64,000 nucleotides of DNA from Pseudomonadales bacterium (lineage in GTDB: Bacteria > Patescibacteriota > Microgenomatia > UBA1400 > PJMF01). Made by a program: the position numbers and the translations under genes. Location: NCBI GenBank assembly GCA_020632265.1, contig JACKFW010000001.1, positions 534,846 through 598,845 of the forward strand, in the 5' to 3' direction. Positions 1 through 64,000 of the stretch are shown one piece after another. Positions within the stretch are counted from its first letter, which is position 1, and every line of letters begins with the position of its first letter. The notes beneath the pieces were generated by a model. That model saw only the letters and a program-made list of their open reading frames with translations, was not told the DNA's origin and did no database searches.

Positions 1-1
1 T

Positions 2-307
2 CACATTCTTTCAGCTTTTCAAATTCTGGAAATGTTAAAAATTAAAGGTAATAAATATAATAAAACTAGTGTTTATAGAGCCTTAGAAAAATTATTAGTA
101 GAAGGAAAAATCTGCAAACAAAATTTTGGAAATGATGAATTCAAATATGAATTAAGAAAACAACATCATGATCACGCTATTTGTGACAAGTGTAAAAAAG
201 TAATTTCTGTAAAGTGTCACGACCGTTGGCCAAAAAAGGTATCGGGATTCACAATTGATCATCATCATTCAACTTTATATGGATTATGTAAAGATTGTTC
301 AAAATAA
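2..307 (+). CDS. Fur-family metal-responsive transcriptional regulator, C-terminal part (5' end lies outside the window)
   Basis: The frame is open from position 2. The HHDH motif followed by two CxxC pairs (CDKCKK ... CKDC) is typical of the Fur/Zur/PerR dimerisation and metal-binding domain. Confidence 0.55.
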   Translation, partial: HILSAFQILEMLKIKGNKYNKTSVYRALEKLLVEGKICKQNFGNDEFKYELRKQHHDHAICDKCKKVISVKCHDRWPKKVSGFTIDHHHSTLYGLCKDCSK

Positions 308-423
308 TCACTTATATAAAGATAGTATTAGAAATATTAGTTTGCATTGGTCAAAAAAAACTTTTTAAAAAAGTATATTTTTAGAAAGAATTGTAGGCAT
401 TAATAAAATTAGTGTAAAAATTT

Positions 424-1887
424 GTGAAAGATCAAAACACAATCATTAGATTTGAAAAAGTATCATTTGCTTTTTCTCATAACAAGCCAATTTTAAATGA
501 GGTTAGTTTTTCTGTGAGAAAAAATATGAAAGTTGCCCTGATGGGACAAAATGGCGCTGGCAAAAGTACCTTATTCAAATTATTAACTGGTGAAATTAAA
601 CCAAATTCTGGAGAGATTTCAGTTGATAAGAAAATGACAATTGCCACAGCCTTTCAGGTCATCTCCCCCTTAGATCTTTCGTTAACAATTCTTGAATACT
701 TTCAAAAATTTTGCCCACTAGAAATTCATGAAGTTAAAAAGAAAATGGCCGGAGTTCTAAATGCAATTGGAATGATAGCCCCCGATGATAAAATTCTTAA
801 CGATTTTTCCGGAGGTCAACAAGCTCGAATTTTATTAGCAGCGGCATTAATTCAAAACCCTGATTTATTACTTCTTGATGAACCAACCAACAATCTTGAC
901 TACAATGGTATTGCACACCTAACAGAATTTTTAGCAAATTACCAAAAAAGCGTTGTTGTGATTTCTCATGATGCAGAATTTTTAAATTCCTTCACAAAAG
1001 GGGTTTTATACTTAGATAGTTATACTCAGAAAATCGAACAATATGCTGGTGATTATTACGATGTTGTTGATGAAATTTCTGCTCGTATTGAAAAAGAAAA
1101 TCGTTTAAATGCACAAAAAGCCAAAGGAATTCAAGAAAACAAAGAAAAAGCTAATTTCTTTGCACACAAGGGTGGAAAAATGAGAAAAGTTGCCAAAAAA
1201 ATGAGAGAGAAAATTGAATTATATGAAAGTGAAAAAGTTGACGTTCGCAAAGAGGATAAGACTATTCGACCTTTTAAAATTCCAGTGCAAAAAGATTATC
1301 CAAATGATGTTTTAAAAATTACTTCATTTGAAATACTTCAAAACCATAAAAGAATTACAAAAACAACCGACATTATATTAATGAAAGGCAGACATTTGCA
1401 AATTATTGGACCAAACGGTATTGGTAAAAGCACTCTTATCGAATCAATGGCTAACGGAAACCAACCAGGATTAAAAATTCCAGATAATTTGCGTGTAGGT
1501 TATTACCGACAAGATTTTTCAACGCTGAATTTTGATAACACTGTTCATCAAGAACTAACTAAGGCCTTACTTAAATCCGGAGATGATAAAGGAGAAGAAT
1601 ATTTAAGATCAGTTGCTTCTGGATTTTTAATAAATTCAGAACTAATCAAATCAACAATTGGTAGTTTATCAGAAGGACAAAAGGGCTTAGTCTCTTTCGC
1701 ACGATTGGTTTTGCTTAGACCAGGACTATTAATTCTAGACGAACCGACAAACCACATTAACTTCCGCCATCTACCAATAATTGCCAAAGCGTTGAATGAT
1801 TTCGAAGGAGCAATGATCTTAGTTTCTCACGTTGATGAGTTCGTATGGCAAATACAAATTGATGATGTTTTAGACTTAGAAAATTAG
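424..1887 (+). CDS. ABC-F family ATPase (two tandem ABC nucleotide-binding domains, no TM domain)
   Basis: Two Walker A motifs (GQNGAGKST and GPNGIGKST) and two ABC signature motifs (FSGGQQ, LSEGQK). Walker B motifs are LLLLDEPTN and LILDEPTN. A charged linker separates the domains. GTG start. Confidence 0.8.
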   Translation: MKDQNTIIRFEKVSFAFSHNKPILNEVSFSVRKNMKVALMGQNGAGKSTLFKLLTGEIKPNSGEISVDKKMTIATAFQVISPLDLSLTILEYFQKFCPLEIHEVKKKMAGVLNAIGMIAPDDKILNDFSGGQQARILLAAALIQNPDLLLLDEPTNNLDYNGIAHLTEFLANYQKSVVVISHDAEFLNSFTKGVLYLDSYTQKIEQYAGDYYDVVDEISARIEKENRLNAQKAKGIQENKEKANFFAHKGGKMRKVAKKMREKIELYESEKVDVRKEDKTIRPFKIPVQKDYPNDVLKITSFEILQNHKRITKTTDIILMKGRHLQIIGPNGIGKSTLIESMANGNQPGLKIPDNLRVGYYRQDFSTLNFDNTVHQELTKALLKSGDDKGEEYLRSVASGFLINSELIKSTIGSLSEGQKGLVSFARLVLLRPGLLILDEPTNHINFRHLPIIAKALNDFEGAMILVSHVDEFVWQIQIDDVLDLEN

Positions 1888-1897
1888 ATTTCCAAAT

Positions 1898-2854
1898 TTA
1901 TTTCAGTAATCTAATCCTAGCTATCAGACCCGCAATACTTCCATAAATCACAAAAAAATCAGATGAAATTTGAAGTACAGGAAACCAAAGCATTACTCTT
2001 GATAAATGGGTATAATTCTTTAATATTGACCACAAAATATAACCTGTAATGAGAAGTGGTAGGAGCACATATAAAATCCAAAAGTTGAGATTTATAAAAC
2101 CATAAAATAATAATAAAAATCCAAATAAATACCTAATAAAAATAAGCAAAACCTTCGGACGAATAATACCCGCATAAACATCTCCGCGAGCAAATCTAAA
2201 AATCATCCTACAAAAATCTTTGAGATTTGAACACGGTATCCAATTTACTAAGGCTTTGCGAGCAAAAGCAATCGTGATTTTACTTGCTACAATTTTCTTG
2301 GCAAATACATAATCCTCATTGTCACCTAGCATTTCATCAAACCCCCCAACATTTTTCCAAATTTCCTTTTTTAACAATAGTGAACGAGTTGCTGGTAAAA
2401 ATTTATTTTCATTTAGATTCTTTGGCATCACCAAAACGTAAGGAACCACTGCTTCTTGAAAGGATGTGCCACTAAGTGCTTGATAATATCCGGCAATAAC
2501 TTTTGCTTGAGATCGAACTTGTTTTACAACCAGTTCTTTTAACCAATTCTTATCTAGAATACAGCCAGCATCTGTGATTGCAATCCATTCGTTCCTAGCT
2601 TTCATGATGGCGTAATTTCTACCCACACTTCTATTACCATTTTTACCAAAGACTTTAATTTCAAAATTGTTATTCCCTTGAATATTATTTTCCTGAATAA
2701 AATAATTAATTTTTGCAACGGTATGATCTTCTGATCCTCCGTCAACAATAATTACCTCATCGGGTTTTATAATTTGATCTGAAATACTTTTTAACAAATG
2801 ATCAATTGATTTTTCTTCATTTAAAACAGTGATAATCAAAGATACTTTTTTCAT
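1898..2854 (-). CDS. Family 2 glycosyltransferase with C-terminal transmembrane segment
   Basis: The N-terminus reads IITVLNEEKSI...IIVDGGSEDHT with a DxD-type GT-A fold signature. The C-terminus is hydrophobic. Confidence 0.7.
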   Translation of the reverse strand: MKKVSLIITVLNEEKSIDHLLKSISDQIIKPDEVIIVDGGSEDHTVAKINYFIQENNIQGNNNFEIKVFGKNGNRSVGRNYAIMKARNEWIAITDAGCILDKNWLKELVVKQVRSQAKVIAGYYQALSGTSFQEAVVPYVLVMPKNLNENKFLPATRSLLLKKEIWKNVGGFDEMLGDNEDYVFAKKIVASKITIAFARKALVNWIPCSNLKDFCRMIFRFARGDVYAGIIRPKVLLIFIRYLFGFLLLFYGFINLNFWILYVLLPLLITGYILWSILKNYTHLSRVMLWFPVLQISSDFFVIYGSIAGLIARIRLLK

Positions 2855-3996
2855 TTTAAGTAGCTTTTACTTTTTTTCCATAATTTTAAGTATATATTTA
2901 GAACCTTTTTCCAAGTTTGTTTTTGAGCAAAGTCTTTGGCATTTAATTCTGAGATTTTTTTAAATTTTGGTGATCCAAATAAATAGATAATTTTTCGATT
3001 CATCGATTCAATATTTTCAGCAATTAACATATATTTACTTCCAGGAAAATCCTCTAAATATGCTTTTTTTAGCTTATTAGAGTAAAATGCACATACCGTG
3101 TTTCCAGTTATTTGAGCCTCCAGAATAGATAAATATGAGGTGGCAAATATTAAGTCTTTCTTGACCAAATATCTGCTTACATTCTTTACAAATCCCGTTA
3201 CTTTGCCTAAATTAGCGCATTCTTCACTTAGTTCGCCCTCACCTACCCAAACTATATTGACTCTTTGTTCTTTAGCCCTAAATAACTTGACTAATTTTAT
3301 AAATTTTTCAACTTCATTATCTCTAGATAGTCTACCCAAAAAAGCAATGTTAATCTCATTTTTATTCCCATAAAGTTCGTTTTGATCTTCCTGAGATTCG
3401 TTGATTAAATTAGATTTTGTTAATCGTTTTGGGTTAATTGCTCCATAGGTAATATAGTCAGGCTTATCAAAATAGAATTTTTGAATATATGAACCCACAT
3501 GGATTGATCCAATTGCCAAGTTTGAATATACTAGTCTTTGAATCTTAGCAGATATTTCTACCGGAAATTTTGTCTCCCAACCATGAAAAGTTATAAATAC
3601 TTTATTTTTAATTAATTTGTAAATTGGTAATATCCACCAAAATACATCATGAACATGAATAATATCGGCACTTTCAAACAAATCCTTTAAATGTAAAAAG
3701 TATTTCCAAGTTTCAATTTTTTTTTCTGAACATGCGTGTGGAATTCTCATTACTATAACACCGTCACAATTTGCGGTCTCAGAAAGCTTTAAATCGTGTT
3801 GTTCAGTTATAACAATTACTTCATGACCCATTTTGACCAATAATGAATTTATCTCTTTTAAATGTATTTCAACTCCACCCAAGTGTGGAAGGTAATATTT
3901 TGCTAAGTGAATAATTTTCATTGAGTTAAAAATTAGCTTTGACTTTTGAGTATTTAATAAAGTCAATTTATTTGTAAGGTATTGAGTGCTATACAA
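2851..3996 (-). CDS. Family 4 (GT-B, group 1) glycosyltransferase
   Basis: GT4-like N-terminal Rossmann region (KIIHLAKYYLPHLGGVEIHL..GHEVIVIT) and a C-terminal E-x7-E-like region. It overlaps the upstream GT2 gene by 4 nt, consistent with an operon. Confidence 0.6.
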   Translation of the reverse strand: MYSTQYLTNKLTLLNTQKSKLIFNSMKIIHLAKYYLPHLGGVEIHLKEINSLLVKMGHEVIVITEQHDLKLSETANCDGVIVMRIPHACSEKKIETWKYFLHLKDLFESADIIHVHDVFWWILPIYKLIKNKVFITFHGWETKFPVEISAKIQRLVYSNLAIGSIHVGSYIQKFYFDKPDYITYGAINPKRLTKSNLINESQEDQNELYGNKNEINIAFLGRLSRDNEVEKFIKLVKLFRAKEQRVNIVWVGEGELSEECANLGKVTGFVKNVSRYLVKKDLIFATSYLSILEAQITGNTVCAFYSNKLKKAYLEDFPGSKYMLIAENIESMNRKIIYLFGSPKFKKISELNAKDFAQKQTWKKVLNIYLKLWKKSKSYLK

Positions 3997-5836
3997 ATTC
4001 TACTACATGAAACAATTTAAATGTAATCAAAGATATTCTATGAAAATTGTATTATTAATTACAATAAATTTATTTTTCATATATTTTACTGCGTTTAATA
4101 ATTTACCTATGGTTAGCGCACAAAGTATTGTTTTTGAGGATAATTTTACTAATGGATTTGAAAAGTGGGAATCAGTCAGAAACAATTTTGATATGTGGAG
4201 CATTATTGAAGACCAAGCAAATGTATTCATTCAAAGAGGCTCAACTTTAGCAGAGCTTGTACCCAAAGATTTGTATTGGAATCCAGAATGGAAAAACATT
4301 TCATATGAAGTTGACTATAAATATCTACAAGGAGCAGACAAAAATATTTCATTTGGATTTAAAGATATTTTCAACTGGTATGAAATTCATTTTGTGGAAA
4401 GGTCATACTTCTTATCTCACATAAAAAATGGACGAGTAGTTTGGGATCAAAGTGGTGTCGCCGATATCATTTATAACTTTACTCACCATATCAAAATCAG
4501 ACTTAATGAAGGATTGATCATTGTGACAATAGATGACAAAGAAATTATCAATGTTATTGATCCTACATTTGATAATGATTATGGAAAAATTGGTATTAAA
4601 GCAGGTACCGGTGCAGTTCATCCTACATGGGCAATCTATGACAACATTGTTGTAAAAATCTTTAACAATCTAAGCAAACTCGAATTACATCCCCAAAAAC
4701 AAACTGATCAATTATGGAAAAATGAAGAATATGATTCAGCAGGTAACTGGGCAAATTACAAAAATATTGAACAATGGGGATGCCTTATATCATCGCTTTC
4801 GATGGTGATGAATTATCATGGAATTACATTAATGCCCGATTCCAGTCCAGTAAACCCTAGCACTCTTAATAATTGGCTTAAATCTCAGCCAGATGGGTAT
4901 ATTGGCGAAGGACTAGTTAACTGGCTATCTGTAACAAGATTGTCAAAATTAATTAGTGATTTATATCAGACTCCAAAACTCGAATATAAAAGAATCAACT
5001 CAGAGAGTCTAGAAGAAGCGAATAATCAAATCCAAAAAAATAATCCAGTCATCCTACAAATTCCTGGTCATTTTTTTGTTGGCAATGGAATCATCGAAGA
5101 ATCTGATCAACCTGACTTATATATAATCGATCCATCATATAATTATGAAAAGTTTTCTCAACACAAAGAATTACTACTATCAACTAGAATTCTTGAACCA
5201 ACGTTTTCAGACCTAAGTTATATACATTTAAGTTTTCGCTCAGATCTTAATGTTTCTGTAACAAATGTTGCTGGCGAAGAAATTGAAAACATCCAATTTT
5301 TTGATGATTATTTAAGAGACTTTTTCTTGGATGAAAATGTAGTTGGCGGAGGATACACACAAAACAATTCACCAATAACCAATATTATTGAAATTGAAAA
5401 ACCAACAAGTGATATATATAAAATTGAAGTTTCACAAAATAAATTTGGCCCATTTAATTTATCGATATTCACTTACACAAAAAGTGGTGAGCTCACAAAC
5501 CTCACCTACTCAGGAATAGTCGGTATAAATAAATTGCAATTAAAGCTTATATATAACAATGAGGGAATTTCCATACTTGAAGAAGAGATAGACCTAAAAA
5601 CAATTGCAAATGATATTGAAGAATTATTTGATGAAAAAGAAATTATGAAACACTATGTATATTTAGAATTAAAAAAATATGTCAACTTAGCCATAAATAG
5701 TGGTGAAACAAATACTGAAAGATATTTAAATGCGTTAACTGATTTAATTAATTGGTATAGTCCCCAGATTACTGAAACAGGTTTTCAATATCTTATCCAT
5801 AGATCAAGTGAAATAAAAGGTATAATACAAAGGTGA
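3986..5836 (+). CDS. Secreted multidomain protein: LamG/DUF1080-like jelly-roll domain plus papain-fold C39-like cysteine peptidase domain
   Basis: A signal peptide starts at the internal Met near 4040 (MKIVLLITINLFFIYFTAFNNLPMVSA|QS). A C39-like Cys motif (EQWGCLISSLSMVMNYHG) is followed by a His (QIPGHFFVGNG) and an Asp (IIDPSY) that could complete a catalytic triad. The N-terminal W/F-rich beta domain looks like DUF1080 or concanavalin folds. Confidence 0.45.
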   Translation: MLYKFYYMKQFKCNQRYSMKIVLLITINLFFIYFTAFNNLPMVSAQSIVFEDNFTNGFEKWESVRNNFDMWSIIEDQANVFIQRGSTLAELVPKDLYWNPEWKNISYEVDYKYLQGADKNISFGFKDIFNWYEIHFVERSYFLSHIKNGRVVWDQSGVADIIYNFTHHIKIRLNEGLIIVTIDDKEIINVIDPTFDNDYGKIGIKAGTGAVHPTWAIYDNIVVKIFNNLSKLELHPQKQTDQLWKNEEYDSAGNWANYKNIEQWGCLISSLSMVMNYHGITLMPDSSPVNPSTLNNWLKSQPDGYIGEGLVNWLSVTRLSKLISDLYQTPKLEYKRINSESLEEANNQIQKNNPVILQIPGHFFVGNGIIEESDQPDLYIIDPSYNYEKFSQHKELLLSTRILEPTFSDLSYIHLSFRSDLNVSVTNVAGEEIENIQFFDDYLRDFFLDENVVGGGYTQNNSPITNIIEIEKPTSDIYKIEVSQNKFGPFNLSIFTYTKSGELTNLTYSGIVGINKLQLKLIYNNEGISILEEEIDLKTIANDIEELFDEKEIMKHYVYLELKKYVNLAINSGETNTERYLNALTDLINWYSPQITETGFQYLIHRSSEIKGIIQR

Positions 5837-5877
5837 AAAAAGTATCATACAGCAATTACATATCAAAATAAAATCAA

Positions 5878-6993
5878 ATGGCAGATGCAACTAATCATAA
5901 ACCAAATTCTGATAACTTCTGGTTAACAATTAATAAACCGATATTTGGTCTTGCTCCAATGGATGGGATCACTGATCAACCATATCGTCATATTCAAAAG
6001 AAATATGGAAATCCCGACGTATTATATACAGAATTTACAAATGTTGAAGGTGTTTGCCATGGAGCCATCATCTTGCTAAAAGATTTTGAATACGATGAAA
6101 CTCAAAGACCCATTGTTGCTCAAATCTATGGAAAAACGCCAAAATACTTTAGGCAAGTTGCAACAATTCTATGTCAACTTGGTTTTGATGGCATTGATAT
6201 AAATATGGGTTGTCCTGCAAAAAGTGTTGATCAATCTGGATCTGGAGCAGCCCTCATCAAAACTCCAGAACTTGCACAAGAAATAATTAAAGCTACTCAA
6301 CAAGGAGTCGAAGATTATTTAAATGGAATTAAAGCAAAAGATTGCGAAGATATCTCAAAAAAAGTTGCCAAAGAAATTGAAATCAGGCATGCAAAATTGC
6401 CTAAAAAATTTAGACAGGCTAGAAACATTCCAGTTAGTGTTAAAACTAGGATTGGTTACTCAAAACCAGAAGTAGATCAATGGATTCCAAAATTACTTGA
6501 AATGAAACCTGCACTGATCGCAATTCATGGCAGAACTTTGAAACAACAATATTCTGGGCAAGCAGATTGGGATGAAATCAAAAAGGCCGCTAGACTCTGT
6601 CATCAAACTAATACTCTCATTCTTGGAAATGGTGATATCAAAGATATGAGCAATGCAGAAGAAAAAATAAGATCTTATGAAGTCGATGGAGTTCTAATTG
6701 GACGACTTTCTTTTGGTAATCCCTTTATATTTCAAAAAGAATCTGAAAAACAAAATAAAGAATTGCTTGGGGTGAAAAACCAAAATATATTTGAAGTCGC
6801 GCTAGATCATTGTAGAGTTTATGAACAAACTTATTCATCTGACTCAAAATATCATTTTATGCCCATGAGAAAGCACTTAGGTTGGTATGTTAAAAGTATT
6901 CCAAATGCAAAAATTGTACGCGCAGATTTATTTAAAACTACTAACTCTGATGAAGTTGAAAGCGTATTCAAAAAGTTTGGACTTATAGAATAG
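5878..6993 (+). CDS. tRNA-dihydrouridine synthase (Dus family) with an internal insertion of about 45 aa
   Basis: Conserved Dus motifs: LAPMDGITDQPYR, NMGCPAKSV, catalytic-Cys region, TIM-barrel FMN-binding pattern. Confidence 0.8.
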   Translation: MADATNHKPNSDNFWLTINKPIFGLAPMDGITDQPYRHIQKKYGNPDVLYTEFTNVEGVCHGAIILLKDFEYDETQRPIVAQIYGKTPKYFRQVATILCQLGFDGIDINMGCPAKSVDQSGSGAALIKTPELAQEIIKATQQGVEDYLNGIKAKDCEDISKKVAKEIEIRHAKLPKKFRQARNIPVSVKTRIGYSKPEVDQWIPKLLEMKPALIAIHGRTLKQQYSGQADWDEIKKAARLCHQTNTLILGNGDIKDMSNAEEKIRSYEVDGVLIGRLSFGNPFIFQKESEKQNKELLGVKNQNIFEVALDHCRVYEQTYSSDSKYHFMPMRKHLGWYVKSIPNAKIVRADLFKTTNSDEVESVFKKFGLIE

Positions 6994-7019
6994 CAAACTT
7001 CAGATATAATATATTTGAA

Positions 7020-7093
7020 GGTCGTATAGCTCAGTTGGTTAGAGCGCACGATTCACATTCGTGAGGTCCCTGGTTCGAGTCCAGGTACGACCA
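7020..7093 (+). tRNA. tRNA-Val (anticodon CAC)
   Basis: Cloverleaf read by eye. Acceptor GGTCGTA/TACGACC, D-stem GCTC/GAGC, anticodon stem CACGA/TCGTG with loop TTCACAT. Variable loop is 5 nt, T-arm CCTGG-TTCGAGT-CCAGG, discriminator A. No encoded CCA. Confidence 0.85.
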
Positions 7094-7121
7094 CAACGCA
7101 ATTTAATGATAAACTTAGATC

Positions 7122-8894
7122 ATGTCATTTTCAAAACTAAAATTGATTGGATTATTAGTTTTTATAGGTTTTATAACCTATCTTTCATCTCTTAATAACA
7201 AATTTGTTTGGGATGATGAACAATTTATCTATAATAATGCATATGTTAAAAACTTTGAAATTGGTAAAATTTTTACTGAAAATACAATAGCTGGAGCTGG
7301 AGAAATAAGTAGCTACTACCGCCCTCTGACTACTTTATCATTTGCCATGGATTACCAGTTATGGGAACTAAATCCCTTAGGATTTCACATAACAAATACT
7401 TTTTTACATATACTCTCTGGAATTATTTTGTTTTTGTTTCTGATAAATTTAAGCATTTCAAAAATTAAATCATTTTGGATTAGTACTATTTTTTTGATAC
7501 ATCCATTACAAACTGAGGCTGTTGTTTACGCAAATTCCCGTGGTGATTCTATGTATGTCTTCTGGAGTTTGTTGGGACTTTTTGCATTTTCCATGCTTTG
7601 CTTAAAAAAATATCCTAAATTTCAAATTTACGATCTAAGTTTGAAATTAGGAAAGGTTCAATTGTTGATTCTCACAGTTATTAGTTACTTGCTAAGCATA
7701 TTGGGGAAAGAAATTGGCATTGCTTCATTAGGACTATTTTTTTTAACATTTATTTATATTAATAGAAATATATTTCTTTTTCATACTAAAAATATTTCAA
7801 ACGAATTAAAAAAAATTGGAATACAATCCAGCACATTGTTATTATTATCAATTATCGCAACTGTCTATTTGATATTTAGAAAATTTATTTTGAACATTTC
7901 AACGAGTGTAAACTTTTATAATCCAAATTCTCCTTATGGATCAAGTTTATTTGTAAGATTACATACATTTTCAAAAGCGCTATGGACTTATTTCAAACTT
8001 ATAATTTATCCAACTAATTTGCACATGGAAAGAACTCTAGACATTATTACTGATTCATATTCTATTTGGTTATTTGCTTCAATTTTTTTATTCGTAATAG
8101 TCTTTATTGTTGGATATTTTGAATTAATAAAGAAACATACGGCCCTAATTTGGTTTGGTTTTTTATGGTTTATTATTATGCTCGTACCAGTCTCGGGAAT
8201 CATACCAATTAATGGTTTGATCTATGAACATTGGCTTTATATGCCAATAATTGGATTTATAATATTTACAATTGGAATAATTGCATTTGTTTTTGACAAT
8301 AAACTCAATAAAATCATTAAATATTCACTTCCAATTTTAATCATTATTTATATTGGCTTAACGATTAAACAAAATTATATTTGGGCGGATCCAATTAGAT
8401 TTTATCAATACACTCTTAATTACGTTCAGACCGCAAGATTATCTAACAATTTGGCAATGGCATATGCTCAGTCAGGTCAAAACCAACTTGCTGTTGAAAC
8501 CTACAAAAAAGCAATCGAGCTTTCTAACTATTATCCCCAGACTCATCACAATTTGGGAAATACATATCTGGCTATGAATGAAATTGAACTTGCGGAAGAT
8601 TCATTTAAAAGTGCAATTAGAATGAATAATGGGTTTTTTCCCTCTTATGGACCATTAATTAATATTTTAATTGATAAAGAACAGTATGATGAAGCTTTGC
8701 CTTTAATCAATCAACTTTATAAACAAAAACCCAATGATTTTCAAACTGGACTGATTTATTTAAACGCACTTTATAAAACTAACAAGCTTAAAGATGCTGA
8801 AGAGCAGTTACAAAATTTAAAAGATAGATTCGGCAAAAACATTAGGGCCAATGATTTAATTGATAAAGTTGTGAATGATTATACACAAAAATAA
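7122..8894 (+). CDS. Polytopic membrane protein with C-terminal TPR repeats (TMTC/PMT-like putative glycosyltransferase, DUF1736-like)
   Basis: About 11 predicted TM helices. The conserved N-terminal motif WDDEQFIYNN...YYRPLTTLSFAMDYQLW is typical of TMTC-like proteins. The C-terminal third has TPR-like repeats (LAMAYAQSGQNQLAVETYKKAIEL...). Confidence 0.55.
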   Translation: MSFSKLKLIGLLVFIGFITYLSSLNNKFVWDDEQFIYNNAYVKNFEIGKIFTENTIAGAGEISSYYRPLTTLSFAMDYQLWELNPLGFHITNTFLHILSGIILFLFLINLSISKIKSFWISTIFLIHPLQTEAVVYANSRGDSMYVFWSLLGLFAFSMLCLKKYPKFQIYDLSLKLGKVQLLILTVISYLLSILGKEIGIASLGLFFLTFIYINRNIFLFHTKNISNELKKIGIQSSTLLLLSIIATVYLIFRKFILNISTSVNFYNPNSPYGSSLFVRLHTFSKALWTYFKLIIYPTNLHMERTLDIITDSYSIWLFASIFLFVIVFIVGYFELIKKHTALIWFGFLWFIIMLVPVSGIIPINGLIYEHWLYMPIIGFIIFTIGIIAFVFDNKLNKIIKYSLPILIIIYIGLTIKQNYIWADPIRFYQYTLNYVQTARLSNNLAMAYAQSGQNQLAVETYKKAIELSNYYPQTHHNLGNTYLAMNEIELAEDSFKSAIRMNNGFFPSYGPLINILIDKEQYDEALPLINQLYKQKPNDFQTGLIYLNALYKTNKLKDAEEQLQNLKDRFGKNIRANDLIDKVVNDYTQK

Positions 8895-8917
8895 ATTTTA
8901 TCTTGTTATTATGAGTT

Positions 8918-9613
8918 GTGCCTTTAATTTTTCCCATAATAATCAAAAGAGTTGTTACACTCATTGTAGATATTATTTTCCCTTGTTTCTGTGTAAATTG
9001 TAACAAAATAGACACTTTACTTTGTAATAAATGTTTTGAAGAAATAGAATTTTATCTAAATTATCCAACAATTTCAATTAAAGAGTTATATTTTGACGAA
9101 GTCATAATTGCTTGTAAGTATTCCTCTGTATCAAAGAAATTAATTCACGAATTTAAATATAAAAGTGTAGTTAATATCAAAAATGTGATCGCTCAAATAA
9201 TATATCGAAGTACAAATTTTCCAAATTTAGAAATTATTATTCCGGTTCCAATACACAAAAAAAAATATAACCAAAGAGGTTTTAATCAAACTGAAGAAAT
9301 CTCAATTGAATTAGCGAAATTATCACATATTCCCACCTACAATTTTTTATCAAAAACCAAAGAAACTCAAAGCCAAATGTCAATTCAAAATAGAGAGAAA
9401 AGACTCAGTAATTTATCCAAAACATTTAGCATAAATAAAAATGTTGAAAATAATCTTCGTGAACTATATGCTTCCAAAAATATCAGCTTTCCAAAAACTG
9501 CTATTTTGATAGATGATGTTTTGACAACTGGAAGCACTCTTAATGAATGTGCGAAAGTGCTAAAAAATTATGGTTTTGAGAAGGTAATCGGTATTGTTTT
9601 TGCCAGTAAATAA
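8918..9613 (+). CDS. comFC: ComF-family phosphoribosyltransferase-domain protein (ComFC-like)
   Basis: N-terminal Cys4 zinc-finger-like segment (CFCVNCNK...CNKC) and a C-terminal PRTase motif (ILIDDVLTTGSTLNE). Confidence 0.65.
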   Translation: MPLIFPIIIKRVVTLIVDIIFPCFCVNCNKIDTLLCNKCFEEIEFYLNYPTISIKELYFDEVIIACKYSSVSKKLIHEFKYKSVVNIKNVIAQIIYRSTNFPNLEIIIPVPIHKKKYNQRGFNQTEEISIELAKLSHIPTYNFLSKTKETQSQMSIQNREKRLSNLSKTFSINKNVENNLRELYASKNISFPKTAILIDDVLTTGSTLNECAKVLKNYGFEKVIGIVFASK

Positions 9614-10210
9614 AATCGTATAAATTGTTTTTTCTGATTACTCAATTGTACCCAAATAGATCAACTATCTTTGTATATTACTTCAAAAAAACTAAAGCCA
9701 TTAATTATCAATATGATGTAATTTTTCAATTAAAATCTAGATATTTAATAAAAAAAGTGTATAATCTGATGGACATGGGGATGTATTGCTTTGACGTGAT
9801 ATGTACTTTAACATTTGCAGACCATCTTTGACTAAGAAAGATGTAAAACAGAGTCAAAAAATAATTGCAGATACAATTGCAACTAATGTTAAAAGCATGC
9901 TTACAGAGGTTAAATCCAATGTTGCTAGCTACTTAACACCAAATTACGCTTTCGTAGCATAATTCGGCATCAATTTAAATAATTTCATTGGCGTTTTTAA
10001 ACTTGATGATTCAACTTAAGTCAATGTGACGGGTTAGCATTCGTTTGTTGATGCAAACTTTAAGTAAAAATTGACAAAGATTGTGAAAAAAAGGTTTGTT
10101 TATTTTCCCATTTCACAGTAACAAAAACAAACTAAGTCTGTAGATAATGTTAGCTTGCTATTGCGGACACGAGGTCATTCCTCGTCATCTCCACAGATAC
10201 CTACTTATTG

Positions 10211-11008
10211 TTACCAATTGGTAAAATACTTAGAGTTTGAATGATTATTAGCAGCAATAATCCATTCACCGTCAATCCATTCAACCCAAACATTATAAGT
10301 TAAATAGTTTTTACTACCAAAAGTTACTATTTCCCCAACCCTTGTTCTTGAATCTTTAGGATTATAATTCTTATATTCAACATTCGCATTTCTCAAAAAA
10401 GTAGGTTTAATTAGAACTTGCAAGATTTGATATAAATGACTTATATCAATAATATTATGCTCAAATAATATCTTCGCAGCTTCTTGTAATAATTGATTAA
10501 TTGCTTCAGCAAAAGTTTTTCTTTTGATCTCCAAATCATCATTTGGACCTGACAAGAATACTTCTAATGCACTAATACCAGCTCCAACTCCTAGATCTGT
10601 TGAATTATCAGGAGTTTGTAGTTGATTATTTCTAATTTCTTCGTTTCGAACTAGAATTTCTAATTGTTCTTCAATTCTAGCAACAAAAGTATTTATGCTA
10701 GCTCGTCCAGATTGACGATTGTTCTCTTCCTGCCAACCGTCTAACAAAATATAACTTTCGCGACCATCTCGGTGTGTCAAATAAAGCGTAATTAAATGAA
10801 AACTGGGAAGTGTCTGTCCTAAATCAATTACAAATTGACTATCTGTATCAGTTGAACTTGCTCCATTAACCGCACTATTTACCGATACTCTGACTATTCC
10901 CATATTAACAAATTTTGATCTTCTCCTCATCAAAGCAATGAACAAATTCCTCTTTGTAAAATCGTTTTCTAACCTTAATTGATGTTCTTCAAATTCAGTT
11001 CTAGCCAT
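10211..11008 (-). CDS. Hypothetical protein (265 aa), no recognisable domain
   Basis: Long ORF with its own upstream region carrying tandem repeats. It is locally GC-richer than its neighbours. No family could be assigned by eye. Confidence 0.5.
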   Translation of the reverse strand: MARTEFEEHQLRLENDFTKRNLFIALMRRRSKFVNMGIVRVSVNSAVNGASSTDTDSQFVIDLGQTLPSFHLITLYLTHRDGRESYILLDGWQEENNRQSGRASINTFVARIEEQLEILVRNEEIRNNQLQTPDNSTDLGVGAGISALEVFLSGPNDDLEIKRKTFAEAINQLLQEAAKILFEHNIIDISHLYQILQVLIKPTFLRNANVEYKNYNPKDSRTRVGEIVTFGSKNYLTYNVWVEWIDGEWIIAANNHSNSKYFTNW

Positions 11009-11063
11009 ATTGAATTTCCTTAATATATAATTCGTTGGTACTTAAGATTCTATTCTAATCTTT

Positions 11064-11105
11064 AGATTCTTTTTACCCAATTATAGATTCTTTTTACCCA
11101 ATTAT
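11064..11105. repeat. Perfect 21-bp direct repeat x2 (AGATTCTTTTTACCCAATTAT) upstream of the 265-aa gene. A TAGCTTCTT x3 microrepeat lies at about 11208-11236.
   Basis: Read directly from the sequence. Confidence 0.8.
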
Positions 11106-11313
11106 TCCAGATATTATACACTATTTTTTGCAATTTTCAAAAAAAATAAAATCACTGATACAACATCATCCACAATACAGAAAGAATTTGACAATTGATT
11201 TTAGTTAGTTTCTTTAGCTTCTTTAGCTTCTTTATCTATTAACTTCATTTATAACTATCCTTGATAAAAGATATTCAAATAATTAATTCAGATAACTGCC
11301 AATTATATATTAT

Positions 11314-12354
11314 TTAAACATTCTTATTGATTTGATTGTTTTTAAGTTTAGAAACAGTTTTGCTAGCAACCCATACTAGTGGAATCCAAGTAATTGAATA
11401 TACTAAAACCCAGATTCCAAAATATCCAACAACCCTTAATAATTCTTTAAGTGAAGTCCAAGCTCTTAGAATTTCTTCTTTGATGGTTGGTCTAGCAGAT
11501 GGATTAAAATATCTTTCGCTATCCGCAGCTGTAATCGAAATTGAGGAGTATTCAACCTGCTGTTCAACTTGATCAAGGCTTTTTTCAGCAGCTGTAATTT
11601 GTTTTGTCAACCTATCAATTTCAATTTGAAATCTTCTCTTTTCAACTTCAGTTTTAGCATCTAACAAAGCAGCTTCTTTTAATGATTTTTGATCTAATAG
11701 AGCCTGAACGGTTTCTGTCGTACCTACCAACCTCCCAGTAATGTCACTTGCATCAATATTTTCATTCACAACTTTATCAACATTTTCAGTTACTCTTGAA
11801 GTTGCTTCCTCAAACTTTGCAACAGGAACTTTTACATACAAGTCTCCACTATTGTAATCTCCATTAGAAGAAATACTTGAATTTAACACTTTTCCATCAA
11901 TGCTTAAAAAGTATTCTTTCATTCCTCTCAAATAGCTAGGAACATCGTTTACTACAACAGAATGATATGAGGATTTTTGATAGACTCTATCATTAAGATA
12001 TAAATAATCATCAGCAAAATACGGAATTGGCATTGATCCCGTTGTGATCGAATCATTCATTTTATCTATGAGCATTGGCTCTGGCATTGGCTCTACAGGA
12101 AACTCATCTGAAACAGGAAAATCAGGACTTGGATATTGCATATAAGCATCAGTATCCCGTGTAGACTGATCCATACCTTGCATATACGGCTCCATGTCTT
12201 GCATACTCACAGCATCTTGGCCTCGCATACGACTAAAAGATGGCAATATTTGAGAATTTTTTAAGAAAGAAAATCTCGAGTTCATTGCAAATACAATTAA
12301 ACTTGTTACTACACCTAAAAATACCACTACAAAAAAAGTTTGTTTATTTTTCAT
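11314..12354 (-). CDS. Membrane-anchored protein with Met/Asp/Pro-rich low-complexity region, coiled coil and C-terminal TM hairpin (DUF4349-like architecture)
   Basis: N-terminal signal anchor (FFVVVFLGVVTSLIVFAM). Central coiled coil (EVEKRRFQIEIDRLTKQITAAEKSLDQVEQQ). C-terminal hydrophobic hairpin (VVGYFGIWVLVYSITWIPLVWVA). Confidence 0.4.
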   Translation of the reverse strand: MKNKQTFFVVVFLGVVTSLIVFAMNSRFSFLKNSQILPSFSRMRGQDAVSMQDMEPYMQGMDQSTRDTDAYMQYPSPDFPVSDEFPVEPMPEPMLIDKMNDSITTGSMPIPYFADDYLYLNDRVYQKSSYHSVVVNDVPSYLRGMKEYFLSIDGKVLNSSISSNGDYNSGDLYVKVPVAKFEEATSRVTENVDKVVNENIDASDITGRLVGTTETVQALLDQKSLKEAALLDAKTEVEKRRFQIEIDRLTKQITAAEKSLDQVEQQVEYSSISITAADSERYFNPSARPTIKEEILRAWTSLKELLRVVGYFGIWVLVYSITWIPLVWVASKTVSKLKNNQINKNV

Positions 12355-12458
12355 ATACTAGAAATTATATCAGATTCGATAATTATCTCAAATTTTTTAT
12401 AGATTTATTTTCAACATCATAAATAATAATAGTTCTGGCATTTTTTTTGAAAAAATAT

Positions 12459-14711
12459 TTAATTTTCAACTTTAGAATTTCTTAAATATTCCATGATTTT
12501 TCCAGAATTAACTTCTCTTGGTTTACTTCCTTGAGCAGGACCAACCATCCCTGCATCATATATTTGATCAAGAATTCTGGCAGCTCGATTATAACCGACA
12601 GAATATTTTCTCTGGATACTGGAAGAAGATCCTTTGCCAGTTTGAGCAACATATTTAACTACTTCATCAAATAAATCATCTCTATCAGAACTAACGGATC
12701 CAGAGCTACCCTTTTCCCCTGAAGCTTTATATTTATCAGTAACATCCTCAGAGTATTCAGGTTTCTGACCCTGAGCCTTAATAAATTCAATCATACTTTT
12801 AATTTCAACTTCAGATACAAAAGTGCCCTGAATACGACTTGGTCTAGATTGATCCGGAGGTATATAAAGCATGTCTCCTTTTCCAAGTAGTTTTTCTGCA
12901 CCTGGAGTATCAAGCACCACGCGCGAATCAGTCATACTTGAAACGTTAAAAGCAATTCGGGTAGGAATATTGGCTTTAATCAAACCGGTAATCACATCAA
13001 CAGATGGTCTTTGGGTTGCCAATACCAAATGAATTCCTACTGCACGAGCCATTTGAGCTATTCTTGTAACACTCTCTTCGACCTCTGAAGGAGCGTAAAG
13101 CATAATATCAGCCAATTCATCGATCACAATAACAATGCTTGGCATTGCAGCATGACCTGCGAGCTCATTATATCCAGCAATATTTTTAACTCCCACCTCA
13201 GCAAGTTGACGATATCTTTTATCCATCTCATGAGTTGCCCACTTCAAAGCTGAAACAACTTTTTTAGGATCTACAATAACTGGAGTTAATAAATGAGGAA
13301 TATCATTATATGCAGTAAGCTCTACTCGCTTTGGATCAACAAGAATGAACTTTACTTCATCTGGACTAGCTCTGAAAAGTATAGAACAGATAAATGTATT
13401 CACACATACGGACTTACCTGACCCAGTGGATCCAGCAATAAGTATGTGTGGCATTTGAGCAATATCTACTACTAATGGTTTTCCAGATACGTTTATTCCC
13501 AAAGCTACGGCTAATTTTGAAGGATGCTTTTTAAGAATTGGACTGCTGAGCATTTTTCTTAAAGTAACATATTGCAAAGAATAGTTAGGAACTTCAACGC
13601 CAACCAAGGACCTACCGGCGATTGGAGCTTCGATCCTTACTTGACCTCCCTTTGCAGCCAAAGCTAGAGCTAGATCAGTAGATAAACCAGTTAGTTTAGA
13701 AAGTTTAGTACCCTTAGCAATTTCAAGAGCATATTGAGTAACTGAAGGCCCGTAATTAGCCTCTTTAACTTCAGCTCTGATTCCAAATGATTCCAATGTT
13801 TCCTCAATAATATCTGCATTTTTATTAACATCTCCTCTGTCGGCTTTACCACCTTCTGAATTTGATAATAATGAAAGTGGTGGATATTCCCAAATCTTTT
13901 GTGTATTATTTGGAGTCATCAAATTCTGATCTAAATCACTGTTCACATCATCTTTGCCAATAATTTTTTCATCGCCTGATAATGCTATACCACTTGATTC
14001 ATTATCAGAAAATGCACCACCATCAACTCCCCCACTATTGATACTAAAAGAATCATTCTTATTTTTTCCCAGACTAAGACCAAGTTTTGGCAGTTTAAAA
14101 CCACCACTTGTTTTAATTTCAGCTTTATCAAATGAGAAATTCGAATCTTCCTTAACCTTAGATTTTCTATTCAAATTTAACTGTGAAAAAAATTCAGCAA
14201 TTTCATGAATAGACATCTGCGTGATGATCAATATCCCAATCATCATCAGGGCAAAAAATACAACATACGTTCCCATTGGGGTAATCAATGCTGAAAAATT
14301 GGCCGAAGTATCAAAACCAATTTTACCAGTCTTAAAAAATCCCAACCAACCAAGCATTATTAACAAAGTTCCAAGCAAAACATGAGGTTTTGACCACATC
14401 CATTTTGTTCTGAACATGACCATTCCTGAAGAAATAAATACAAATGGTAAAAACAAAAGAGAAGTTCCAAAACTTCTAACTAGATATTTGTTGAGATTCG
14501 AAAGCAAAGCACCCTGACCTGTCATGGAAACAATCACAATTAAACCTATTGAAATTAGGATTATAGCCACAACCGAATGGATTGTCTCTGTTCTAATTTT
14601 TAGTTTTAGTGGTTTTCTTTTTCTGCTTCTGCCCATACTTTTTATAAAAAAACTCAACAGCAATAATACTTTATTTATTATAGGATACACTACATTCCTC
14701 TTTGTTGGCAA
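12459..14711 (-). CDS. ftsK: DNA translocase FtsK/SpoIIIE
   Basis: N-terminal TM segments, a linker, then an FtsK motor with Walker A (GSTGSGKSV), a Walker B region (IVIVIDELADIM) and a C-terminal gamma-like winged-helix domain. Confidence 0.9.
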   Translation of the reverse strand: MPTKRNVVYPIINKVLLLLSFFIKSMGRSRKRKPLKLKIRTETIHSVVAIILISIGLIVIVSMTGQGALLSNLNKYLVRSFGTSLLFLPFVFISSGMVMFRTKWMWSKPHVLLGTLLIMLGWLGFFKTGKIGFDTSANFSALITPMGTYVVFFALMMIGILIITQMSIHEIAEFFSQLNLNRKSKVKEDSNFSFDKAEIKTSGGFKLPKLGLSLGKNKNDSFSINSGGVDGGAFSDNESSGIALSGDEKIIGKDDVNSDLDQNLMTPNNTQKIWEYPPLSLLSNSEGGKADRGDVNKNADIIEETLESFGIRAEVKEANYGPSVTQYALEIAKGTKLSKLTGLSTDLALALAAKGGQVRIEAPIAGRSLVGVEVPNYSLQYVTLRKMLSSPILKKHPSKLAVALGINVSGKPLVVDIAQMPHILIAGSTGSGKSVCVNTFICSILFRASPDEVKFILVDPKRVELTAYNDIPHLLTPVIVDPKKVVSALKWATHEMDKRYRQLAEVGVKNIAGYNELAGHAAMPSIVIVIDELADIMLYAPSEVEESVTRIAQMARAVGIHLVLATQRPSVDVITGLIKANIPTRIAFNVSSMTDSRVVLDTPGAEKLLGKGDMLYIPPDQSRPSRIQGTFVSEVEIKSMIEFIKAQGQKPEYSEDVTDKYKASGEKGSSGSVSSDRDDLFDEVVKYVAQTGKGSSSSIQRKYSVGYNRAARILDQIYDAGMVGPAQGSKPREVNSGKIMEYLRNSKVEN

Positions 14712-14732
14712 GAGGGAATTCTTAAATATATA

Positions 14733-16397
14733 TTACACGTCCATAAAGACGCATACAATCATTGGTTCTCTTCTGATAATTTTATAAAGTCTTCTGGAAA
14801 TTCTTTTTTCGACCAAAATCTTTAGCATTTCAAGTTTGGTTTTTTTTCTTAATTCTTCTGAAACCACCCTTGCTGTTTCAGTTTTAATAAATTGAACAAC
14901 ATCTTCGGCTTCTTTCATAAAAACAAAACCGCTTGAAACAACTTCAATTTTTTTCAATTCCAGATTGCCTCTCACCCTTGGGATAATGATAGTAACTATA
15001 CCAGCCTGTCCTAAAGAACGCCTATCTTTTAACACTTTTGGTCCCACATCTCCAACACCCAAGCCATCAATAATTTGAGGTTTTAAATTGATTTCATCTA
15101 CAACTGAAAACTCACGGTTTTCAAATCCAAGAACCTCACCTGTATCTGGGATTAAAACATGATTCTCATCAAAACCTAATTTTGAAGCAACCAATTCAAA
15201 GAATTTGAATCTATGTCGATCATCTCCCCCAATTGGCATAACATATTTGGGTTTTATCAAACTTAAAAGTTCTTGTTGCTCTGGAGCACTAGCATGCCCT
15301 GACTTGTGTAAATCAGGCATAACAGCTGGATAAACAACATGAATTCTATTTCTACAAAGTTCGTTAATTGCCCCATAGAAAGTTAGTTGATTTCCTGGAA
15401 TGGCATCTGCTGAAAATACAACCGTATCGCTTTTTTTAATTCTTAATATTCTATGTTCGCCATATATTGCTCGAATCAATGAAGATCCTTCTTGTCCCTG
15501 ACTACCAGCAACAATAACGCATAATTTTTTGTCATCAATATCCTCAATATGCTTTTTATCAATCTGCATTCCTTCTGGGATTATTAATTTTCCTAACCTG
15601 GTGGCAACTTCAACATTTTGCTCTACTGATCTACCAATAAACACTACTTTACGTTGATATTTTTGAGCCGCATTGATAGTTTGTTGGATTCTATGAATAT
15701 GCGAACTCATTAAAGTCATTACCAACTTTCCTTGAGTTTCTGCCATCACTCTCTCGATTGCAGGACCTGTTAATGATTCAGATTCTACCCAATCTGGATA
15801 TTCAACTCTAAGGCAATCAATTAATAAACAAAGTACATTTTGATTGGCCAGCTGAGATATGTGTTCGAGATCGGACACTATTCCATCCACCGGGTTTGGA
15901 TCTAACTTGAAATCACTACCGTGATAGATTAATCCTTCTGGAGTTGAAATTAATATATGCCTGGTATCAGGAACTGAATGTGTAACAGGAAAAAATCTCA
16001 CTGAAAAATTATTGCCTATTCGAACCTCGTTTGTATCGTTAACAACTGTTACAAATCTGCCAATTTTGCCATCTCTCATTCTTTGTTCTGCAAAACCAGC
16101 CGTCAATGGTGATCCAAAAATTGGAAATTCAGGCAGGTCGGAAAGCAAATAAGGTAATGCCGCAATATGATCATCATGACCATGAGTTAAAACCATTCCA
16201 ACAATTTCCTTTCCCTCGTCAATCTTTTTTAGCAAATAAGAAATATCAGGAATTAATATATCAACACCTGGCATATAAGAATCTGGAAATCCAATTCCAC
16301 AATCCACAATCAGGATTTCATTTTCATATTCGTACAAAAACATATTTTGGGTTACTTGACCCATTCCACCTAGTGGAATAATTTTCAATTTAGACAT
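14733..16397 (-). CDS. rnj: Ribonuclease J (metallo-beta-lactamase/beta-CASP RNase)
   Basis: HGHDDHIAALPYL metal-binding motif, beta-CASP region and C-terminal domain. About 554 aa, typical for RNase J. Confidence 0.9.
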   Translation of the reverse strand: MSKLKIIPLGGMGQVTQNMFLYEYENEILIVDCGIGFPDSYMPGVDILIPDISYLLKKIDEGKEIVGMVLTHGHDDHIAALPYLLSDLPEFPIFGSPLTAGFAEQRMRDGKIGRFVTVVNDTNEVRIGNNFSVRFFPVTHSVPDTRHILISTPEGLIYHGSDFKLDPNPVDGIVSDLEHISQLANQNVLCLLIDCLRVEYPDWVESESLTGPAIERVMAETQGKLVMTLMSSHIHRIQQTINAAQKYQRKVVFIGRSVEQNVEVATRLGKLIIPEGMQIDKKHIEDIDDKKLCVIVAGSQGQEGSSLIRAIYGEHRILRIKKSDTVVFSADAIPGNQLTFYGAINELCRNRIHVVYPAVMPDLHKSGHASAPEQQELLSLIKPKYVMPIGGDDRHRFKFFELVASKLGFDENHVLIPDTGEVLGFENREFSVVDEINLKPQIIDGLGVGDVGPKVLKDRRSLGQAGIVTIIIPRVRGNLELKKIEVVSSGFVFMKEAEDVVQFIKTETARVVSEELRKKTKLEMLKILVEKRISRRLYKIIRREPMIVCVFMDV

Positions 16398-16430
16398 AAA
16401 ACTTTCTTTATAAATACTTTAGTTACAATT

Positions 16431-16480
16431 TATTGCCTTAGATATATTGCCTTAGATATATTGCCTTAGATATATTGCTT
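16431..16480. repeat. 14-bp tandem repeat TTGCCTTAGATATA x3 (plus a degenerate fourth copy) immediately upstream of rnj
   Basis: Read directly. Each unit carries -35-like TTGCCT and -10-like TAGATAT/TATATT hexamers. Confidence 0.8.
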
Positions 16481-16508
16481 TAATAATAAATTATTTTTTA
16501 ATAACAAT

Positions 16509-17348
16509 TTAATACCTACTATTCTTTAATTTACTTGATACTTTTGGCTTTGCAAATACATTGATAACTTTGTTATCACCCCAACCTACATGTAAGAAGA
16601 ATTCTCTTAAACGGTTGGTCTTTTCATTATTTTCAAATGTTGAACCTGCCACAACCGAAGCAATAAACGTTGCAAACATAAACCAATACATTCCATTTGA
16701 AATATTAAATTTTGGATCAAAAATAAAATAAATCACTATATGTACTAAAAGAAATAAAGCCAAAAATAGCTTCATTAGCCTCATAAAATTTCCTTGAAGC
16801 GCGTCAGAATTCCAAATTGCTAAAAATAATAAAATTCCAAACAAAAATCCAGAACCAAAAACTAGATAGAATTGAAATTTAGTTGCCGTCGCTAACTCAA
16901 GGGGAACTAAAACATTGACGACGGATAAAAATGTTCCCAAAACCATACCACCTCCCCAAATGATGATGTGAGTCCACCACAAATGAAAATATTCCGACAG
17001 ATGAAAAAGATCGAATTCGGGATCATGATGTCTCTTAATCCAAAAAGTTTTTGTTAAGGAATGAATTGAAATTGCAGCAAATACGATAAATGACATCACG
17101 CTAAAAATAGTATCCACAACAAATAAATCTGTCACAGAAAGACTCAATTCTAATTCATTTCTTAATATATAAAAAATGAATGATTTCATCCAAACAAACA
17201 TTGTTGGAGCAATTATAAATAAATAAACAAACTGGACTAAATCTAGTTTAAATATTTCCTTTTTGTTATTTTGAAATCTATAAATAAAAAAACCAAATAC
17301 AGAAGTAATTAAAGGGATGGCAAGTAAAAAAATTTTCATAATAAACAA
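16509..17348 (-). CDS. Polytopic integral membrane protein, unknown function
   Basis: Around 8 hydrophobic helices spread through the protein. No recognisable motifs. Confidence 0.5.
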   Translation of the reverse strand: MFIMKIFLLAIPLITSVFGFFIYRFQNNKKEIFKLDLVQFVYLFIIAPTMFVWMKSFIFYILRNELELSLSVTDLFVVDTIFSVMSFIVFAAISIHSLTKTFWIKRHHDPEFDLFHLSEYFHLWWTHIIIWGGGMVLGTFLSVVNVLVPLELATATKFQFYLVFGSGFLFGILLFLAIWNSDALQGNFMRLMKLFLALFLLVHIVIYFIFDPKFNISNGMYWFMFATFIASVVAGSTFENNEKTNRLREFFLHVGWGDNKVINVFAKPKVSSKLKNSRY

Positions 17349-17414
17349 TTATTCATTTTAACATATGTTGCCTGCTTAACTATTGATAGATTCTCTGTTA
17401 TAACTTTTAATAAT

Positions 17415-18074
17415 ATGCCGATTTCAATTCTCACAAACTCAGCACATGGAAAAATTGTTTCTAATAAGATTCATAAATCTTCAATTTTTGAACATATAAT
17501 TCATAAATGCATGATGAAAAAAGCTAGCGAATCTTACAATCACGTAAAGGATTTTATAAAAAAATCAGATAAAATCCTTGATGTTGGTTTGGGAAGTGGA
17601 ACTTTTTCCAGTTATCTTAAAAATAAGAATTACAAAATGTTTAGCGTAGATGTTGTCAATATGTCTCTTTACAAAGATATTCAACCAACTATTTATAACG
17701 GGAAAAAACTCCCATATAAAGACGATGAATTTGACATAGCTCTTTTAATCAGTGTGTTGCACCACTGTGGCAAAAATAAACAAAATTTAGAAGTTCTAAA
17801 AGAAACTATGAGAGTTTCTAAAAGAGTGATAATAATCGAAGATTCATTTAGAAATGAATTGGAAAGAAAAGTTGTATCTGCAATGGATCAATTTGCGAAC
17901 TGGGAATTTTGGAAGCATCCATATCTTACTAACAACCAGTGGTTTAAATTTATTAATAGAAATCATTGGCATACTGTCTTTGCAAAACAATATTCCCAAC
18001 TAGCTTTTGGAGTATTTTATACACATTATTGCATGTATGTTTTAGAAAAACATAATTCTAAAAATTCAAATTAG
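17415..18074 (+). CDS. Class I SAM-dependent methyltransferase
   Basis: Motif I (ILDVGLGSGTFSSYL), followed by an acidic motif-II region and a motif IV-like segment (LLISVLHH). Confidence 0.6.
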   Translation: MPISILTNSAHGKIVSNKIHKSSIFEHIIHKCMMKKASESYNHVKDFIKKSDKILDVGLGSGTFSSYLKNKNYKMFSVDVVNMSLYKDIQPTIYNGKKLPYKDDEFDIALLISVLHHCGKNKQNLEVLKETMRVSKRVIIIEDSFRNELERKVVSAMDQFANWEFWKHPYLTNNQWFKFINRNHWHTVFAKQYSQLAFGVFYTHYCMYVLEKHNSKNSN

Positions 18075-18758
18075 TCAAAATAATTGTTCAATTATTGAAT
18101 TTTGAATGTCATCAAATTGCGTTTGCTTTTCAATCCAATCAATAGCTTTTGGTATTTTTTTAAAATCATTAATAAACGCTTGTCTAACTGTTCCATTTCT
18201 CAAACCTGCGGCTGGGTGGTACATTGGTAAAATAAATAAATGATTATTGTTAAACCACTTCATCTTATAAAGCCTACCATGAACTTTTGATATCTTGGCA
18301 TCAAACAAAAATTTTGCCATTCCAAATCGACCCAAGGTAACCACCAGCTTTGGATTAACAATTTCAATTTCTCTATCTAAAACTTTTTTATATGCTTCAA
18401 TTTCTACTGGAAAAGGATCTCTATTTTCTGGAGGTCGAACTTTAACTATATTTGTTATATACACCTCTGATTCAAGAATACCTACTTGCACAAGAGTTTG
18501 ACGAAAAAACTTTCCAGAGCGACCTACAAATGGCCTACGCTCTACAGTTTCATAATAGCCAGGGGCCTCACCAATAAACAATATTTTTGCATCTTCAAAC
18601 CCTTCTCCAGGAATAATGTCAGATGGTTTTTCGGCAAGGGGAAATTTTTTATAATTATTGATCACATTTTGATATAAATCCAAAAGTAAATGTTTTTTGT
18701 GTTCTAAAACTGATAGATTTTTATCTAAAAGGGTCTTTGGCATACAAGATTTTATCAA
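18075..18758 (-). CDS. Uracil-DNA glycosylase, family 4 (UdgA type, Fe-S)
   Basis: Motif A (GEAPGYYE), RPFVGRSGK and the C-terminal HPAAGLR region typical of family-4 UDGs. Confidence 0.8.
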   Translation of the reverse strand: MIKSCMPKTLLDKNLSVLEHKKHLLLDLYQNVINNYKKFPLAEKPSDIIPGEGFEDAKILFIGEAPGYYETVERRPFVGRSGKFFRQTLVQVGILESEVYITNIVKVRPPENRDPFPVEIEAYKKVLDREIEIVNPKLVVTLGRFGMAKFLFDAKISKVHGRLYKMKWFNNNHLFILPMYHPAAGLRNGTVRQAFINDFKKIPKAIDWIEKQTQFDDIQNSIIEQLF

Positions 18759-18834
18759 AAAATATCTAAATAGTAATATTTAAGACACAGGTTTAATAAT
18801 AATATTTATTATACAAGTTGAATAACTTAAAAAT

Positions 18835-19896
18835 TTAATATTGAGGCAGAAAGATGTTTCTATTTTCTAAAGTAATTACTACTTCAGGATAACCTTTTTC
18901 AATAATTATTCTAGCGGCTTTTCTAACAGCACCCTGTAAAGTTCTTCCCAAAGTTCTAATTCCAGCATCGAATCCCAATGGTCTAGTAACAACTGGCCAG
19001 ACATCCTCATTAATAATAAATTGTTCGGGATTTAATCCAGCATCTTTAAGTAATCCTGGCAATATATATTTTTTTGCAATAACAATTTTTTCATGATCAG
19101 TATAAGAAGGCATAGAAATTCTTTCCATACGATCCATAACGGCTGTAGCAATTGCTGTAGTATTATTAGCTGTGGCTAAAAAAATTGCATGTGATAAATC
19201 GACTGGAAAATCAATATAGTTATCTCGAAAAGCATGATTTTGTTTGGGATCTAATAATTCTACCAAAACACCCATAATATCTTTATTTGCTTCCGAACTG
19301 CTTCTATCAATTTCGTCCAATAGAATGACTGGATTTCTAACCCCTGCCTCGCAAATTCCCTTAATGACTCTTCCTGGTTCAGAACCTAAAATCAACCTTG
19401 AATTACCTCTAAGCTCTGCAGCAGATCCCATTCCACCAAAAGGAATTCTTACCAGTTTTCTTCCTAATGCTTCCGATAAAGATACTGCAAATGTTGTTTT
19501 TCCAGTTCCAACAAGACCAACTAACAACAAAATTGGAGCTCTAAAATCATCAAGAGTATTTGGATTTTGACTTCTCAATTTTAAGACAGCCACATATTCT
19601 AAAAATCTATTTTTAACATCTTGCATACCAAAATGATGTTTTTCAAAAATAGCTTTAGTTTTTTCAAGATCTAATGTATCTTGGGTTTCGTTTTCCCAGG
19701 GAACTTGTAAAACCCACTCAATATATTTTGAAACCTTTTCATATTTTTCATCATAGCTACCTAAGGCCACGCTTCTTTCCAGTGACACAATATCTTTATC
19801 AACCTTACTTCTCATCTCTGCAGGAAGCTTGGATAAAGAAACTTTTGATTTGAGCTCATCAATTTCTTGCTCTAGTATTTGTTTATAATCTGTCAT
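18835..19896 (-). CDS. Lon-derived AAA+ ATPase lacking both the N-terminal substrate-binding domain and the C-terminal S16 protease domain
   Basis: Collinear with the central region of Lon. It has a coiled-coil/helical segment, then VLQVPWENE...KNRFLEYVAV and Walker A (LLLVGLVGTGKTT). LVRIPFGGMGSAAELRGNSRLILGSEPGRV resembles the Lon GGxxDxAEIRGHRRTYIGxxPG block. Walker B (ILLDEID), sensor-1 (ATAN) and MDRMERI follow. The ORF ends about 60 aa after the AAA+ lid. The flanking sequence contains no protease domain. Confidence 0.75.
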   Translation of the reverse strand: MTDYKQILEQEIDELKSKVSLSKLPAEMRSKVDKDIVSLERSVALGSYDEKYEKVSKYIEWVLQVPWENETQDTLDLEKTKAIFEKHHFGMQDVKNRFLEYVAVLKLRSQNPNTLDDFRAPILLLVGLVGTGKTTFAVSLSEALGRKLVRIPFGGMGSAAELRGNSRLILGSEPGRVIKGICEAGVRNPVILLDEIDRSSSEANKDIMGVLVELLDPKQNHAFRDNYIDFPVDLSHAIFLATANNTTAIATAVMDRMERISMPSYTDHEKIVIAKKYILPGLLKDAGLNPEQFIINEDVWPVVTRPLGFDAGIRTLGRTLQGAVRKAARIIIEKGYPEVVITLENRNIFLPQY

Positions 19897-19917
19897 TTAT
19901 TTTTCTTTTTTTCAATT

Positions 19918-20844
19918 CTAATTATGCACTTTTATCTGGTCTATTGTCAATAAACCCGGTTTAGCACCTACTTGTTGAATAACTGATACAGCATTTCTTT
20001 TACCCCACTGACAACATTCTTCAATATTTTTTTTCTTTAAATAAGCAGTGACATAGCCCACGGCAAATGCATCTCCTGCGCCAGTATCATCTAAAGATTC
20101 AACTTCTCCTGATATAAATTCAGTATTTATTTGGCCTTCAACATAAACTTTGCCACCTTTTTTACCATTTGTGACAATTATTTGTTTCACATTGGCAAAA
20201 ATCTCTTGATGATATTTTTCTACTAGTTTCCATTCTTCATAATTAACAAATAGTAGTTCACATGGTATGTCTGAAAAAATAAGTTTATTTTCGTTTATTA
20301 ATGTTAACTCTTTTTTTCCAGGATTCCATGAAATTTTTTTGTTAGCCAATTTGAGAACCGAAAAAATATATTTAAGTGTATTGAGTCTTCCGGAAATACT
20401 AGAAAGGTGAATCCAATCTGCTCTAGAAATTGTTTCTTTTGGAATATCTTCTGGATCTAACATCGCAGAAGCCCCTCTATGAACCATAACAGTCCGACCA
20501 CCATCCTTGCCAACCAAAATTATTGAACCACCAGTTTTTTCTTGTTTTTCACTAATAACAAGATTGGTTGAAACATATTCCTTCTTCAAATCGTCTAAAA
20601 TAATTTTGGCAAAAGTGTCTCTACCAATTTCAGTGATAATTCCAGTTCTATAGCCCATTCGCGAAAAACCAACGGCTGTGTTGCTGCCACCACCACCAGT
20701 TCGCAGTAAATATTCTTCTACATCAATCTTTGATCCATAGGAAAAGCATATCTGAACATTATTTTCTGAATTACTGAAATCAAAATTTTTTGATTTGATA
20801 AAACTATCAATCAAACTTGATCCAATTGTTATAACGTCATACAT
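19918..20844 (-). CDS. PfkB-family carbohydrate or nucleoside kinase (ribokinase-like fold)
   Basis: An N-terminal GG dipeptide region and the C-terminal DTGAGDAFAVGYV anion-hole motif. Confidence 0.8.
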   Translation of the reverse strand: MYDVITIGSSLIDSFIKSKNFDFSNSENNVQICFSYGSKIDVEEYLLRTGGGGSNTAVGFSRMGYRTGIITEIGRDTFAKIILDDLKKEYVSTNLVISEKQEKTGGSIILVGKDGGRTVMVHRGASAMLDPEDIPKETISRADWIHLSSISGRLNTLKYIFSVLKLANKKISWNPGKKELTLINENKLIFSDIPCELLFVNYEEWKLVEKYHQEIFANVKQIIVTNGKKGGKVYVEGQINTEFISGEVESLDDTGAGDAFAVGYVTAYLKKKNIEECCQWGKRNAVSVIQQVGAKPGLLTIDQIKVHN

Positions 20845-20871
20845 AGGCAGTAGTTATTATTCTAATATATT

Positions 20872-21501
20872 TTACGATTCTGATCGATGAGGTAAACCGC
20901 AACGATCATTCAACTCATTTTCAAATTCATTTAGTGCCTGAATAAGTTCTTCTTCATCTTTGACAATTTTATAAATTGACTTTTCTTTTTCACCTACCAT
21001 AAAATGATCAAAAATGACTCTCATCAAATCTTCCCAAAATTCTCCATAAAGAATAATTGGTTTGTGATTACCATAATATAGATGTGCCAGCAACCAAGCT
21101 GTGGCCCATTCACTTAGAGTGCCGGTACCACCCCTAAAACAAATAAATGCATCAGCATTATCCATTAATCCAAACATTCTTTCAACGTAATTTGCAGTTT
21201 TTATTTCTTTGTCCACATTATTTTCAAAGAATCTACCTTCAAACTCAGGCATATCTTTGGGATAAAAAGTTACGGCTAAGGTATCTCCTCCTGCAGACTG
21301 AGCTCCTTTTGTTGCTGCATCCATAACACCCGGACCACCTCCATCAATAACTACTTTGTCATGATAAGCTAAATATCTTGCAACTTTAAATGTTTCTTTA
21401 TAAAGTGGATGAAGTTCATCAACATCAGCGCTACCAAATATCGCTACATTTTTTATTGTACAATGCTGTCGTGGTGAAGGAATCCTTATTTGTGTTTTCA
21501 T
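20872..21501 (-). CDS. LOG-family protein (nucleoside 5'-monophosphate phosphoribohydrolase / Rossmann TIGR00730 type)
   Basis: VIDGGGPGVMDAATKGA and FRGGTGTLSEW correspond to the two LOG signature motifs (GGGxGxM...GA and PGGxGTxEE). Confidence 0.75.
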   Translation of the reverse strand: MKTQIRIPSPRQHCTIKNVAIFGSADVDELHPLYKETFKVARYLAYHDKVVIDGGGPGVMDAATKGAQSAGGDTLAVTFYPKDMPEFEGRFFENNVDKEIKTANYVERMFGLMDNADAFICFRGGTGTLSEWATAWLLAHLYYGNHKPIILYGEFWEDLMRVIFDHFMVGEKEKSIYKIVKDEEELIQALNEFENELNDRCGLPHRSES

Positions 21502-21533
21502 TTTTCAAAAAATGTTTTCTACTAGTTTTTATT

Positions 21534-22190
21534 CTAATCTAAATAGGCGCTATAAGTGCCATCAAAATCTTCTGAGTTCCATAATTCACTGCCAACAGTG
21601 ACTGAATCAACTCCATAACTTTCAATTTCAGAACTGTTATTAAGTTTTACACCACCATCAACCATAACTTCAATATTTAAATTTCTGTCTTGAATCTTAT
21701 TATTTAACTCGCTCACAACATCGAGCGAGGAAAGATGAAATTCTTGGCCTTGAAAACCTGCGCGGACTCCCATTATTTGGATAATATCAATATATTGCCA
21801 TGCATCTTTTTCAATTGCTTCAAGAGGTGTGTGAAGATTTAACGATAATCCAGCAAACCAGCCATTTTTTTTAACTTCCTGAAGAAAATTTACCTGAGAA
21901 GTCATTTGTTCGACCTGACCAATAATTCCTCTTACTGGTAGGAATTCTTTTGCGTCTACAATTTCATATACAAAGTCCATCGGCTCTTGAGTCATCAAAT
22001 GAAAATCAACGTTCAAATTACCAAAATCAATAAAGGTTAAATCTGATGGAAAAACAGTTACATTATCTGCAAAATAGCCATCAATTACATCGAATTGTAT
22101 TGTTTGAACCTGAGAATTATTTCTACATAAATCAACTTGCTCAGAGGCAACTTCAATTTCATCGGTTAAAATACTTGGATATATATTCAT
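21534..22190 (-). CDS. rpe: Ribulose-phosphate 3-epimerase
   Basis: PSIL, FDVIDGYFADN, VDFHLM, GFQGQEF and VDGGVK are collinear with the Rpe motifs PSILSADF, FDVMDGHFVPN, DVHLM, NPGFGGQ and VDGGV. Confidence 0.7.
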   Translation of the reverse strand: MNIYPSILTDEIEVASEQVDLCRNNSQVQTIQFDVIDGYFADNVTVFPSDLTFIDFGNLNVDFHLMTQEPMDFVYEIVDAKEFLPVRGIIGQVEQMTSQVNFLQEVKKNGWFAGLSLNLHTPLEAIEKDAWQYIDIIQIMGVRAGFQGQEFHLSSLDVVSELNNKIQDRNLNIEVMVDGGVKLNNSSEIESYGVDSVTVGSELWNSEDFDGTYSAYLD

Positions 22191-22212
22191 ATGTTTTATT
22201 TACTAAATAATA

Positions 22213-22749
22213 TTAATTTTCGTAACTTGAAATTTCTGCAATTCTTCTAATATGCCTTTGAGACTGCGAAAAAGATGTTGCTAAAAATGAACGTAGAATT
22301 TGCTTTTGTTCATTTTCATTTGTCCAATCAGCGGGAATTGATATTACATTCACATTATTATTTTCTTTTGCATGTATTGCACTTCTTATATCATAAGCAA
22401 CCTCCGCTCTGATACCTTTTACTTTATTGGCAGCAATAACCATCCCACCACCAGAGCGACAAGCTAAAATTCCTAGTGAGTTCTCGAGTGAAGCAACTTT
22501 TTTAGCGACCGCAAAAGCATACTTCGGATAATCATCATCAGGATCTAACTCACTAGCTCCCAAATCTTCAAACTCATAAGCCCATTCATTAAGCCAACCT
22601 TTTATTTTTTCTTTCAATTCAAAACCGCCGTGATCCGATCCAAGAAAAATTTTTTTATATGAATTGTCTAAAGAATTATTTAATGAATTGTGCAAATATT
22701 TGGTCGTAGAATTATTCATAAACCCTATCATTTTGATATTTATATTCAA
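22213..22749 (-). CDS. rpiB: Ribose-5-phosphate isomerase B (RpiB/LacAB family)
   Basis: The LGSDHGGFELKE motif, an N-terminal extension, and size consistent with RpiB. Confidence 0.85.
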   Translation of the reverse strand: MNINIKMIGFMNNSTTKYLHNSLNNSLDNSYKKIFLGSDHGGFELKEKIKGWLNEWAYEFEDLGASELDPDDDYPKYAFAVAKKVASLENSLGILACRSGGGMVIAANKVKGIRAEVAYDIRSAIHAKENNNVNVISIPADWTNENEQKQILRSFLATSFSQSQRHIRRIAEISSYEN

Positions 22750-22860
22750 ACTACTAATTTTTTAATTAATTGTGCAGATTGCTGTTTATAAAGAACAACA
22801 ATTATGACTCAAATTTCGAAACTCAAATCTTCTCTAGAGTCTGATTTCAGTGCTGGTTTG

Positions 22861-22957
22861 AAATCAATTTCACAGTGCTAATTTGAGATCAATTTCACAA
22901 CGCTAATTTGAGATCAATTTCACAACGCTAATTTGAAATCAATTTCACAGCGCTAAT
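22861..22957. repeat. Tandem direct repeat of about 25 bp (ATCAATTTCACAACGCTAATTTGAG) x about 4, flanked by near-identical CTAGAGTC(T/C)GAT(T/C)TCAG segments
   Basis: Read directly. Units differ at 1-2 positions and there are no unique spacers. Confidence 0.85.
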
Positions 22958-22959
22958 AT

Positions 22960-23292
22960 CTAGAGTCCGATCTCAGCACGAGCCTCTTCAGTCATCATAT
23001 CAGTTATCCAAGGTGGATCAAAGGTAAGTTCAACCTCAACATCTTTCTGAGCATCAACTCCTTCAATTTCTGAAAGTGAGTCTCTGACCATTTTATCAAA
23101 AACTCCAATTAATGGACAACCTGGAGTAGTAAGGGTCATGAGAATATGAATTTTATCTCTTTCTCCAGATTCAAGCTGAACTTTTCCAATTGTAACGTCA
23201 TAGATAAGTCCCATGCTAACAATATCTATATTTAGTTCAGGATCAATAACAGTTGAAAGACACTTGTAAATATTTTTTGTTGTTAAATCCAT
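22960..23292 (-). CDS. sufT: DUF59/MIP18-family Fe-S cluster assembly protein (SufT-like)
   Basis: N-terminal VIDPELNIDIVSMGLIYD and the conserved TPGCP motif of the DUF59 family. Confidence 0.7.
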   Translation of the reverse strand: MDLTTKNIYKCLSTVIDPELNIDIVSMGLIYDVTIGKVQLESGERDKIHILMTLTTPGCPLIGVFDKMVRDSLSEIEGVDAQKDVEVELTFDPPWITDMMTEEARAEIGL

Positions 23293-23396
23293 ATGTTGTG
23301 GTTAATAAATTTATTATGTGCAATAAACTTTTTATGACTAATAAACTTTTTGTTTGAATATAATAATTTAGATATTAAAGAATAGCAACTCACAAC

Positions 23397-23437
23397 AAAA
23401 AGCCCCTCGAGAATTTCTCGAGGGGCTTTCATTTTTA
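23397..23437. terminator. Bidirectional rho-independent terminator (GC-rich 11-bp stem AGCCCCTCGAG / CTCGAGGGGCT flanked by A-run and T-run)
   Basis: Perfect hairpin with AAAA before and TTTCATTTTT after. It serves the minus-strand small gene 23452..23667 and any plus-strand readthrough. It also lies inside, and so argues against, the 74-aa ORF 23283..23507. Confidence 0.8.
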
Positions 23438-23451
23438 ATCTTATAGAGAGA

Positions 23452-23667
23452 TTATTTTGACCTCTTAAGAACAGGCATATTTGTTCTCTTTGTTTCCATG
23501 ACTTCATAGCCAGCTGGAACTGCGCCTAATGCTTCTGGTCTAACATCTCTTGCGAAATAGTAGATTCTTTGAACTCTACCATTTTTAAGAGTTACCTCTT
23601 TGGTGTGCAAGTAATATACTTGACCCTTTGCATTTGTGTAGCTGAATGCTTTTGGTGCATCTGCCAT
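23452..23667 (-). CDS. Small basic conserved-looking protein (71 aa), unknown function
   Basis: Clean ORF with locally elevated GC, followed immediately by a strong intrinsic terminator. Sequence MADAPKAFSYTNAKGQVYYLHTKEVTLKNGRVQRIYYFARD... Confidence 0.5.
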   Translation of the reverse strand: MADAPKAFSYTNAKGQVYYLHTKEVTLKNGRVQRIYYFARDVRPEALGAVPAGYEVMETKRTNMPVLKRSK

Positions 23668-23832
23668 AGTTACTCCTTTTCTTGCCTTATTAATAGAAGG
23701 CTATTTTATTTTCTTTATACTAAGCCGACAACATTTATATATTATATTGATGCTTCGTTAATATGTTAAAGTTTTATTACTAGATTAAGCTTATCACACT
23801 CGGCGAAGTCATCAAGAAGCAAATTTAAAATA

Positions 23833-24408
23833 TTACTCTGCTTCCATTTCAACTGAATCTTCAGCTGAAATTACTCCTCTAAGAATAATGTTTTTTAGAA
23901 CATCCGATGCTTCTACTTCTTGGCTAACAATTACTTCAAATGGCAATAACTCTTCTGGTAATGATGCCGAACCGACATAACCACCTTTTCCTGAAACTAA
24001 AGAGAACACCTCTCTCATTGCAGTCCCATCAACCTCTTTTAGCCAAACATTATAATCTAAATCAGATTCTGGAAGATTGGCTACAACTGAAAAACGAACT
24101 TTTCCATCCTTAATTTCATATCTAATCACACCTTCTGAATCAACTATCATACTGTTTTCTTCAGAAATGTCTGAATCATCCATTTTTTCTGATTCTTGAG
24201 AACTAGACACTAGGTCAACAACTTTATAATCTCCAACTCCATTGACTGAATTTACCAACTCTTCTTCACTTAAGTTTTCAATTTCTACTCCTTCGGCGAA
24301 CATATCTTGCTCTAAACGTTGAGTTCGCATGTTATACCACCTAAAAACTAGGAGAAAAACAACACTTAAAACAACAAGTGGAAATATATACGGCGTGTAC
24401 TTTTTCAT
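23833..24408 (-). CDS. N-terminally membrane-anchored acidic protein, unknown function
   Basis: A single N-terminal TM helix, then a highly acidic extracytoplasmic region. Confidence 0.5.
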   Translation of the reverse strand: MKKYTPYIFPLVVLSVVFLLVFRWYNMRTQRLEQDMFAEGVEIENLSEEELVNSVNGVGDYKVVDLVSSSQESEKMDDSDISEENSMIVDSEGVIRYEIKDGKVRFSVVANLPESDLDYNVWLKEVDGTAMREVFSLVSGKGGYVGSASLPEELLPFEVIVSQEVEASDVLKNIILRGVISAEDSVEMEAE

Positions 24409-24444
24409 AATCTACCCTTCAATCCAGCCTTATAAGGCTAAAAT

Positions 24445-25206
24445 TTACTCATTACTAACTAATAATGACTCTACTGTTGTGTACAACTGAGGGGCAGATA
24501 CTTTAATTCCGTTAACATAAAAAGTTGGTGTTGAATTGACCCCCAGCTGATTGCCTACATTTGAGTCATTTGTTACCATTTCTATTACAGAATTATCTTC
24601 TATTCTCTCTAGGAATTGAGTTCTGTCAATATCCAACTTTTCTGCATATGTAACAAATGTGTCAGTTAATTCATCACGATCAGTGATACCTGACCATGTT
24701 TCTTGATTCTCAAAAAGAAGGTCGTGCATACCCCAAAATTTATCCCTATTTATTGAGGAAACAGCTTCGGCTGCAATTGCAGCTTTTCTAGCATTTGGAT
24801 GAATAGAATCAAGTGGAAAATAACGAAAAATTAACCTAACTTTTCCTGGAAAAGCATCAATAATTGACATTGCTACAGGAGCAGCATTTTTACATGCCGG
24901 ACACTGAAAATCTGAGAATTCAACAATTGTAACTACTTCTGAGTCAGGAATTAATTCACTTGATTCCGATGCCATTTGAGCAAGATTATTATTGGAATCT
25001 TGTACATTTAATTCTGAAGAGATTTCTAAATCTTGAGGATCAGAAAAAATAATTGAATTCCTTGCATCTCCAATTACAAGTGCAGAGTCAACTACTACTT
25101 GACCATCTTGAGCCGAATTAGAACTACCAGAAAACATGAAAGCAACTACCACAATTAGTAACAATGTTCCTACAATTGTAGCTATTAAGAGTGGAATGTT
25201 TTTCAT
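24445..25206 (-). CDS. Membrane-anchored thioredoxin-fold thiol:disulfide oxidoreductase (DsbA/BdbD-like)
   Basis: N-terminal TM anchor and CxxC active site in FSDFQCPACKNAAP. DsbA-like length and pattern (cis-Pro region VNSTPTFYVNG). Confidence 0.7.
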   Translation of the reverse strand: MKNIPLLIATIVGTLLLIVVVAFMFSGSSNSAQDGQVVVDSALVIGDARNSIIFSDPQDLEISSELNVQDSNNNLAQMASESSELIPDSEVVTIVEFSDFQCPACKNAAPVAMSIIDAFPGKVRLIFRYFPLDSIHPNARKAAIAAEAVSSINRDKFWGMHDLLFENQETWSGITDRDELTDTFVTYAEKLDIDRTQFLERIEDNSVIEMVTNDSNVGNQLGVNSTPTFYVNGIKVSAPQLYTTVESLLVSNE

Positions 25207-25319
25207 ATGGGTAATAGCATACCATATTTACTCAAGATGCAAAGAGCAATAGATCTGAAGTATATAACAACCTTGAATTTATAATCAAAAAAAAATATTA
25301 CATCAAATTTTGTCTGATC

Positions 25320-25592
25320 TTAACTTTTTGGCCAAACCTGCTCACCTGTCTCAGTATCAGTTACAATAATCGCATTAGTTGGACAACTTTGAGCAGCAAG
25401 CAATTTCTCCTCATCACTATTGCCATCTTGAGAAACTACAATTGCAATTCCCTCTTCATCCAATTCAAAAATTTTAGGTGCAATAGCTTCACAACTACCA
25501 GCACTAATACATTTATCTCTAATTACTTCTACCTTATATTTACCAATTTTTTTCTCTTGAACTACTGGCATATCATTTGTATCATCTGACAT
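25320..25592 (-). CDS. Small single-cluster [3Fe-4S]/[4Fe-4S] ferredoxin
   Basis: DKCISAGSCEAIAP ... AAQSCPTNAI cysteine pattern (CxxxxxC...CP) typical of mono-cluster ferredoxins. 90 aa. Confidence 0.7.
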   Translation of the reverse strand: MSDDTNDMPVVQEKKIGKYKVEVIRDKCISAGSCEAIAPKIFELDEEGIAIVVSQDGNSDEEKLLAAQSCPTNAIIVTDTETGEQVWPKS

Positions 25593-25619
25593 ATTGTTTC
25601 TCCTTAAAAAATTTATAAT

Positions 25620-26333
25620 TTAATTGAACTTTTCAAAATGAATATCTTCTTTGGATACTCCACGCTCTTGAATTAAAGCATTCACATCATCTATCATTTT
25701 TGCACTACCACAAAGATAATATCCTCCCTTAATTGGAACATCGTGAACTTGTAAACAATCAGTAACTCTACCTTTACACAATGGCCATTCTTCTATTGCC
25801 CTAGAAATGACTGGATGAAACTTGAAGTTTTCGTAATTTTCTACTAAATCTTGAAATTCATTTTCCCAAAATAAGTCTTCAACATATCTCAATCCCCAAT
25901 ATAATGTGATAGGACGCTTCTCTCCAACATCTTGCAGTAAATTTAAAATCATAGATCTAAATGGAGCAATCCCAGAACCTGTTGCCACAAACACCAATTC
26001 CTCACAATCATCTCCGTGAATTAAAGTAAATCTACCCAAAGGACCAAGAACATCGACCTCTTCACCGAATTTTAAATTCCTTAAAAAATTACTTCCAACA
26101 CCATCTGGTAAATGCTCAATTAGCAACTCAAAACTATGCTTTGTGTCAGAATTACTACATATAGAATATGATCTTCTATCTCCATGTTCGTCTACGGTTA
26201 TAGAAACATATTGTCCTGATTCAAATTCCATCTCATTAGGATGATCAAGTTCAAAAACGTATTTGGTAAATTTCTCATTAAAGTCTGTTTTATCTGTTAA
26301 TTTTGCGATAAATCTTTGTGGCTTCATAGACAT
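25620..26333 (-). CDS. Ferredoxin-NADP+ reductase-type FAD/NAD(P)-binding oxidoreductase (FNR-like, no Fe-S domain)
   Basis: FAD-binding RSYS motif (RRSYSICS) and NAD(P)-binding GSGIAPFRS with a C-terminal CGS motif (YLCGSAKM). Confidence 0.75.
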   Translation of the reverse strand: MSMKPQRFIAKLTDKTDFNEKFTKYVFELDHPNEMEFESGQYVSITVDEHGDRRSYSICSNSDTKHSFELLIEHLPDGVGSNFLRNLKFGEEVDVLGPLGRFTLIHGDDCEELVFVATGSGIAPFRSMILNLLQDVGEKRPITLYWGLRYVEDLFWENEFQDLVENYENFKFHPVISRAIEEWPLCKGRVTDCLQVHDVPIKGGYYLCGSAKMIDDVNALIQERGVSKEDIHFEKFN

Positions 26334-26342
26334 ATACTCCGA

Positions 26343-26918
26343 TTAATATTTAATATTATTCATCCAATTTCTACCATACCATAGTCCTAGTGCTAATTTG
26401 ATAATACCTTGATATTCCTCAGTTCTATCCACAAATCCTTGAGTAACAACACCTATCATACCTTGTTTTTTACGAACATCTGCCTCGCCAACAAGTTGAG
26501 CAATTATTGGACCCATTTCTCCGCCAGATCTAATCTTTTCTGCTACTACATCAGGAACCATAAATCTTGCTCCGTTGGCAAACTCCATAAATCCAGTTTT
26601 ATCAATCACGGCTGCCCAAACAGTAGACCACATCTGACCTTCCTCATCATCAAAAATTCCACCCTCCAAACCAACTCCCAAAATTTGATCATCTTTAAAA
26701 CTGAATCCATCTACTTCATATTTCTTCAATGCCTCATTCAAAGTTGCTTTAGCTCTATTTATCGCACCTGTTTTGGTAATTTTATCTCCAATTGGTTGCT
26801 CAGGAATATCACTTTTAACATCAAAACCCTCAACAATAACATCTGGCCAAGTCTCAATTGAAGCATTAAGGACTGAGTTAATTTTGACTGGGTTATGTGA
26901 ACCTACAAAAATATGCAT
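26343..26918 (-). CDS. Non-canonical purine NTP phosphatase (inosine/xanthosine triphosphatase, YjjX/DUF84 family)
   Basis: Collinear with E. coli YjjX. Start MHIFVGSxNPVKI matches MHQVVCATTNPAKI, and SDIPEQPIGDKITKTGAINRA matches [21 protein letters not shown]. Confidence 0.7.
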   Translation of the reverse strand: MHIFVGSHNPVKINSVLNASIETWPDVIVEGFDVKSDIPEQPIGDKITKTGAINRAKATLNEALKKYEVDGFSFKDDQILGVGLEGGIFDDEEGQMWSTVWAAVIDKTGFMEFANGARFMVPDVVAEKIRSGGEMGPIIAQLVGEADVRKKQGMIGVVTQGFVDRTEEYQGIIKLALGLWYGRNWMNNIKY

Positions 26919-27035
26919 AATAGGTGAAGTGTAACAAATCTGGAATTAAATGGGAATACTTATACATCTTTTTATAATAATTAATATATTTTAAAAATAT
27001 ACTTTAAAAATATATTTAAAAAATATACTTTAGAC

Positions 27036-27419
27036 TTATTTTGCTTCAAGTTTATTCAATAGTTTCCTTACAGCAGTCAATCCTAACAACAAACACTTGA
27101 TTCTACCAACTGAAATTTTATCTAAACCTAAATCTTGTAAGATTTCTTTTTGAGATAATTGCTGAATTTTGACAATTTCTGATCCTATAATTCTTTGAGA
27201 TAAAACGCTCATAGATGCTTGTGAAATCACACAGCCCTGACCCTTCCACTTAATGTCTTGAATCTTTTTTTTATCTTTAGACAATTTTACAGAAACAGTA
27301 ATAACGTCACCACAACTTGCGTTATAATTAGTTGATACAAAATCAGGAGTTTCCAAATCCCCAAAATTATTTGGGTTTCTGGCTTCATCCAACAGATCTA
27401 AATGATAAATATCGTTCAT
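27036..27419 (-). CDS. sufU: SUF-system sulfur-transfer/scaffold protein SufU (IscU/NifU-like)
   Basis: Three conserved Cys contexts: ASCGDVITV, GQGCVISQAS and RIKCLLLG. Confidence 0.85.
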   Translation of the reverse strand: MNDIYHLDLLDEARNPNNFGDLETPDFVSTNYNASCGDVITVSVKLSKDKKKIQDIKWKGQGCVISQASMSVLSQRIIGSEIVKIQQLSQKEILQDLGLDKISVGRIKCLLLGLTAVRKLLNKLEAK

Positions 27420-27424
27420 AAAAT

Positions 27425-28666
27425 TTAAAGTAAAATTTCGGCAACTTTTTCCAAACCCCTTGCTAATAAATCAACATCATCCTTGGAATTATAAATTTGA
27501 AAACTTGCTCTCGTGGTAGCTACCCAATTTTGAGAAGTGTGCAGAGGCATCGTGCAGTGATGTCCAGATCTGACGGCAATACCTTGACTATCCAAGACTT
27601 GAGCAACATCATGGGCGTGTACTCCTTGATAAAGAAATGCCACCGAACCAACCCTAGTTTCATCTTTTGGTCCCACAATTTCAATATTTTTAATTTTTGC
27701 CAACTTTTTAAGTGCATAAGCCACTAATTGCGAATCATGCTTATGAACATTCTCCATACCTAATTGACTCAGGTATCTAGACGCCTCAGCTAAACCAACA
27801 ATTGAAGCAACGTCTGGAGTTCCTGGAGTAAATCGCTCACTTAGATCATCCTGAAAATTTGTATGCGATTCATGCACCTGCGCAATCATACCTCCACCAA
27901 ATAACCATGGTCTCATTTCCCCAGTTTTTAAAATATTTTCTCGAACTAATAGACCTCCAATACCCATTGGACCCAACATTTTATGACCAGAGAACACAAA
28001 AAAATCTACATTCATTTTTTCAAAATTTATGGGCAAATGAGGTGCAGACTGTGCTCCATCAACCAAAATTCTAGATTTTGGTGTAAACTTTTGCACTTTT
28101 TGTACCAACTTTTTTAAATCTAGCTTGCTACCTAAAGCATTCGAGACGTGTGGAACTGCCACTAATTTCAATTTATGACCAAATTTCTGAAGTTTTTCAT
28201 CAAAATCATTAAAATCAAACTTACCATCTTTAGTAATTTTTATAAACACCAAATTAGCCTTCTTTCTTTTACAAAGTTCCTGCCAAACCACAATGTTAGA
28301 ATGATGATCTAAAATTGAAACTAAGATAAGATCGTCAGCAACTATATTTTGCTCACCCCAACCATAGGCCAAGCCATTAATTGCTTCGGTAGTATTTCTG
28401 ACAAAAATTACTTCGTCATTTTTAGCACCTAAAAAATTTGCGATAGTCGTCTTTGAAGTTTCAAATAAATTAGTACTTTCATCAGATAAAGTATGCACTC
28501 CTCGATGTACATTAGCATTACAATACGAATAGTAATTGGAAATTGCATCAATCACGCTTTGAGGCTTCTGACTTGTGGCGGCATTATCAAGATAAACTAA
28601 CTTTTTATGATTAATTTCGCGCGACAAAATTGGAAAATCTTTTTTTATAGCATGAACATCTAACAT
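27425..28666 (-). CDS. sufS: Cysteine desulfurase SufS (class V aminotransferase). The ORF is open to 28741, but the likely start is Met26 (MLDVHAIKKDFPIL).
   Basis: The PLP-Lys motif SGHKMLGPMGIGGL and the active-site Cys loop RSGHHCTMPL. The N-terminus aligns with the canonical SufS start from MLDV. Confidence 0.9.
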   Translation of the reverse strand: MLDVHAIKKDFPILSREINHKKLVYLDNAATSQKPQSVIDAISNYYSYCNANVHRGVHTLSDESTNLFETSKTTIANFLGAKNDEVIFVRNTTEAINGLAYGWGEQNIVADDLILVSILDHHSNIVVWQELCKRKKANLVFIKITKDGKFDFNDFDEKLQKFGHKLKLVAVPHVSNALGSKLDLKKLVQKVQKFTPKSRILVDGAQSAPHLPINFEKMNVDFFVFSGHKMLGPMGIGGLLVRENILKTGEMRPWLFGGGMIAQVHESHTNFQDDLSERFTPGTPDVASIVGLAEASRYLSQLGMENVHKHDSQLVAYALKKLAKIKNIEIVGPKDETRVGSVAFLYQGVHAHDVAQVLDSQGIAVRSGHHCTMPLHTSQNWVATTRASFQIYNSKDDVDLLARGLEKVAEILL

Positions 28667-28780
28667 AGAGATATATTGTAACATCTGGTTGTAAATTGTA
28701 ATATCTGGAGAAGGAAATTGTAATATCTGAGTGCAATACAATTATAAATCAATTTTTAATCCTATAATTATTGACTATAA

Positions 28781-29008
28781 ATGTTATTTAGTGCTATAAT
28801 TCCCAATCTTTTTGTAAAATTACAGACTCAACTTGTATTCAAATATAAAATTCAAATGGCAAACAAATTAAAAGAATCAGCGAAAAATATTTTGGGACTT
28901 AACTCAAGCGGTCCATTATTACAACGAACTGATTATGAGAATTTAATTAGTCTTTCAGATGCTACAAAAGAAGATCATGAACTAGCAATGAAAAACAACA
29001 AAGGTTAG
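28781..29008 (+). CDS. Small hypothetical protein (50-75 aa), convergent with sufS
   Basis: ORF only, no motifs. It may start at the internal Met (MANKLKESAK...). Confidence 0.3.
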   Translation: MLFSAIIPNLFVKLQTQLVFKYKIQMANKLKESAKNILGLNSSGPLLQRTDYENLISLSDATKEDHELAMKNNKG

Positions 29009-29024
29009 GATCGCTTTTGAAAAC

Positions 29025-29555
29025 ATGATCTCCAAACATACTAATGAAGATCAAAAAAAAGAAGATCAAAATACGATAAATACATACATTAATATACTTA
29101 CAGCACTATACAATTTAATTATTTCAAAAGAGAATGAAAATACTGTCTTAATCAATTTTGATGTGTTTTCAATAAATGATTGGAAGACATTCTATTTTGT
29201 TATGAGTGATTTCTTACATTATTTATACAACTCTGATTATAATGATCCTCAAACAGAAAATGCTACTGTTGCGGGATTTCCCACACTTCTTAAATACTTA
29301 AAAATCTTTGAAAAAATTTGCATGGCAATTACTCCAGAAGCAAAAAAAATAAGAGTTTATTGGATGGATTTTGAAGATGAACCAACAATTCAACAAAGAA
29401 CAAATAGTTTGAGATCTTATAACATACAAGAAACACTATATGCATTAATCGAAAATTACACAAATGATGATCTTAAGAGTTTAATTGAAGACAGCAACGG
29501 CCAGGATATGGAAGATGCTTGGGTATTTGTTGATTACATTAAACAGCAAAAGTAA
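29025..29555 (+). CDS. Hypothetical protein (176 aa)
   Basis: Clean ORF immediately after the previous small ORF. No recognisable domain. Confidence 0.45.
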   Translation: MISKHTNEDQKKEDQNTINTYINILTALYNLIISKENENTVLINFDVFSINDWKTFYFVMSDFLHYLYNSDYNDPQTENATVAGFPTLLKYLKIFEKICMAITPEAKKIRVYWMDFEDEPTIQQRTNSLRSYNIQETLYALIENYTNDDLKSLIEDSNGQDMEDAWVFVDYIKQQK

Positions 29556-29760
29556 AAACTTTACTTAGCCTAAAAAAATTGAGTAAAAACATAAAATTCT
29601 TGTAATAATTATTTTATTCACAGAAATAAAAAATCTAACTTAATTTTTTGTATATCCAAACATAGGTGGGATATGTACGGCATTATTAGCTATCTATTTT
29701 CTGTGGAAGCTCTGCATGGCTTTTCCTAAGATTGTTATAAAACTAATGTTGTCGGAAAAT

Positions 29761-30711
29761 TTATTCTTGAGCAATTGTGTCCAAATATTTATTTTCGTAT
29801 TCTAGAACAAGATTTAGCAAAGTACAACTAAGAAATAGAGCACGAAATTGCCTTGCTTCTTTTGGATCACTTGATAATAGTTTGAGTTGCCCATCGACAA
29901 AATCATGATAATTAAAAGATCGCTGAGATCTCTCGTTAGAATGATTGATTTGTAAAATCGATGAATTTGAATCACCATTTAATAATTTTTCAAATTCAGC
30001 TAAAGGATAAGAACCCGACTTATATTTTTTTTGACCATCTCCAGTCAAAGGATGTAAAGAAAATTTGACACCCTCAATAGGATCATAACTCAAGAGATAT
30101 GGTGCAAATGGACCTATTAATTCTTTTAATTTTATTTGCATTTCTTCAAATTTTCTAATCTGTTCAAGTACATCTTGTCTTAATGGATCATCATCAGGAT
30201 TGGGATAATCTGGTTCGCAATGTAATACAATATATTTTAGTGTACTGATTGCTTCGTATTGTCCAGGTTCAATATCGTAGGGATTGGGATTAAAACTAAT
30301 ATGAAACAAAATCGTACCATCTTCAGATTTTTTATCAAGATATGTAATAAAGCCAAAAAGAAAACCAAATAGAGAAAGATCTGTATATCCAGCTTTCAAT
30401 AAAAGTTCTTTAAGAGTAGATGTTAAAATTACACGTTCAACATCCCTACTACAATCAGAGCGAAGATTTTCACCAGTATTTAAATAATCCCATAATTTCC
30501 GCCTATTAGGTTCTAGTCCCTCTCTTCGTTTTTTTTCTTTTATGAAATGAATAATTTGGCCTGCTGATTGACTTTCAATAATTGTTGGTTCTTGAGCAAA
30601 AAATTTTCTACGAATATTAAGAAAATCTGGTTTTTTTTTAGCTAATATTTCTTTCATGGATATCAAATTATATATAAATATATCATAATTGTCAATATAA
30701 TTCAGCTTCAA
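29761..30711 (-). CDS. Hypothetical protein (316 aa), no recognisable domain
   Basis: Long ORF co-directional with the suf genes. No nucleotide-binding or catalytic motifs recognisable by eye. Confidence 0.55.
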   Translation of the reverse strand: MKLNYIDNYDIFIYNLISMKEILAKKKPDFLNIRRKFFAQEPTIIESQSAGQIIHFIKEKKRREGLEPNRRKLWDYLNTGENLRSDCSRDVERVILTSTLKELLLKAGYTDLSLFGFLFGFITYLDKKSEDGTILFHISFNPNPYDIEPGQYEAISTLKYIVLHCEPDYPNPDDDPLRQDVLEQIRKFEEMQIKLKELIGPFAPYLLSYDPIEGVKFSLHPLTGDGQKKYKSGSYPLAEFEKLLNGDSNSSILQINHSNERSQRSFNYHDFVDGQLKLLSSDPKEARQFRALFLSCTLLNLVLEYENKYLDTIAQE

Positions 30712-30927
30712 ACTTTAAAAAATCCTTCAACTATCAAGTCTTCAGTAGCTTTTTTAAAAATAACTCTTGATCGTAAATAAAAAAAGTAGCGATTCTAAAA
30801 TTTTACTAAAACTAGCCTTAATTAGCACCTCAGCTCTCGCACGCTCAACTCTTATGAATTTGCAGTAATGAAAAACAATTATAGCCACTCAAAGATTTTT
30901 TGCTTAAAAAAATCTAATATAAATAAC

Positions 30928-32160
30928 TCATTGTTTACTATCTATTTTTTTTGGATGAACAAGTAATGGATATTTATTTTGCAGATCACTACCTAATGTA
31001 ATAAGATTTGGCATATTATCTGGAACAGACAAAGCACTATGAGTTAATACTGCCCTTCCAAGTTTTTTTAGAAGAAATTCCTTATCATCATCACCAAACT
31101 TATCTCTAACCATTAGCATTAGTCTTCTAATTTCATTTTCATCGAAAATATCACTTATAACAGGTATTTCCCAACCATCATCTTCTTTATGAAGTATGTG
31201 AAAATTTTTTTCACTTAGAGTTAATTTTTTATAATTTTTATTTTGCAATCTCGCTCTTATTTCCTCAATTTTTTTCTCTAAGTTATCTGTAGCTTGCTGA
31301 GTGGCATAACCATAGCAAAACACAATATTTGTCTTATTATCAACTAAACCATAAGCTATTTGATATGCGTCATCTATGTGTCGAACTGCATTTGACTTAT
31401 CTGTACCACCTAAAGTCCAATCATCTCCAAAAACCACAGCCCCAATTTTATCTTGTTCATTCGGGGGCAGACCACTCCTCAAAAGAAATCGATAAACTGC
31501 CAATTGATTTATTTGTCTAAATTCACAAGTTAAAGCAATTCTCTGTTTTCCTCTTTCAAGAAGAAATAAAATAGGAGGAAAGCCTCTTTTATACCAATAA
31601 CGAGAGGCGTAGTTTTCATCTTTGTAAAGGAAGTCGACATTGACTCTGTATTTACCTTTATCAATCAATAAGGCTGGTAATTTTGAAAGAACAAAGGGAC
31701 CCATGTCCTTTATTTGTTTAACTAAATAATCATCTTTAAGAAAATCTGGATACAAAGGATCATTCTCAGGATTATATTCTTTAAAGCCTTTTCTCATCAA
31801 AAATTCTAAAAACATTTTAGTTACTTGAAAACCCGATGGTTCCCATTTTTTATTCCCTTCTACTATCTCTCCTGATGGATAATATTCTCTTGCTACTGTT
31901 GACCAATAAATATTATCCCCTCCGGCTAATTTGAGAATCTCCTCCCACCTTTTTTCCATCATTTCTTTAATTTCCCTTTCTGAAAGGTAATTTACTGCCA
32001 AAATTAGTCTTTTAACAAGACCGAGGTCATTTGCTGATGGTGAAAGTTTAGAAATCCATTCTTGAAATCTTCCAGGATTAATATGTCGAGAAATCAAATC
32101 AGAATGTGAAAGACCAATATCTATTTCTCCATTTCCTGTATTGACATCTATTTTTCTCAT
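30928..32160 (-). CDS. Hypothetical protein (410 aa), no recognisable domain
   Basis: Long ORF co-directional with the suf genes and immediately downstream of sufD. No Walker motifs. One conserved-looking block reads GAVVFGDDWTLGGTDKSNAVRHIDDAYQIAYGLVDNKTNIVFCYGYATQQ. Confidence 0.55.
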   Translation of the reverse strand: MRKIDVNTGNGEIDIGLSHSDLISRHINPGRFQEWISKLSPSANDLGLVKRLILAVNYLSEREIKEMMEKRWEEILKLAGGDNIYWSTVAREYYPSGEIVEGNKKWEPSGFQVTKMFLEFLMRKGFKEYNPENDPLYPDFLKDDYLVKQIKDMGPFVLSKLPALLIDKGKYRVNVDFLYKDENYASRYWYKRGFPPILFLLERGKQRIALTCEFRQINQLAVYRFLLRSGLPPNEQDKIGAVVFGDDWTLGGTDKSNAVRHIDDAYQIAYGLVDNKTNIVFCYGYATQQATDNLEKKIEEIRARLQNKNYKKLTLSEKNFHILHKEDDGWEIPVISDIFDENEIRRLMLMVRDKFGDDDKEFLLKKLGRAVLTHSALSVPDNMPNLITLGSDLQNKYPLLVHPKKIDSKQ

Positions 32161-32207
32161 TACAGAATATTATATCAAAATATTGAGGAAATATACTTTA
32201 ATATAGT

Positions 32208-32693
32208 TTAAATTTTCAAGAAACCTTGTATAATTAAATCTTCAGCTTGTTTCTTTTGAATACCTCTAGACATTAAATAGAATAGTTGTTCAGAAGGAAT
32301 TTCGCTAACACTAGCTGCGTGAGAACATTTCACATCGTCTGTCAAAATCTCCAATTCTGGTACTGCTTCCGCACTTGCTTGATTAGATAATAACAAAACT
32401 CTCTCAGTTAAAAACGAGTTACTTAAACCACAACCTTCATTAATGACAATTCTTCCAAATAATCTGATTCTGGATTGATCTCGAGCCACTCCTCTTAAAG
32501 TAGTATTAGCCAAAGTATTTTTGGCTTTATGATGAACAGTAACTTCAACATCAATAAAATCGTCATTTTGAGCCAAAAAACTTCCCAAAATTTCAACTTC
32601 AGCACCTTGACCAACTAAATCAATAAAATACTTACCTGATTTTCCAATCAAAATTGTTTTTTTCTGGTCCTTTTTAATTATATATTTTTGCAT
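32208..32693 (-). CDS. sufD: SufD-like Fe-S assembly protein, short form (161 aa; C-terminal SufB/SufD beta-helix core only)
   Basis: The C-terminal motif SHAASVSEIPSEQLFYLMSRGIQKKQAEDLIIQGFL matches the SufB/D family C-terminus. Compare SufB here: QHEATVSKIGDDQLFYLMSRGVSEEQARKMIVNGF. Confidence 0.65.
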   Translation of the reverse strand: MQKYIIKKDQKKTILIGKSGKYFIDLVGQGAEVEILGSFLAQNDDFIDVEVTVHHKAKNTLANTTLRGVARDQSRIRLFGRIVINEGCGLSNSFLTERVLLLSNQASAEAVPELEILTDDVKCSHAASVSEIPSEQLFYLMSRGIQKKQAEDLIIQGFLKI

Positions 32694-32819
32694 CTTATTT
32701 TTAATTTTTTTATATTCAGGTCAATTGCTAAGTTGTATTTAATAAATATTTCTTAATAAACGAACGATTAAAATCGAAGATTTGTGTGAGCGATTAAAAA
32801 ATATTTATTAAAAACTGAA

Positions 32820-34247
32820 TTATCCAATCGATCCCTCCATTTCATGATCTATTAACCGATTCATTTCAACTGCATACTCAAGCGGAAGTTTGCGAACTAA
32901 ATCATCAATAAATCCATTAACTATCATTTTTCTTGCCTGTTCTTCACTTACTCCACGACTCATTAAATAGAATAGTTGATCATCACCAATTTTAGAAACA
33001 GTTGCTTCGTGCTGGATCTCTACTTGATTATTAAAAATTTTATCAATAGGATATGTATCAGATCTAGAGTCTGGATCCAAAAGAAGAGCGTCACAAATTA
33101 CCGTATTTTTACTTCCATGTGCATTAGGACCCACATTTACAAGTCCGCGATAACTAGTTCTTCCACCACCCTTACTAATTGACTTAGAAACCACACTAGA
33201 ACTGGTATAAGGTGCCAAATGAATTGATTTGGTGCCAGTGTCTTGATGCTGATCAGTTCCCGCTAAAGCCATTGATAAAACCTCTCCACGAGCTCCTTTG
33301 CCAGCAAGAATAAACCCTGGATATTTCATAGTCACCTTTGAACCCATATTAAAATCAGTCCAAATCATTTCTGCTTCAGCTTCTACATACGCTCTTTTGG
33401 TCACCAAATTATAAATATTCTTGTACCAATTTTGCACCGTAGTGTATTGACATCTCGCACCCTTTTTAACGTAAATTTCCACAACTGCTGCATGCAAAGA
33501 ACCAGAAGAAAAACTAGGTGCTGTGCAACCTTCAATATAATGAACACTTGCTCCTTCATCAACAATAATTAAAGTTCTTTCAAACTGCCCAGCGTTAGGT
33601 GAGTTAATTCTAAAATAAGTTTGTAGCGGCATGCTTACATGAACACCTTTTGGGATATATACAAAAGATCCACCCGACCAAGTTGCGGTATTTAAGGCAG
33701 AAAATTTATTATCACCATAAGGAATAACTTTATTGAAATATTCTCTAACTAAATCTGGATACTGAGCTAATCCCTCATCCATTGATAAAAAAATCACTCC
33801 ATCCTTGGCCCAAATATTTTGAAGTGAGCCATAAACGACCTCGCTATCATACTGAGCTTTAACTCCCGCTAGAACTTCGCGCTCAGCTTTAGGAATTCCT
33901 AGTTTTTCGAAAGTCTCTTTTACCTCTGGAGGAACGTCATCCCAAGATTTTTCCTGCTTATCTGATGGACTTAAATAGTAACGAATCTTATCATAATTTA
34001 TTGCTGATAAATCTGCTCCCCAAATCGGCGTTTTTTTTGCCTCAAAAGCCTTGAAAGATTCAAGACGCAATTTTAACATCCACTCGGGTTCATTTTTAAT
34101 TGCAGATATTTCTCTAACTACGCTTTCATTTAAACCAGGTTTTAAAATATGAACATAATTTTTGGTAGAGTACGAGAAACCATGCTCATAGGCATCTGTG
34201 TTATCAGATTCGAAATCACCAGTTTTTTTTTGAGCAAATCGCGTCAT
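32820..34247 (-). CDS. sufB: Fe-S cluster assembly protein SufB
   Basis: 475 aa with conserved SufB blocks: the PIWGADLS region, a C-terminal beta-helix and the LFYLMSRG motif. Confidence 0.9.
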   Translation of the reverse strand: MTRFAQKKTGDFESDNTDAYEHGFSYSTKNYVHILKPGLNESVVREISAIKNEPEWMLKLRLESFKAFEAKKTPIWGADLSAINYDKIRYYLSPSDKQEKSWDDVPPEVKETFEKLGIPKAEREVLAGVKAQYDSEVVYGSLQNIWAKDGVIFLSMDEGLAQYPDLVREYFNKVIPYGDNKFSALNTATWSGGSFVYIPKGVHVSMPLQTYFRINSPNAGQFERTLIIVDEGASVHYIEGCTAPSFSSGSLHAAVVEIYVKKGARCQYTTVQNWYKNIYNLVTKRAYVEAEAEMIWTDFNMGSKVTMKYPGFILAGKGARGEVLSMALAGTDQHQDTGTKSIHLAPYTSSSVVSKSISKGGGRTSYRGLVNVGPNAHGSKNTVICDALLLDPDSRSDTYPIDKIFNNQVEIQHEATVSKIGDDQLFYLMSRGVSEEQARKMIVNGFIDDLVRKLPLEYAVEMNRLIDHEMEGSIG

Positions 34248-34304
34248 ATATCATTCAGAAATTATAAAATCTCTTTTCTTTTGTTTATTTAGCTATATTC
34301 TTGT

Positions 34305-34790
34305 TTATTTAGCTGTATTCTTAATTATGTCTGTTACAAACTTCCCTTTGTATCCACCAAAATCATATTGATCGAGTTCTCCAATAGAAATCCATTTATA
34401 ATCAATATGTTCGTGGCTCAAGACCACATTGTTAGGATCAAAGTCTGAACTCAAAATAACTTTCCAACCTAAAATAACAGCAAACACTTGTCGCTTTGCT
34501 TCAAAAAATGTAGAGAAATATACCAAATTGTCCTGGTCTAATTTATCAGGCGACAATTCTATACCTGTTTCTTCAAATACTTCTCTAGTGATGTCTTCTT
34601 TGTGCAAATCCTCAATATTTTCTTTAATTTCAGTCGGCCATTCAGAATTACCACCAGGCAAATCCCAACAAAGAGGTCTTGTATGAGAACTTTCGTCTCG
34701 TAATAAAATTAAAATCTTATCTTCATTAATTAATACAATTTTTTGAAGTAATTTAACATCATCAGTAAGCTGATGGGATCTTGTGCTCAT
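34305..34790 (-). CDS. NUDIX hydrolase
   Basis: Nudix box GGNSEWPTEIKENIEDLHKEDITREVFEETGIEL (GX5EX7REVxEEtGi). Confidence 0.7.
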   Translation of the reverse strand: MSTRSHQLTDDVKLLQKIVLINEDKILILLRDESSHTRPLCWDLPGGNSEWPTEIKENIEDLHKEDITREVFEETGIELSPDKLDQDNLVYFSTFFEAKRQVFAVILGWKVILSSDFDPNNVVLSHEHIDYKWISIGELDQYDFGGYKGKFVTDIIKNTAK

Positions 34791-34826
34791 ATGTTTTTAT
34801 TGAAGTTTTTTGCTAATTTAATTAAT

Positions 34827-35603
34827 CTACAAACCAGCATATCCTTTTTTTTCAAGTTTATTTACAATTGAAGAATCACCACTTTCAACAATTTTTCCAT
34901 TTATCATAACGTGAACAAAATCTGGCTTCAAATAGTCTAAAATTCTCTGATAATGCGTGATTAAAATTATACCAGTATTATATTTTTTTATGATGTTATT
35001 AACTCCCTGAGACACTTTCTTGATCGCATCAATATCCAATCCTGAATCTGTTTCATCTAAAATCGCAAATTTGGGTTCAAGCAATGTCATTTGCAAAATT
35101 TCGAGTTGCTTTTTTTCTCCACCACTAAAACCTTCATTCAAGCCTCTACTTAAAAACTCAACATTAATATTTAAGTCTTTGGCAATTTTTTGTAAATTTT
35201 TTCTAAAATCAATTGCCTTTTTAAATTGACGCTCTGGCCGATCTTTAAATCTCGATTCATAAGCCAACTTCAAAAAATTTTGTACTCTAACTCCTGGAAC
35301 TTCCACCGGATATTGAAAAGCCAAAAACAAACCTAAATTTGCTCTTTCGTCCGGTGACATCTCCAAAATATTTTCACTAAGTTCCACTTTTTTACCATTT
35401 TTGTTTTGTAAATAAACACTTCCGCTCAAGACATCATAATCTGGATGTCCTGCCAAGGTATTGGCTAAAGTTGATTTTCCAGATCCATTAGGACCCATAA
35501 TCGCATGGATTTCTCCAGGATTTACTATAAGGGAAAGCCCTTTAATAATCTTATTTTCAGCGATACTAACTTTCAAATTAGTGATTTGGAGTTGATTTAT
35601 CAT
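34827..35603 (-). CDS. sufC: Fe-S cluster assembly ATPase SufC
   Basis: Walker A (GPNGSGKST), ABC signature (FSGGEKK), Walker B (FAILDETDSGLD) and an H-loop. No TM domain. Confidence 0.9.
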   Translation of the reverse strand: MINQLQITNLKVSIAENKIIKGLSLIVNPGEIHAIMGPNGSGKSTLANTLAGHPDYDVLSGSVYLQNKNGKKVELSENILEMSPDERANLGLFLAFQYPVEVPGVRVQNFLKLAYESRFKDRPERQFKKAIDFRKNLQKIAKDLNINVEFLSRGLNEGFSGGEKKQLEILQMTLLEPKFAILDETDSGLDIDAIKKVSQGVNNIIKKYNTGIILITHYQRILDYLKPDFVHVMINGKIVESGDSSIVNKLEKKGYAGL

Positions 35604-35653
35604 ACGCTCGTATTATATCGAAAATCTACTATATGGCTAGGGAACGATGCAAA

Positions 35654-36265
35654 TTAATTAAATCCATGAATTTTGAAGCCAAGTTTGATTTCTTGTTTAA
35701 TTGATTCTTTAGTTTCAAGAGTTTCGATCTGCGACAAACTAAACCATGCTATACCATCAGTTTCCTTCTCATTTTGAGAAAATTCGACTCTATCAATAGG
35801 TTCTAACAAATAAAAAAAACCCACATGTTGTTCGCAACCTCTTTTCCAAATTTTTGTAGGAAATCTCTGATTTGGGAATTTAGATTTTAGCCTCAAATCA
35901 TAACTCTCTTTATTAACCCAATGCAAATTAGTTGAAATTGGATTTGGCACAAACTTCGATTCACCTGTCGAATCAAAAACTGAAAAATCCCTAAACATTT
36001 TACTAACCTTAAAAAAATCGATTGCTCTAACTTCAACCCCTGTTTCTTCATAAAATTCTCTTTGAGCAGCCTGATGGGGTAATTCTCCTTCATTAATGTG
36101 ACCACCGGGGTTGAGCCAAATACCAAGCTTTTTATGCTTAACCAACAGAACTTTGTCGTCATCAATTAACATACCTCCGGCCGTATAACAAACTTTTGGA
36201 GCTTCGACTCCCTGGAAATTATTTTGCTCAAGATTATCTTTCATATTCAAAATAGATACTAGCAT
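35654..36265 (-). CDS. NUDIX hydrolase
   Basis: Nudix box GGHINEGELPHQAAQREFYEETGVEV. Confidence 0.75.
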   Translation of the reverse strand: MLVSILNMKDNLEQNNFQGVEAPKVCYTAGGMLIDDDKVLLVKHKKLGIWLNPGGHINEGELPHQAAQREFYEETGVEVRAIDFFKVSKMFRDFSVFDSTGESKFVPNPISTNLHWVNKESYDLRLKSKFPNQRFPTKIWKRGCEQHVGFFYLLEPIDRVEFSQNEKETDGIAWFSLSQIETLETKESIKQEIKLGFKIHGFN

Positions 36266-36295
36266 AATTTTGCATCAAAGATTTGATAACATTGC

Positions 36296-36337
36296 GTGGG
36301 TTGATTTCAGTGGGCTGATTTTAGTGGGTTGATTTGT
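36296..36337. repeat. 13-bp tandem repeat AGTGGG(T/C)TGATTT x3 upstream of the NUDIX-sufC gene string
   Basis: Read directly from the sequence. Confidence 0.75.
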
Positions 36338-36989
36338 CTAGTACAATTTTACAGCAACAGATATCAATTCCGTCTCTTACATCTTTGCCTTTTTACCTTC
36401 TAGTTGCCCCATCAGCTCTCTCAGCATCGCACGAAGGTCCAGTTGTTTGATTATAATTTTGATAATCTCGACCTGATAAATGATAAGATTGATTATTGCC
36501 AGTTGTGATATTATCACCGGGTTCGGGAGTACCAAAAACTTCAGCTGAACCTCCCCAGCCGGCAAGTGCCAAGCTTGCAAGAGCAATCGTAGTGAGAAAA
36601 CTACTAGTTTTGCCCACAACTCCCGGGTCTTCGACTCTGTTCTCTATTCGAGTCAATAATAAGGCACACGATAAAAGAGTTAGAAATGTTTTAACATAAG
36701 GAGAAATTTTTTCGCTACCACTTTCCTTATGAACTTGATTTAAATAATAAATAGCTTCTAAAAAACCATTTTCTTTCCACAGAAAAAAAAAGAAGGAGAA
36801 ATCATTTCACCTCTTTGAGGTAGCATACAAGCTTTATATTCTATATATGCTTCCTCTAGAAATCGCTCACAAATATTCGAATGCATATATATATGTATTA
36901 TACTATATCACGCTCATTCTACCCACAATCATTTATCTCTTGAAATCCATACTCAAATTCATTTTAATTTTATTTAGTGAATTTTAGAA

Positions 36990-37074
36990 CTTCGCTAGAA
37001 ACACAACCAATTTTAAGACTTAGCTAGAAGCACAACCAATTTTAAGACTTAGCTAGAAGCACAACCAATTTGAG
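36990..37074. repeat. 29-bp tandem direct repeat x3 (CTTAGCTAGAAGCACAACCAATTTTAAGA) in an intergenic region. The units are contiguous, so this is not a CRISPR array.
   Basis: Read directly. Copies differ at 1-3 positions. Confidence 0.85.
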
Positions 37075-37108
37075 CGAGGATTTTTGTAATTTAGTTATAA
37101 ATGTATTT

Positions 37109-37693
37109 TTAGATCAAACTCATCTGTATTCCAGCATCTTTTTTTGGAGTAAAACTAAAATCTACTGAACACTCCACTAGTCGATTCCACTTATTTTTGA
37201 ACTTTACATAGCCAGTTTTCAAACCAAAGTCATAAACATCTCTGGTCACTTCTACATCCTGTAAACAATATTTTTTTAACTTATCCCATTCTCGATTTTG
37301 AAAGTATTTAATTGCATCAAGACCATTACCGCTCTTGCCAATGCCCAAAGTTTCCTGAGCCACGGCATCCAAACTAATTCTATGACCAGCGCTTTCTTTG
37401 ATTCTGGTCAAAACATCAAGCGTAGGAATTTTGGTAATATCAGCACTATAATAAGGAATAAATGTTTGCATATCAAAATTATCAACATTAAAACCAATTA
37501 CAACATCAGCTTTTTCTAACAAAGGAAATAATAATGGTAAATCTTTTTCAAAATAACTTTTCATTTCACCTTTACCACTCGAGCCTTCACGAACACAAAC
37601 TCCTACAAAAGAAATTCCCAATCTATCAGGAAAAAATCCTCCAACTTCGTCAAAGGTCTTTTTAGTTTCAACATCTAAAATTACTTGCAACAT
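37109..37693 (-). CDS. Stand-alone DEDDy-type 3'-5' exonuclease (DNA polymerase A proofreading-like / RNase D-like fold)
   Basis: Exo I (ILDVETKKTF), Exo II (IGFNVDNFDMQ) and Exo III (YCLQDVEVTRDVY) motifs, correctly spaced. Confidence 0.55.
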   Translation of the reverse strand: MLQVILDVETKKTFDEVGGFFPDRLGISFVGVCVREGSSGKGEMKSYFEKDLPLLFPLLEKADVVIGFNVDNFDMQTFIPYYSADITKIPTLDVLTRIKESAGHRISLDAVAQETLGIGKSGNGLDAIKYFQNREWDKLKKYCLQDVEVTRDVYDFGLKTGYVKFKNKWNRLVECSVDFSFTPKKDAGIQMSLI

Positions 37694-37814
37694 CTATTCT
37701 TTCTAATATAAATCAAAAAAATAATATCACTAAAAAAATAATATATAGTATTAATTAAAAAATATTAATTAATATATTAACAAAATTTACAGAAAAATTT
37801 AAAATTCTGAATTG

Positions 37815-38426
37815 TTAGCTTATCACTTCTGAATACCTTTTCTCAACCTCAGCCCAATTTACGACGTTCCAAAATGCTTTTGCGTAATCTGGTCTTCGAT
37901 TTTGGTAATTGAGATAATATGCATGCTCCCAAACATCCAAACCCAAAATAGGGGTTTTTCCTTGAGAAATTGGACAATCTTGATTGGCGGTAGACATAAC
38001 TTGTAAACCAGAGTCATTTTCGTAAGTAAGCCATGCCCATCCAGAACCAAATCTTGCTCCAGCAATTTTTTCAAATTCTGATTTAAATTCTTCTAAACTA
38101 CCAAATTTTAATACTATTGCTTCATTGAGTGCGCCAGTAGGTTCCATGCCACCATTTGGAGATAAAACGCTCCAAAATAAACTGTGATTAAAATAACCGC
38201 CACCATTATTAATGACTGTTTGACGGATTGATTCTGGTACAGAATCTAGATTGCTTAATATTTCTTCAATAGTCATTGCTAATAAATCTGTTTGATTCTC
38301 AAGAGCGGTATTTAGATTATTAATATAACCTTGATGATGTTTGGTATGATGAATTTCCATAGTTTTAGCGTCTATATATGGCTCTAAAGCATCATACTCA
38401 AAATTTAATTTTGGAAGTGTGAACAT
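37815..38426 (-). CDS. Fe/Mn-family superoxide dismutase
   Basis: [14 protein letters not shown] at the N-terminus and DVWEHAYYL at the C-terminus. About 203 aa. Confidence 0.9.
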
Positions 38427-38442
38427 ATGATTTTATCTCCTT

Positions 38443-38736
38443 TTATTTACTTTTTTTATTTAAAAAATCCAAAACGTCTTGTACTAAATAACTAACAAAA
38501 GCATACACAAAGATAGCAAATAAAGTTGTAAATTCCAAAATGAATTTACCGTTAACATTTGGCGAAGGAAATGCTAAAAGAAATGGTGAAAGTAAAGGAA
38601 TAGTATTTTGATATATAAAACTTACAAATTGAGATTGTGTATTAGCTCCAAATAATTTTAAAAGAAATCTAATGATTAAAGATACTTCCACTAAAGAAAA
38701 AACAAAGTTTGAAAGTTCTTTCAAATATTTATTCAT
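38443..38736 (-). CDS. Small two-TM membrane protein, YggT/Ycf19-like
   Basis: 97 aa with two hydrophobic helices and an IIRFLL motif reminiscent of YggT. Weak. Confidence 0.35.
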   Translation of the reverse strand: MNKYLKELSNFVFSLVEVSLIIRFLLKLFGANTQSQFVSFIYQNTIPLLSPFLLAFPSPNVNGKFILEFTTLFAIFVYAFVSYLVQDVLDFLNKKSK

Positions 38737-39587
38737 ATCGAATTTATTTCATTAGATATGCGAGTTGCTTCGATGATTTTATCTCTCATAATTGTTTTTA
38801 TGTATGTTTCAATTTTGTCACGATCCTGATGAGAGGATAACATTTTTTTTACATCTGATCCAAACCAAATTGGATCTCCTGCCATAAATCCTTTTGCTCC
38901 ACTTTCGACACAGATTCTTAAGTTTTGTTTAAATTCTTCATAACCAATGCCTCTACCATTATATATCCAAGGTATATCAAGCTCTGCAGTTATTGTTACT
39001 GCGGATAAAGAGTCTCCTAAAAATTCAAGAGAAATTAAATCACAACTTCTAGAAAATTCACTTATTGCCTGTAATTGAATTTCTAACATTAATTCATCTG
39101 TCACTTCTTCGGTTCCCGGATGATAAACCATCAGCTCCAATAAAAAGTCTATTCCCTCATAATCGCAATAATCGTTAATTTCGGCTACAAATTGCTTCTT
39201 TTTCATTGCTTCAGGCTCTTGTGGATGATAATAGAGTTCAAGTTTTGCTAATCCATAATTATTTCTAATTTGTTCTATTCCCCAATTTTCTGAAATTATT
39301 GGTATTGCAAGAGGATCTAAACTATCAGATTTTTTCTCAAGCGACATTACTAAACCAGTGCTACTGGATTTTCTGATAATATTGGCAAAGTCAAAATCAG
39401 GGTCAACAATTACTCCAGAAACTTCTGGAGAGATATATTCCATAATTTTCCCAGACATAAAATCTAAAGCATCTTTGTGTTCAAGATGATCAATATCTAA
39501 ACCCATTGATTCAGCTAAAGTAGAAATTCTTGAAAAATCTAAAAGGGAATAAACTCCGCTGGAATTTTGAATATTATGAAGCTTCAT
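38733..39587 (-). CDS. Class I aldolase of the LacD/tagatose-1,6-bisphosphate aldolase family
   Basis: Three blocks are collinear with LacD. VSGVIVDPDFDFANIIRKSSSTGLVMSLEKKS matches ASSILLDPEYGL...AGLLLAYEKTG. DFLLELMVYHPG matches PFFLEILTYDE. GAKGFMAGDPIW matches GAKFNGVLCGRATW. Confidence 0.6.
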   Translation of the reverse strand: MKLHNIQNSSGVYSLLDFSRISTLAESMGLDIDHLEHKDALDFMSGKIMEYISPEVSGVIVDPDFDFANIIRKSSSTGLVMSLEKKSDSLDPLAIPIISENWGIEQIRNNYGLAKLELYYHPQEPEAMKKKQFVAEINDYCDYEGIDFLLELMVYHPGTEEVTDELMLEIQLQAISEFSRSCDLISLEFLGDSLSAVTITAELDIPWIYNGRGIGYEEFKQNLRICVESGAKGFMAGDPIWFGSDVKKMLSSHQDRDKIETYIKTIMRDKIIEATRISNEINSI

Positions 39588-39609
39588 ACCTTTAAGTATG
39601 AAGCTTCAC
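39576..39609. promoter_or_regulatory. Perfect 14-bp inverted repeat ATGAAGCTTCATAC-N6-GTATGAAGCTTCAT overlapping the start codon of the LacD-like gene, 27 nt downstream of the pnp stop. Each arm is itself the 10-bp palindrome TGAAGCTTCA.
   Basis: Read directly. The left arm encodes M-K-L-H of the aldolase on the minus strand. Confidence 0.6.
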
Positions 39610-39635
39610 TAATTTGTTTTCAATAAGAGTTAGGT

Positions 39636-42008
39636 TTAACGGTCTTTTCTTTCAACTCTTGGGCGATCGTTGTTTCCGCCACTTCGATCGTTGTTTCCGC
39701 CACTTTGATCGTTGTTTCCGCCACTTCTGCGATCGGAATAACCTCCACCTCTTCGATCGGAATAACCACCACCTCTTCGATCATCGCGTTGATTTCCTCT
39801 ATCTCTACCACCTCTAAAAGCTGGTCTACTCGATCTAGATTCTCGTTTTGAATTAATTTCAGTTTGTTGTTCTGCTGTCAACATACTTAAGCCAATCTTG
39901 CCATCGTCTTTGATTTCACCAATTCTTACATGAACTTTATCTCCAACTTTTAGTAAATCGTTCGCATCTTTTACAAATTCAGTATTCATTGCAGAAACAT
40001 GAACTAAACCTTCTTTTCCACTTAAGTATTCAACAAAAGCACCATAACCCTCAACTCTGGTAACTATGCCATCAAATTCTTCACCTACTTCTACAACTCT
40101 CATCATATTAGTGATAATTTTCATGGCTGCATCAATATTAGCTTGTTCTGGAGAAGAAATATTAACTAAGCCAACTTCTTTTTCCTTGTCTTCATCAACA
40201 CTAATTTCAGCGCCAGTTTGTTCAATAATACTTTTGATCATCTTTCCGCCTGGACCAATTAGTTCACCAATTCTACTAATTGGAATGGTAACTTGTTCAA
40301 CCTTTGGAGCATACACTGAAAGTTCTTTTCTAGGCGTTTTTATTACCTTTAACATCTCACCCATAATGTGAATTCTACCTAAACGTGCCTGCTCTAATGC
40401 TTGCTCAAGAACATTTCTTGGAATTCCTTTGAGCTTGATATCCATTTGAATTGCAGTAATTCCCTCCGAAGTACCAGCAACTTTAAAATCCATATCACCC
40501 ACGTGATCTTCAAGACCTTGAATGTCAGAAAGAACAACGTATTGTTTTCCATCGCTCATCAAGCCCATGGCAATTCCAGCAACTGGACGCTTGATTGGAA
40601 CTCCTGCTGCCATTAGCGAGAGGGTTGAACCACACACTGATGCTTGAGAAGTTGATCCATTTGAACTCATAATTTCGGAAACTACATTAATTGTATATGG
40701 GAACTCTTCTTGACTTGGTAACATTGGTTTTAATGCTCTTTCAGCCAATGCTCCATGTCCAATTTCTCTACGTTTTGCAAAACCAAATCTGCCTGCTTCT
40801 CCAGAAGCATATGGAGGCATATTATAGTGGTGGAAATATTTTCGATCTTCTTCACCAGTAATGCTCTCAATCAATTGACCCCTAGAAGGATCGCCGAGTG
40901 TTGTGATAGTAGCAGCCTGAGTAGCACCTCTTTTGAACATAGCTGAGCCATGAGTTCTTGGAAAAATATCTAGTTCGCACCAAATTTGTCTAATTTCCTC
41001 AGTTTTTCTTCCGTCTGGTCTAATACCATCAATTAAAATTAATTCTCTAGCAGCTCGTTTGGTTAGGGAATAAAGTGCTGTAGAAATATCTTTTTCAGAA
41101 ATTTCCTCACCTTCTGCAACATCTTCATTTAATTCTAAAACCAATTTGGCTTTAAGTTCATCAAGGCCTGAATCACTAATCAAGAGTCCTTGTTTCTTAA
41201 CAATTTCTTTTAACTGTAAAATATTATTTGAATAAATTTGGTCTGCTAAAGCTTCAACTTTTGCCGTTGCATCTTTAGTTTCATCGTCAATCAATTCAAC
41301 TTTTTCTTTGCCAATTTCAGCTACTACTTCTTGAATTGCAAGACAAATTTTGCCCATTTCATCTTGTGCACGAACTAATGCTTCAACCATAACATCTTCG
41401 GTAACTTCATTAGCACCAGCTTCAACCATAACCACTGCATCTCCGGAACCAGCAACGATTAAATCAAGATCACTCGTGTCTCTCTGATCATGGGTTGGAT
41501 TGGTCATAAACTGACTTGTTTGCTTGTTATAACCAATTCTTAATCCTGCCATCGGACCATCGAAAGGGATTTCGGAAATTGCTAAACCAATTGCACTTCC
41601 TAAAAGCCCAAGCATGTCTGGATCGTTTTGCCCATCAAAAGAAAAAACAGTATTGATTACCTGAACTTCATTGGTGATTCCCTCAGGAAAAAGTGGTCTT
41701 AAAGAACGATCGATGACACGTGCTTTTAAAATCACATCATCTAAAGGTCTGCCGTCTCTTTTAACCCATCTAGAACCTTTAATTATTCCAGCTGAATATA
41801 GCTTTTCAGCAAACTCAACTGAAAGTGGGAAATATCCCAAATTTACTTTTCTTCCCAAAGCAACCGTGCTATGAACTACTGTTTCGCCACAAGTTACCAA
41901 CACTGCTGCAGATACTTGCTCTGAAAACTTACCGACTTCAATATTGACGGTTTTATCACCCACTTGAATGTCCTTCTTATAGGTGTTTGGATATTTAGGA
42001 TATGACAT
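39636..42008 (-). CDS. pnp: Polynucleotide phosphorylase with an Arg/Gly-rich (RGG-like) C-terminal tail
   Basis: Two RNase PH domains, KH and S1 domains (GKVHVRIGEIKDDGKIGLSM). The tail reads RGGRDRGNQRDDRRGGGYSDRRGGGYSDRRSGGNNDQSGGNNDRSGGNNDR and is encoded by 18-21-bp DNA repeats at 39640-39790. Confidence 0.95.
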   Translation of the reverse strand: MSYPKYPNTYKKDIQVGDKTVNIEVGKFSEQVSAAVLVTCGETVVHSTVALGRKVNLGYFPLSVEFAEKLYSAGIIKGSRWVKRDGRPLDDVILKARVIDRSLRPLFPEGITNEVQVINTVFSFDGQNDPDMLGLLGSAIGLAISEIPFDGPMAGLRIGYNKQTSQFMTNPTHDQRDTSDLDLIVAGSGDAVVMVEAGANEVTEDVMVEALVRAQDEMGKICLAIQEVVAEIGKEKVELIDDETKDATAKVEALADQIYSNNILQLKEIVKKQGLLISDSGLDELKAKLVLELNEDVAEGEEISEKDISTALYSLTKRAARELILIDGIRPDGRKTEEIRQIWCELDIFPRTHGSAMFKRGATQAATITTLGDPSRGQLIESITGEEDRKYFHHYNMPPYASGEAGRFGFAKRREIGHGALAERALKPMLPSQEEFPYTINVVSEIMSSNGSTSQASVCGSTLSLMAAGVPIKRPVAGIAMGLMSDGKQYVVLSDIQGLEDHVGDMDFKVAGTSEGITAIQMDIKLKGIPRNVLEQALEQARLGRIHIMGEMLKVIKTPRKELSVYAPKVEQVTIPISRIGELIGPGGKMIKSIIEQTGAEISVDEDKEKEVGLVNISSPEQANIDAAMKIITNMMRVVEVGEEFDGIVTRVEGYGAFVEYLSGKEGLVHVSAMNTEFVKDANDLLKVGDKVHVRIGEIKDDGKIGLSMLTAEQQTEINSKRESRSSRPAFRGGRDRGNQRDDRRGGGYSDRRGGGYSDRRSGGNNDQSGGNNDRSGGNNDRPRVERKDR

Positions 42009-42329
42009 CCTGTTCCTTTCTCTACCATTTATCCCGACTTAGATCTACAAACTTACAACAAAACCCCTTCTTATGAAAGTTCTGTAATTTGTTTTTGATT
42101 GATCTTAGTCATGATCAAATAGTTGGATATAAAAGCGCCTGTTTGTGAGTATTCCCTGAGAAAAGATAAGACTGTCTTAATTAGCAACGAACTAATTCTT
42201 CTTATCACCTCTCTTGAATCCTCAAGTGACTCTTTTATATCTTTGTGTGATCGACTTGATCACTTAATTGATATTTTTACTGGTGTTATTATAACATGCA
42301 TCAAACGCAAGATTGGCTCAAACAAGTAA

Positions 42330-43412
42330 TTATAAACTTGTTCCAGTTACGTAGAAGTTAAATGAATATTCATTATTAGACTCGTTTGACTCCGTGATGG
42401 TATTGTTATAATCTGCCTTGATATTTACATGTGCTGTGCCAGTTTTATAGACAATACAATGCAAGGATGTCTCAACTGATTGTCCTGGATCTAAATGAGG
42501 TAAACCAACTGAGCAAACTGTGTTTCCTCCCTGAGAATTTGTTATCGTTGCTTTGATATTTGATAAGAAAAAATATTTTGCTGTACCTTGGTTTTTAAGA
42601 TTTACCACAAGGTAATTCCAGTTTTGAGCTTGAACGGGATTATCAGTAAAATAAGCATTAGTGATTACTAAGTCAGGCAAAGATGCTGGTGGTAATGCAG
42701 TTGGCGTTGGCGTAGCTGTCGGCGTAGGTGTAGCTAGTGGAGTTGGTGTAGCTGTTGGCGTTGGCACAGGGGTTGGGTTAGAGGTTGATACCGGTGTAGG
42801 CGAAGGCGTTGATGTAGATGTAGGGCTAGATGTGGTTGTTGGGCTAGATGTGGTTGTTGGGCTAGATATTGGCGCTGTGGTTAGGTTTGAAGCTGATGTT
42901 GGCGAAGTTGAAGGTGTTGATGTGGATTGAGTTGATGAAAAAAATCCATTTTCTGAATTATTTCCTTCATTGTTCATAGAATCCTTACCTTGGTCACTGT
43001 TATTTGAGGTTTCTCCTGAATCTTCAGATAAATCAGAGTTTTTTATTGATAAAAAGCCATTATCCAGATTTCCATCTATTTTTTCTTGATCAAAATTATC
43101 AGAATTATAATCCAAAGCTACAACGCTATTTCCGATAGCGCTGTCCACCAATTTCTTTTTTTCATTTTCTTGTGCAGAAACTACCAAAGTTGTCACAATA
43201 AATAATATAAGAAATACTGAAAATGCTAAGTTTATCTTTTTCTTTTTTGAAAAGTCTTTAAACAAAGTGATAATTTTCTTGTACTCATTCTTAATAGTCT
43301 TAATATTTTTAATATTCTTAACATTCTTAATATCTTTTTTCGAGACTTTTTTGAATAAAACTAAAACCTTCTTATATTCATTATTTAAGTTAAATAAATT
43401 GCTTGTTTTCAT
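42330..43412 (-). CDS. Membrane-anchored surface protein with Pro/Thr/Ser-rich linker and C-terminal CARDB-like domain
   Basis: The N-terminal cytoplasmic region has an internal duplication (NEYKKVLVLFKKVSKK / NEYKKIITLFKDFSKKKK) and KNIKN repeats. A TM helix is followed by about 70 aa of PT/ST repeats and a C-terminal beta domain ending ESNESNNEYSFNF, which is CARDB-like. Confidence 0.55.
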   Translation of the reverse strand: MKTSNLFNLNNEYKKVLVLFKKVSKKDIKNVKNIKNIKTIKNEYKKIITLFKDFSKKKKINLAFSVFLILFIVTTLVVSAQENEKKKLVDSAIGNSVVALDYNSDNFDQEKIDGNLDNGFLSIKNSDLSEDSGETSNNSDQGKDSMNNEGNNSENGFFSSTQSTSTPSTSPTSASNLTTAPISSPTTTSSPTTTSSPTSTSTPSPTPVSTSNPTPVPTPTATPTPLATPTPTATPTPTALPPASLPDLVITNAYFTDNPVQAQNWNYLVVNLKNQGTAKYFFLSNIKATITNSQGGNTVCSVGLPHLDPGQSVETSLHCIVYKTGTAHVNIKADYNNTITESNESNNEYSFNFYVTGTSL

Positions 43413-43506
43413 ATCCTATAATTATATCATTCATTAATAATATAGTCAATAAATTCTAATTTATTTATGAAATAAACAATGTTTATAAGAAAAAGCTATT
43501 TACGAA

Positions 43507-44202
43507 TTATTTCGAACGCTTGATTAATTGGTTATAAAGAATCACAAAAGCAAGAGTTCCAATAGGAAGAGTAATCAATAAGCCCACAAAAAGAGCCATA
43601 ATCCCCGAGTACATAAGTATAATTACTGCTGACAAAAATCCAACTAAATCCCACTTTATTCCATCTGTTAACTTCCCACTGGCTTTTAGGGCTTCGATCG
43701 GACCAAGACCTTTATCGACTACAAAATAAGGTGTAAACATATATTTAATAGAAAAGATAATGCCAGGAATAATAAAAAGTAAAAAACCTCCAAGAATTAT
43801 TAACATCATTAATATTTGAGCCCCAAAATATTTCAAAGATTTTGGTAGCATTGATGTGAAAGTATCAACACTAACTTTTTTACCTCTAACAACCGAAAGA
43901 AGCGCATTAATCACACCCATACTCACGGTAATTTGAACTACAAAATATATAGCGTATAAAATTAAAAATAGTCCTGAACTTTGATTAAGTTCATTCGCAA
44001 GAATTGAGTAGATAAATCCAATCGTTAAAGGCAATGCATTAATTGCATATATTGTAATCCACTCTTGTTTAAAAATTTTCCAAGCTTTTTTAAAAGTTTC
44101 ACTTATAAAAAAACCTTCATTAAGAACCGAGACTTTATCTGACATTTTTTCCTTTAATTTCTTTGATAAAAAAATATTATTACGAACAATCAGATTATAC
44201 AT
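43507..44202 (-). CDS. Polytopic membrane protein (DUF975-like architecture), unknown function
   Basis: 5-6 TM helices. The pattern KAWKIFKQEW...YFGAQILMMLIIL...IIPGIIFSIKYMFTPYFVVD resembles the YciC/DUF975 family. Weak. Confidence 0.4.
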   Translation of the reverse strand: MYNLIVRNNIFLSKKLKEKMSDKVSVLNEGFFISETFKKAWKIFKQEWITIYAINALPLTIGFIYSILANELNQSSGLFLILYAIYFVVQITVSMGVINALLSVVRGKKVSVDTFTSMLPKSLKYFGAQILMMLIILGGFLLFIIPGIIFSIKYMFTPYFVVDKGLGPIEALKASGKLTDGIKWDLVGFLSAVIILMYSGIMALFVGLLITLPIGTLAFVILYNQLIKRSK

Positions 44203-44288
44203 TAATCTTATTTAGCCCGCTATATTCACTTTGTTTGGATCTCTAGAAATTAGCTTTGATTTGGTGTTGGGAAATTCACTAAAATAAA

Positions 44289-44558
44289 TTATTTACTTAA
44301 ATCTAATCTATCAAGAAGTTTTCTATATCTTTCCTCACTTCTAGACAATAAAAAATTTAATAGTCTTCTACGTTTAGCCACCTGTTTAAGTAAGCCTCTT
44401 CTGGAGTGGTTATCTTTTTTATGTGCTCCAAGATGCTTTGTTAACTCTTGAATTGAAGCAGTTAATAAAGCAATTTGAACTTCTGGAGAACCAGTGTCAC
44501 CTTCAAAAAGTGCGTAGTCTTTAATAATTTGAAGTTTTTGTGCTTTAACTAAAGCCAT
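44289..44558 (-). CDS. rpsO: 30S ribosomal protein S15
   Basis: 89 aa. The ...[20 protein letters not shown]... block is diagnostic. An AGGAAAG Shine-Dalgarno is preceded by the inverted repeat TGCTTCTT-AA-AGAAGCA in the leader. Confidence 0.9.
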
Positions 44559-44708
44559 GGTATTCTTTCCTGCTTCTTAAAGAAGCAAACCCTTACTCTC
44601 TCAGTCTTCTTTTAGGCAAAAACCAAATTCAAAAACCGACAGGTAAAGCAACCTTTTTACTAATATATCCTATTATATCATTGAAAATGAAGTTTTGCTC
44701 AAGTAATC

Positions 44709-46184
44709 TTATTCTTCTTCTTCAACCCTATAGGCAACAATAATATCACCAACTTTGAAATCTAATTTTTTATTTCTAAGCGTAATACCAAATTCATTCT
44801 TGGCTTTAACTTGAGAAATCTCTTCTTTACCATGCATCATATTTTTAACATTTATATCCGCAATAATTTCACCATCTCTTTTTAGATGAAATAAATCAGT
44901 TTTCTTAATTTCACCAGTTTTAACTTTACATCCAGCAATCTTCTCGCCCTTCATTTCAAAAAGTTGCAAAACCTCAGCTTCACCGACAACAATTTCATCT
45001 ATCGTTGGTTCCATTAACTTAAGCATACTTTTTTGTAAATCTTCGATCAATTTATAAATCACATCATAGGATTTGATCCTAACACCTGCATTTTTAGCCA
45101 AAGTTTTGATTTTTTTGGAAACTTTTGAATGAAAAGAAATAATTAGCGCATCACTAGTAATAGCCATTTCCAAATCACTTTCGTTAATACTTCCTACACC
45201 CGAGGATATTAAATTTGTGCTATCAGGATCAATAGTTTGCAAAATTGCCTCTAAAGTTCCCTCTACATCTGCTTTAATAATTAAATCCAATTTTGGTTTA
45301 GCTTCAACAAATTCTGAAAAATCAAAATCGGCCCATTCCTCTTCATTTTTTTCAAGATTTGATTTATCCAATTCATTTGTATCATCTTGTGAATATATGG
45401 CATTTGGATCTTTGACAATCGAACCAACAGCAGGAGCTTCTTTAAAACCTATAATTTCAGCTGCATATCCAGGTAAAACATTATCAAGATTTTCAGCAGT
45501 TGCACTAGCTAATTTTTTGACCCGTCCTAAAACTGAGTCTGCGTATATATCCTGTTTAACTTTAAGAGTTCCATTTTTAACAATAACCGTGGCAGAAACT
45601 CCCTTTTTAGCATCTTTAGAGCTCTCGATAACCACAGCCTCTAATGGAGCATCTGGATCAGCAGTAATTTCCTGTAATTCTGCAACCAAGTTTATTGTTT
45701 CAAGCAATTTGTCAATTCCTTTACCTTTAAGCGCAGAGATCTCAATCGCTTCAATGTCACCACCATAGTCAGTAACAACCAAACCGTGTTCAGCCAAACC
45801 AGCTTTCGCCATATCCGGATTCACATCTGGCAAATCTATTTTATTAATTGCCACAACCACAGGAACTTTTGAGTTTTTGATATGTCTAATTGATTCAACT
45901 GTTTGAGGTTTCACCCCATCGTTGGCTGCAACAACTAAAATGACGATATCAGTAATTTTGGCACCACGCTCTCTCATTTTGTTAAATGCTGCGTGACCCG
46001 GAGTGTCAATAAAAGTAATATCTCTATCTTTATAAGAAATGCTGTATGCACCAATATGCTGAGTAATTCCACCAGCTTCACCTGCTACAACATTAGATTT
46101 TCTCAAATAATCTAGCAAAGTTGTTTTACCATGGTCAACATGACCCATAATGGTAACAATTGCTGGTCTAGACTTTTGTGCCAT
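44709..46184 (-). CDS. infB: Translation initiation factor IF-2 (short form: G domain, domain II and C-terminal domains; no N-terminal extension)
   Basis: G1 (GHVDHGKTTLLD), G3 (DTPGH), G4 (NKID) and the C-terminal beta-barrel domains. Confidence 0.9.
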   Translation of the reverse strand: MAQKSRPAIVTIMGHVDHGKTTLLDYLRKSNVVAGEAGGITQHIGAYSISYKDRDITFIDTPGHAAFNKMRERGAKITDIVILVVAANDGVKPQTVESIRHIKNSKVPVVVAINKIDLPDVNPDMAKAGLAEHGLVVTDYGGDIEAIEISALKGKGIDKLLETINLVAELQEITADPDAPLEAVVIESSKDAKKGVSATVIVKNGTLKVKQDIYADSVLGRVKKLASATAENLDNVLPGYAAEIIGFKEAPAVGSIVKDPNAIYSQDDTNELDKSNLEKNEEEWADFDFSEFVEAKPKLDLIIKADVEGTLEAILQTIDPDSTNLISSGVGSINESDLEMAITSDALIISFHSKVSKKIKTLAKNAGVRIKSYDVIYKLIEDLQKSMLKLMEPTIDEIVVGEAEVLQLFEMKGEKIAGCKVKTGEIKKTDLFHLKRDGEIIADINVKNMMHGKEEISQVKAKNEFGITLRNKKLDFKVGDIIVAYRVEEEE

Positions 46185-46234
46185 ATTTTATCCAATTACT
46201 ATAATTTTATCCAATTACTCTAAATTTTATTCTA

Positions 46235-47521
46235 TTACTCTAAAAAAGATGATGAATCCTTTTGTGCCATTTCAGCTTCAAACTTCTCAACTCTATCTGC
46301 TAATATTTTTTCTTGTTCATCGCCTAATTCAGCTTCCAACCATTTATTTTTAAATCTTGATAAATCAGCAAGAGTTGTAAGTTTATTCATTACTAAAAAT
46401 TCTCTAGTATCATCAATTAACCCTTCGAAAGTATCGATTTCATATTCTTCTTTACCGGTTGCGCGAGATTCAATACTACCTTCGGATGACTTGATGGTGA
46501 TTTTATAACCAGTAAGCTTTGCAGCTAGTCTAACATTTTGTCCACCTCTGCCAATAGCCAATGATAACTGATCGTCAGGAGCAACTACTTCTGCAGACAT
46601 CTCATCTTTATTAACGGTAATTTTCAAACCTTCTGCTGGAGCCAAAGCGCCTTGAATAAGAAGTCGAGGATCCTCAGAAAATAAAATAATGTCTAGTTTC
46701 TCATTATTGAGTTCTCTGATCACTTCTTGAACACGAATACCTCGTTGACCTACACATGATCCAACTGGGTCAACTCCATCTTGGGTTGATCTAACAGCTA
46801 ATTTTGTTCTAACACCAGCTTCTCTAGCAATTAATGCAATTTCCACTGAACCTGCGGCAATTTCTGGAACTTCTCTTTCAAAAAGCTTGGCCACTAACTC
46901 TTTTGCAGCTCTTGAAGCAATAATTTTTCTTCCTCTTGGAGTTTCTCTTATTTCTTTGATGAAAACGGTAATTCTATTATTCATTTTATAAAATTCGCCA
47001 CGCATCTGTTCTTCTGGAGGCATGTATCCTTGACCCCTACCAAGATCTAGAATAACAGATCTGCCATCCATACGTAATATTTGTGCGGCAACTACTTCAC
47101 CAATTTTACCCTGGTAATCCTCGATAACTTTATCTCTCTCAGATTCGCGAATTTTTTGCAAAATTACTTGTTTAGCAGTTTGAGCTGCAATGCGACCAAA
47201 TCCAGCAGGAGTTACGTCTTGTGCCTTTTTTTCATCCCATTTTATAATTTCTCCAGTTTCTTCATCTTTTTCAATAACTGGACACTTAAAAATTGTTGAC
47301 TCACCACTATTTTCATTTAATTCAACAAAGTAATATGATTCATCTTCAAGATGACCAAACTGTTTTCGATATGCAGAAACCAAAGCTTGTCTAATAGCTT
47401 CGTAAATTGATGCTGGTTCGATATGTCTTTCATTTGCAATCTGATTGATTGCTGCTGCAAATTCAGTTCTCACTATCTTTGAACTTGGTGTTTTTGATGT
47501 TTTAGCCATATTTTTCTCCAA
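46235..47521 (-). CDS. nusA: Transcription termination/antitermination factor NusA
   Basis: NusA N-terminal domain, S1 and two KH domains (FGRIAAQTAKQVILQKIRESERD, GRGGQNVRLAAKLTGYKI) and a C-terminal acidic extension. Confidence 0.9.
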   Translation of the reverse strand: MEKNMAKTSKTPSSKIVRTEFAAAINQIANERHIEPASIYEAIRQALVSAYRKQFGHLEDESYYFVELNENSGESTIFKCPVIEKDEETGEIIKWDEKKAQDVTPAGFGRIAAQTAKQVILQKIRESERDKVIEDYQGKIGEVVAAQILRMDGRSVILDLGRGQGYMPPEEQMRGEFYKMNNRITVFIKEIRETPRGRKIIASRAAKELVAKLFEREVPEIAAGSVEIALIAREAGVRTKLAVRSTQDGVDPVGSCVGQRGIRVQEVIRELNNEKLDIILFSEDPRLLIQGALAPAEGLKITVNKDEMSAEVVAPDDQLSLAIGRGGQNVRLAAKLTGYKITIKSSEGSIESRATGKEEYEIDTFEGLIDDTREFLVMNKLTTLADLSRFKNKWLEAELGDEQEKILADRVEKFEAEMAQKDSSSFLE

Positions 47522-47667
47522 ATTTTTATTTTTTCTAAAATACTTAATTTAGTAAATTTAAATAAAAAAGAGCTCCTTATCTTGGGCCCTTCCTTAACAA
47601 ATCTATAATATTATACAAAATTAATCTGAAAATTGCAATCTTAAACCCAAGAAGAGTTACTGCTTAA

Positions 47668-48543
47668 TTATAACCCCAAACTTTGTAATTTTTCTAATTC
47701 ATTTCTTTGCTCACGACTAAGTTTTTCAGGAATATCAATAATAAAGCGTACATATAAATCCCCTTTGGCATTACTATTTATGTGGGGAACTCCCTCTCCT
47801 CGTAATCTCACCATAGTATGGGATTTTGTTCCTGGCCTTACTTTTAACTTCAAAACTTGATCAATGGTTTTAATATCTATTTGAGAACCCAAAATTGCAG
47901 TTGAAACTGAAATCTTTTGATCTACAAACAAATCGTAGCCATCACGCCTAAAAATTGGATGAGTTTTAACATTTATACTGATATCAAAGTCATTAAAACG
48001 AAGTCTAGTGCCATCATTAGCACCAGCGGGAACCTTAATTTTGTGCTTTTTACCCTCAATCTCAACTTCCTTAGTAACTCCCTTTATTGCTTCAATAAAT
48101 TCCACTGAAAGTGAGTATCTTTGTCTTCGTTGTGCTCTAGAAAAACCACCGCCAAAAAATTGCTCAAAAATATCAAATGGATCGCCAAAATCCATGTTTT
48201 CAAATGGATTTTGCCCACTAGTATATGTATAAGTTGTTTGACCTGAAAAAGGATTTCCACCTCCAAATGGATTACCTCCAGCAAATGGATTGCTTCCCAT
48301 ACCACTGGAAGGATCAAAGGCTGCATGACCAAATTGATCGTATGTTTTTCTTTTCTTATCATCAGAAATTACTTGATATGCCTCATTAATTTCCTTGAAT
48401 TTGGTTTCAGCTTCTTTTTTATTATTTTGATTTTTATCTGGATGCCATTTAAGAGCTGCTTTTCTGTATGCTGCTTTTATATCAGCTTTCGAAGCATCCT
48501 TCTTGACACCTAAAATATCGTAGTAGTCTCGTTTATTTACCAT
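47668..48543 (-). CDS. dnaJ: DnaJ-class co-chaperone lacking the zinc-finger domain (CbpA/type II-like)
   Basis: J domain (DYYDILGV...HPDKN), a G/F-rich region and C-terminal substrate-binding domains. No CxxCxGxG repeats. Confidence 0.8.
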
Positions 48544-48593
48544 AAGTTATGTATTTTAACAGATTCAACCTAAAAGTTTCGTAACACAAGTTA

Positions 48594-48688
48594 AACTCAT
48601 GGGGTTTGTGGCAAGTATAATGTGGCGTAGATTTAAAATATTTACTGAATCTGCGCAACTATACTTAACAAGCAAACCCCCATGAGTT
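48594..48688. other. Long imperfect stem-loop (about 95 nt; outer stem AACTCATGGGGTTTG / CAAACCCCCATGAGTT, inner GCGTAGATT / AATCTGCGC) in the 157-nt dnaK-dnaJ intergenic spacer
   Basis: Read directly. No canonical U-tract follows on the coding (minus) strand. Confidence 0.6.
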
Positions 48689-48700
48689 CTAATTTATTAA

Positions 48701-50677
48701 TTACTCGTTAACTACTTCACCCTCTTCTACATCAGATTTTTCTGAATCACTTGGCTTTGCATTTTTGATTGTATCAGCCGAATCAGTAGCATCTGCATTA
48801 TTAGCACCACCATTTCCTTGAGTTGCGCCATCTGCACCTTTGCTGGCTTGCTCTTTTTGCATTACTTCACCAATTTTTTGAGCAGACTTGAACATTTCAT
48901 CGGTAGCGCTATCAAGCTCTTCTTTAGTAACATCATCTTTTGCTGCTAACTCTTGAAGCTTTTTAACGTCTTCAGCAATCTTATCTTTATCTGCTGCTTC
49001 CAATTTGTCGCCATATTCTTCTAGCTGTTTCTCGATTTCAAAAGCAACGGAATTAGCATGATTTTTGGCTTCAATCAACTCTTTCTTTCTTTTGTCATCT
49101 TCAGCATGAATTTCAGCATCCTGTTTCATTTTCTCCACCTCATCGTCAGACAAATTGGTTGAGTTTTGAATCGTAATTTTTTGCTCTTTACCAGTATTTT
49201 TATCTTTAGCTGTAACATTTAAAATACCATTAGAATCAATATCAAAAGTAACTTCAATCTGTGGAACTCCTCTAGGTGCTGGTGGAATACCATCTAGAAC
49301 GAAGCGTCCTAAAGTTTTGTTATCAGCAGCCATTTCTCGCTCACCTTGTAACACATTAATTTCAACTTGTGTTTGGTTTGGAGCAGCAGTTGAAAAAACT
49401 TGAGACTTGCTAGTAGGAATTGTGGTATTTCTATCAATAAGAGGAGTTCTAATACCACCTAAAGTTTCTAGTCCCAAAGTTAATGGCGTAACATCTAATA
49501 AAACAACATCTGTAACATCTCCACCAATGATTCCTGCTTGAATTGCAGCACCTATAGCCACAACTTCATCAGGATTCACGCCTTGATGTGGTTTTTTACC
49601 AAAGAATTTTTCAACTTCAGAAACTACTTTCGGCATACGGGTCTGACCACCAACCAAAACAATTTCATCAATATCTTTGGCAGTAACGCCCGCATCCTTG
49701 AGAGCTTTTTCTACCGGCTTAAAAGTCTTTTTAATTAATTCATCAACTACTTCTTCAAGTTTTGCACGAGTCAAAGTCATGGTTAAATGTAAAGGCTGAC
49801 CATCATCGCCCTGAGTAATAAATGGTTGATTAATTTCTGTTGAAGCAGCACTTGAAAGCTCAATTTTGGCTTTTTCTGCACTATCTTTGACACGTTGTAA
49901 GGCCTGAGGATCTTTTGATAAATCTTTGCCGGTTTCTTTCTTAAACTCAGCAATAATCCATTCAATCACTTTGCTATCAAAATCATCGCCTCCCAAAAAA
50001 GTATCTCCATTAGTTGATTTAACTTCAAAAACGCCACCTCCAATTTCCAATATGGAAATATCAAATGTTCCACCGCCGAGATCGTAAACTGCGATTGTGC
50101 TTGTGCCTTTTTTATCTAAACCATATGCTAATGCAGCCGCGGTTGGTTCATTAACAATACGTTCTACTTTTAATCCAGCAATTTCACCAGCCTGTTTGGT
50201 TGCTTGTCTTTGAGCATCGTCAAAATAGGCAGGAACAGTGATCACTGCTCTTGTAACTTTTGAACCCAAATAACTCTCGGCATCAGCTTTGGCTTTTGCC
50301 AAAATTTTTGCAGAAATTTCTTGAGGGGTATATTCTTTGTTGTCAATCTTAACAACGGCCATGCCATCTTTGCCTCCCGTTACCTCATAGGCCACATGTT
50401 TAATTGAAGATTTAACATCTTTTGAACTAAACTTTCCACCCATAAATCTTTTAACAGAATTAACGGTCTTTTTTGGATTCAGAACCATTTGTCGCTTGGC
50501 GGTATCACCAACTGAAACATCTTTTCCCTTGAATGAAACAATCGATGGAAAAGTGTTTCTACCTTCTGCAGTAGAAATGATTTTTGGGGAACCACCTTCC
50601 ATTACAGCAACAGCTGAATTGGTAGTACCCAAATCAATTCCAATAATCTTACCTGAATTTTGTTTATTATCTGTCAT
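48701..50677 (-). CDS. dnaK: Molecular chaperone DnaK (Hsp70)
   Basis: [18 protein letters not shown] and the full NBD and SBD, with an acidic C-terminal tail. Confidence 0.95.
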
Positions 50678-50840
50678 ATTTTCCTTTATAATAAATTTTT
50701 TTATACTTTTTTTGCTAAATATTTAACCAATTATCTTTATTAAATTTGGACCATCTATTTAACTTAGTTAATTATTTTAGCAGACAATCAAATAGACTGC
50801 TAGTAGCAATTTGATTGAAAGACTGCTAATGGTTTGTGGC

Positions 50841-51533
50841 CTAATCCAAAATCACTTTTGCGTGTTGGATAACTTCGTCATTTAAAATGAAGCCTTCTTT
50901 AACAATTTTAACTACTTTGCTACCTTTTTTTCCTTTTTCAACAACTTCCATTGTTTCAATATCAAATGTTTTTCCCAAACAATCAATTTTTCTTAATCCA
51001 TTTTCTCCTAAAACGTTCCATAATTGAGTAGATACCATATTCAGTCCTGGATCTTTTATTTGTTCAGATGCTAAAGATAAGTGAGCTAAAGGTTGAATTA
51101 AACTTTCAATAAAATCTCTAGCCGCCATCTTAATCAGTCTAGCTCGCTCTTCTTTAGTTCTCCTTACTAAATTTTGATAATCTGCAAGAGCTCGTTGTTT
51201 TTCATTTCTTGCATCTTCCAACTGTGAAAACAAATTCAAAAGTTCGTCCTTGGATATTTTCATCATATTTTCATCTGCATTCATTGCTTCGGGCTCGTTA
51301 TCTGAAGTCATATTTTCCTCTCGCTGTTTAACATCTGTCTGATTTTCAACCCATTTATTATCATCTGTCGGATTTTCAACCCATTCATTATCATCTGTCG
51401 GATTTTCAACCCATTCATTATCATCTGTCGGATTTTCAACCCATTCATTATCATCTGTCGGATTTTTTTCAATAGGCGGTTTGGTTGTATTTACTTTATT
51501 TTTTTTCATTTGTACATCCTTATTTGAACGCAA
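50841..51533 (-). CDS. grpE: Nucleotide exchange factor GrpE with N-terminal 10-aa tandem repeats
   Basis: The C-terminal GrpE core (LEDARNEKQRALADYQNLVRR...) is present. The N-terminus contains NPTDDNEWVE x4.3, encoded by perfect 30-bp DNA repeats at about 51341-51470. Confidence 0.8.
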   Translation of the reverse strand: MRSNKDVQMKKNKVNTTKPPIEKNPTDDNEWVENPTDDNEWVENPTDDNEWVENPTDDNKWVENQTDVKQREENMTSDNEPEAMNADENMMKISKDELLNLFSQLEDARNEKQRALADYQNLVRRTKEERARLIKMAARDFIESLIQPLAHLSLASEQIKDPGLNMVSTQLWNVLGENGLRKIDCLGKTFDIETMEVVEKGKKGSKVVKIVKEGFILNDEVIQHAKVILD

Positions 51534-51572
51534 ACAATAATATAATTAAAAATAATTACGTTATTTATAAAT

Positions 51573-52295
51573 TTATTCAACAATTTCTTTAATCAATGTT
51601 CTAACGTATTTCATCATTGGAATAATATATGGGTAATCAAATCTGCTTGAACCTAAAACTCCAACGTGAATTACTTGATCATCTATATTGAAGGTCATAT
51701 GTATTATGCCAATCAAATCCAAATCCTTATTTCCTAATTCTGGACCATAAATAACTTGAACCAAATTCTCGCTTGTTCCAGATCTAAAAATTTCCTCTAA
51801 CATTGATTCTTCTTCAATTAATTGAAGTACATGCCTCATTACTTTGATATCATAAAATTCGGGCATTTGGAGTAAATTTGCATAACCGGCATGATAGAGT
51901 TGATCATCTTCGATTAAAGTTATGGCTAGCGCGCCAGATTTATCTGCCAAAACCTTGGTAATTTGATGAAACATTTTATCAATCTTACTACGGCTATTCC
52001 AAATTTTATCTTTGGCTGATACTTCATCAGCAACAGATAATTCTTTTTCTTTCATCAATTCATTTACATATAATTTCATGGCAACAGATGTGGGAATACG
52101 ACCAGCACTACTATGTGTTTTGGTTAAATAACCCTGATTTGTTAAATAAACCATTTCATTTCTAATAGTTGCTGGAGAAACACCAATGGCAAACTTTTTA
52201 TCAATTGTTTCAGACCCAACCGGCTGGGCTGTGGCAATAAACTCCTCAATTAGAGCTCTTAGTATTTGAACCTGTCTAGCAGTTAGATCAATCAT
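51573..52295 (-). CDS. hrcA: Heat-inducible transcription repressor HrcA (short, 240 aa)
   Basis: The N-terminal winged helix LTARQVQILRALIEEFIATAQPVGSETI...SPATIRNEMVYLTNQGYLTKTHSSAGRIPT matches the HrcA consensus. The operon order is hrcA-grpE-dnaK-dnaJ. Confidence 0.8.
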   Translation of the reverse strand: MIDLTARQVQILRALIEEFIATAQPVGSETIDKKFAIGVSPATIRNEMVYLTNQGYLTKTHSSAGRIPTSVAMKLYVNELMKEKELSVADEVSAKDKIWNSRSKIDKMFHQITKVLADKSGALAITLIEDDQLYHAGYANLLQMPEFYDIKVMRHVLQLIEEESMLEEIFRSGTSENLVQVIYGPELGNKDLDLIGIIHMTFNIDDQVIHVGVLGSSRFDYPYIIPMMKYVRTLIKEIVE

Positions 52296-52298
52296 ATA

Positions 52299-52326
52299 CT
52301 AGCAATCATATCTATTGGTTGCTAAG
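52299..52326. promoter_or_regulatory. CIRCE-like inverted repeat TTAGCAACC-N10-GATTGCTAG (half-sites TTAGCA / TGCTAG separated by 15 nt, the same spacing as the CIRCE consensus TTAGCACTC-N9-GAGTGCTAA), abutting the hrcA start codon
   Basis: Read directly on the minus strand, 4 nt upstream of the hrcA ATG. The position matches autoregulation of the hrcA-dnaK operon. Confidence 0.5.
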
Positions 52327-52432
52327 TTGTCAACTAACTAGTCTTTAGTGTAGACTTAAAGGAAGTATTTTTTTGATATTTTAATTTATAATTTTACTCG
52401 AGCTATCAACATATATCTTCAATATAAATCAA

Positions 52433-53845
52433 ATGTATATAAACAAAACCAAAAAAATTAAAATGATTGCTCAATTTCTGATTTTCTTGGTAATTTTGAT
52501 ATTTGTAATCATCTCGGCATTTCAGATTGATGTGGTTAGAGAATTTTTTGGTCAAGCTTCTGGAGAAAATTCCGATATCCATGTTTACACTAATGCTGTG
52601 CTTGGTGTCTACCACCGGCCGTGGAGAAATTTAGCTCAAGGAGGTGAAGACAAAAATTGGAGACTCGAACCAATAGTTCCTCAAATTAGAGCACTCAATC
52701 CCGAATACATTAGAATAGACCATATTTACGATTTTTATGATGTTGTTCAAGGAACATCTGGTAATTTAAGCTTTAACTTTTCCAAACTCGACCTAATTAT
52801 TAGCGATATTCTTTCAACGGGTGCAAAACCCTACATTGCTTTATCATATATGCCTTCTCAACTTGCAAATGGAGATATTATTGGACAACCAGAAAATTAT
52901 GCCGATTGGCAACTGGTAGTTCAAAGGACCATTGAACACATTAGTGGAACTAGAGGAATTGCAGATGTTTACTATGAGGTTTGGAACGAACCAGATCTTT
53001 TTGGTAGCTGGAAATATTACGGCAACAAAAATTATCTCAATCTTTATTTATATGCTTCTAGAGGAGCCCAAAATGCCAGAAATGTTCAAGCTTTTAAGCT
53101 CGGAGGTCCAGCAACCACTGCATTTTATAAAAATTGGATCGAAGCGCTAGCAAAATTTGTTATAAATAATAACTTAAAGCTCGATTTTATATCTTGGCAT
53201 CAATACAGCACTAATATCGATCAATATCGTATTGATATGATTGATGTCAGAAAATCCATGGAAAAATTTCCTCAATTAGAACCAACTGTAGAATTTAATC
53301 TAACTGAGTGGGGTCATGATAGTGATAATAATGCTGGCTATGACAATAATTTTTCAGCAGCACACACAGTAGCTGGTTCAATTGAAATGGTTGGAATTAT
53401 TCAAAAAGCTTTTTCATTTGAAATTCAGGATGGGAAAAATGGTGATAATAAAGAATACTGGGGTAGATGGGGATTATTTACTCATCAAGATTTCGGGAGT
53501 AATCCAAAACCAAGATATTTTGCGCTTAAAATGCTTGATAGAATCCCAAATCAAAGAGTTCAGTTACTCGGAAAAGGAAGTTGGGTCAAAGCATTGGCAG
53601 GTAAAAATTTGAATGACAATATTGAAATAGTTTTGGCGAACTATGATAGTCATAACTCACATGTAGAAAATGTACCAATTACATATGAAGATATTACCCC
53701 AGGAACTTTCAAAATTGTCAAGGAACTAAATAACGGTCAAAATTATATCGAAAATATTTCAACTACAGAAGCCAAGCTTAAAACTACTTTATTTATGCCA
53801 GCCAATACGGTCGGATACGTCACACTCCAGAGAATTTCTGAATAA
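52433..53845 (+). CDS. Membrane-anchored clan GH-A glycoside hydrolase (GH39/GH5-like)
   Basis: N-terminal TM anchor, a YYEVWNEPDL (NEP acid/base) motif and a later NLTEWG (nucleophile TE) motif with clan GH-A spacing. Confidence 0.55.
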   Translation: MYINKTKKIKMIAQFLIFLVILIFVIISAFQIDVVREFFGQASGENSDIHVYTNAVLGVYHRPWRNLAQGGEDKNWRLEPIVPQIRALNPEYIRIDHIYDFYDVVQGTSGNLSFNFSKLDLIISDILSTGAKPYIALSYMPSQLANGDIIGQPENYADWQLVVQRTIEHISGTRGIADVYYEVWNEPDLFGSWKYYGNKNYLNLYLYASRGAQNARNVQAFKLGGPATTAFYKNWIEALAKFVINNNLKLDFISWHQYSTNIDQYRIDMIDVRKSMEKFPQLEPTVEFNLTEWGHDSDNNAGYDNNFSAAHTVAGSIEMVGIIQKAFSFEIQDGKNGDNKEYWGRWGLFTHQDFGSNPKPRYFALKMLDRIPNQRVQLLGKGSWVKALAGKNLNDNIEIVLANYDSHNSHVENVPITYEDITPGTFKIVKELNNGQNYIENISTTEAKLKTTLFMPANTVGYVTLQRISE

Positions 53846-53928
53846 ATTATCCAAGTTTCTTTCTCAATATTTCTCACATTTGAACATAGTAAATTTAACA
53901 GATTTGTATCCCAAAAAGTAAATCACAT

Positions 53929-55101
53929 TTAATTAATTTTTGATTCAATAAACTTTAAAATTTCTTCTTTAAATCTTTCCTTACTAAACTTTAAAGAATA
54001 TTTGTAAATTTTGTTGCGATCAAATAAAGTTTTTTCAATCTTTTTAATTGCTTTGGCAAAATCAATAACAGTAAATTCAGTAAAAAATACGCCGTTTTCT
54101 CCTTCAATTACTGTTTCAAGTGGACCACCCGACTTATGTGCCACCACCGGTACTCCATGACCCATTGCTTCTATCGGAACCATGCCGAAATCTTCATCTT
54201 CCGCTGGATATAACAAGGCCTTTGCATTCTCATACAACTCACCCAACTCTTTATCATTTACCCCTCCCAAAAATTCAACATTAGGACCAGCAATTTCTTT
54301 AAGATAATCCAAACCTTTTCCGGTGCCAACAACTTTTAAATTAAATCCTTTTAAATTGGCTGTTTTAATAGCTAAATCGACATGCTTGCTCATAGCCAAA
54401 CGACCTACAAATAAATAATATTCTTCTTTTTTGTCTGAAATGGACATATTATTTGCATTCAAAAACTCACTATTTTTTGGAGCTGATTTACTCTTTTTTT
54501 CGATAAATTTTCTCCCTTTATCAATCTGAATAGGTGGATATATCACAGTAGAATCTATCTTATAAAATTTTTGGATTCTTTTGGCAGTTTCTTTGGAATT
54601 AGCAATGAAATAATCAACATTGTTTCTAGAAATATATAGATCCATTACTCTCAAGTAATGATTAATTAGATTTCCAAAAAACTTCATTAACGGATTTCTT
54701 TTCCAATCTGTCATGGTTGTATATCCGTACAAAGAACGAGCTGGAGTATGACAATAACAAATATGAATACCATTTTTTACTCTAACTGCTTTTGAAAAAT
54801 ATGCATTAGTTGATGAAATAACTAAATCATATTGAGATAAATCAAACTTAGAAAAATATTGAGGTGCAAAAATTCTCAAAGGTGAAAAGAGTTGCTTATA
54901 AAAAGGTATTTTAGTAAGCCAGCTTTGATAGATTCTCCAATCTGAAAATTTTTGCCAATGAATTCCCGTGACTAAAGAATCAGTAAAAGAAACATAAAGT
55001 GGTGCATCTGGAAATATTTCGTGAAGAGCTTCAACAACCCTCTCAGCACCTCCATACTCTCGCAAATAATCATGAACTAGGGCAACTCGTATTTTTTTCA
55101 T
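53929..55101 (-). CDS. Family 4 glycosyltransferase (GT-B)
   Basis: C-terminal EDEDFGMVPIEAMGHGVPVVAHKSGGPLE (E-x7-E GT4 signature). Confidence 0.8.
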   Translation of the reverse strand: MKKIRVALVHDYLREYGGAERVVEALHEIFPDAPLYVSFTDSLVTGIHWQKFSDWRIYQSWLTKIPFYKQLFSPLRIFAPQYFSKFDLSQYDLVISSTNAYFSKAVRVKNGIHICYCHTPARSLYGYTTMTDWKRNPLMKFFGNLINHYLRVMDLYISRNNVDYFIANSKETAKRIQKFYKIDSTVIYPPIQIDKGRKFIEKKSKSAPKNSEFLNANNMSISDKKEEYYLFVGRLAMSKHVDLAIKTANLKGFNLKVVGTGKGLDYLKEIAGPNVEFLGGVNDKELGELYENAKALLYPAEDEDFGMVPIEAMGHGVPVVAHKSGGPLETVIEGENGVFFTEFTVIDFAKAIKKIEKTLFDRNKIYKYSLKFSKERFKEEILKFIESKIN

Positions 55102-55238
55102 AGTGTGTGTCGCTCATTATACATTTTTATTTAATGTTGTTTGTTAGAATGCTTAAAAAAATAAATTTTAAAAGCGAACATTCAGGACTTGTTCCTGCGA
55201 GAGCTTTTACAAATTTATTTAAAACAATTCATCTTTAT

Positions 55239-56231
55239 TTAAAACAAAGCTTCCTGAACCGACGTTTCAAAGTCGTCCCTAGGCAACATTCTTTTTAATG
55301 AAACAAAGTCATATTTATCAAATAACTGAGCAACTTGATCTTTACTATAATCTTTTACTACACATTTTTTTAAAGAAAAATTAACAGGTGCATCTAAAAT
55401 AATTGTTGCAAGTTCTTTGCTCAGGAAAGCCATATCTCTTCCAGCAAGCATTTTTTTTATGATGGCACCTTTTAAAACTGGATGCACTGTTAAAGCAACC
55501 CCGGTGGCTATTCTATCAACTTCTTCATAAACTCTTTGCAAATTATCAAATTCTTGAATTAATTTTGTGGCAGTTTTTGCCCCAACTCCTTTAACGCCGG
55601 GAATATTATCTGAAGGATCGCCCATTAGAGCTTTAAGATCAACAATTTGATTGGCCCTTACGCCCATTTTATCAACTACTTCAGCTTCATCATATTCTCG
55701 ATCATGTGAAAATCTTCCTCTTCCGGGAATAAAAACATGAGTATTATCATCATCAACAAGTTGTAAAATATCTTTATCGCCTGTAACGATAGTGGTAAGA
55801 ATTTTTTGGGATTCTGGCAATTTGTTATTTGCTTTCGCCATCATTCTGGCAATAGTTCCCAAAATATCATCTGCTTCAAAACCTGATAGTTCGAATTGAG
55901 GAATATTAAAAACTTCAACAATATTCTTGATAATTGGTACCTGTGAAATTAAGTCTTCAGGCATCGGTTTTCTTTGAGCTTTATAAGCCTCAAATGAATC
56001 AACTCTTTTGGATTTACCATGCCTATGATCAAAGGCAACTGCAATATATTTTGGCTGAAAATCGTTGATTGATTTTAATAAAATTCGAGAAAAACCATAA
56101 ACTGCATTAGTTAATTGACCAGAAGAATCTGTTAAATCAGGAAAGGCGTGGTAAGCTCTATAAATTATGGCATGACCATCTAAGATCAAAAATCTATCTC
56201 TATCTTCAATTCTATTTTCAAGTTGCAACAT
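55239..56231 (-). CDS. Stand-alone Pol I-type 5'-3' exonuclease / FEN (ExoIX/YpcP-like)
   Basis: LILDGHAIIYRAYHAF, GFEADDILGT, TGDKDILQLV and the H3TH region (GVKGVGAKTATKLI). Confidence 0.85.
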   Translation of the reverse strand: MLQLENRIEDRDRFLILDGHAIIYRAYHAFPDLTDSSGQLTNAVYGFSRILLKSINDFQPKYIAVAFDHRHGKSKRVDSFEAYKAQRKPMPEDLISQVPIIKNIVEVFNIPQFELSGFEADDILGTIARMMAKANNKLPESQKILTTIVTGDKDILQLVDDDNTHVFIPGRGRFSHDREYDEAEVVDKMGVRANQIVDLKALMGDPSDNIPGVKGVGAKTATKLIQEFDNLQRVYEEVDRIATGVALTVHPVLKGAIIKKMLAGRDMAFLSKELATIILDAPVNFSLKKCVVKDYSKDQVAQLFDKYDFVSLKRMLPRDDFETSVQEALF

Positions 56232-56246
56232 GATGTAAGTGTATCA

Positions 56247-58289
56247 CTAGACCCTTACTTTTGCCTTAGGCACACCCATTAGTTTTTCAAACTCATCGCC
56301 ATCGAGGGATTCAACTTTGATCAGTTCTTGTGAAATTTCGTCTAACTGCTTGCGATATTTAATTAGAATCTCATCAGCTTTTTTTTGTCCTGCATCAATA
56401 ATTTTTTTAATTTCATTATCTACTTTTTCTTGTAAACTTTCAGAAATTTTATCTGACTCACCCCACATAGAATTATAACTTGCATCAGATTGTGGACTAA
56501 AATTCATTGGCCCAAGTGGACTCATACCATAATCATTAACCATTGCGCGAGCAATTCTTGTGGCTTTTTGGATATCACTGCTAGCACCAGCTGTAAGTTC
56601 ATTAAATACTAATTTTTCGGCCGATCTTCCACCCAATAAAACTGCGATGCTATCCATTAATTCTGATTTTGTTGTTTGTAATTTATCTTTTTCTGGTGGA
56701 GTAAGTGTAAAACCTAATGCTCTACCTCTTGAGAGAATGGATACTCTATGAACTGGATCTGCATTTGGCGAAACATGAGCAATAATTGAATGACCAATTT
56801 CATGATACGAAGTCATTTTTTTCTCCAAATCATCTTGCAGTCTCTTCTTACTTGGTCCTAGCTTAACTTTTAATGCTGCTTCTTCAATATCTTCCAAACT
56901 AATAATTTCTCTATTTGCTCGTACAACAGAAATAGCAGCTTCATTAAGCATATTTTCTATATCTGCTCCAGAAAAACCCACTGTTCTTTTGGCAACTTTT
57001 TCCCACTTTAATCCTTTCACAAAAGGTTTATTTTTTGCATGGATTTTAATAATAAACTTACGCTCTTCCAAATCCGGAAGTGCCACCAATACTCTTCGAT
57101 CAAAACGACCTGGTCTCACCAAAGCAGGGTCAAGCATGTCACCTCGATTTGTGGCCGCCATCACAATCACATTGTCATTCTGAGAAAAACCATCCATTTC
57201 TACTAATATTTGATTTAGTGTTTGCTCGCGCTCATCATGCCCGCCCATATTACCTCTGCCTCTAGCTCTACCAATAGCGTCGATTTCATCAATAAAAATG
57301 ATTGAAGGAGCTAATTTTTTAGCGGTTAAAAATAAATCTCGAGCTCTAGAAGCACCAACTCCCACAAGCATTTCCATAAATTCACTGCCGGCAATTGAAA
57401 GGAACTGCACACCTGCTTCGCCAGCAACAGCTCGGGCTAACAAAGTTTTCCCTGTGCCAGCAGGACCAACTAACAACACGCCCTTTGGAGTTCTAGCGCC
57501 AACTTTTGCATACTTCTTTGGATTTTTCAAAAAATCAACAATTTCTTCAAGTTCTTTTTTTGCTTCATCCATACCACCTACTGCAGAAAAGTTTGTATTT
57601 TGTTTGCCTTTTACAAAAAGCTTGGCTTTACTTTTACCGATGCCAAGAATACCATCTTGGCCACCTTTTGCTTGTCTAAAAATAAACAAGAAAACCACAA
57701 TCATTAACAATACTGGCAAAAATGAAAGTACTAATTTCCAAATCAATTCACTAGCAGCAACACTTTGAACTTCGAGATCAGTTTTTGCTAAATCAATTTC
57801 AGCTGCTTTAAAAATATCCACTAAATCTTGGCCGTCCTCTTTGAGCGCAATTTTTTCGGAACTGTCCTTGTATTCAGCTCTTAATTCGTTGCCAGTAATT
57901 TCAATTTTCTGAATTTTATCTTCTCTCACATCAGAAACAAGATTACTTAGAGAAATCTCATTACTGTTATCGGTTGTAAAAAGTGAAAGAATAAATGGTA
58001 AAAATAGCAATCCCAAAAAGATATACAAAAAACTTTTATTCAAGAGATTCTTTGGACTTAAATTTATTGTGTATGACTTAATAGCAACTTTTTTTGGCAA
58101 CACACTTTTGCTTTGTGAATTTTTTTCAGGTTGTAAATCGGGATTAACCACCGGATTTGTAGTAGAACTATTAGTTGGATTTGTAGCTGTACTAATAGTC
58201 GATTTTGTGACCGTAGTATTAGTTGGCTTTGTGACCACACTATTAGTAGTTGGCTTTTTAGAAGTTTTTTTTGTTTCTGTCATAATCAA
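56247..58289 (-). CDS. ftsH: ATP-dependent zinc metalloprotease FtsH with Thr/Asn/Ser-rich N-terminal extension
   Basis: Two TM helices, AAA+ domain ([19 protein letters not shown] region) and the HEIGH zinc-binding motif. About 60 extra low-complexity residues at the N-terminus. Confidence 0.9.
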
Positions 58290-58402
58290 TTTATAGCTAA
58301 TTTCTTGCAGAACTTTCTATTTTATTCCGGATTCATATTCAAAGATAATTATCGTCACATTGTAACATGTGAAATCAATTTTCATTATTATAAATTTAAA
58401 AA

Positions 58403-58735
58403 TTATCTTACAATTTCTCCTGGAATTAAATCGTATTCAGGCTTAAGCAAAACTGCCGTATCTTGACCTGCCGCAATAATCATTCCTTGACTAACTATCC
58501 CCTTAAGAGTTCTTGGAGCTAAATTTGCCAAATAGACAACTAATTTTCCTTCCAAATCTTGTGGAGAATACCACTCTTTAATCCCAGCTGCAACAATTCT
58601 TTCGCCTATTTCCTGCCCAACATCCAAAGTTATTTTCAACAATCGATCTGCTCCTTCAATTTCTTCTGCAGTAATAATTTTTGCAACTCTTAAATCCAGT
58701 TTAATAAAATCATCGTATTGAATTTCATCTTTCAT
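58403..58735 (-). CDS. tRNA-binding OB-fold protein (CsaA/Trbp111/EMAP-like)
   Basis: The FIKLDLRVAKIITAEEIEGADRLLKITLDVG pattern typical of the MetRS C-terminal/CsaA tRNA-binding domain. Confidence 0.75.
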   Translation of the reverse strand: MKDEIQYDDFIKLDLRVAKIITAEEIEGADRLLKITLDVGQEIGERIVAAGIKEWYSPQDLEGKLVVYLANLAPRTLKGIVSQGMIIAAGQDTAVLLKPEYDLIPGEIVR

Positions 58736-58759
58736 AATTACCTTTCAAAAAAATTTCCT

Positions 58760-59743
58760 TTAACTCAATCCCATTACTTGTTTAACTTCTAACAAGGTTT
58801 TTTGGGCAATTGATCTCGATTTTTCTGCACCTACCTTGATCATTTCGTCGATATATGCTGGATTTAATTCTAGCTGAGCACGCTTGACTTGGATCGGCTC
58901 AATTTCAACAAAAATTGCTTCTGCCAATTGTTTTTTTAAATCTCCATACCTAATGCCAGTTGAAGTATATAGATTTTCATAATGTTTTCTAGTTTCTGCA
59001 CCTTCAAATAATTCTACCAACTTTAATAAATTAGCCACACCACCTTCTTGAGGCACAGTTTCACCAAATCCCAAATCAGTTGGAGCTCTTTTTAATTTTT
59101 TAACAATCGTATCAATATCATCACTTAAATCAATCGAGCTACCCTCAACTGTTTTACTCATCTTACCCTCACCTAATAATGAAGGAACATACTCACCTTT
59201 TGTAGCAAATCTAGTTGGCTCAGGAAAATCCAGACCATACTTTTCATTCATTTTACGTGCCACTTCCCGAGCAATTTCTAGATGTGGTTCCTGATCAATG
59301 CCCACCGGAACTTTACTTGCCTTGTAAATTAAAATATCCGCCGCCATCAGCAACGGATAGTTTAGTAATGCCATAGTAACATCGTTTGGATATTGCTTGA
59401 CTTTATCTTTAAAAGTTGGCAAATGTTGCATTCTAGCAATAGAAATAACTGAAGAAAAATAGAAAGCTAACTCGGCGTGAAGCATTACATCAGATTGTAA
59501 AAACAAGGTGGATTTTTCTGGGTCAAGTCCTGCAGAAATGTAATTAATTAGAACTTCCCGACGATTAGTTTTTAGTTCCAGAACTGAGTACGGAGTAGTT
59601 ACCGCATGCATGTCAGCCACCATATACAACGTTTCGTAATCAGGGTTATCTTGCAACGCAAGCATACCTTTAACTCCACCCAGGTAATTCCCTAAATGCA
59701 ATTTTCCTGAAGCTCTCATGGCTGCTAAAACTCGTTTTTTCAT
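58760..59743 (-). CDS. trpS: Tryptophanyl-tRNA synthetase (likely start at MKKRVLAAMRASG; the ORF is open to 59764)
   Basis: HIGH-class motif (GKLHLGNYLG) and KMSKS (GKMSKTVEGS). TrpRS-like length. Confidence 0.9.
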   Translation of the reverse strand: MKKRVLAAMRASGKLHLGNYLGGVKGMLALQDNPDYETLYMVADMHAVTTPYSVLELKTNRREVLINYISAGLDPEKSTLFLQSDVMLHAELAFYFSSVISIARMQHLPTFKDKVKQYPNDVTMALLNYPLLMAADILIYKASKVPVGIDQEPHLEIAREVARKMNEKYGLDFPEPTRFATKGEYVPSLLGEGKMSKTVEGSSIDLSDDIDTIVKKLKRAPTDLGFGETVPQEGGVANLLKLVELFEGAETRKHYENLYTSTGIRYGDLKKQLAEAIFVEIEPIQVKRAQLELNPAYIDEMIKVGAEKSRSIAQKTLLEVKQVMGLS

Positions 59744-59793
59744 AATTTCTTTCTTGAAGAACATTTTATCATTCTTTTATAAATAATAATTTC

Positions 59794-60870
59794 CTACAAT
59801 AAATAATAATTTCCTACAATATCACTAATCTTTTTTATAAAAAACTTATTTGTAAATTCATCTCTAGGACTTACTCTAAAAAAAGCATTATTAAAACCTG
59901 AGAAATTTTTTCCTTCTACCAAAGAAATTCCAGCATTCATTAAATCTTTTTCGAAAGTCTTTTTATCAATTTTTTTCGGAATTTTTATAAATAAATTATT
60001 TGATCCAGATGGAAACACTTCAAAACCTAGAAGTTCCAATTGAGAAGTCATCTTTATTCGCTGAAATCTCATATTTTTTTTGGTATACTTTAAAAACTTT
60101 TCATCTTTTAATGCTACCACAGCTAATTTTTCGCTTATTTCACTTATAGGAAACGGCTGAGAAAAATCCGAAAGTTTTTCAATTATTTCCTCTGAAGCAA
60201 CACAAAAACCAATACGCAGTGAAGCTAGCCCAAAACCTTTTGAAAATGTTCTTAAAATTATTAATTGTTTAAACTGATTAATGCTTGATATTAAGGATTC
60301 GCCACCAAATTCAATGTTGGCCTCATCTATTACAACTAATATATTTTGAGGGACTGATTTCAAAAACCTCTCTATCTGAGATTTTTGTAGAATATTTCCT
60401 GTGGGATTATTAGGATTACAAATAAAAATAATTTTTGTTTTATTAGTGATATTTTTGCTAACTTCATCCAAAGAAATACTCAAATCCTGATTCATTTTTG
60501 CTTCGAGGACGGTCGCACGAGCCTGTTTTGCGGCAATGTTAAACATTGGGAAAGTTAGTTTGGGAATAATCACTTGATTGTCAGCTTGAAGAAACAACCT
60601 TGATAAATTAATGATAATTGCCTCAGAACCATTGGAAATAAAAAAGTTCTGCTCATTCAAATCAAATTTTTTCGCAAGTGCCTTCTTTATTGCTGACAAT
60701 CTTGCATCAGGATAATCATTAAGTTTCAAATTCATTATCTTAAACTCTTTCAAGACTAGCGGAGAACATCCCAAAGGATTCTCGCTTAAAGATAAATCTA
60801 TCAACGCTTTCTTTCCAAAGGCATAAAGATTTTTAAAGCTAATCTTATTGTTTTTATTAATTTTTTTCAT
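59794..60870 (-). CDS. PLP-dependent aminotransferase of the histidinol-phosphate aminotransferase (HisC) family
   Basis: LSLSENPLGCSP, ICNPNNPTGN and RTFSKGFGLASLRIGF (Lys-PLP) motifs. Confidence 0.7.
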   Translation of the reverse strand: MKKINKNNKISFKNLYAFGKKALIDLSLSENPLGCSPLVLKEFKIMNLKLNDYPDARLSAIKKALAKKFDLNEQNFFISNGSEAIIINLSRLFLQADNQVIIPKLTFPMFNIAAKQARATVLEAKMNQDLSISLDEVSKNITNKTKIIFICNPNNPTGNILQKSQIERFLKSVPQNILVVIDEANIEFGGESLISSINQFKQLIILRTFSKGFGLASLRIGFCVASEEIIEKLSDFSQPFPISEISEKLAVVALKDEKFLKYTKKNMRFQRIKMTSQLELLGFEVFPSGSNNLFIKIPKKIDKKTFEKDLMNAGISLVEGKNFSGFNNAFFRVSPRDEFTNKFFIKKISDIVGNYYLL

Positions 60871-60907
60871 ATTTTTTCCTTTTTTTTAATTTATTTGTAA
60901 TTTGAGG

Positions 60908-60938
60908 CACAAAAAAACCTCCATTTTTAGGAGGTTGT
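60908..60938 (-). terminator. Rho-independent terminator downstream of the recombinase gene (AACCTCC-N7-GGAGGTT followed by a U-run on the minus strand)
   Basis: Perfect 7-bp stem. The minus-strand read is AACCTCCTAAAAATGGAGGTTTTTTTTGTG. Confidence 0.7.
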
Positions 60939-61095
60939 AGTTATTGAATAATTAAATTGTTTTAAATACTAAATTATGCGTTAAAAAATAAACCTCCTTT
61001 TTGGGCTTTATAATGCCAACAATGGTTATTTGTACTTAAAGTACAAGTGTATTTATTTAACATAATTCTAATATCTTTATATCTTACAAAAAAAT

Positions 61096-61962
61096 TTAAA
61101 GTTCTTCAATTTGAATATTTGGTTCCATCTCAGGGGCTTCAATAAGCTTGAGATATTTTTCAGTTGTAGTAATTCTTTTATGACCAACTAGCTGAGAAAC
61201 ATAAACCAAAGGTGTACCAGCTTTAAGTTGCTCAACTATGAATGTGTGTCTTAAATCATTAACTTTTGCTTCTTTAATACCCGCAAGCCTAAAATATCTA
61301 TCAATGGCAGTTCTAATATTTCTAACTAAAAATGGTCTGCAAGTTTTTGTCAAAAACACAGTTTTTTCTCGGGCTCGTGGTCTAACTTGTAAATAGTCAG
61401 TTATTGCAGATTTTGCAGCTACGTTTAACGGAACTTTACGTGCCCCTCTTGAATTTTGAGCTTGGATAATAATTATATTACGTTCAAAATCGACATCAAT
61501 CATCTGTAAAGCGGCTAATTCACTAATTCTCATTCCAGTCTGAAGTAAAACCTCAACGACTGCTGACATACGAGCGTCACCTCTACAAGCATCTCTAAGA
61601 GCTCTGTACTCTATTTTTGAAAGCACTCTAGGAGGAGATTGCTCATATTTAGGATGAGTAATAATATCAGCAGGATTACTAGTAATTGAACCCTGAGATA
61701 CTAGGAATCTAAAAAAAGCTTTAATTGAATTAATTTTTCTTGAGATTGATTTGCCCGTATATCTTTGCTTATTTAACAAAGCCTTAAATTCATCAATATC
61801 ATCGGAAGTCACTTCATCAACCTCAGACTTACCTTTTTTGGTAACGAAAGCAACGAGTTGCTCAATATCTTTGCTGTAAGCTATAATGGTTGCATTAGCC
61901 TTACCAGACTCTTTAAGTTTTTCGGTAAACAATGCTTGCGCATCTAATAAAGTAACTTGCAT
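61096..61962 (-). CDS. Tyrosine site-specific recombinase, XerC/XerD family
   Basis: N-terminal core-binding (SAM-like) domain and a C-terminal catalytic domain with R...HxxR...Y residues (RISELAAL, LRHTFIV, LVGHKRITTTEKYL). Its size (288 aa) is typical of Xer rather than a phage integrase. Confidence 0.8.
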   Translation of the reverse strand: MQVTLLDAQALFTEKLKESGKANATIIAYSKDIEQLVAFVTKKGKSEVDEVTSDDIDEFKALLNKQRYTGKSISRKINSIKAFFRFLVSQGSITSNPADIITHPKYEQSPPRVLSKIEYRALRDACRGDARMSAVVEVLLQTGMRISELAALQMIDVDFERNIIIIQAQNSRGARKVPLNVAAKSAITDYLQVRPRAREKTVFLTKTCRPFLVRNIRTAIDRYFRLAGIKEAKVNDLRHTFIVEQLKAGTPLVYVSQLVGHKRITTTEKYLKLIEAPEMEPNIQIEEL

Positions 61963-62067
61963 AATGATTCAAATCTAGCTAATTATACTATGTTTATAAT
62001 TTTATTTATCAAGTATTTAATCTTGAACATCAATGTCTTATAATATCATGAAGATGGATTTTTATCA

Positions 62068-62424
62068 ATGACTAAGTTAATTTATCACCCTTTAATTGCA
62101 ATTTTGGTTACTATATTGGCAATTTTTACCGTTTTCTCTTTACTCAAACGTACTCAAAAAACTGAAGTGTCTACTCAAAATATCGAAAATTTGGAGAATG
62201 AAGTTAAAATTATGTCAGGAGAAGTCATGGATCTAGAAGAAAAGATCATTGAAACTGAATCAGAAGAATATAAAGAGAAAATTGTAAGAAATGAGTTATT
62301 ACTGCAAAAACCTGGAGAAATTGTAGTCCAATTGCCAGATGCCCAGACTGAAAAAGAGGTTATTATTGAAAAAAAAGATGAAAGCAAACCTATAGAACAA
62401 TGGATTAAACTATTTAATTTTTAA
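62068..62424 (+). CDS. Small TM plus coiled-coil protein, FtsB/DivIC-like septum-formation initiator
   Basis: One N-terminal TM helix, a coiled coil, then IVRNELLLQKPGEIVVQLPD, which resembles the FtsB signature ARNELGMVKPGETFYRL. Confidence 0.45.
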   Translation: MTKLIYHPLIAILVTILAIFTVFSLLKRTQKTEVSTQNIENLENEVKIMSGEVMDLEEKIIETESEEYKEKIVRNELLLQKPGEIVVQLPDAQTEKEVIIEKKDESKPIEQWIKLFNF

Positions 62425-62486
62425 GATTGATGTCTTGTAATAATATACAAATGAAGATTTTATGGAATTCTAGGCAAAAAATAGTG

Positions 62487-62560
62487 TAGCAAGGGAGAGA
62501 TTTGAACTCTCGACCTTCGGTTTATGAATCCGATGCTCTAACCAGCTGAGCTACCTTGCC
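62487..62560 (-). tRNA. tRNA with anticodon CAT (Met; or Ile2 if lysidinylated)
   Basis: Minus-strand cloverleaf GGCAAGG-TA-GCTC-AGCTGGTTA-GAGC-A-TCGGA-TTCATAA-ACCGA-AGGTC-GAGAG-TTCAAAT-CTCTC-CCTTGCT-A. It has a G1-U72 wobble. Confidence 0.8.
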
Positions 62561-62667
62561 TATTTGTAATTTTTTCTCGACCAAAACTACTTTAGGATCG
62601 CAGGTAATTATAACAGAACTTTGACTTTTATCTAGAAAGTAATTATAATACCGGTCTGTCACATAGA

Positions 62668-62736
62668 CATAAAAACGCGCGGGATAGTGTACGGTGCACG
62701 TGAGGCTCATAATCTCGCAGGCTGGGTTCGACTCCC
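62668..62736 (+). tRNA. Probable second CAT-anticodon tRNA (compact, 69 nt; C1xA72 mismatch)
   Basis: CGCGGGA-TA-[GTG-TACGGTG-CAC]-G-TGAGG-CTCATAA-TCTCG-CAGG-CTGGG-TTCGACT-CCCAG-TCCCGCA-A. The T-arm and acceptor are good. The D-arm is short and the anticodon stem has two G-U pairs. A strong terminator follows. Confidence 0.5.
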
Positions 62737-62748
62737 AGTCCCGCAAAT

Positions 62749-62771
62749 TAAATAAAATGACTCCCTCTGGG
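62749..62771 (+). terminator. Rho-independent terminator (ACTCCC-TCTG-GGGAGT followed by T7) immediately after the plus-strand tRNA
   Basis: Read directly from the sequence. Confidence 0.8.
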
Positions 62772-62825
62772 AGTTTTTTTATTTAAGTGTGTGGTTAACT
62801 TTGAGTTGTTTGTCGTAGACAAAAC

Positions 62826-63112
62826 GAATCTGACCGAAGCGTAAGCGAGGGAATGTCCGAAGTGGAGACGAAGGACCCAGTCCCGCAACAATTAATGAAG
62901 ATGGCGACATAAGTCGTCTTTTTAATAATTGATGTGACTGATTTTGATGTCATTAACAAAAGTTGATTTGAATCTTGACTGAATTCTATGAAGGAATTTC
63001 CGGATTATAAATGGAGGATTGACCGAATTTCTGCGAGGGAGTGTCTGAAGCATAGGAGGAGAACCCAGTCACGCAAAATTCAATATAGAAGACAACCATT
63101 AGGTTGTTTTTT
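62826..63112 (+). repeat. Two homologous degenerate tRNA-like units (about 62826-62890 and 63010-63078). Each ends in the tRNA 3'-end sequence CCCAGTC(C/A)CGCAA and each is followed by its own hairpin-plus-T-run terminator (about 62896-62925 and 63092-63112).
   Basis: The units are about 75% identical to each other. Each carries a 5' acceptor/D-like segment GCGAGGGA(A/G)TGTC (compare the tRNA 5' end CGCGGGATAGTGT) and a 13-nt segment that matches the 3' end of the adjacent tRNA exactly or with 1 mismatch. The anticodon and T-loop regions are missing. Confidence 0.6.
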
Positions 63113-63126
63113 AACTTAAAACAAAA

Positions 63127-63987
63127 CTAGAGTTCTCTAGCAACATATGAATTATGAGTCAAATCATATCCATTAAATGCAAATATCTCAGACAAAGAAA
63201 CTGGATCTTTATCCTCACAGTATGTTGATGTTAAATGCTTAATTGTCATTTGATAATTTGACATTGCCCCAGAAATTCCTGGTACCAATATTTTTTTATT
63301 GCCAGTTCTCCGCCCCACTTCTGCTATGGCATTTATAAACTTTTCACAAAATATTTCCATATCATAAGCACCCTCATTTGGTATGTTAATTGCTCTAACA
63401 AGTAAGGCCTTCTCACCTGATTTTAATTGAACCTGGAATACAAGTCCTGTACCAACTAACTCAGCAGGTTCCTTTGCTGTATCGATAAATTTATAGGGAG
63501 TAACTTTCCAATTGCGCAACATAGATTGTTCAAATGTATAACATGCATTAGCAACATATCCAGACATTTCTCCAATCAATCCTTTATCTGGGATCATATC
63601 AACACTTCGTTGTGAATTAAGATCAGTCTTCTCAATATTAGGAATATCTTCTTTTAATACACCAACTACACCAGCAAAAATCCCTTTTAATCTTTTTAAT
63701 TGTTTTTTTCTTTTTGTATTAGAGAAAAATTCTCTTGTCTTAACAGACCAGTACGGACTACTCTCCTCAGATCCAAAGTTTATGGCATGATGTTTAATAA
63801 GTTCGTCATACACATTAATTGTGGTTAATAAAGCCTTTGGATTCAACTCTGTTACAGCCGCCAAATTTTGATACTTATCTCGAAGAGGACCATTATTCAA
63901 AATTCTGGAGAAAACTAATCGTTGCACCAAAACCTCCCACTGTTCTGATTGTTGTTTGTCAGGGTCAAACATCCCTATTATCTGCAA
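63127..63987 (-). CDS. Hypothetical protein (at least 286 aa; may extend past the window edge)
   Basis: A long ORF ending at the window boundary. No motifs recognised. Confidence 0.45.
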   Translation of the reverse strand: MQIIGMFDPDKQQSEQWEVLVQRLVFSRILNNGPLRDKYQNLAAVTELNPKALLTTINVYDELIKHHAINFGSEESSPYWSVKTREFFSNTKRKKQLKRLKGIFAGVVGVLKEDIPNIEKTDLNSQRSVDMIPDKGLIGEMSGYVANACYTFEQSMLRNWKVTPYKFIDTAKEPAELVGTGLVFQVQLKSGEKALLVRAINIPNEGAYDMEIFCEKFINAIAEVGRRTGNKKILVPGISGAMSNYQMTIKHLTSTYCEDKDPVSLSEIFAFNGYDLTHNSYVAREL

Positions 63988-64000
63988 TGCATCATCTATT

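Follow-up and report, generated by a model that had tools for sequence, protein, structure and literature searches.

Organization of the region between ftsK and comFC

The region between comFC and ftsK in the window (the whole 64,000-nt stretch of DNA that was analyzed) consists of a conserved envelope-protein gene of the DUF4349 family, one orphan gene, hereafter referred to as X265, and an overlooked tmRNA gene. A preliminary description had presented it as a two-gene island of unknown function, and the main outcome of the present analysis is a correction of that picture: the region is very probably not such an island but a conserved chromosomal neighborhood of Patescibacteria (Microgenomates/Pacebacteria-like) with one extra gene. 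The gene order is RNase J, FtsK, DUF4349, tmRNA, and comFC, with X265 as the single addition, and this content is mostly ordinary for the genome of an uncultured Patescibacteria bacterium. The sequence of the locus is 100% identical in two independent assemblies.

The two minus-strand open reading frames of the preliminary description, encoding 265 and 346 aa, were found at 10211–11008 (X265; MCB9813294.1, H6772_02720) and 11314–12354 (the DUF4349 gene), respectively. The identities given there for the flanking genes were also supported by Pfam matches. On the left side, the ComF/ComFC-like phosphoribosyltransferase gene (8918–9613, plus strand) encodes a protein with a C-terminal phosphoribosyltransferase domain (Pribosyltran, E = 3e-7; 30.3 bits against a cut-off of 26.3); its match to the zinc ribbon DZR_2 was weak (19.9 bits, under the cut-off of 27). 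On the right side, the gene for the FtsK DNA translocase (12459–14711, minus strand) encodes the alpha (FtsK_alpha, PF17854), motor (FtsK_SpoIIIE, PF01580, E = 5.5e-63), and gamma (FtsK_gamma, PF09397) domains, each of which scored far over its cut-off.

Conservation of the neighborhood in related genomes

The order mem279, RNase J, FtsK, DUF4349, a variable interval, tmRNA (−), comFC (−), and PMT/TPR (−) recurs among the relatives L001, L002, L004, L005, L008, L011, L014, and L017. The DUF4349 gene lies directly downstream of ftsK, at 50–58% identity, in L001–L005, L008, L009, L011, L014, and L017. Comparison of the synteny between comFC and ftsK gives a divided result: the DUF4349 and tmRNA genes are conserved there, while X265 is absent from the relatives.

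In the preliminary description, both protein genes and a neighboring stretch regarded as free of open reading frames were taken to be one horizontally acquired accessory insertion. Three observations are in line with this: X265 is missing from the relatives, the size of the ftsK–comFC interval varies, and a few of the more distant relatives (L007, L010, L012, and L015) lack the DUF4349 gene. Nevertheless, this reading is already contradicted by the synteny data and is almost certainly wrong. In the nearest relatives the DUF4349 gene is in place and its identity tracks the divergence of the neighbor genes, and the tmRNA gene is located next to comFC in most of the relatives. Moreover, the GC content, GC3, and codon usage of both protein genes are typical of the window, and repeats of the kind regarded as island features occur genome-wide. 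The stretch supposed to be free of open reading frames holds the conserved tmRNA gene. What survives of the accessory claim concerns X265, which is absent from all 17 relatives and occupies a variable slot; the gene for the 346-aa protein, in contrast, is core, syntenic content, since most of the related Patescibacteria genomes have it immediately behind ftsK. Its constant position after ftsK across an order-level clade provides a testable hint of a role in division or in the envelope.

The tmRNA gene

The tmRNA gene (ssrA; 9777–10196, plus strand) was detected with the Rfam covariance model RF00023 by cmscan (76.2 bits against a gathering score of 47; E = 8e-28). The match is full length (model positions 1–374) and includes the tRNA-like acceptor and T-arm. 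As in known tmRNAs, a resume codon, GCA, is present, coming here after AAAAUAAUU, and the tag has a hydrophobic end, YAFVA, followed by a stop codon. The cmscan alignment and the sequence place the probable tag frame at 9867–9962: GCA at 9867 is followed by 31 codons, ADTIATNVKSMLTEVKSNVASYLTPNYAFVA, which end with ...PNYAFVA, and then by TAA at 9960–9962. The equivalent frame of the L004 tmRNA ends with ...PNYALVA, and the tmRNA sequence is highly conserved in L001, L002, L004, and L005. Two features differ from known tmRNAs: one is that the putative tag is long (31 codons), and the other is that the CCA is incompletely encoded, the gene ending with ...CUCCACA. ARAGORN missed this gene and reported only three tRNAs in the window, but this miss carries less weight than the Rfam match and the conservation. 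A sigma-70-like promoter match (TAGATA-16-TATAAT; 10 of 12 positions in the consensus scan, a consensus match only) is found upstream of the gene at 9738–9765 on the plus strand. In the automated annotation, the tag frame was called as a gene for a 53-aa protein. A candidate pairing between the tmRNA and the DUF4349 mRNA (20-nt complementarity) was rejected, as it was not conserved in eight relatives.

The DUF4349 protein

Neither of the two proteins had been assigned to a family in the preliminary description; this stood for the 265-aa protein and failed for the 346-aa protein, which matched PF14257 (DUF4349) with E = 5.8e-21 and 75.3 bits (cut-off, 27.7) and is already annotated as a DUF4349 protein at NCBI. 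In the alignment, residues 131–329 were placed on profile positions 9–210 of 213. With identities of 38–59%, 25 homologues were found, and a precomputed PF14257 assignment exists for all 26 homologues examined for it. Thus, the protein is a near end-to-end match to the family, and it also has the usual anchor/tail layout, in which the domain is preceded by a signal or anchor at the N terminus and followed by a transmembrane tail at the C terminus (PMC10924467). Among the candidates chosen as Tat-dependent tail-anchored proteins in that paper is a DUF4349 protein of Methylobacterium with the same layout (PMC10924467). Beyond this prediction of a tail-anchored architecture, the literature on DUF4349 contains only a single incidental report of a mutation.

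The membrane anchor, the Met/Asp/Pro-rich segment, and the coiled coil that had been proposed for the protein were borne out by the hydrophobicity profile and the AF2 model. A hydrophobic anchor at the N terminus is followed by a linker rich in Pro, Asp, and Met (residues 31–117), then by a coiled-coil hairpin, and finally by a hydrophobic segment at the C terminus; the starts of the hydrophobic windows fall at residue 3 and at residues ~305–313. The model (pLDDT mostly 81–97; blocks at residues 121–340) predicts an alpha/beta domain into which a coiled-coil hairpin is inserted, a disordered linker, and helices at residues 4–30 and 291–344. In the C-terminal part, where a transmembrane hairpin had been postulated, a single hydrophobic stretch of ~24 residues (~305–331) was found within one long helix, so that the model points to a tail anchor rather than a hairpin. 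The protein would accordingly be tethered at both ends, with its bulk probably extracytoplasmic. When the model was compared with PDB structures by Foldseek, no match below E = 0.1 was obtained, and only a faint ACT/NikR-like ferredoxin-fold resemblance was seen.

The upstream region of this gene is not long and repeat-bearing, as had been described, but measures 104 bp and carries no repeat. It contains a sigma-70-like promoter match at 12364–12391 on the minus strand (TTGAGA-16-TATAAT with TG; 11 of 12 positions in the consensus scan, consensus match only), from which the gene could be transcribed independently downstream of ftsK.

The X265 gene and its product

X265 is annotated as a hypothetical protein at NCBI. 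It is the only gene in the segment 10197–11313 (~1.1 kb), which extends from the tmRNA 3′ end to the stop codon of the DUF4349 gene. It had been described as GC-richer than its surroundings, and horizontal acquisition had been suggested on this basis. However, its GC content is 0.318 (z = −0.48 versus the 53 open reading frames of the window), which is higher than that of comFC (0.266) and of the intergenic DNA and lower than those of the DUF4349 gene (0.338) and ftsK (0.360). Relative to the same frames, the z values for GC3 and codon usage are −1.3 and +1.0, respectively. The GC content and codon usage of X265, a real gene, are native, and the compositional argument for horizontal acquisition is lost.

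An alternative is that X265 is a spurious or decaying open reading frame without a function. Its lack of close homologues, its annotation as a hypothetical protein, and the low confidence of its structure model (single-sequence AF2, pLDDT 37.6, unusable) would fit this. Even so, such a reading is scarcely credible, and the reality of the gene follows from its length, codon pattern, initiation signals, and homologues. For a window this rich in AT, the chance expectation for an open reading frame of 265 codons is ~1.6e-6, and no frame in shuffled sequences exceeded 163 codons. The pattern GC1 > GC2 > GC3 and the codon usage are as in real genes. A Shine-Dalgarno-like AAGGA, read from the sequence, is located 7 nt upstream of the ATG (11016–11020, minus strand), and a sigma-70-like promoter match (TTGAAA-16-TATAAT; 11 of 12 positions in the consensus scan, consensus match only) is located at 11113–11140 on the same strand; such promoter-like matches are no commoner than chance (19 found versus 15.8 ± 3.9 in shuffles). 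Finally, a patterned domain of ~100 residues is kept in four homologues. X265 has its own promoter-like site, along with a Shine-Dalgarno sequence and a 5′ leader of ~100 nt.

X265 is a soluble, cytoplasmic protein of ~30 kDa that has no hydrophobic segment. Our best guess, held with low confidence, is that it may be a dispensable accessory or conflict-type protein and not a housekeeping factor.

Tandem repeats upstream of X265

Perfect direct repeats had been reported upstream of each of the two genes and regarded as island features. Both arrays, however, lie in the 305-bp region upstream of X265. The perfect tandem duplication of a 21-bp unit (TAGATTCTTTTTACCCAATTA, two copies) was confirmed by TRF at 11063–11105 (score 86, 100% matches). 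It lies between the promoter-like site, which it closely follows, and the X265 start, 55 bp further on; the 21-mer is unique in the window, and two adjacent copies were found against an expectation of 0.01 chance matches. The second array is also present, in the spacer between the DUF4349 gene and X265, but in another form than the three perfect copies described: it consists of 3.3 copies of a 9-bp unit (TTAGCTTCT) at 11205–11234 (TRF score 53, 95% matches). A third TRF array, at 12072–12094, is inside the DUF4349 coding sequence. The predicted fold of the X265 5′-UTR, including the 21-bp repeats, was no better than that of shuffled sequences (z = −0.47), and a permissive-threshold Rfam search found nothing in the intergenic region between X265 and the DUF4349 gene.

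The density of tandem arrays is 3.1 per 10 kb in the window versus 0–0.9 in 14 other loci, and ~12 intergenic arrays occur 1–115 bp upstream of other genes of the window. Because similar arrays are thus found upstream of about a dozen other genes, the repeats are no signature of an island. This strain has a general tendency to duplicate short intergenic stretches in tandem, and the repeats are an ordinary outcome of it rather than recombination scars.

The X265 family

No match to X265 was found in Pfam, NCBIfam, PHROGs, PADLOC, or the PDB sequences, nor with recombinase models. An exhaustive HMMER search of ~15 billion sequences yielded only four distant relatives, which likewise matched nothing in these curated libraries and no defence, toxin, or phage model; for the family, no tblastn match was obtained in the phage or plasmid collections. 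Back-translated scans of metagenome and viral contigs with X265, the family alignment, and the pair P0031/P0032 also gave no match. A word-indexed homology search with X265 returned no match, itself included; an exact look-up showed that X265 is present in the searched collection under a 114-aa fragment as the cluster representative. Judging from these sequence searches, X265 and its four relatives appear to form a tiny, undescribed, and very rare family with five known members.

The five proteins have a common conserved hydrophobic/charged pattern. In X265, a conserved N-terminal domain of ~100 residues, in which the motifs DG..(x)..GWxEE...SGxAS..F..RI occur, is followed by a variable helical middle and by a small beta-rich C-terminal domain that two of the four relatives also have. 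Like the ORFans of the CPR (lineage-restricted hypothetical genes), X265 has no match in curated libraries and is restricted to metagenome-derived genomes, and, since hypothetical genes are abundant in Patescibacteria genomes, nothing in these findings will surprise specialists. X265 differs from those ORFans in two respects: one is that it is not a strict singleton, since a conserved N-terminal domain can be defined from its four distant relatives, and the other is that a tRNA gene or a tRNA-3′-end-like repeat is found near three of these four.

The X265 homologues are found in unrelated genomic contexts. P0030 is located between the tRNA-Arg and tRNA-Pro genes, with the 3′ end of the latter 132 bp from its stop codon. 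Since its neighbors are ordinary chromosomal genes such as those for MreB, NDK, and ComEC, the accessory reading may not extend to the whole family. P0032 and P0031 each have a ~40-nt repeat ~90–120 bp downstream, the left half of which resembles a tRNA-Ser 3′ end, and P0032 is ~430 bp from a tRNA-Ser gene. The proximity of the family to tRNA and tmRNA genes gives a small lead on gene acquisition in the reduced genomes of uncultured Patescibacteria.

Origin of X265

The interval between the DUF4349 stop codon and the tmRNA 3′ end differs greatly among the relatives, ranging from 4 bp to 6.8 kb. In L004, it is an empty site of 34 bp with a terminator hairpin inside. It measures 343 bp in L001, 626 bp in L002, and ~1.5 kb in L014 and L017. 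The larger intervals contain genes: a toxin-antitoxin-like pair (from a reading of the ORF sequences) abutting the tmRNA in L011 (3.9 kb), ABC transporter and MFS genes in L008 (4.3 kb), and F420-ligase-like, alpha-2-macroglobulin, and Memo genes in L005 (6.8 kb). X265 was found in none of the 17 relatives examined (tblastn up to E = 50; blastn), and its 305-bp upstream region is missing from all of them as well.

In a tree based on RNase J and FtsK, the window is sister to (L002,(L004,(L003,L001))), with L005 and L008 outside. From this placement and the absence of X265 from the relatives, one gain on the window lineage is the most parsimonious history, and the X265 segment would have been acquired there in an interval of fast turnover. 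X265 might instead be ancestral and have been repeatedly lost, or have diverged past recognition, in the relatives. The distant homologues on other metagenomic contigs, which indicate that the family predates the strain, and the fully native composition agree with such a history, which is nevertheless quite unlikely. At least three independent losses would be required on the tree, the L004 spacer has just 34 bp, and the homologues are in unrelated genomic contexts. In addition, neither protein- nor DNA-level comparison revealed any trace of X265 in the L001 and L002 spacers, and no remnant was detected in the spacers of the relatives (tblastn, E = 50; blastn, word size 7).

Genomic islands integrate at the 3′ ends of ssrA or tRNA genes, as does CP4-57 at the E. 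coli ssrA. X265 could be the remnant cargo of a small element that entered the tmRNA 3′ end by site-specific integration and later lost its integrase and distal att repeat through decay. As in those islands, a lineage-specific gene, polymorphic in its presence among related genomes, lies immediately beside the tmRNA 3′ end (a gap of 15 bp is left between this end and that of X265, the two being convergent) within an interval that differs among the relatives, including the toxin-antitoxin-like pair of L011; furthermore, X265 family members elsewhere (P0030, P0031, and P0032) also face tRNA-type 3′ ends. Unlike those islands, the insert is a single gene of ~1.1 kb, and there is no integrase, att duplication, or compositional anomaly to support site-specific integration. 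No integrase or recombinase was found in the interval of the window or in the slot of any relative, and the tmRNA 3′ end is not duplicated in the window: its best match, CATCATCCACAATAC at 11164–11178 (score 18), was equalled in 223 of 500 shuffles. In the eight relatives with a measurable interval, no att-type match to the tmRNA 3′ end exceeded chance. The cargo in the slots of the relatives consists largely of ordinary metabolic and transport genes, and the composition and codon usage of X265 are native. On balance, we consider this origin unlikely, and the single gain in a fast-turnover interval remains our preferred reading.

A more speculative proposal is that the X265 family marks undescribed, integrase-less, single-gene cassettes of Patescibacteria inserting beside tRNA-type 3′ ends (those of tRNA, tmRNA, and tRNA-3′-end-like repeats), and that X265 is one of them with its distal repeat eroded. 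We regard this as a long shot. Repeated motifs, which would be expected on both sides of an integron-like cassette, are lacking around X265 in the window, and only P0032 and P0031, both distant relatives, have a flanking repeat. The model case for such cassettes would be the array in L085, where single small open reading frames, oriented either way, are separated by four copies of a ~40-nt tRNA-Ser-3′-end-like repeat, up to a terminal tRNA-Ser gene.

Gene layout between comFC and ftsK

In the AT-rich window (GC = 0.327), two minus-strand ORFs were found between the gene for a ComF-like phosphoribosyltransferase (8918–9613, +) and ftsK (12459–14711, −), as the preliminary description had stated: one (10211–11008) encodes a 265-aa protein, referred to as X265 hereafter, and the other (11314–12354) encodes a 346-aa protein. 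The two genes had been taken, together with an ORF-free stretch, for an accessory insertion, and neither protein for a member of an assignable family. This picture of a two-gene island was borne out in part: it holds for X265, most probably a lineage gain, which is without a library match. The 346-aa protein, in contrast, matches PF14257 (E = 5.8e-21) over almost the entire model, already bears the NCBI name DUF4349, and is a core DUF4349 protein encoded at a syntenic position. The ORF-free stretch is a full-length tmRNA gene (9777–10196, +; Rfam, 76.2 bits versus a gathering score of 47), which was missed by ARAGORN.

Gene turnover between ftsK and the tmRNA gene

Relatives were gathered by an FtsK scan of species-representative genomes, which returned Patescibacteria/Microgenomates. 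The order mem279, RNase J, FtsK, DUF4349, a variable interval, tmRNA, comFC, and PMT/TPR is seen in loci L001, L002, L004, L005, L008, L011, L014, and L017. The interval between the DUF4349 gene and the tmRNA 3′ end is 34 bp in L004 (a terminator hairpin only), 343 bp in L001 and 626 bp in L002 (no ORF of note in either), 1,117 bp in the window (X265 and its upstream region), about 1.5 kb in L014 and L017 (two genes), 3.9 kb in L011 (including a toxin–antitoxin-like pair adjoining the tmRNA, judged from ORF sequences read by eye), 4.3 kb in L008 (ABC transporter, MFS), and 6.8 kb in L005 (F420-ligase-like, alpha-2-macroglobulin, Memo). In L015, which is without DUF4349, ftsK and the tmRNA gene are separated by only 4 bp. 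An extra gene of ~420 aa lies between ftsK and DUF4349 in L001 (12205–13473) and L002 (12219–13469); the L001 copy has no match in Pfam. This gene is absent from L003 and L004, though L001 and L003 share 95% identity in RNase J and FtsK, and adds a second case of presence/absence polymorphism to the neighbourhood of X265. These interval sizes and contents and this polymorphism mark the ftsK–tmRNA interval as a local hotspot of gene turnover, in which neither the relatives nor the window showed an integrase or a transposase.

The pair in L011 (16432–16977) consists of ORFs of 90 and 87 aa directly adjoining the tmRNA 3′ end, the position held by X265 in the window; by eye, their sequences suggest a Phd/YefM-type antitoxin and a RelE/ParE-type toxin. 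The cargo of L005 includes a 1678-aa alpha-2-macroglobulin-like protein (15015–20051) with Hint/intein-type matches (PT-HINT, Vint, Hom_end_hint) between the bait region and the A2M domain. Several titles among L005–L009, L012, and the NCBI record of the window read ‘Pseudomonadales bacterium’ or ‘uncultured Pseudomonadales’. These look like taxonomic mislabels, because gene content and FtsK/RNase J similarity point to Pacebacteria/Microgenomates.

X265 and its distant relatives

X265 is a real gene. ORFs of its length are expected by chance at about 1.6e-6, the longest ORF in shuffles has 163 codons, the codon positions follow GC1 > GC2 > GC3, and an AAGGA Shine–Dalgarno sequence and a promoter-like site matching 11 of 12 positions are found upstream. 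The gene had been described as richer in GC than the DNA around it, but its composition is native (GC z = −0.48, GC3 z = −1.3, codon usage z = +1.0). The product (MCB9813294.1, hypothetical protein) has no hydrophobic segment and no match in Pfam, PHROGs, NCBIfam, PADLOC, PDB sequences, or phage or plasmid records. Four distant relatives were found when 1.84 billion representatives were searched exhaustively with HMMER: P0029 (237 aa, E = 4.7e-8), P0030 (260 aa, E = 1.1e-4), P0031 (259 aa, E = 3.7e-4), and P0032 (292 aa, E = 5.4e-4). All five proteins have an N-terminal domain of ~100 residues in common, with invariant residues including D81, W92, E95, S100, G101, A103, F108, R111, and I112 (X265 numbering), and the C-terminal beta-rich segment also occurs in P0029 and P0030. 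None of the five matches any library searched. Our guess, made with low confidence, is that X265 acts in the cytoplasm as a dispensable accessory or conflict-type protein; it is based on how sporadically the gene is distributed, its place in the hotspot, the toxin–antitoxin-like cargo of L011 in the same slot, and its solitary, self-promoted organisation.

X265 is absent from all 80 FtsK loci searched. The RNase J and FtsK tree groups the window as the sister of the L001–L004 clade, with L005 and L008 outside, and the most parsimonious history has X265 gained once, on the branch leading to the window. The position of X265 adjoining the tmRNA 3′ end pointed to an ssrA-type island, that is, site-specific integration next to this end. 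P0030 is sited between tRNA-Arg and tRNA-Pro, P0032 lies ~430 bp from tRNA-Ser, and downstream of both P0032 and P0031 is a ~40-nt repeat with a left half similar to a tRNA-Ser 3′ end; these contexts near tRNA-type 3′ ends are suggestive. However, the X265 interval contains no integrase, X265 bears no compositional signal, and the tmRNA 3′ end is not duplicated nearby (the best match was equalled in 223 of 500 shuffles; the relatives were likewise negative). We retain the ssrA-type island as an unlikely alternative, and a cassette-type mechanism, the novel case, has a low probability.

In the locus carrying P0032 (L085), the ~40-nt repeat, TTGCGGGGAGCATGGGATGAAGTTGGAACTTTGGTGA, occurs in four copies of one orientation (223–262, 601–640, 1396–1435, and 2498–2537), with single small ORFs, on either strand, lying between them, P0032 among these. 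At the end of the array lies a tRNA-Ser gene (2805–2890, −), whose 3′ end, in reverse complement, is similar to the left half of the repeat. The motif, which has no match among Rfam families, also follows P0031 in another genome (L083, 1017–1044). This layout resembles a cassette array or a set of tandem att remnants.

Tandem repeats

Perfect direct repeats had been placed upstream of each gene. The repeats exist, as a perfect 21-bp × 2 duplication (11063–11105) and a 9-bp × 3.3 array (11205–11234), but both lie in the one 305-bp spacer between the DUF4349 gene and X265, upstream of the latter; the region upstream of the DUF4349 gene is only 104 bp and carries no repeat. No further copy of the 21-mer is present in the window (0.01 chance matches expected), and the X265 leader including it folds no better than shuffles. 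When TRF arrays with a period of at least 9 and a score of at least 50 were counted, the window was found to hold ~20 (3.1 per 10 kb), versus 0–0.9 per 10 kb in 14 other loci, related and unrelated, the closest relatives included. Of these, about a dozen are in non-coding DNA (15% of the window), 1–115 bp upstream of gene starts, that of RNase J included. The units are 13–29 bp in 2–4 copies and differ in sequence between sites (e.g., 16431–16482, 18769–18825, 22857–22957, 26983–27032, 34281–34322, 36296–36335, 36980–37071, 37704–37780, 46185–46243, and 59779–59821). Given this density, the arrays near X265 belong to a pattern found throughout the strain. Those at 11063 and 11205 (and 16431 in L081, a contig identical to the window locus) are reproduced in two independent assemblies covering them.

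The DUF4349 protein and the tmRNA

Among 25 homologues of the DUF4349 protein (38–59% identity), conservation begins at about residue 109, while the Pro/Asp/Met-rich linker (residues 31–108) is variable. For the domain as a whole, no similar solved structure was found, and no function is given in the literature. The alignment-based AF2 model (pLDDT mostly 81–97, blocks 121–340) has an N-terminal helix (residues 4–30), a disordered linker, an alpha/beta domain with an antiparallel coiled-coil hairpin inserted at 206–268, and a single long C-terminal helix containing one hydrophobic stretch of ~24 residues. The two terminal helices, the latter with its hydrophobic stretch, predict a protein anchored at both ends, the bulk of which is presumably outside the cytoplasm. 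This layout agrees with the tail-anchored architecture described for one DUF4349 protein (PMC10924467).

The tmRNA sequence is strongly conserved in the relatives, and the similarity ends directly past its 3′ end. A 20-nt stretch of the tmRNA (10087–10106, AAAAAAGGUUUGUUUAUUUU) is complementary to codons 2–8 of the DUF4349 mRNA (12331–12350), with 19 Watson–Crick pairs and one G·U, and no other site in the 64-kb window matches it with at most 3 mismatches. As eight relatives do not conserve the pairing, it is probably a low-complexity coincidence. The cmscan alignment places the resume codon GCA at 9867, from which the tag would comprise 31 codons and end in ...PNYAFVA. This is unusually long; the tags of the relatives are similarly long and end in PNYA(L/F)VA. 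The tag frame (9801–9962, +; 6499–6660 in L081) has been annotated automatically as a 53-aa protein gene in that identical contig.

Follow-up and report, generated by a model that had tools for sequence, protein, structure and literature searches.

AAA-only Lon, a LonA-type AAA+ ATPase of Patescibacteria without N-terminal and protease domains

Gene and domain organization

The window, by which we mean the whole 64-kb stretch of DNA analyzed, carries on its minus strand a single uninterrupted ORF at 18835-19896 with an ATG start and 353 codons. Its product, called AAA-only Lon here, is identical to MCB9813301.1. The gene is tightly flanked: upstream, a PfkB-family kinase gene ends 21 nt away, and downstream, a UDG-family gene starts 76 nt away. 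A sigma-70-like sequence lies about 25 nt before the AAA-only Lon ATG, inside PfkB at its 3' end, and by its match to the consensus it is a possible promoter of the gene's own; the total number of such matches around the gene is not above the shuffled expectation. The gene, its candidate promoter and the parts of the encoded protein are as follows.

18835..19896 (-): complete ORF (353 aa plus stop), a LonA-type AAA+ ATPase without protease and without N-domain; from Pfam, NCBIfam, structure matches and tblastn
19921..19950 (-): sigma-70-like consensus match, TTGACA-18-CATAAT, 11/12, the best in the region
19546..19896 (-): residues 1-117, N-terminal helices corresponding to the three-helix bundle (NTD-3H) and the last part of the long helix of LonA; from AlphaFold2 (AF2) helices and alignment with E. 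coli Lon (Ec) residues 250-347
19114..19545 (-): residues 118-261, AAA+ large (alpha/beta) subdomain; from Pfam AAA 123-260 and Foldseek
18838..19113 (-): residues 262-353, lid (small alpha) subdomain; from Pfam Lon_lid 284-335 and AF2 helices 267-286, 297-307 and 313-334
18838..18855 (-): C-terminal tail IFLPQY-COOH; from conservation in 120 close homologues

Which part of Lon does the protein represent? Pfam finds AAA (PF00004) at residues 123-260 with 58.5 bits and Lon_lid (PF22667) at 284-335, and nothing else in the 353-aa protein, so that the Lon N-domain and the S16 protease domain have no Pfam match there. The Lon_lid score is 26.3 bits for the window protein, against a cutoff of 27, and 32-48 bits for family representatives. 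Among NCBIfam models TIGR00763 (endopeptidase La) fits best, over its positions 252-568 of 795 with E=4e-91 and at 306.6 bits, half of the equivalog cutoff of 608.05; the cutoff of NF008053 is likewise not reached (228.9 versus 891). Neither of these model sets, Pfam or NCBIfam, holds a matching family dedicated to AAA-only Lon. When E. coli Lon was compared with the window by tblastn, only Lon residues 250-579 matched, at 35% identity, and the start of the ORF corresponds to Ec ~245-250. The E. coli Lon query served for numbering only, and its numbering agrees with that of PMC7239648.

Solved structures give the same picture. The protein matches 7p6u residues 249-574 with E=2e-69, and also 3m6a and human LONP1, and residues 10-337 of the 6n2i chain align with its residues 11-348. 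An AF2 monomer model has a mean pLDDT of 91.6 and a pTM of 0.85, and Foldseek places this model on the NTD-3H and AAA+ modules of Lon (LONP1, E=1e-31; 6n2i, TM 0.86/0.89). The profile and structure matches together identify a Lon-type AAA+ module with NTD-3H and a Lon lid, and we are confident that the modeled fold is that of Lon-AAA+. In residues 1-117 the model has helices at 2-21, 26-44, 50-64, 77-87 and 92-110, and this NTD-3H region holds Y58 and W61 (Ec Y294/W297) and the VLQVPW block (62-67). At the other end the tail is strongly conserved among the 120 close homologues, with I348, F349 and P351 at 100% and Y353 at 98%, and it stops at the start of the Lon AAA/protease linker (Ec Y578-L579-G580; ~580-584).

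A preliminary description, made from the DNA letters, had placed the protein along the middle of Lon, and the TIGR00763 match, the alignment with Ec ~250-580 and the solved structures all bear this out; the VLQVPW, Walker A, Walker B and loop motifs that it quoted are present in the 353-aa protein. Its estimate that the ORF runs about 60 aa past the lid was mistaken, as the protein ends with the lid subdomain itself, at the AAA/protease linker.

Absence of N-domain and protease sequences

HMMs for the N-domain and for S16 (Lon_C), each built from 59 canonical Lons, were run against all stop-to-stop frames of the 64-kb window, of 21 related loci from Patescibacteria and of two control loci, together 409 kb. 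In the control loci (L021, L022) the models recovered the canonical Lons at 1e-78 to 1e-88 for the N-domain and 1e-89 to 1e-103 for Lon_C. Within this scope, which is about 2-6% of any one genome (that of the window is 1.08-Mb), neither a Lon N-domain nor an S16 domain occurs in any frame of the 64-kb window or the 21 related loci (~345 kb). A tblastn search of the window with the protease part of E. coli Lon, Ec 585-784, also gave no match. Across 23 related loci, no peptidase gene is linked to AAA-only Lon save an M23 peptidase in one of them (L091). The M23 peptidase is unconnected with AAA+ proteolysis.

Several candidates for missing pieces were considered and rejected. The 790-aa ORF at 39636-42008, considered as a full-length Lon, is PNPase, and a weak Lon_C HMM match at 44712-46187 (E=0.013) lies in IF-2 and is a short chance or P-loop match. 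A 169-aa gene upstream of one homologue (L004) was examined as a split N-domain and has no similarity to Lon; its Thr/Ser/Ala-rich product is apparently secreted or membrane-located. Nor do the flanks harbor the lost domains, because the 21- and 76-nt gaps to PfkB and UDG leave no space for them, and the HMM and tblastn searches were negative. Thus two claims made at the outset stand: that the Lon AAA+ module is found here without N-domain and S16, and that neither the flanking frames nor the neighbors, PfkB and UDG, encode a protease domain.

Might the protease instead be encoded elsewhere? Such a split Lon would consist of an AAA-only ring docked on a separately encoded S16 (Lon_C) protein, or on some other self-compartmentalized peptidase in the manner of HslU-HslV or ClpX-ClpP, the pair forming an ATP-dependent protease. 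A chain that stops precisely where the AAA/protease linker of Lon begins, in a conserved tail, would suit such a pairing, as would the intact ATPase site described below. The proposal has to contend with the lack of S16 in the window and the 21 related loci, and of an adjacent S16 gene in any lineage, and with the loss of the pore-loop Tyr that a feeding unfoldase needs, at a site that is now hypervariable. We know of no natural split LonA, and none was found in literature searches. We consider a split Lon unlikely.

ATPase site

Columns of the alignment were compared among 120 close members of the family, 21 distant members and 60 canonical Lons, with residue roles (sensor-1, Arg finger, Y398, I399, R395, R396 and the E447 bridge) taken from Shin et al. 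2020 (PMC7239648). The elements of the nucleotide site are these.

19492..19518 (-): Walker A GLVGTGKTT (residues 127-135, with K133); column comparison
19306..19326 (-): Walker B ILLDEID (LLDEID at 192-197, with D194 and E195); invariant in the three groups
19165..19167 (-): sensor-1 Asn244 (Ec N473); invariant, role from PMC7239648
19129..19131 (-): arginine finger Arg256 (Ec R484), trans-acting; invariant, role from PMC7239648
18955-18957 (-): sensor-2 Arg314, in the lid subdomain; invariant

K133, D194/E195, N244, R256 and R314 are invariant in all 141 family members and in canonical Lon, where their Ec equivalents are K362, D423/E424, N473, R484 and R542. The Walker A surroundings differ by group: GPPGVGKTS in canonical Lon, GLVGTGKTT in the close group and GL[VAQ]G[TVI]GKT[TS] in distant members. 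Also retained in the family are Y294/W297 and the LDPxQN...F.D region of the PS1 hairpin. The column comparison establishes that AAA-only Lon has a complete predicted ATP-hydrolysis site, with every binding and hydrolysis residue invariant, in keeping with the original reading of the ATPase motifs as intact. Since the arginine finger acts in trans, its conservation implies assembly of a ring.

Pore loops

Unlike the parts that hydrolyze ATP, the parts of Lon that grip substrate are not conserved in the family. The two pore-loop regions lie as follows.

19372..19410 (-): pore-loop-1 region RGNSRLILGSEPG; column comparison, roles from PMC7239648
19261..19305 (-): residues 198-212, pore-loop-2 region RSSSEANKDIMGVLV; column comparison

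Residues 153-175 of the protein, FGGMGSAAELRGNSRLILGSEPG, had been taken for the Lon-specific loop. The outline does match, but the pore-loop Tyr is absent, and RGHRRTYIG of Lon reads RGNSRLILG in the window protein: the equivalent of Tyr398 is Ile169, that of R395 is Ser and that of M402 is Glu. In canonical Lon pore-loop 1 is RGHRRTY[IV]G[AS][ML]PG, and its Tyr, Thr and Arg395 are 100% conserved among 60 Lons; the corresponding sequence is RGxSRLxL[GE][SA]EPG in the close group and RGxS[RK]xxP[DE]AEPG in distant members. The column equivalent to Tyr398, which has zero entropy in canonical Lon, varies here among proteins that share at least 75% identity, with I, L, N, Y, K, H and V among its nine residue types; its entropy is 2.54 bits, where the median for the core is 0.07, and it is the 12th most variable column of 353. 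The equivalent of G400 is Asp or Glu in distant members, and Glu replaces Gly in 26% of the close proteins.

Pore-loop 2 has changed as well, from RGDP in canonical Lon to N[KR]DI in the close group (NKDI in the window protein) and RADI in distant members. The E447 bridge links nucleotide state to the neighboring subunit in Lon (PMC7239648); this position is Glu in canonical Lon, Ala, Lys or Ser in the close group, and Glu in 57% of distant members. The YTRE(AGVR) segment of Lon has become PLG[YF]D in close and distant members alike, the window protein reading PLGFDAGIR for YTREAGVR. The alignment columns therefore demonstrate that the residues serving grip and translocation in canonical Lon are replaced or relaxed in the AAA-only family. 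With its gripping loops changed, AAA-only Lon has probably ceased to deliver proteins to a protease.

Could AAA-only Lon nonetheless be a classical stand-alone unfoldase or chaperone, which threads polypeptides through its axial pore and releases them without degradation? Its intact ATPase motifs and Lon-AAA+ fold would serve such an activity. Protease-dead Lon of yeast, Pim1, is reportedly chaperone-like, and this too would speak for the idea. The aliphatic-aliphatic-Gly loop tip, LILG or LLLG, is common in the window's subfamily, and, to judge from the residues, a hydrophobic grip by the L-I-L-G tip, and hence some threading, is possible there. Against this, the Tyr position accepts N, K, H, Y, I, L and V, Gly gives way to Glu in the quarter of close proteins noted above, and distant members carry x-P-D at the loop tip. 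Moreover R395, the pore-loop-2 GDP and the E447 bridge, which couple hydrolysis to loop movement, are lost, and the N-domain for substrate recognition is missing. A classical threading unfoldase thus seems to us rather improbable. The suggestion first made for this gene, a stand-alone unfoldase or a partner for another protease, survives in part: a chaperone or remodeller role is possible for AAA-only Lon, though probably not one exercised by classical Lon threading, and the suggestion as worded lacks support, since Y398, R395, GDP and E447 of the gripping apparatus are replaced and no peptidase is linked in 23 loci.

Conservation and distribution

The AAA-only architecture is shared by more than 240 clusters from Microgenomatia and Dojkabacteria. 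The best 120 clusters in a collection of 5.8 billion proteins are 75-100% identical to the window protein and 352-389 aa long, mostly 352-354 aa; all have AAA plus Lon_lid alone, and the named members are from Woesebacteria, Pacebacteria and the Microgenomates group. With a profile of the family's divergent branch another 120 clusters were found, of 366-632 aa, again with AAA plus Lon_lid alone and with named members mostly from Dojkabacteria/WS6. The ten 50%-identity representatives examined have this same make-up, and a GTDB scan added 12 species-level loci, whose ORFs span 341-408 aa and whose named members include Levybacteria, Shapirobacteria and 'Patescibacteria group'.

Is there an intermediate, a full-length Lon of this clade? 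Of the matches that phmmer found by exhaustive search among 1.84 billion 50%-identity representatives, all full-length, single-stretch ones above about 42% identity are without protease and 351-669 aa long, some bearing Q/P-rich N-terminal extensions, and canonical Lons of 750-850 aa appear from about 36-42% identity down. No fused full-length Lon of the AAA-only clade was found in this search or among the cluster representatives. A neighbor-joining tree has the AAA-only family monophyletic with respect to 60 canonical Lons, and the window's group nested inside the family. The family signature (a non-PP Walker A together with the xxDAEPG/LxLGSEPG loop) coincides with absence of S16 in every case, and short proteins with canonical Lon motifs resemble fragments of ordinary Lons.

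Compared with its homologues in L004, L006 and L010, AAA-only Lon is 77-78% identical; nine neighboring genes are 37-72% identical, among them PfkB at 45-52%, UDG at 52-57%, RNase J at 59-68% and FtsK at 63-67%. AAA-only Lon is the most conserved gene of its neighborhood, and the sequence comparisons demonstrate strong purifying selection on the family.

With two of three Lon domains absent, one might think of a decaying remnant of a full-length lon. The gene has none of the marks of decay. The ORF is intact and its length is kept in hundreds of clusters, its catalytic residues are invariant, and the packed flanking genes contain no domain remnants. The conserved length and architecture and the highest local conservation exclude a pseudogene, a reading that we regard as extremely improbable. 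The preliminary description had seen no obvious pseudogene and had raised two further matters, whether the truncated form is conserved in related genomes and whether relatives carry a frameshifted lon or a fused Lon_C. The intact ORF, and the truncated form in the best 120 clusters and in Dojkabacteria, agree with the first judgment; all of the clusters counted above show the truncated form, with AAA and Lon_lid alone, and no frameshifted or Lon_C-fused locus was found in relatives.

Gene context

On the minus strand the window reads FtsH ... HrcA-GrpE-DnaK-DnaJ-NusA-IF2-S15-...-PNPase and, after some 20 kb, RpiB-Rpe-LOG-PfkB-[AAA-only Lon]-UDG-membrane protein-RNase J-FtsK, with a methyltransferase gene on the plus strand between UDG and the membrane protein. 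Of the machines for protein quality control, FtsH and DnaK/DnaJ/GrpE are thus encoded in the same window as AAA-only Lon. Elsewhere in Microgenomatia the order DnaK-DnaJ-NusA-IF2-S15-PNPase-[AAA-only Lon]-RNase J-FtsK is complete in L023 and partial in other loci. The gene lies between PNPase and RNase J-FtsK in seven Microgenomatia loci (in L020 only the PNPase side is seen, at a contig end), and in L017 and L023 the called ORFs of AAA-only Lon and RNase J overlap. UDG is directly downstream in loci of the window type, and also in the distant members L008 and L019, there with overlapping stop and start codons. The contexts in Dojkabacteria are unrelated to those in Microgenomatia, the gene adjoining VirB4/PrgI-like genes.

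These neighbors invite the thought of a task linked to nucleic acids, for example with PNPase and RNase J in RNA turnover or with UDG and FtsK on DNA. The PNPase-[AAA-only Lon]-RNase J-FtsK order, the overlap with RNase J and the downstream UDG are what speak for it. However, the backbone is collinear, entire in L023 and in shorter stretches elsewhere, preceded in the window by HrcA and GrpE, so the adjacency may be inherited synteny, and the context in Dojkabacteria is different. The proteins are also acidic, with a pI of 5.1-6.1 (one exception), the corresponding part of E. coli Lon having a pI of 8.9. R306/K308/K310/K311 form what we take to be the basic patch reported for DNA binding by E. 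coli Lon, and the patch positions read E-N-E-T-Q-D in the window protein. We think a nucleic-acid-linked role quite unlikely. Because the housekeeping backbone is long and collinear, and is missing in Dojkabacteria, adjacency to PNPase/RNase J and to UDG is weak functional evidence, and we have down-weighted gene context as a guide to function.

Discussion

Lon is, to our knowledge, the textbook single-chain AAA+ protease, its ATPase and protease almost never found apart. What, then, has become of the Lon ring in these bacteria? The explanation we favor, with somewhat better than even confidence, is that AAA-only Lon is a LonA-derived, Patescibacteria-specific ATPase that no longer drives proteolysis or, probably, classical threading. 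By this scenario the family kept the three-helix bundle and the AAA+ module and lost the N-terminal substrate-binding domain and the S16 Ser-Lys protease. The protein would form a hexameric ATPase ring, in which hydrolysis of ATP would no longer be coupled to processive threading into a degradation chamber. Most likely it would use ATP to act, without proteolysis, as a remodeller, chaperone or nucleotide-dependent switch on a housekeeping client, which it might engage via a re-modelled, more acidic pore or via the surface of the ring.

A more far-reaching proposal is offered tentatively, as something that may well prove otherwise. In Microgenomatia and Dojkabacteria the Lon motor may have been repurposed as a non-proteolytic, probably non-threading and likely essential ATPase with a new mode of client engagement, using a pore loop that is acidic and variable and an aromatic C-terminal tail that is conserved, and it may have replaced canonical Lon altogether in genomes as reduced as these; or else AAA-only Lon may be half of the first natural two-gene (split) Lon, with an unrecognised peptidase partner.

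How should such proteins be named? The databases offer 'AAA family ATPase' (NCBI) and 'ATP-dependent Lon protease' (JGI). As the N-domain, S16 and the equivalog score all fail and the pore-loop Tyr is lacking, AAA-only Lon is not to be filed as a Lon protease; the JGI label is misleading, and reconstructions of CPR metabolism and proteostasis should not count the protein as one. A full-text literature search found no description of a protease-less Lon in CPR/Patescibacteria. A large and strongly conserved AAA-only lineage, in which the gripping Tyr is free to drift, offers a natural experiment on the capabilities of a Lon ring that lacks proteolysis. It is also relevant to protein quality control in ultra-small symbiotic bacteria (CPR), which make do with minimal machinery.

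Among known systems the nearest is LonA (MEROPS S16; E. coli and Y. pestis Lon, human LONP1), with which AAA-only Lon is collinear over Ec ~250-580 at about 35-40% identity. The two share the three-helix bundle, the AAA+ large subdomain, the lid, the ATPase residues, Y294/W297 and the PS1-hairpin region. LonA has in addition an N-terminal LON domain and an S16 protease, and AAA-only Lon has neither; pore-loop-1 Tyr398, R395, the pore-loop-2 GDP and YTRE of LonA are all replaced. LonA is basic and AAA-only Lon acidic, and Walker A is GPPGVGKTS in the one and GL[VAQ]GTGKTT in the other. LonB (archaeal/Bacillus) resembles AAA-only Lon in having no N-domain, but its AAA+ module, with a membrane insertion in archaea, is fused to S16, and the best sequence and structure matches of AAA-only Lon are to LonA/LONP1, not LonB.

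Stand-alone AAA+ rings of Lon's own clade are known in HslU and ClpX, which have aromatic pore loops, docking elements (a C-terminal tail, an IGF loop) and peptidase partners. AAA-only Lon is likewise a stand-alone member, though neither a partner nor an aromatic pore loop is evident for it. HslU and ClpX belong with Lon to the HCLR clade (10.1101/617159). LonC of Meiothermus taiwanensis is a Lon-like protease without ATP-powered unfolding activity (PMC3391209). Like AAA-only Lon, it derives from Lon and no longer couples ATPase to protease, and it is the mirror image, having an active S16 and a degenerate, non-hydrolysing AAA-like module where AAA-only Lon has intact ATPase motifs and no protease. 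Finally, 6N2I ('Lon protease AAA+ domain', 344 aa), an engineered fragment of E. coli Lon, has nearly the same extent as AAA-only Lon. It is an artificial truncation with canonical pore loops, whereas AAA-only Lon is a natural, independently evolving family.

Gene neighbourhood of the AAA-only Lon

In the window, about 20 kb (~19900-39600) lies between the PNPase gene and the gene for the AAA-only Lon, whereas in other Microgenomatia the two are directly consecutive. The contents of this stretch include genes for RpiB, Rpe, a LOG-family protein, a PfkB kinase, a DeoC-like aldolase and proteins of the Fe-S assembly type. The separation, which the window has in common with the related loci L004, L006 and L010, is a lineage-specific rearrangement or insertion. 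Elsewhere in the window, a CARDB gene interrupts the otherwise conserved stretch between S15 and PNPase:

42330-43412, minus strand: 360-aa protein with a CARDB domain

A different neighbourhood is seen in two Dojkabacteria genomes, in which a type-IV-secretion-like cluster adjoins the AAA-only Lon gene (L090, 11187-17317; L091, 12270-16716). Both clusters encode a VirB4/TraG-type ATPase, a TraC-like protein and a PrgI-like protein, and that of L091 additionally has T4SS pilin genes.

Variant Lon-like architectures

Among the proteins retrieved with the AAA-only Lon as query, P0121-P0130 and others form a group of giant Lon-like proteins: they are 960-1675 aa long, and in every one of them two or three Lon AAA+ stretches were matched separately. 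In the two sequences that were read, P0121 and P0123, tandem AAA+ modules, every one with its own helical bundle, are followed by one S16 protease domain. Some modules of the giant proteins have non-canonical pore loops, such as TYVDAAPG in P0123. Within the AAA-only family, some proteins (P0132, P0136, P0139, P0142 and P0143) have, where Lon has its N-domain, a long N-terminal extension of low complexity with a high content of Q, P, T and S. The longest, in P0142, is ~325 aa, and a Pfam scan gave no match for the extensions.

tmRNA and other features of the window

The window includes a tmRNA gene, which ARAGORN did not call despite the Rfam match:

9777-10196, plus strand: tmRNA gene (Rfam RF00023, 76.2 bits, match spanning the full-length model)

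The sole Lon homologue found in the 64-kb window inspected lacks a protease domain. FtsH (56247-58289) is a candidate protease for degrading ssrA-tagged proteins.

Two further features are:

3986-5836, plus strand: 616-aa protein with a Peptidase_C39-like domain
62486-62746, divergent orientation: pair of tRNA-Met (CAT) genes, ~120 nt apart, the first scoring 70.5 bits and the second far lower at 42.6 bits

Taxonomic labels and strand composition

MCB9813301.1, identical to the window's AAA-only Lon, is filed under 'Pseudomonadales bacterium', and the MAGs behind several related loci (L011, L012, L014-L017) are labelled 'uncultured Gammaproteobacteria'. These labels look wrong, because all the close relatives, the gene order and the composition are those of Patescibacteria (Microgenomatia).

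Across ~10000-62000 of the window, strand asymmetry is extreme: almost all ORFs of at least 150 aa lie on the minus strand, GC skew is about -0.2, and G+C is roughly 32%. This asymmetry and skew resemble the strand composition disparity that the title of one paper names for a complete Microgenomates genome (PMC7143001).

What the first reader, a model, noticed from the sequence alone, without database searches (positions are those of the whole stretch)
28742..32207. Four genes of unknown function splitting the suf operon between sufD and sufS - top candidate for an undescribed system
The canonical sufC-sufB-sufD-sufS-sufU string is interrupted by a 3.4-kb block. On the suf strand are a 410-aa protein (30928-32160) and a 316-aa protein (29761-30711). 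Neither has Walker motifs, PD-(D/E)xK, TIR, SIR2, HEPN or other signatures I could recognise. Convergent to them are a 176-aa ORF and a 50-75-aa ORF (28781-29555). The block is flanked on both sides by core suf genes, so it is either an insertion into an essential operon or a lineage-specific accessory to Fe-S assembly. Two mid-sized co-directional partners of unknown fold plus a small convergent pair is an architecture common to phage-defence and toxin-immunity cassettes. These frequently land inside conserved operons.
Basis: partly seen in the sequence, partly recalled or inferred. Interest (0 to 1): 0.7.

Follow-up and report, generated by a model that had tools for sequence, protein, structure and literature searches.

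The report
Mixed cargo at a suf boundary
The 3.4-kb block between sufD and sufS in this small-genome (Patescibacteria/CPR) bacterium is not one new system: it holds three unrelated lineage-specific passengers (a rare phosphoribosyltransferase-like protein of the clade used as phage-defence effectors, an orphan gene, and the stump of an ABC-ATPase gene) at a naturally permissive boundary between two suf transcription units.

Summary
The block is real: four coding-looking ORFs lie between a short sufD and sufS. They are not one cassette.

- **75-aa and 176-aa ORFs.** These are the N- and C-terminal remnants of a 1042-aa ABC-type ATPase gene that is intact at the same junction in a relative.
- **316-aa ORF.** It is really 298 aa, with a perfect sigma-70 promoter, and is an orphan. 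It may be a decayed paralogue of the 410-aa gene.

Across 41 related genomes the sufD|sufS junction holds variable cargo in 18 and none in the rest. sufS almost always keeps its own TGnTAYAAT promoter about 7 nt before its ATG, so the operon is not truly split.

Verdict: an insertion hotspot with one modestly interesting member of a known effector clade, not an undescribed four-gene system.

The parts
32208..32693 (-). Short SufD-like gene (161 aa, SufBD core only). Last gene of the upstream suf unit and left border of the cargo site.
   Evidence: Pfam SUFBD_core 1.5e-43. Orthologues of 49-76% identity in about 49 Patescibacteria loci.
32169..32183 (-). Conserved extended -10 promoter element (ATATTTTGATATAAT) 8 nt upstream of the ATG of the 410-aa gene.
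   Evidence: Identical 15-mer in the window and L001 although the proteins are only 50% identical. Promoter function is inferred.
30928..32160 (-). 410-aa stand-alone PRTase-like protein (PRTase-CE / retron-III-A-effector clade). PRPP loop at residues 241-253 (AVVFGDDWTLGGT), SVPDNMP motif at residues 378-384, C-terminal KYPLLVHP tail.
30667..30695 (-). Perfect sigma-70 consensus promoter (TTGACA-17-TATAAT) ending 9 nt before the ATG at 30657.
   Evidence: 12 of 12 match; sequence shown.
29761..30657 (-). Possibly a very diverged paralogue of the N-terminal half of the 410-aa family, lacking the PRPP loop.
   Evidence: No homologue in the 5.8-billion-protein search or in the phage, plasmid, viral or metagenome collections. 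Codon score 0.30. Smith-Waterman z 4.07 to P0005 and P0007 against a control maximum of 2.76.
29681..29707 (-). 27-nt copy (81% identical) of the 3' end of the 410-aa gene (30929-30955), lying 54 nt past the stop of the 298-aa gene. Possible scar of a tandem duplication.
   Evidence: Repeat D2. Only 1 of 238 background segments aligns as well. Marginal.
29573..29649 (.). AU-rich hairpin flanked by an A-run and a T-run in the convergent spacer. Candidate bidirectional terminator between the 176-aa and 298-aa genes.
   Evidence: Spacer 29556-29760 folds at -38.3 kcal/mol, z = -2.5, and 4 of 200 shuffles fold as well. Not picked up by the simple terminator scan.
29025..29555 (+). 176-aa ORF: C-terminal-domain remnant of an ABC-type ATPase gene.
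   Evidence: Residues 13-150 align to residues 891-1008 of the L003 1042-aa protein (25.5% identity; E 5e-6 by blastp, 7e-7 by tblastn). Same orientation relative to sufS and sufD as in L003.
28856..29008 (+). 50-aa ORF (75 aa from the upstream ATG at 28781): N-terminal remnant of the same ABC-type ATPase gene, in a different frame from the 176-aa ORF.
   Evidence: Residues 26-72 align to residues 1-47 of the L003 protein (47-49% identity, E 1.5e-9 to 3e-9). The L003 protein matches ABC_tran at 2.4e-8 and has Walker A, signature and Walker B motifs.
28771..28800 (+). Promoter-like site (TTGACT-18-TATAAT with TG) upstream of the 50-aa remnant.
   Evidence: 11 of 12 match with extended -10.
28673..28729 (-). 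Three 15-nt direct repeats (about 21-nt period), each carrying the sufS -10 element (TATTACAAT / TGTTACAAT). The proximal copy is the conserved sufS promoter.
   Evidence: Repeat D1. Alignment with L001 and L003. TGnTAYAAT found 11-16 nt (mostly 12-14) before the sufS ATG in at least 35 of 45 loci.
27425..28666 (-). sufS (413 aa from the conserved ATG). First gene of the downstream unit sufS-sufU-NTPase-FNR-ferredoxin and right border of the cargo site.
   Evidence: Aminotran_5 3.4e-123. Gene call of 413 aa. Start conserved in orthologues.

Best explanation
The sufD|sufS junction in this Patescibacteria lineage is a boundary between two transcription units: sufC-nudix-sufB-sufD, and sufS-sufU-NTPase-FNR-ferredoxin. 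sufS brings its own extended -10 promoter placed about 7 nt from its ATG, which suggests a leaderless-type start. DNA can therefore be gained and lost here without disabling Fe-S assembly, and different genomes carry different cargo at this site.

The window carries three independent items.

1. **A 410-aa stand-alone PRTase-like enzyme with its own conserved promoter.** It has the type I PRTase core, with a hydrophobic strand, a D/E-D dyad, a TLGGT loop and a helix. It also has motifs that parallel those of retron type III-A effectors (PDNxP against PNNxP, and a (Y/F)PLL C-terminal peptide). I infer that it binds PRPP and, when active, consumes or diverts PRPP or nucleotides. That would make it a single-protein conflict (abortive-infection-type) effector. 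Its roughly 200-residue N-terminal part and its C-terminal tail would provide regulation in place of the retron RT and msDNA.
2. **A 298-aa orphan with a perfect promoter.** It may be a catalytically dead, decayed tandem paralogue of item 1.
3. **The out-of-frame N- and C-terminal stumps of an ABC-type ATPase gene.** The gene has lost about 830 internal codons.

Shown here: the gene layout, the presence/absence pattern, the remnant relationship, the PRTase-family relationship and the promoter-motif conservation. Inferred: promoter activity, enzymatic activity, a defence role, and the paralogy of the 298-aa gene.
For: **Layout and polymorphism**
- Searches give the layout and the presence/absence pattern.
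- Extra DNA above 300 bp occurs at sufD|sufS in 18 of 41 loci (maximum 5.9 kb). The figures are 2 of 47 at sufB|sufD, 1 of 33 at sufS|sufU and 1 of 36 at ntpase|fnr.
- Cargo elsewhere is heterogeneous: ABC ATPase, DUF2075/Nhi-like helicase, Ser/Thr kinase, AbiEii, methyltransferase, GNAT, TspO, RNase HII and orphans.

**sufS promoter**
- A TGnTAYAAT element lies 11-16 nt (mostly 12-14) before the sufS ATG in at least 35 of 45 loci, whether or not cargo is present.

**410-aa gene**
- The L001 orthologue (50% identity) sits between sufD and sufS, with sufS following 44 bp later.
- The upstream 15-mer ATATTTTGATATAAT is identical in both.
- It matches PF24390 at 28.6 bits against a cutoff of 27, and PADLOC PRTase_III-A in 6 of 7 members.
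- The AF2 model has pTM 0.73, with the DD dyad at the C-terminal end of strand 239-249 and helix 257-272 following the TLGGT loop.
- The motif comparison uses Retron-Eco11, where the effector depletes PRPP and the tail tyrosines are essential (PMC12746101).
- The family is tiny, with 6 relatives among 1.84 billion representatives. Distant members have no RT, no suf context and no shared neighbour.

**Remnants:**

**Orphan:**
Against: - No experiment or transcript data supports promoter use or leaderless starts. The overall number of promoter-like hits in the block equals the chance expectation (26 found against 24.9 expected).
- A solo effector with no identified sensor or antitoxin is mechanistically incomplete. 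The Eco11 effector alone was not toxic.
- The position next to sufD is retained in two genomes, so a suf-linked role cannot be formally excluded.
- The 176-aa ORF is still open despite a stop-rich composition, so it may be a functional truncated protein rather than debris.
- The paralogy of the 298-aa gene is statistically marginal (HMMER E about 0.05, hhalign probability 1%).
Confidence: 0.65

Rival explanations
1. The four ORFs form a single undescribed phage-defence or toxin-immunity cassette that landed inside the suf operon.
For: The 410-aa protein belongs to a defence-associated PRTase clade. The 410-aa and 298-aa genes are co-directional neighbours. Some cargo at the same junction in other genomes is defence-like: AbiEii, an Nhi/AbiO-like helicase and a PD-T4-6-like kinase.
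Against: The components have different distributions. L001 has only the 410-aa gene. L003 has only the ABC-ATPase gene, of which the two small ORFs are fragments. The 298-aa gene is unique. Each unit has its own promoter-like site. No neighbour is shared among the six family members. PADLOC gives no hits for the 298-aa or 176-aa proteins.
Confidence: 0.05
2. The 410-aa protein is a lineage-specific accessory of Fe-S cluster assembly (for example a regulator or nucleotide-dependent helper of SufBCD/SufS), which would explain its retained position between sufD and sufS.
For: It has the same position and orientation in two genomes whose copies have diverged to 50% identity. It lies only 47 bp after sufD. 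The extended suf neighbourhood also holds nucleotide-handling genes (NUDIX, an NTPase_I-T family NTPase).
Against: It is absent from all of the roughly 49 species-representative relatives that have the same suf cluster. Distant homologues are never next to suf genes. There are no conserved cysteines: both Cys in the window protein are replaced in L001. It has its own conserved promoter. It evolves much faster than SufD and SufS (50% against 76% identity). It gives no hit to any Suf, Isc or Nif family.
Confidence: 0.07
3. The 410-aa protein is a housekeeping nucleotide-salvage PRTase or a PRTase-fold regulator (PyrR/PurR-like), needed by an organism that depends on salvage rather than defence.
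For: It has an intact D/E-D PRPP loop that is invariant across the family. The best structural matches are HGXPRT, UPRT, HPRT and PyrR. From general knowledge, CPR bacteria mostly lack de novo nucleotide synthesis.
Against: It is extremely rare and patchy, with 6 relatives in 1.84 billion representatives, and is absent from close relatives. A core salvage enzyme would be widespread. It gives no hit to the canonical Pribosyltran family at E of 1 or less. Sequence profiles place it with retron/invasive-element PRTases rather than metabolic ones. It diverges quickly.
Confidence: 0.15
4. The 298-aa gene is an unrelated orphan from an unsampled mobile element or phage (or arose de novo), not a paralogue of the 410-aa gene. 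The short repeat and weak alignments are coincidence.
For: HMMER E is about 0.05 and hhalign probability is 1%. The Smith-Waterman z against the adjacent 410-aa protein itself is only 1.7. The 27-nt repeat is marginal. It has the lowest GC3 of the region at 0.14. Its own perfect promoter suggests an independently acquired cassette.
Against: There is a colinear 175-residue alignment to P0005 with z 4.07 that contains two family motifs, and a z of 4.07 to P0007. Sixteen controls reach at most 2.76. A copy of the 410-aa gene's 3' end lies just beyond its stop.
Confidence: 0.5

Closest known systems
Retron type III-A PRTase-like effectors (e.g. the Retron-Eco11 effector; Mestre et al. 2020 clusters 67/113; PADLOC PRTase_III-A)
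   Same: Profile similarity in 6 of 7 family members. The PRPP loop has the same spacing (VVILTDTIGSG in Eco11, VVFGDDWTLGG here). A PDNxP motif parallels the clade-specific PNNxP. A conserved tyrosine/proline C-terminal peptide is present. The fold is closest to XGPRT/HGPRT-type PRTases in both.
   Different: There is no reverse transcriptase and no msr/msd-type RNA next to it in the window, in L001 or in any distant relative. No winged-helix DNA-binding domain or partner was detected. It has about 200 extra N-terminal residues with a 58-residue variable insert. It is found in Patescibacteria rather than Proteobacteria. The similarity is weak (E 1e-5 to 1e-8).
Pfam PF24390 PRTase-CE (PRTases of invasive elements; Iyer et al. 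2017, PMC5512222)
   Same: The window protein scores above the family's gathering cutoff (28.6 against 27). It has the catalytic DD-type motif. Solo forms of this group are described in the paper. The best viral structural match is a PRTase-CE protein.
   Different: Only 3 of 7 family members reach E of 0.1 or less. The gene is chromosomal, inside a housekeeping cluster, with no phage or conjugative-element genes nearby. It is not part of a polyvalent protein.
ShosT / PsyrT PRTase toxins of the ShosTA and PsyrTA toxin-antitoxin defence systems, and Ophion OpnC
   Same: These are defence-associated PRTases reported to fall in the same PRTase clade as retron effectors (bioRxiv 10.1101/2025.09.30.679545). 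They act by disturbing nucleotide and PRPP metabolism (PMC11961720 abstract).
   Different: PADLOC reported no family other than PRTase_III-A for the window protein at E of 1 or less or for any family member at E of 0.1 or less. I did not confirm independently that ShosT and PsyrT models are present in this PADLOC copy. No DprA-like antitoxin, radical-SAM partner or PHP partner is adjacent.
Genomic variable-region 'hotspots' between conserved core genes (defence islands / integration hotspots)
   Same: A fixed pair of flanking core genes (sufD, sufS) holds variable, partly defence-like cargo across species.
   Different: The site lies inside a functionally coherent Fe-S assembly cluster. No integrase, tRNA or long flanking repeats were found. 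The cargo also includes ordinary genes such as RNase HII, TspO and a GNAT.

Membership tests
Retron type III-A system | Retron-type reverse transcriptase encoded next to the effector | tested here: not met
   The neighbours are sufD and the 298-aa orphan, and neither has an RVT Pfam hit at E of 1 or less. In L001 the gene is flanked directly by sufD and sufS. There is no RT near P0004, P0006 or P0008. Only two incidental YxDD strings occur in the window's ORFs of 200 aa or more, one of them in SufB.
Retron type III-A system | Adjacent msr/msd non-coding RNA with flanking inverted repeats | tested here: not met
   Rfam at E of 1 or less over 28600-32300 gives only a chance-level hit. The 270-nt spacer after the gene folds no better than shuffles (z +1.1). 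No suitable inverted repeats were found. Novel ncRNAs cannot be fully excluded.
Retron type III-A system | PRTase-like effector with a PRPP motif and the clade motif Gx14PNNxP | tested here: inconclusive
   A PRPP-type loop is present and invariant at D247-W248. The PADLOC PRTase_III-A models are hit. The motif is PDNMP rather than PNNxP, and the upstream Gly spacing differs.
Retron type III-A system | Winged-helix DNA-binding domain, fused or encoded downstream | tested here: not met
   No HTH or wHTH Pfam or PADLOC hit was found in the 410-aa or 298-aa proteins. The 298-aa gene is absent from L001.
Pfam PF24390 PRTase-CE | Whole-protein score at or above the curated gathering cutoff | tested here: met
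   28.6 bits against a cutoff of 27, covering residues 214-385 and profile positions 84-233 of 253. The precomputed annotation of the identical NCBI protein also lists PF24390. This is a marginal pass: only 3 of 7 family members reach E of 0.1 or less.
Pfam PF24390 PRTase-CE | PRTase fold with a catalytic acidic dyad | tested here: met
Canonical type I PRTases (Pfam PF00156 Pribosyltran: Hpt/Apt/Upp/PyrE/PyrR) | Sequence match to the Pribosyltran family | tested here: not met
   No PF00156 hit at E of 1 or less. No PDB sequence hit with the family profile. Only fold-level similarity was found.
ShosTA / PsyrTA toxin-antitoxin defence systems | ShosT/PsyrT-type PRTase toxin plus an adjacent DprA-like antitoxin | tested here: not met
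   PADLOC reports only PRTase_III-A models, for the window protein at E of 1 or less and for the family at E of 0.1 or less. The adjacent ORFs have no Pfam or PADLOC family hit that would identify an antitoxin. I did not verify that ShosT and PsyrT models are in this PADLOC copy.
Suf accessory proteins (SufA, SufE, SufT, SufR) | Family match, conserved Cys ligands, and conservation across suf operons of relatives | tested here: not met
   None of the four ORFs has a Pfam or NCBIfam hit to these families. There are no conserved Cys in the 410-aa family. The genes are absent from about 49 related suf clusters.
ABC-type ATPase (for the 75-aa and 176-aa ORFs) | Walker A, ABC signature and Walker B in one polypeptide | tested here: not met
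   The motifs are present in the L003 1042-aa homologue. They fall in the roughly 830 residues that have no counterpart in the window. The window ORFs are terminal remnants only.

The most novel reading that the evidence does not exclude
The 410-aa protein is the founding member of an RT-independent, single-gene PRPP-targeting abortive-infection effector in CPR bacteria. Its own N-terminal domain and (Y/F)PLL tail would replace the retron RT/msDNA as sensor and lock. The neighbouring 298-aa protein would be a catalytically dead paralogue that has become its inhibitor or regulator, forming a pseudo-enzyme 'antitoxin'. The leaderless sufS promoter boundary would act as a lineage-wide landing pad for such conflict genes.
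Probability: 0.1. Interest if true: 0.6.

Novelty: new member of a known kind. Interest (0 to 1): 0.35.

Why it matters
- It removes a false lead: this is not a four-gene system and not an Fe-S accessory.
- It assigns a rare, unannotated CPR protein family to the defence/invasive-element PRTase clade, in a stand-alone form with no RT. If the protein is active on its own, it would help define what the PRTase module needs in order to be triggered. It would also add to the very sparse catalogue of defence-type genes in ultra-small CPR genomes.
- The conserved promoter directly in front of sufS explains how a housekeeping cluster can tolerate kilobases of variable cargo at one junction. It also gives a simple marker pair (short sufD and sufS) for harvesting accessory genes in Patescibacteria.

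Tried and rejected
**Structure and sequence searches on the 410-aa family**
- A two-sequence AF2 model of the 410-aa protein was too poor to use (pLDDT 41).
- Sequence searches of the PDB with the family profiles gave only noise.
- Foldseek against the PDB gave nothing significant. The afdb50 library was unavailable.
- The third word-index search, using the 7-sequence profile, added no new members.
- Scans of viral and metagenome contigs for close relatives of the 410-aa gene found none. The 7-sequence alignment was too divergent for pattern scanning.

**298-aa orphan**
- No hits in Pfam, NCBIfam, PADLOC or PHROGs, in PDB sequences, or in phages, plasmids, viral or metagenome contigs.

**Hidden retron RNA or riboswitch in the spacers:** nothing found.

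**Mobile-element scars (integrase, tRNA, long terminal repeats):** none. There are only short, mostly chance-level repeats.

**Conserved partner gene among neighbours of the distant family members:** none.

**176-aa ORF:** weak atlastin/GTPase matches (E about 0.05-0.1) were judged to be noise.

**PADLOC PDC-M36B hit of the 75-aa ORF (5.6e-4):** not followed up. It is most simply explained by the N-terminal ABC-ATPase remnant or by chance.

**'Exclusive defence island' reading of the junction:** rejected, because the cargo also includes RNase HII, TspO, a GNAT and a methyltransferase.

Full report
**Observation**

The window is a low-GC (about 32%) genome segment. It carries a suf cluster on the minus strand:
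- sufC, 34827-35603
- a NUDIX gene, 34305-34790
- sufB, 32820-34247
- a 161-aa protein with only the SufBD core ('short SufD'), 32208-32693
- then the 3.4-kb block
- then sufS and sufU (27036-27419)
- then an NTPase, an FNR-like reductase and a ferredoxin

With a codon model trained on 32 long ORFs elsewhere in the window, all four score as coding in their own frame and negative in the other five frames. The scores are 0.35 (410 aa), 0.30 (298 aa), 0.24 (176 aa) and 0.21 (75 aa), against a training mean of 0.38 and sd of 0.11. Composition deviates only mildly: block GC is 0.29 against 0.33 for the locus, and the lowest GC3 (0.14) is in the 316-aa ORF.

The identical proteins are in NCBI as hypothetical proteins of a MAG labelled 'Pseudomonadales bacterium', on a 1.08-Mb contig. 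All close relatives of its SufD are Patescibacteria (Pacebacteria, Woesebacteria and similar), so that label is a misassignment.

**Is the block one unit? No.**

The 410-aa protein has one close relative among 5.8 billion clustered proteins: P0002, at 50% identity. On its 1994-bp contig (L001) the order is short sufD, then the 408-aa gene, then sufS. sufS starts 44 bp after the stop codon of the 408-aa gene, so the other three ORFs are absent there.

Anchoring on the short SufD retrieved about 49 Patescibacteria species representatives with the same extended suf cluster. Mapping the window's proteins onto them showed four things:
- none has the 410-aa gene;
- none has the 316-aa gene;
- in my first tally, 22 have sufD and sufS abutting (gap of 60 bp or less);
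- about 20 have 0.4-6 kb of unrelated DNA at exactly this junction.

Quantified per junction, extra DNA above 300 bp occurs as follows:

| Junction | Loci with >300 bp extra | Note |
|---|---|---|
| sufD\|sufS | 18 of 41 | up to 5.9 kb |
| sufB\|sufD | 2 of 47 | |
| sufS\|sufU | 1 of 33 | |
| ntpase\|fnr | 1 of 36 | |
| fnr\|fer4 | 4 of 34 | |
| sufU\|ntpase | 10 of 31 | mostly one small gene |

The cargo elsewhere is heterogeneous:
- a 1042-aa ABC-type ATPase (L003)
- a Schlafen-group-3/DUF2075 helicase with PADLOC PDC-S41/Nhi/AbiO hits, plus glycosyl hydrolases (L037)
- a Ser/Thr kinase (L038)
- an AbiEii toxin and a methyltransferase (L042)
- a GNAT (L031)
- TspO (L010)
- RNase HII (L021)
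- many orphans

So the junction is a generally permissive variable site with some defence-type content. It is not a dedicated defence island.

**Why the junction is permissive**

Upstream of sufS the sequence GTGkTACAATATAyC-CTATG is shared by the window, L001 and L003. Across 45 loci, a TGnTAYAAT extended -10 element begins 11-16 nt (mostly 12-14) before the sufS ATG in at least 35. A further locus (L007) has it in front of the ATG my script skipped, and several others have TAGAAT or TCTAAT variants. This holds both where sufD ends 4-60 bp upstream and where kilobases of cargo intervene.

The 6-8 nt between the hexamer and the ATG, and the absence of a Shine-Dalgarno-like sequence there, suggest a leaderless or near-leaderless sufS transcript. 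That last step is inference. sufS-sufU and the genes downstream therefore form their own transcription unit, and insertions at the junction do not cut an operon. In the window this element is present three times with a period of about 21 nt, at 28673-28729.

**The 410-aa protein**

*Family size and profile hits.* An exhaustive HMM search of 1.84 billion representative proteins found only six relatives. The seven sequences share three motifs: G(D/E)DW(S/T)LGG(T/S), SVPDNxP, and a C-terminal (Y/F)PL(L/I)xHP. The window protein scores 28.6 bits on Pfam PF24390 PRTase-CE, whose cutoff is 27. Three of the seven members reach E of 0.1 or less on that family. Six of seven hit the PADLOC retron type III-A PRTase models, with a best E of 1.5e-8.

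*Literature.*
- Retron type III effectors are PRTase-like proteins with a PRPP loop (Eco11: VVILTDTIGSGNQ), a clade-specific PNNxP motif and a C-terminal YYPxxLRxx peptide whose tyrosines are essential. Activation depletes PRPP and aborts infection, and the effector alone is not toxic (PMC12746101).
[quoted passage not shown] This is probably the origin of the Pfam name.
- Defence-associated PRTases (retron III, ShosT, PsyrT, OpnC) are reported to share one clade (bioRxiv 10.1101/2025.09.30.679545).

The window family's DD loop, PDNxP motif and YPLL tail parallel these features. That parallel is a resemblance. It does not prove that they share a mechanism.

*What the 410-aa gene is not.*
- It is not part of a retron. 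No RT, no msr/msd-like RNA and no wHTH partner lies next to it in the window, in L001 or near the distant relatives.
- It has no conserved partner of any kind.
- It is not a canonical metabolic PRTase by sequence, since it gives no PF00156 hit.
- It is unlikely to be a Suf accessory. It is absent from about 49 relatives with the same cluster, and its distant homologues sit in unrelated contexts: after a SET-domain gene, near LytR_C, and next to hypothetical genes. It has no conserved cysteines. It has diverged to 50% identity while SufD and SufS are 76% identical between the same two genomes.
- It has its own promoter-like element. ATATTTTGATATAAT, 8 nt upstream of the ATG, is identical in the window and L001.

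*Most likely function (inferred).* It is a stand-alone enzyme that binds PRPP and perturbs PRPP or nucleotide pools, of the conflict-effector type, regulated through its N-terminal region and C-terminal tail. A salvage or regulatory PRTase role is the main alternative.

**The two small convergent ORFs**

In L003 the whole junction is filled by one 1042-aa gene on the strand opposite to suf. It has N-terminal hydrophobic segments, Walker A (GGSGKGKS), an ABC signature (YSDGEKQR), Walker B (VIIDEP), a Pfam ABC_tran hit (2.4e-8) and a C-terminal extension of about 400 aa.

Residues 26-72 of the window's 75-aa ORF match residues 1-47 of that protein (47-49% identity, E about 1e-9). Residues 13-150 of the 176-aa ORF match residues 891-1008 (25.5% identity, E about 1e-6). 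Nothing in between has a counterpart in the window. The two ORFs are in different frames, 17 nt apart, and have the same orientation relative to sufS and sufD as the L003 gene.

They are therefore the terminal stumps of an ABC-type ATPase gene that lost about 830 codons. An 11/12 extended -10 promoter still precedes the N-terminal stump. The 176-aa ORF remains open in stop-rich sequence, so it may still be expressed as a truncated protein.

**The 316-aa ORF**

A perfect TTGACA-17-TATAAT promoter at 30695-30667 lies inside the long ORF and ends 9 nt before the ATG at 30657. The 298-aa form, which is also the NCBI call, is therefore the likely product.

It has no detectable homologue anywhere: not in the 5.8-billion-protein search, Pfam, NCBIfam, PADLOC, PHROGs, PDB sequences, phages, plasmids, or viral and metagenome contigs. 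It is soluble, with pI 5.8.

There are hints that it is a very diverged paralogue of the N-terminal half of the 410-aa family:
- A colinear alignment of p298 residues 43-218 to P0005 residues 75-239 gives z 4.07. It contains the family motifs G[IL][DE]PxR[YFR]K[VIL]W (REGLEPNRRKLW in p298) and [DE]Y(P)NPxxDPL.
- The z score is also 4.07 against P0007.
- Sixteen control proteins give at most 2.76 in 112 comparisons.
- A 27-nt, 81%-identical copy of the 3' end of the 410-aa gene lies 54 nt past its stop.

Against this, HMMER gives E of about 0.05, hhalign gives 1% probability, and the z score against the neighbouring 410-aa protein itself is only 1.7. It has no PRPP loop. I rate paralogy at about even odds.

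The convergent spacer between this gene and the 176-aa ORF folds better than shuffles (z -2.5). It contains a hairpin flanked by an A-run and a T-run, which makes it a candidate bidirectional terminator.

**Verdict**

The block is a composite of three independently acquired or decaying items at a permissive transcription-unit boundary.

Its most interesting component is a rare, RT-less, stand-alone member of the defence/invasive-element PRTase clade in a CPR bacterium. That makes it a new member of a known kind, and its function is inferred and not demonstrated. The hotspot and the conserved promoter directly in front of sufS are useful side results.

Noticed in passing
L003:7312-9876 (also L005, L010, L012, L013, L027, L036, L040, L042, L049); not in the window's sufB at 32820-34247: SufB is interrupted in frame by about 380 aa in roughly ten related Patescibacteria. 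In L003 the single 854-aa ORF carries Hint, Intein_splicing and LAGLIDADG_3 domains, so it is a SufB intein with a homing endonuclease. The window's SufB (475 aa) lacks it.
   Followed up: partly
window 28666-28690, and the equivalent position in L001-L051: A TGnTAYAAT extended -10 element sits 6-8 nt upstream of the sufS ATG in most of about 45 Patescibacteria loci. Where sufD ends only 4-20 bp away, the element lies partly inside the sufD coding sequence. No Shine-Dalgarno-like sequence is present. This suggests a conserved internal promoter giving a leaderless sufS mRNA.
   Followed up: partly
window 28673-28729: Three direct copies (15 nt, spacing 20-22 nt) of the sufS -10-containing element AAATTGTAATATCTG occur. 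L001 and L003 have a single copy. This could be a local triplication of the promoter or a repeated operator. Its function is unknown.
   Followed up: no
window 23800-35650 and L003-L051: The suf neighbourhood is conserved well beyond sufCBDSU in this lineage. A NUDIX gene lies between sufC and sufB in about half the loci. sufU is followed by an NTPase_I-T family NTPase, an FNR-like flavoprotein and a small ferredoxin. In the window's contig a DsbA/thioredoxin protein and an FeS_assembly_P protein follow.
   Followed up: partly
window 30658-30667 and 32161-32168: The 298-aa and 410-aa genes also have their -10 hexamers only 8-9 nt from the ATG, with no Shine-Dalgarno-like sequence, like sufS. 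Leaderless-type starts may be common in this genome.
   Followed up: no
whole window / NCBI records: The source MAG and many related MAGs are labelled 'Pseudomonadales bacterium' in NCBI. Their gene content and closest relatives are Patescibacteria (Pacebacteria/Woesebacteria-like), so the label is a taxonomic mislabel that could mislead context-based annotation.
   Followed up: partly
window 36377-36700: A GC-richer patch (0.37-0.38) has overlapping ORFs on both strands, including an 87-aa gene call without any Pfam hit. No Rfam family matched, apart from one chance-level hit.
   Followed up: partly
window 9777-10196; 62486-62746: A tmRNA gene (Rfam 76 bits; not called by ARAGORN) is present. 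Two tRNA-Met(CAT) genes are arranged divergently about 118 bp apart.
   Followed up: no
L094:4277-6006: In the distant family member P0006 the PRTase-like gene's stop overlaps the start of a 177-aa hypothetical gene, a possible operon partner. That protein shows no similarity to the window's 298-aa, 176-aa or 75-aa ORFs.
   Followed up: partly

Follow-up and report, generated by a model that had tools for sequence, protein, structure and literature searches.

The inverted repeat that lies between the polyribonucleotide nucleotidyltransferase gene (pnp) and the aldolase-like gene downstream of it most likely serves, in the form of an RNA hairpin, to mark the end of the pnp message, and is unlikely to be an on/off switch for the aldolase. 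In the explanation that we favor, and to which we give slightly better than even chances on the basis of sequence comparison and folding prediction, the hairpin would be a 3'-end element of the pnp transcript that shares a 48-nt intergenic gap with the promoter of the aldolase gene. An earlier note on this DNA had offered three functions for the repeat, i.e., punctuation or stabilization of the pnp 3' end, gating of aldolase translation, and a double operator for a dimeric regulator; the first of these was found to fit best, and most of the relatives that have lost the hairpin carry a canonical terminator after pnp. Known elements are combined here in a compact but fairly ordinary way, and no new kind of regulatory mechanism is revealed.

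Both genes are on the minus strand of the window, by which we mean the whole 64-kb stretch of DNA that was analyzed, and which derives from a CPR/Patescibacteria (Microgenomates-like) genome. The upstream gene, pnp (39636–42008; 790 aa), matched the NCBIfam equivalog NF008805 with 843 bits against a cutoff of 471, and its product carries the Pfam domains RNase_PH, KH, S1 and PNPase, followed by a low-complexity RGG/GGNND tail that makes up the C-terminal ~80 aa; the stop codon occupies 39636–39638. The downstream gene (38733–39587; 284 aa) was recognized as a DeoC/LacD-family class I aldolase-like gene by Pfam PF01791 (25.6 bits; cutoff 23.8), its matches to the NCBIfam tagatose-bisphosphate aldolase models fell below their cutoffs, the kinship being distant, and it overlaps the next gene, which is yggT-like, by 4 nt. 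When aligned, the motif M-[KR]-L-x-x-I opens nearly all of 36 homologues of the aldolase, and M1 is kept in at least 90% of the rows of the N-terminal alignment (A1); as judged from these sequences, the minus-strand ATG at 39585–39587 is the true aldolase start. The two genes are neighbors in most of the 78 genome loci described below, pnp directly preceding the aldolase with a gap of typically 14–260 nt.

A repeat search located the two arms of the repeat where the earlier note had placed them, at 39577–39589 and 39596–39608, each 13 nt long and 100% complementary to the other across a spacer of 6 nt. The repeat had been described as perfect over 14 of 14 pairs, of which 13 stood; the 14th is A·C on the plus strand, which becomes a G·U wobble when the sense (minus-strand) RNA folds, as the second arm reads GTATGAAGCTTCAC and ends in CAC, not CAT. 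Folding of the minus-strand RNA bore out the proposed hairpin, with a stem of 15 bp containing 5 G-C pairs, a UAAA loop and a free energy of −21.6 kcal/mol (z = −8.6; an equally good fold in 0 of 200 shuffles), and this stem was dominant also when a wider region of 121 nt was folded. Its 5' arm (GUGAAGCUUCAUACU; 39595–39609, minus strand) consists of promoter spacer and −10 box sequence and starts 27 nt after the pnp stop codon, exactly as had been claimed; the loop occupies 39591–39594; and the 3' arm (GGUAUGAAGCUUCAU; 39576–39590) reads GG followed by AUG AAG CUU CAU, i.e., the 2 nt before the start and aldolase codons 1–4. In this fold the start codon is indeed buried, in that the AUG and the 2 nt preceding it are wholly base-paired. 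A search of the hairpin region against Rfam 15 returned no match at the gathering threshold, and below it (E ≤ 10) only noise, the best hits being to snoRNA and miRNA models of no relevance (E ≥ 0.27). A mini-ORF in the 5' arm (GUG-AAG-CUU-CAU-ACU-UAA) was set aside as a by-product of the palindromy, its frame and length not being kept in relatives.

For comparison, aldolase relatives were collected from 78 genome loci and 35 metagenome loci, the metagenome scan yielding just a few new close relatives, and 10 further contigs with DNA were added through exact-protein look-ups; all of the relatives came from Pacebacteria, Woesebacteria or Patescibacteria MAGs. Those with an aldolase at least 60% identical to that of the window were defined as its close relatives (the W-clade), comprising 23 distinct upstream sequences (alignment A3), and a family-wide promoter table was built of 78 distinct upstream sequences, 12 of them from the W-clade. 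A start hairpin was counted as strong at −15 kcal/mol or lower, and for a terminator the stem had to be followed at once, on the transcribed strand, by a U-rich tract with 5 or more U in 8.

Conservation of the hairpin in orthologous loci, which had been named as a check, was found in 15 of the 23 close relatives, where a hairpin of −19 to −25 kcal/mol is retained in the same register with a stem of 14–19 bp. When the paired columns of the alignment were read as such, 81% of the cells were paired, against 34–52% when the partners were slid by 1–3 columns. The pairing is moreover kept through compensatory change. At codon 2, an exchange between AAG (Lys) and AGG (Arg) is mirrored by one between CUU and CCU in the 5' arm (C-G, n = 13; U-A, n = 4), and pairs of the outer stem also switch on both sides, e.g., from U-A to A-U; the covariation score was reached by 3 of 500 shuffles and rests mainly on the one clean pair and the variable outer pairs. 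The departures from strict pairing are of a kind that RNA tolerates: the closest relative (L117) has a G·U at a pair that is A-U in the others, L007 and L086 have additional G·U pairs, and a one-base bulge occurs in L085, L086 and L124. Of the 15 hairpin-bearing sequences, 13 fold more stably as the sense strand than as the antisense strand. Synonymous codon choice in the coding arm is strongly biased: in the hairpin-bearing genes, every Arg at codon 2 (13 of 13) is encoded by AGG, which makes up 8% of Arg codons elsewhere in the same genes, and all 15 genes use CUU at codon 3, compared to 26% elsewhere, whereas in the eight hairpin-less relatives these codons are relaxed (AAA, AGA and AAT at codon 2; UUA, UUG and CUC at codon 3). 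These comparisons show that selection acts on the hairpin in its sense-strand RNA form. It was also considered whether a hairpin overlapping the start is a feature of the whole family, which was rejected, as the strong ones are confined to the clade with aldolases at least 60% identical. A distant sub-clade with a gap of 14 nt has only a small stem, GAGUGU-AUG-ACACUC.

The 5' arm is at the same time part of a conserved promoter. A promoter scan of the minus strand identified TTGAAA-17-CATACT at 39623–39595, in which the −35-like hexamer TTGAAA is at 39618–39623 and the −10-like hexamer CATACT, at 39595–39600, falls inside the 5' arm and ends 7 nt before the ATG. CATACT is invariant across all 23 close relatives, with or without the hairpin; in the −35 element of the same 23, T15-T16-G17 is nearly invariant and A18-A20 is invariant; and the spacing between the two is 17 nt in all 12 of the W-clade sequences that the family-wide table contains. 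From the end of the −10 box to the ATG, the sequence varies freely among the 23 (TAAAGGT, TTTACAGT, GTTTTTAGT and others) and includes no conserved Shine-Dalgarno sequence; the AAAGG of the window loop, which stops 1 nt short of the AUG, was rejected as a candidate, as it is likewise not conserved. A second promoter-like match in the beginning of the coding sequence, TTCATA-18-CATAAT, was treated as chance, its −10 part varying with codons 4–5 (CAAAAT, TTTAAT, TCTAAT).

All sequence-level features of a leaderless promoter are present at the aldolase locus, including a −35 element within the range of 16–18 nt from the −10 box. Since only 7 nt separate the −10 box from the ATG, the aldolase mRNA is predicted to be leaderless, starting at the AUG or 1–2 nt before it, and so to be without the 5' arm; the full hairpin would therefore form only in RNA that is read through from pnp, and it is only to such RNA that sequestration of the start codon should apply. 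The proposal that the hairpin gates aldolase translation thus had to be revised, as the 5' arm is a conserved promoter element and the aldolase's own mRNA is predicted to be without it. Should the 5' end of that mRNA instead lie upstream of 39609, the hairpin would act as a translational block in its 5'-UTR.

A stable, G-C-containing stem-loop directly downstream of pnp is a feature of intrinsic terminators, and the sequence that follows the stem was examined accordingly. In the window the tail is AUAAUAUUCAAAAUU after the stem, or UUCAUAAU after the GC core, with at most 4 U in 8; two scans called no intrinsic terminator on the minus strand at the window hairpin, and the U-tract is below the threshold. 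Because of this poor U-tract, the window hairpin is referred to as a weak terminator or exonuclease barrier and not as a canonical terminator. In 5 of the 15 hairpin-bearing loci (L118, L007, L085, L086 and L124), the start hairpin qualifies as a terminator in its own right; in these, a GGC core is followed by UUUUUAAU or UUUCUAAU. A terminator-like call was also obtained on the plus strand (tail CTAATTTGTT), and was dismissed as a consequence of the palindromy, there being no plus-strand gene to terminate at that place, which is antisense to pnp and the aldolase.

The distribution of other terminators among the close relatives is complementary to that of the hairpin. A separate terminator, consisting of a hairpin plus a U-run and located between the pnp stop and the −35 box, was found in 0 of the 15 hairpin-bearing loci. 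Among the eight hairpin-less relatives, one (L008) has another gene between pnp and the aldolase, and of the seven in which the two genes adjoin, five have a canonical terminator; these are of the classical GC-rich type and directly follow pnp (L005, L006, L120 and L121, and by eye L123, with a loop of 10 nt), and the other two (L119 and L122) have neither hairpin nor terminator. In the family as a whole, a strong start hairpin was scored in 14 loci, one of which has a separate terminator as well, compared to 26 of the 51 loci that lack such a hairpin (Fisher p = 0.005, uncorrected for phylogeny); the one exception appears to be an artefact, in which the scoring window caught the terminator itself. 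It is to be noted that the groups being compared are largely clades, and the mutual exclusion of hairpin and terminator may reflect only one or two evolutionary events. Moreover, canonical terminators are rare on the minus strand between 30 and 46 kb of the window, and about half of the distant loci are also without one, so that the absence of a terminator after pnp is weak evidence. The exclusion is predicted if the hairpin is a terminator or 3' barrier, and also if it insulates the aldolase from read-through, and is not predicted if it is an operator.

In the explanation that we favor, the aldolase would be transcribed from its own sigma-70-type promoter, TTGAAA-N17-CATACT, into a leaderless mRNA that carries the 3' arm only, and the full hairpin would form only when polymerase reads through from pnp. 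In this read-through RNA, the hairpin would stall or terminate transcription, weakly in the present genome and better in the relatives with GGCUUUUU or GGCUUUCU tails, and would block exonucleolytic trimming in the 3'→5' direction, by which the 3' end of the pnp mRNA would be defined and protected. Either as a by-product or as a second benefit, the AUG of the aldolase would be buried in the read-through RNA, and aldolase would be made from its own promoter only. Termination, protection and translational silencing by the hairpin are all deduced here from the form and conservation of the sequence. The hairpin resembles intrinsic terminators and protective 3' stem-loops in being a stable stem-loop a few tens of nt after a stop codon, in having a stem flanked by A-rich sequence on its 5' side and A/U-rich sequence on its 3' side, and in being lost where a canonical terminator is present; it further resembles the former in the proper U-run tails of five relatives (GGCUUUUUAAU, GGCUUUCUAAU). 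Stem-loops at the 3' terminus are a classical barrier to 3' exonucleases of the PNPase type. It differs from typical intrinsic terminators in its long, AU-rich stem (5 G-C pairs in 15 bp) with a sub-threshold U-tract in this genome, and in being placed outside free intergenic DNA, in that its 5' arm doubles as the promoter spacer and −10 box of the next gene and its 3' arm as the first four codons of that gene. If this model is right, an ultra-small CPR genome has packed a pnp 3'-end structure, the promoter of the next gene and a translation start into about 35 bp, and the first four codons of the aldolase have been chosen partly for pairing with the gene's own −10 box.

Among the alternatives, the one that survives best is that the hairpin is primarily a translational insulator, which would keep ribosomes off the aldolase AUG in bicistronic pnp-aldolase RNA or in a leadered mRNA of the aldolase, so that aldolase synthesis would be uncoupled from pnp transcription with no need of a role at the 3' end. 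We regard this as possible but rather unlikely as the primary function, although it may hold alongside the favored explanation. It accounts for the pairing of the AUG and its 2 preceding nt within a stem of −21.6 kcal/mol and is consistent with the poor U-tract of this genome; also, judged from the coordinates, the pnp stop at 27 nt upstream is too far away for terminating ribosomes to melt the stem. It equally predicts the exclusion of terminators, because without read-through there is nothing to insulate. However, a leaderless-type start in the middle of a long transcript and without a Shine-Dalgarno sequence would be poorly translated in any case, so that the need for a 15-bp clamp is doubtful; the five relatives with terminator-grade U-tracts right after the stem also argue against it. 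As in other hairpins that sequester a start codon, such as the MS2-type occlusion in phages and inhibitory hairpins in 5'-UTRs, the AUG would be fully paired in the read-through RNA, but there is no sign here of a trigger that would open the structure (ligand, temperature or upstream translation), and the aldolase's own transcript is predicted to be without the inhibitory arm.

A role of the repeat in the DNA is clearly less probable, and we consider it improbable that the site is an operator, to which a dimeric or tetrameric repressor would bind over the −10 box, the start site and positions +1 to +12 of the aldolase promoter. The span from the −10 box to +12 is a classical position for a repressor, the repeat is perfectly symmetrical, and both of its arms contain a palindrome of their own in this genome, namely TGAAGCTTCA, which was the basis on which a double operator had been suggested. 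It was found, however, that palindromic TGAAGCTTCA is limited to the window, where it occurs in both arms, and to L117, where it occurs in the 3' arm only; the other 13 of the 15 sequences with a hairpin are without the internal palindromes, and the core of their 5' arm is TGAAGCCTCA, TGAGGCTTCA or a variant thereof, none of which is palindromic. What is conserved instead is the complementarity of one arm to the other, and the complementary changes in the arms fit base-pairing and not a fixed sequence for protein recognition, as do the tolerance of G·U-type asymmetries and of a one-base bulge and the greater stability of the sense fold in 13 of 15. The fully conserved arm of 13–19 bp also exceeds the typical length of a half-site. 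A search for other sites, which the earlier note had recommended, returned the two arms as the sole exact copies of TGAAGCTTCA in the 64-kb window, and copies with one mismatch were at the chance level (8 in the window, compared to 4.3 ± 2.3 expected), giving no signal of a regulon. No DNA-binding regulator was recognized among the 13 flanking ORFs scanned, the Pfam assignments of which were NUDIX, ABC ATPase, RNase H-like, SOD, YggT, CARDB, a weak UPF0259, S15 and IF-2, with one ORF of 87 aa having no Pfam match. Lastly, the coincidence of repeat loss with the gain of a pnp terminator is not predicted by an operator.

Cleavage of the stem by RNase III, which would separate the pnp RNA from that of the aldolase and could yield a translatable 5' end close to the start, comes next and is also given a low probability. 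In E. coli, pnp expression is controlled by RNase III at a 5' hairpin, and efficient cleavage by this enzyme usually needs about two helical turns, i.e., about 20 bp or more. The hairpin described here does provide a perfect double-stranded segment between two cistrons, and RNase III and PNPase are both among the RNases retained in CPR bacteria (PMC12641178). Nevertheless, the stem of 14–19 bp is at or below the usual length for efficient cleavage and shows no conserved internal-loop or bulge features, the aldolase's own promoter makes processing unnecessary, and nothing in our data is specific for cleavage. Like the hairpin of E. coli pnp autoregulation by RNase III, the present one is long and associated with the pnp mRNA, but the former is in the 5' leader and the latter 3' of pnp, and no homology is implied. 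An extension of this idea, which we hold to be still less probable, is a processing switch, in which RNase III cleavage or stalling of PNPase at the stem would produce a 5' end near the start codon, turn a silent bicistronic RNA into a translatable leaderless aldolase mRNA and thereby tie aldolase output to the capacity for RNA decay; were this the case, the strikingly conserved adjacency of pnp and the aldolase would reflect a functional partnership, for example one in which CPR bacteria bring PNPase and a glycolytic-type enzyme together in a degradosome-like association.

That the repeat is a functionless chance palindrome or the by-product of a small duplication is hardly credible and was effectively refuted by its conservation, for although the genome is AT-rich (GC of the window, 29–35%) and the arms double as a 12-nt direct repeat (TATGAAGCTTCA twice, 22 nt apart), the direct repeat is a mere consequence of self-palindromic arms in one lineage, and the hairpin has persisted, with compensatory changes and a codon bias in the coding arm, in relatives whose protein identity is as low as 60%. 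In 300 simulations with a first-order Markov model, moreover, perfect inverted repeats with arms of 13 nt or more and a spacer no longer than 10 nt arose 0.023 times per 64 kb. The earlier judgment that chance was unlikely is thereby upheld. Two such repeats were observed in the window, i.e., the present one and a canonical terminator at 23399–23429.

The leaderless arrangement extends well beyond the clade that has the hairpin. In 69 of the 78 distinct family loci, a [TC]A[TC]A[AC]T box precedes the start codon by 6–9 nt (11 nt in one), the individual distances being 6 nt in 34 loci, 7 nt in 24, 8 nt in 4, 9 nt in 6 and 11 nt in 1, and the box is exactly TATACT in 53 of the 69; the −35 element is mostly unrecognizable in the distant relatives. 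A Pribnow box at 6–8 nt from the start codon is a published signature of leaderless transcription (PMC6028130). Like the leaderless promoters known as group C in GeneMarkS-2 and those of Actinobacteria and Deinococcus, the aldolase promoters have the −10 box at 6–9 nt from the start codon, with a −35 box 17 nt away and no Shine-Dalgarno sequence that is conserved; they differ from the known examples in belonging to the CPR/Patescibacteria lineage and in having TATACT or CATACT as the consensus in place of TATAAT, with the start site predicted from motifs. No description of leaderless genes or mRNAs in CPR/Patescibacteria was found in the literature. The TATACT box, which in the majority of the 78 loci precedes the ATG by 6–7 nt, constitutes sequence-level evidence for leaderless expression in CPR bacteria of the Microgenomates type, which matters for the prediction of gene starts and for expression studies in uncultured organisms. 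Among the other genes of the window, a (TG)ATATAAT sequence was seen at 8–9 nt before the ATG, and a Shine-Dalgarno-like motif was present in just 12 of 60 ORFs.

In close relatives, pnp was found to be followed in a fixed order by the LacD-like aldolase gene, yggT, the Fe/Mn superoxide dismutase gene and the RNase H-like gene, a conserved block that lies at 37109-42008 (-) in the window and was compared with L001-L124, the collected loci encoding relatives of the aldolase. The adjacency of pnp and the aldolase gene is itself kept by the majority of the 78 genomes, even where aldolase identity falls to about 33%; the linkage between an RNA-decay enzyme and an aldolase-fold protein is persistent across relatives. 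On the other side of pnp, the window differs from the classical rpsO-pnp operon, in which the two genes are adjacent. Here, two genes intervene between rpsO (S15; 44289-44558, -) and pnp within the stretch 42330-44558 (-), namely a 231-aa ORF, whose sole match is a weak one to UPF0259, and a gene for a 360-aa CARDB-domain protein.

The pnp-aldolase junction takes other forms among the relatives. In a distant sub-clade (L026, L029, L032, L095, L097, L100 and L109, around locus position 3985-4030 or 1485-1530), only 14 nt, TAAGGTATACTGAGTGTATG, separate the pnp stop from the aldolase start; the stop codon directly adjoins a -10-like box, and the start codon is flanked by a small GAGUGU-AUG-ACACUC stem. 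In Patescibacteria BroJett025 (L008), an insert of about 1 kb (L008 2939-4000) separates the two genes, and the start hairpin, i.e., the stem-loop that spans the aldolase start codon, has been reduced to 9 bp by decay, whereas the predicted aldolase promoter, TTGAAA-17-CATACT, is intact. Several relatives also carry opposite-strand ORFs of 139-175 aa between the aldolase gene and yggT (L119 2362-2832; L121 2373-2900; L122 2318-2737; L124 2399-2890), which may be mobile; two of these gave weak or faint matches to HNH endonuclease (PF01844), and two had no Pfam match. The window has no such ORF in this gap.

In five window genes that lack a Shine-Dalgarno sequence (11314-12354, 30928-32160, 34827-35603, 42330-43412 and 51573-52295, all -), a strong (TG)ATATAAT box precedes the ATG by 8-9 nt, and a Shine-Dalgarno-like motif was found in only 12 of the 60 window ORFs. 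Together, these sequence signals suggest that leaderless or near-leaderless expression is widespread in this CPR genome, of which a literature search retrieved no description.

The window PNPase is 790 aa long and ends in a low-complexity C-terminal tail of about 80 aa (RGGRDRGNQRDDRRGGGYSDRRGGGYSDRRSGGNNDQSGGNNDRSGGNNDR...; 39639-39800, -), encoded by tandem repeats of 21- and 24-nt units (39664-39774, -). Because the PNPases of relatives are similarly long (769-795 aa), the clade may share an RGG-like tail of the RNA-binding or condensate type.

Elsewhere in the window, a perfect 15-nt inverted repeat with a 1-nt spacer, AAAGCCCCTCGAGAA/TTCTCGAGGGGCTTT (23399-23429), is a canonical bidirectional intrinsic terminator, so the genome does employ GC-rich terminators with A/U tracts. 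RNA genes include a tmRNA (9777-10196, +; 76 bits) and three tRNAs (7020-7093, 62487-62560 and 62678-62746), the last directly followed by an imperfect 18-nt inverted repeat (62748-62786).
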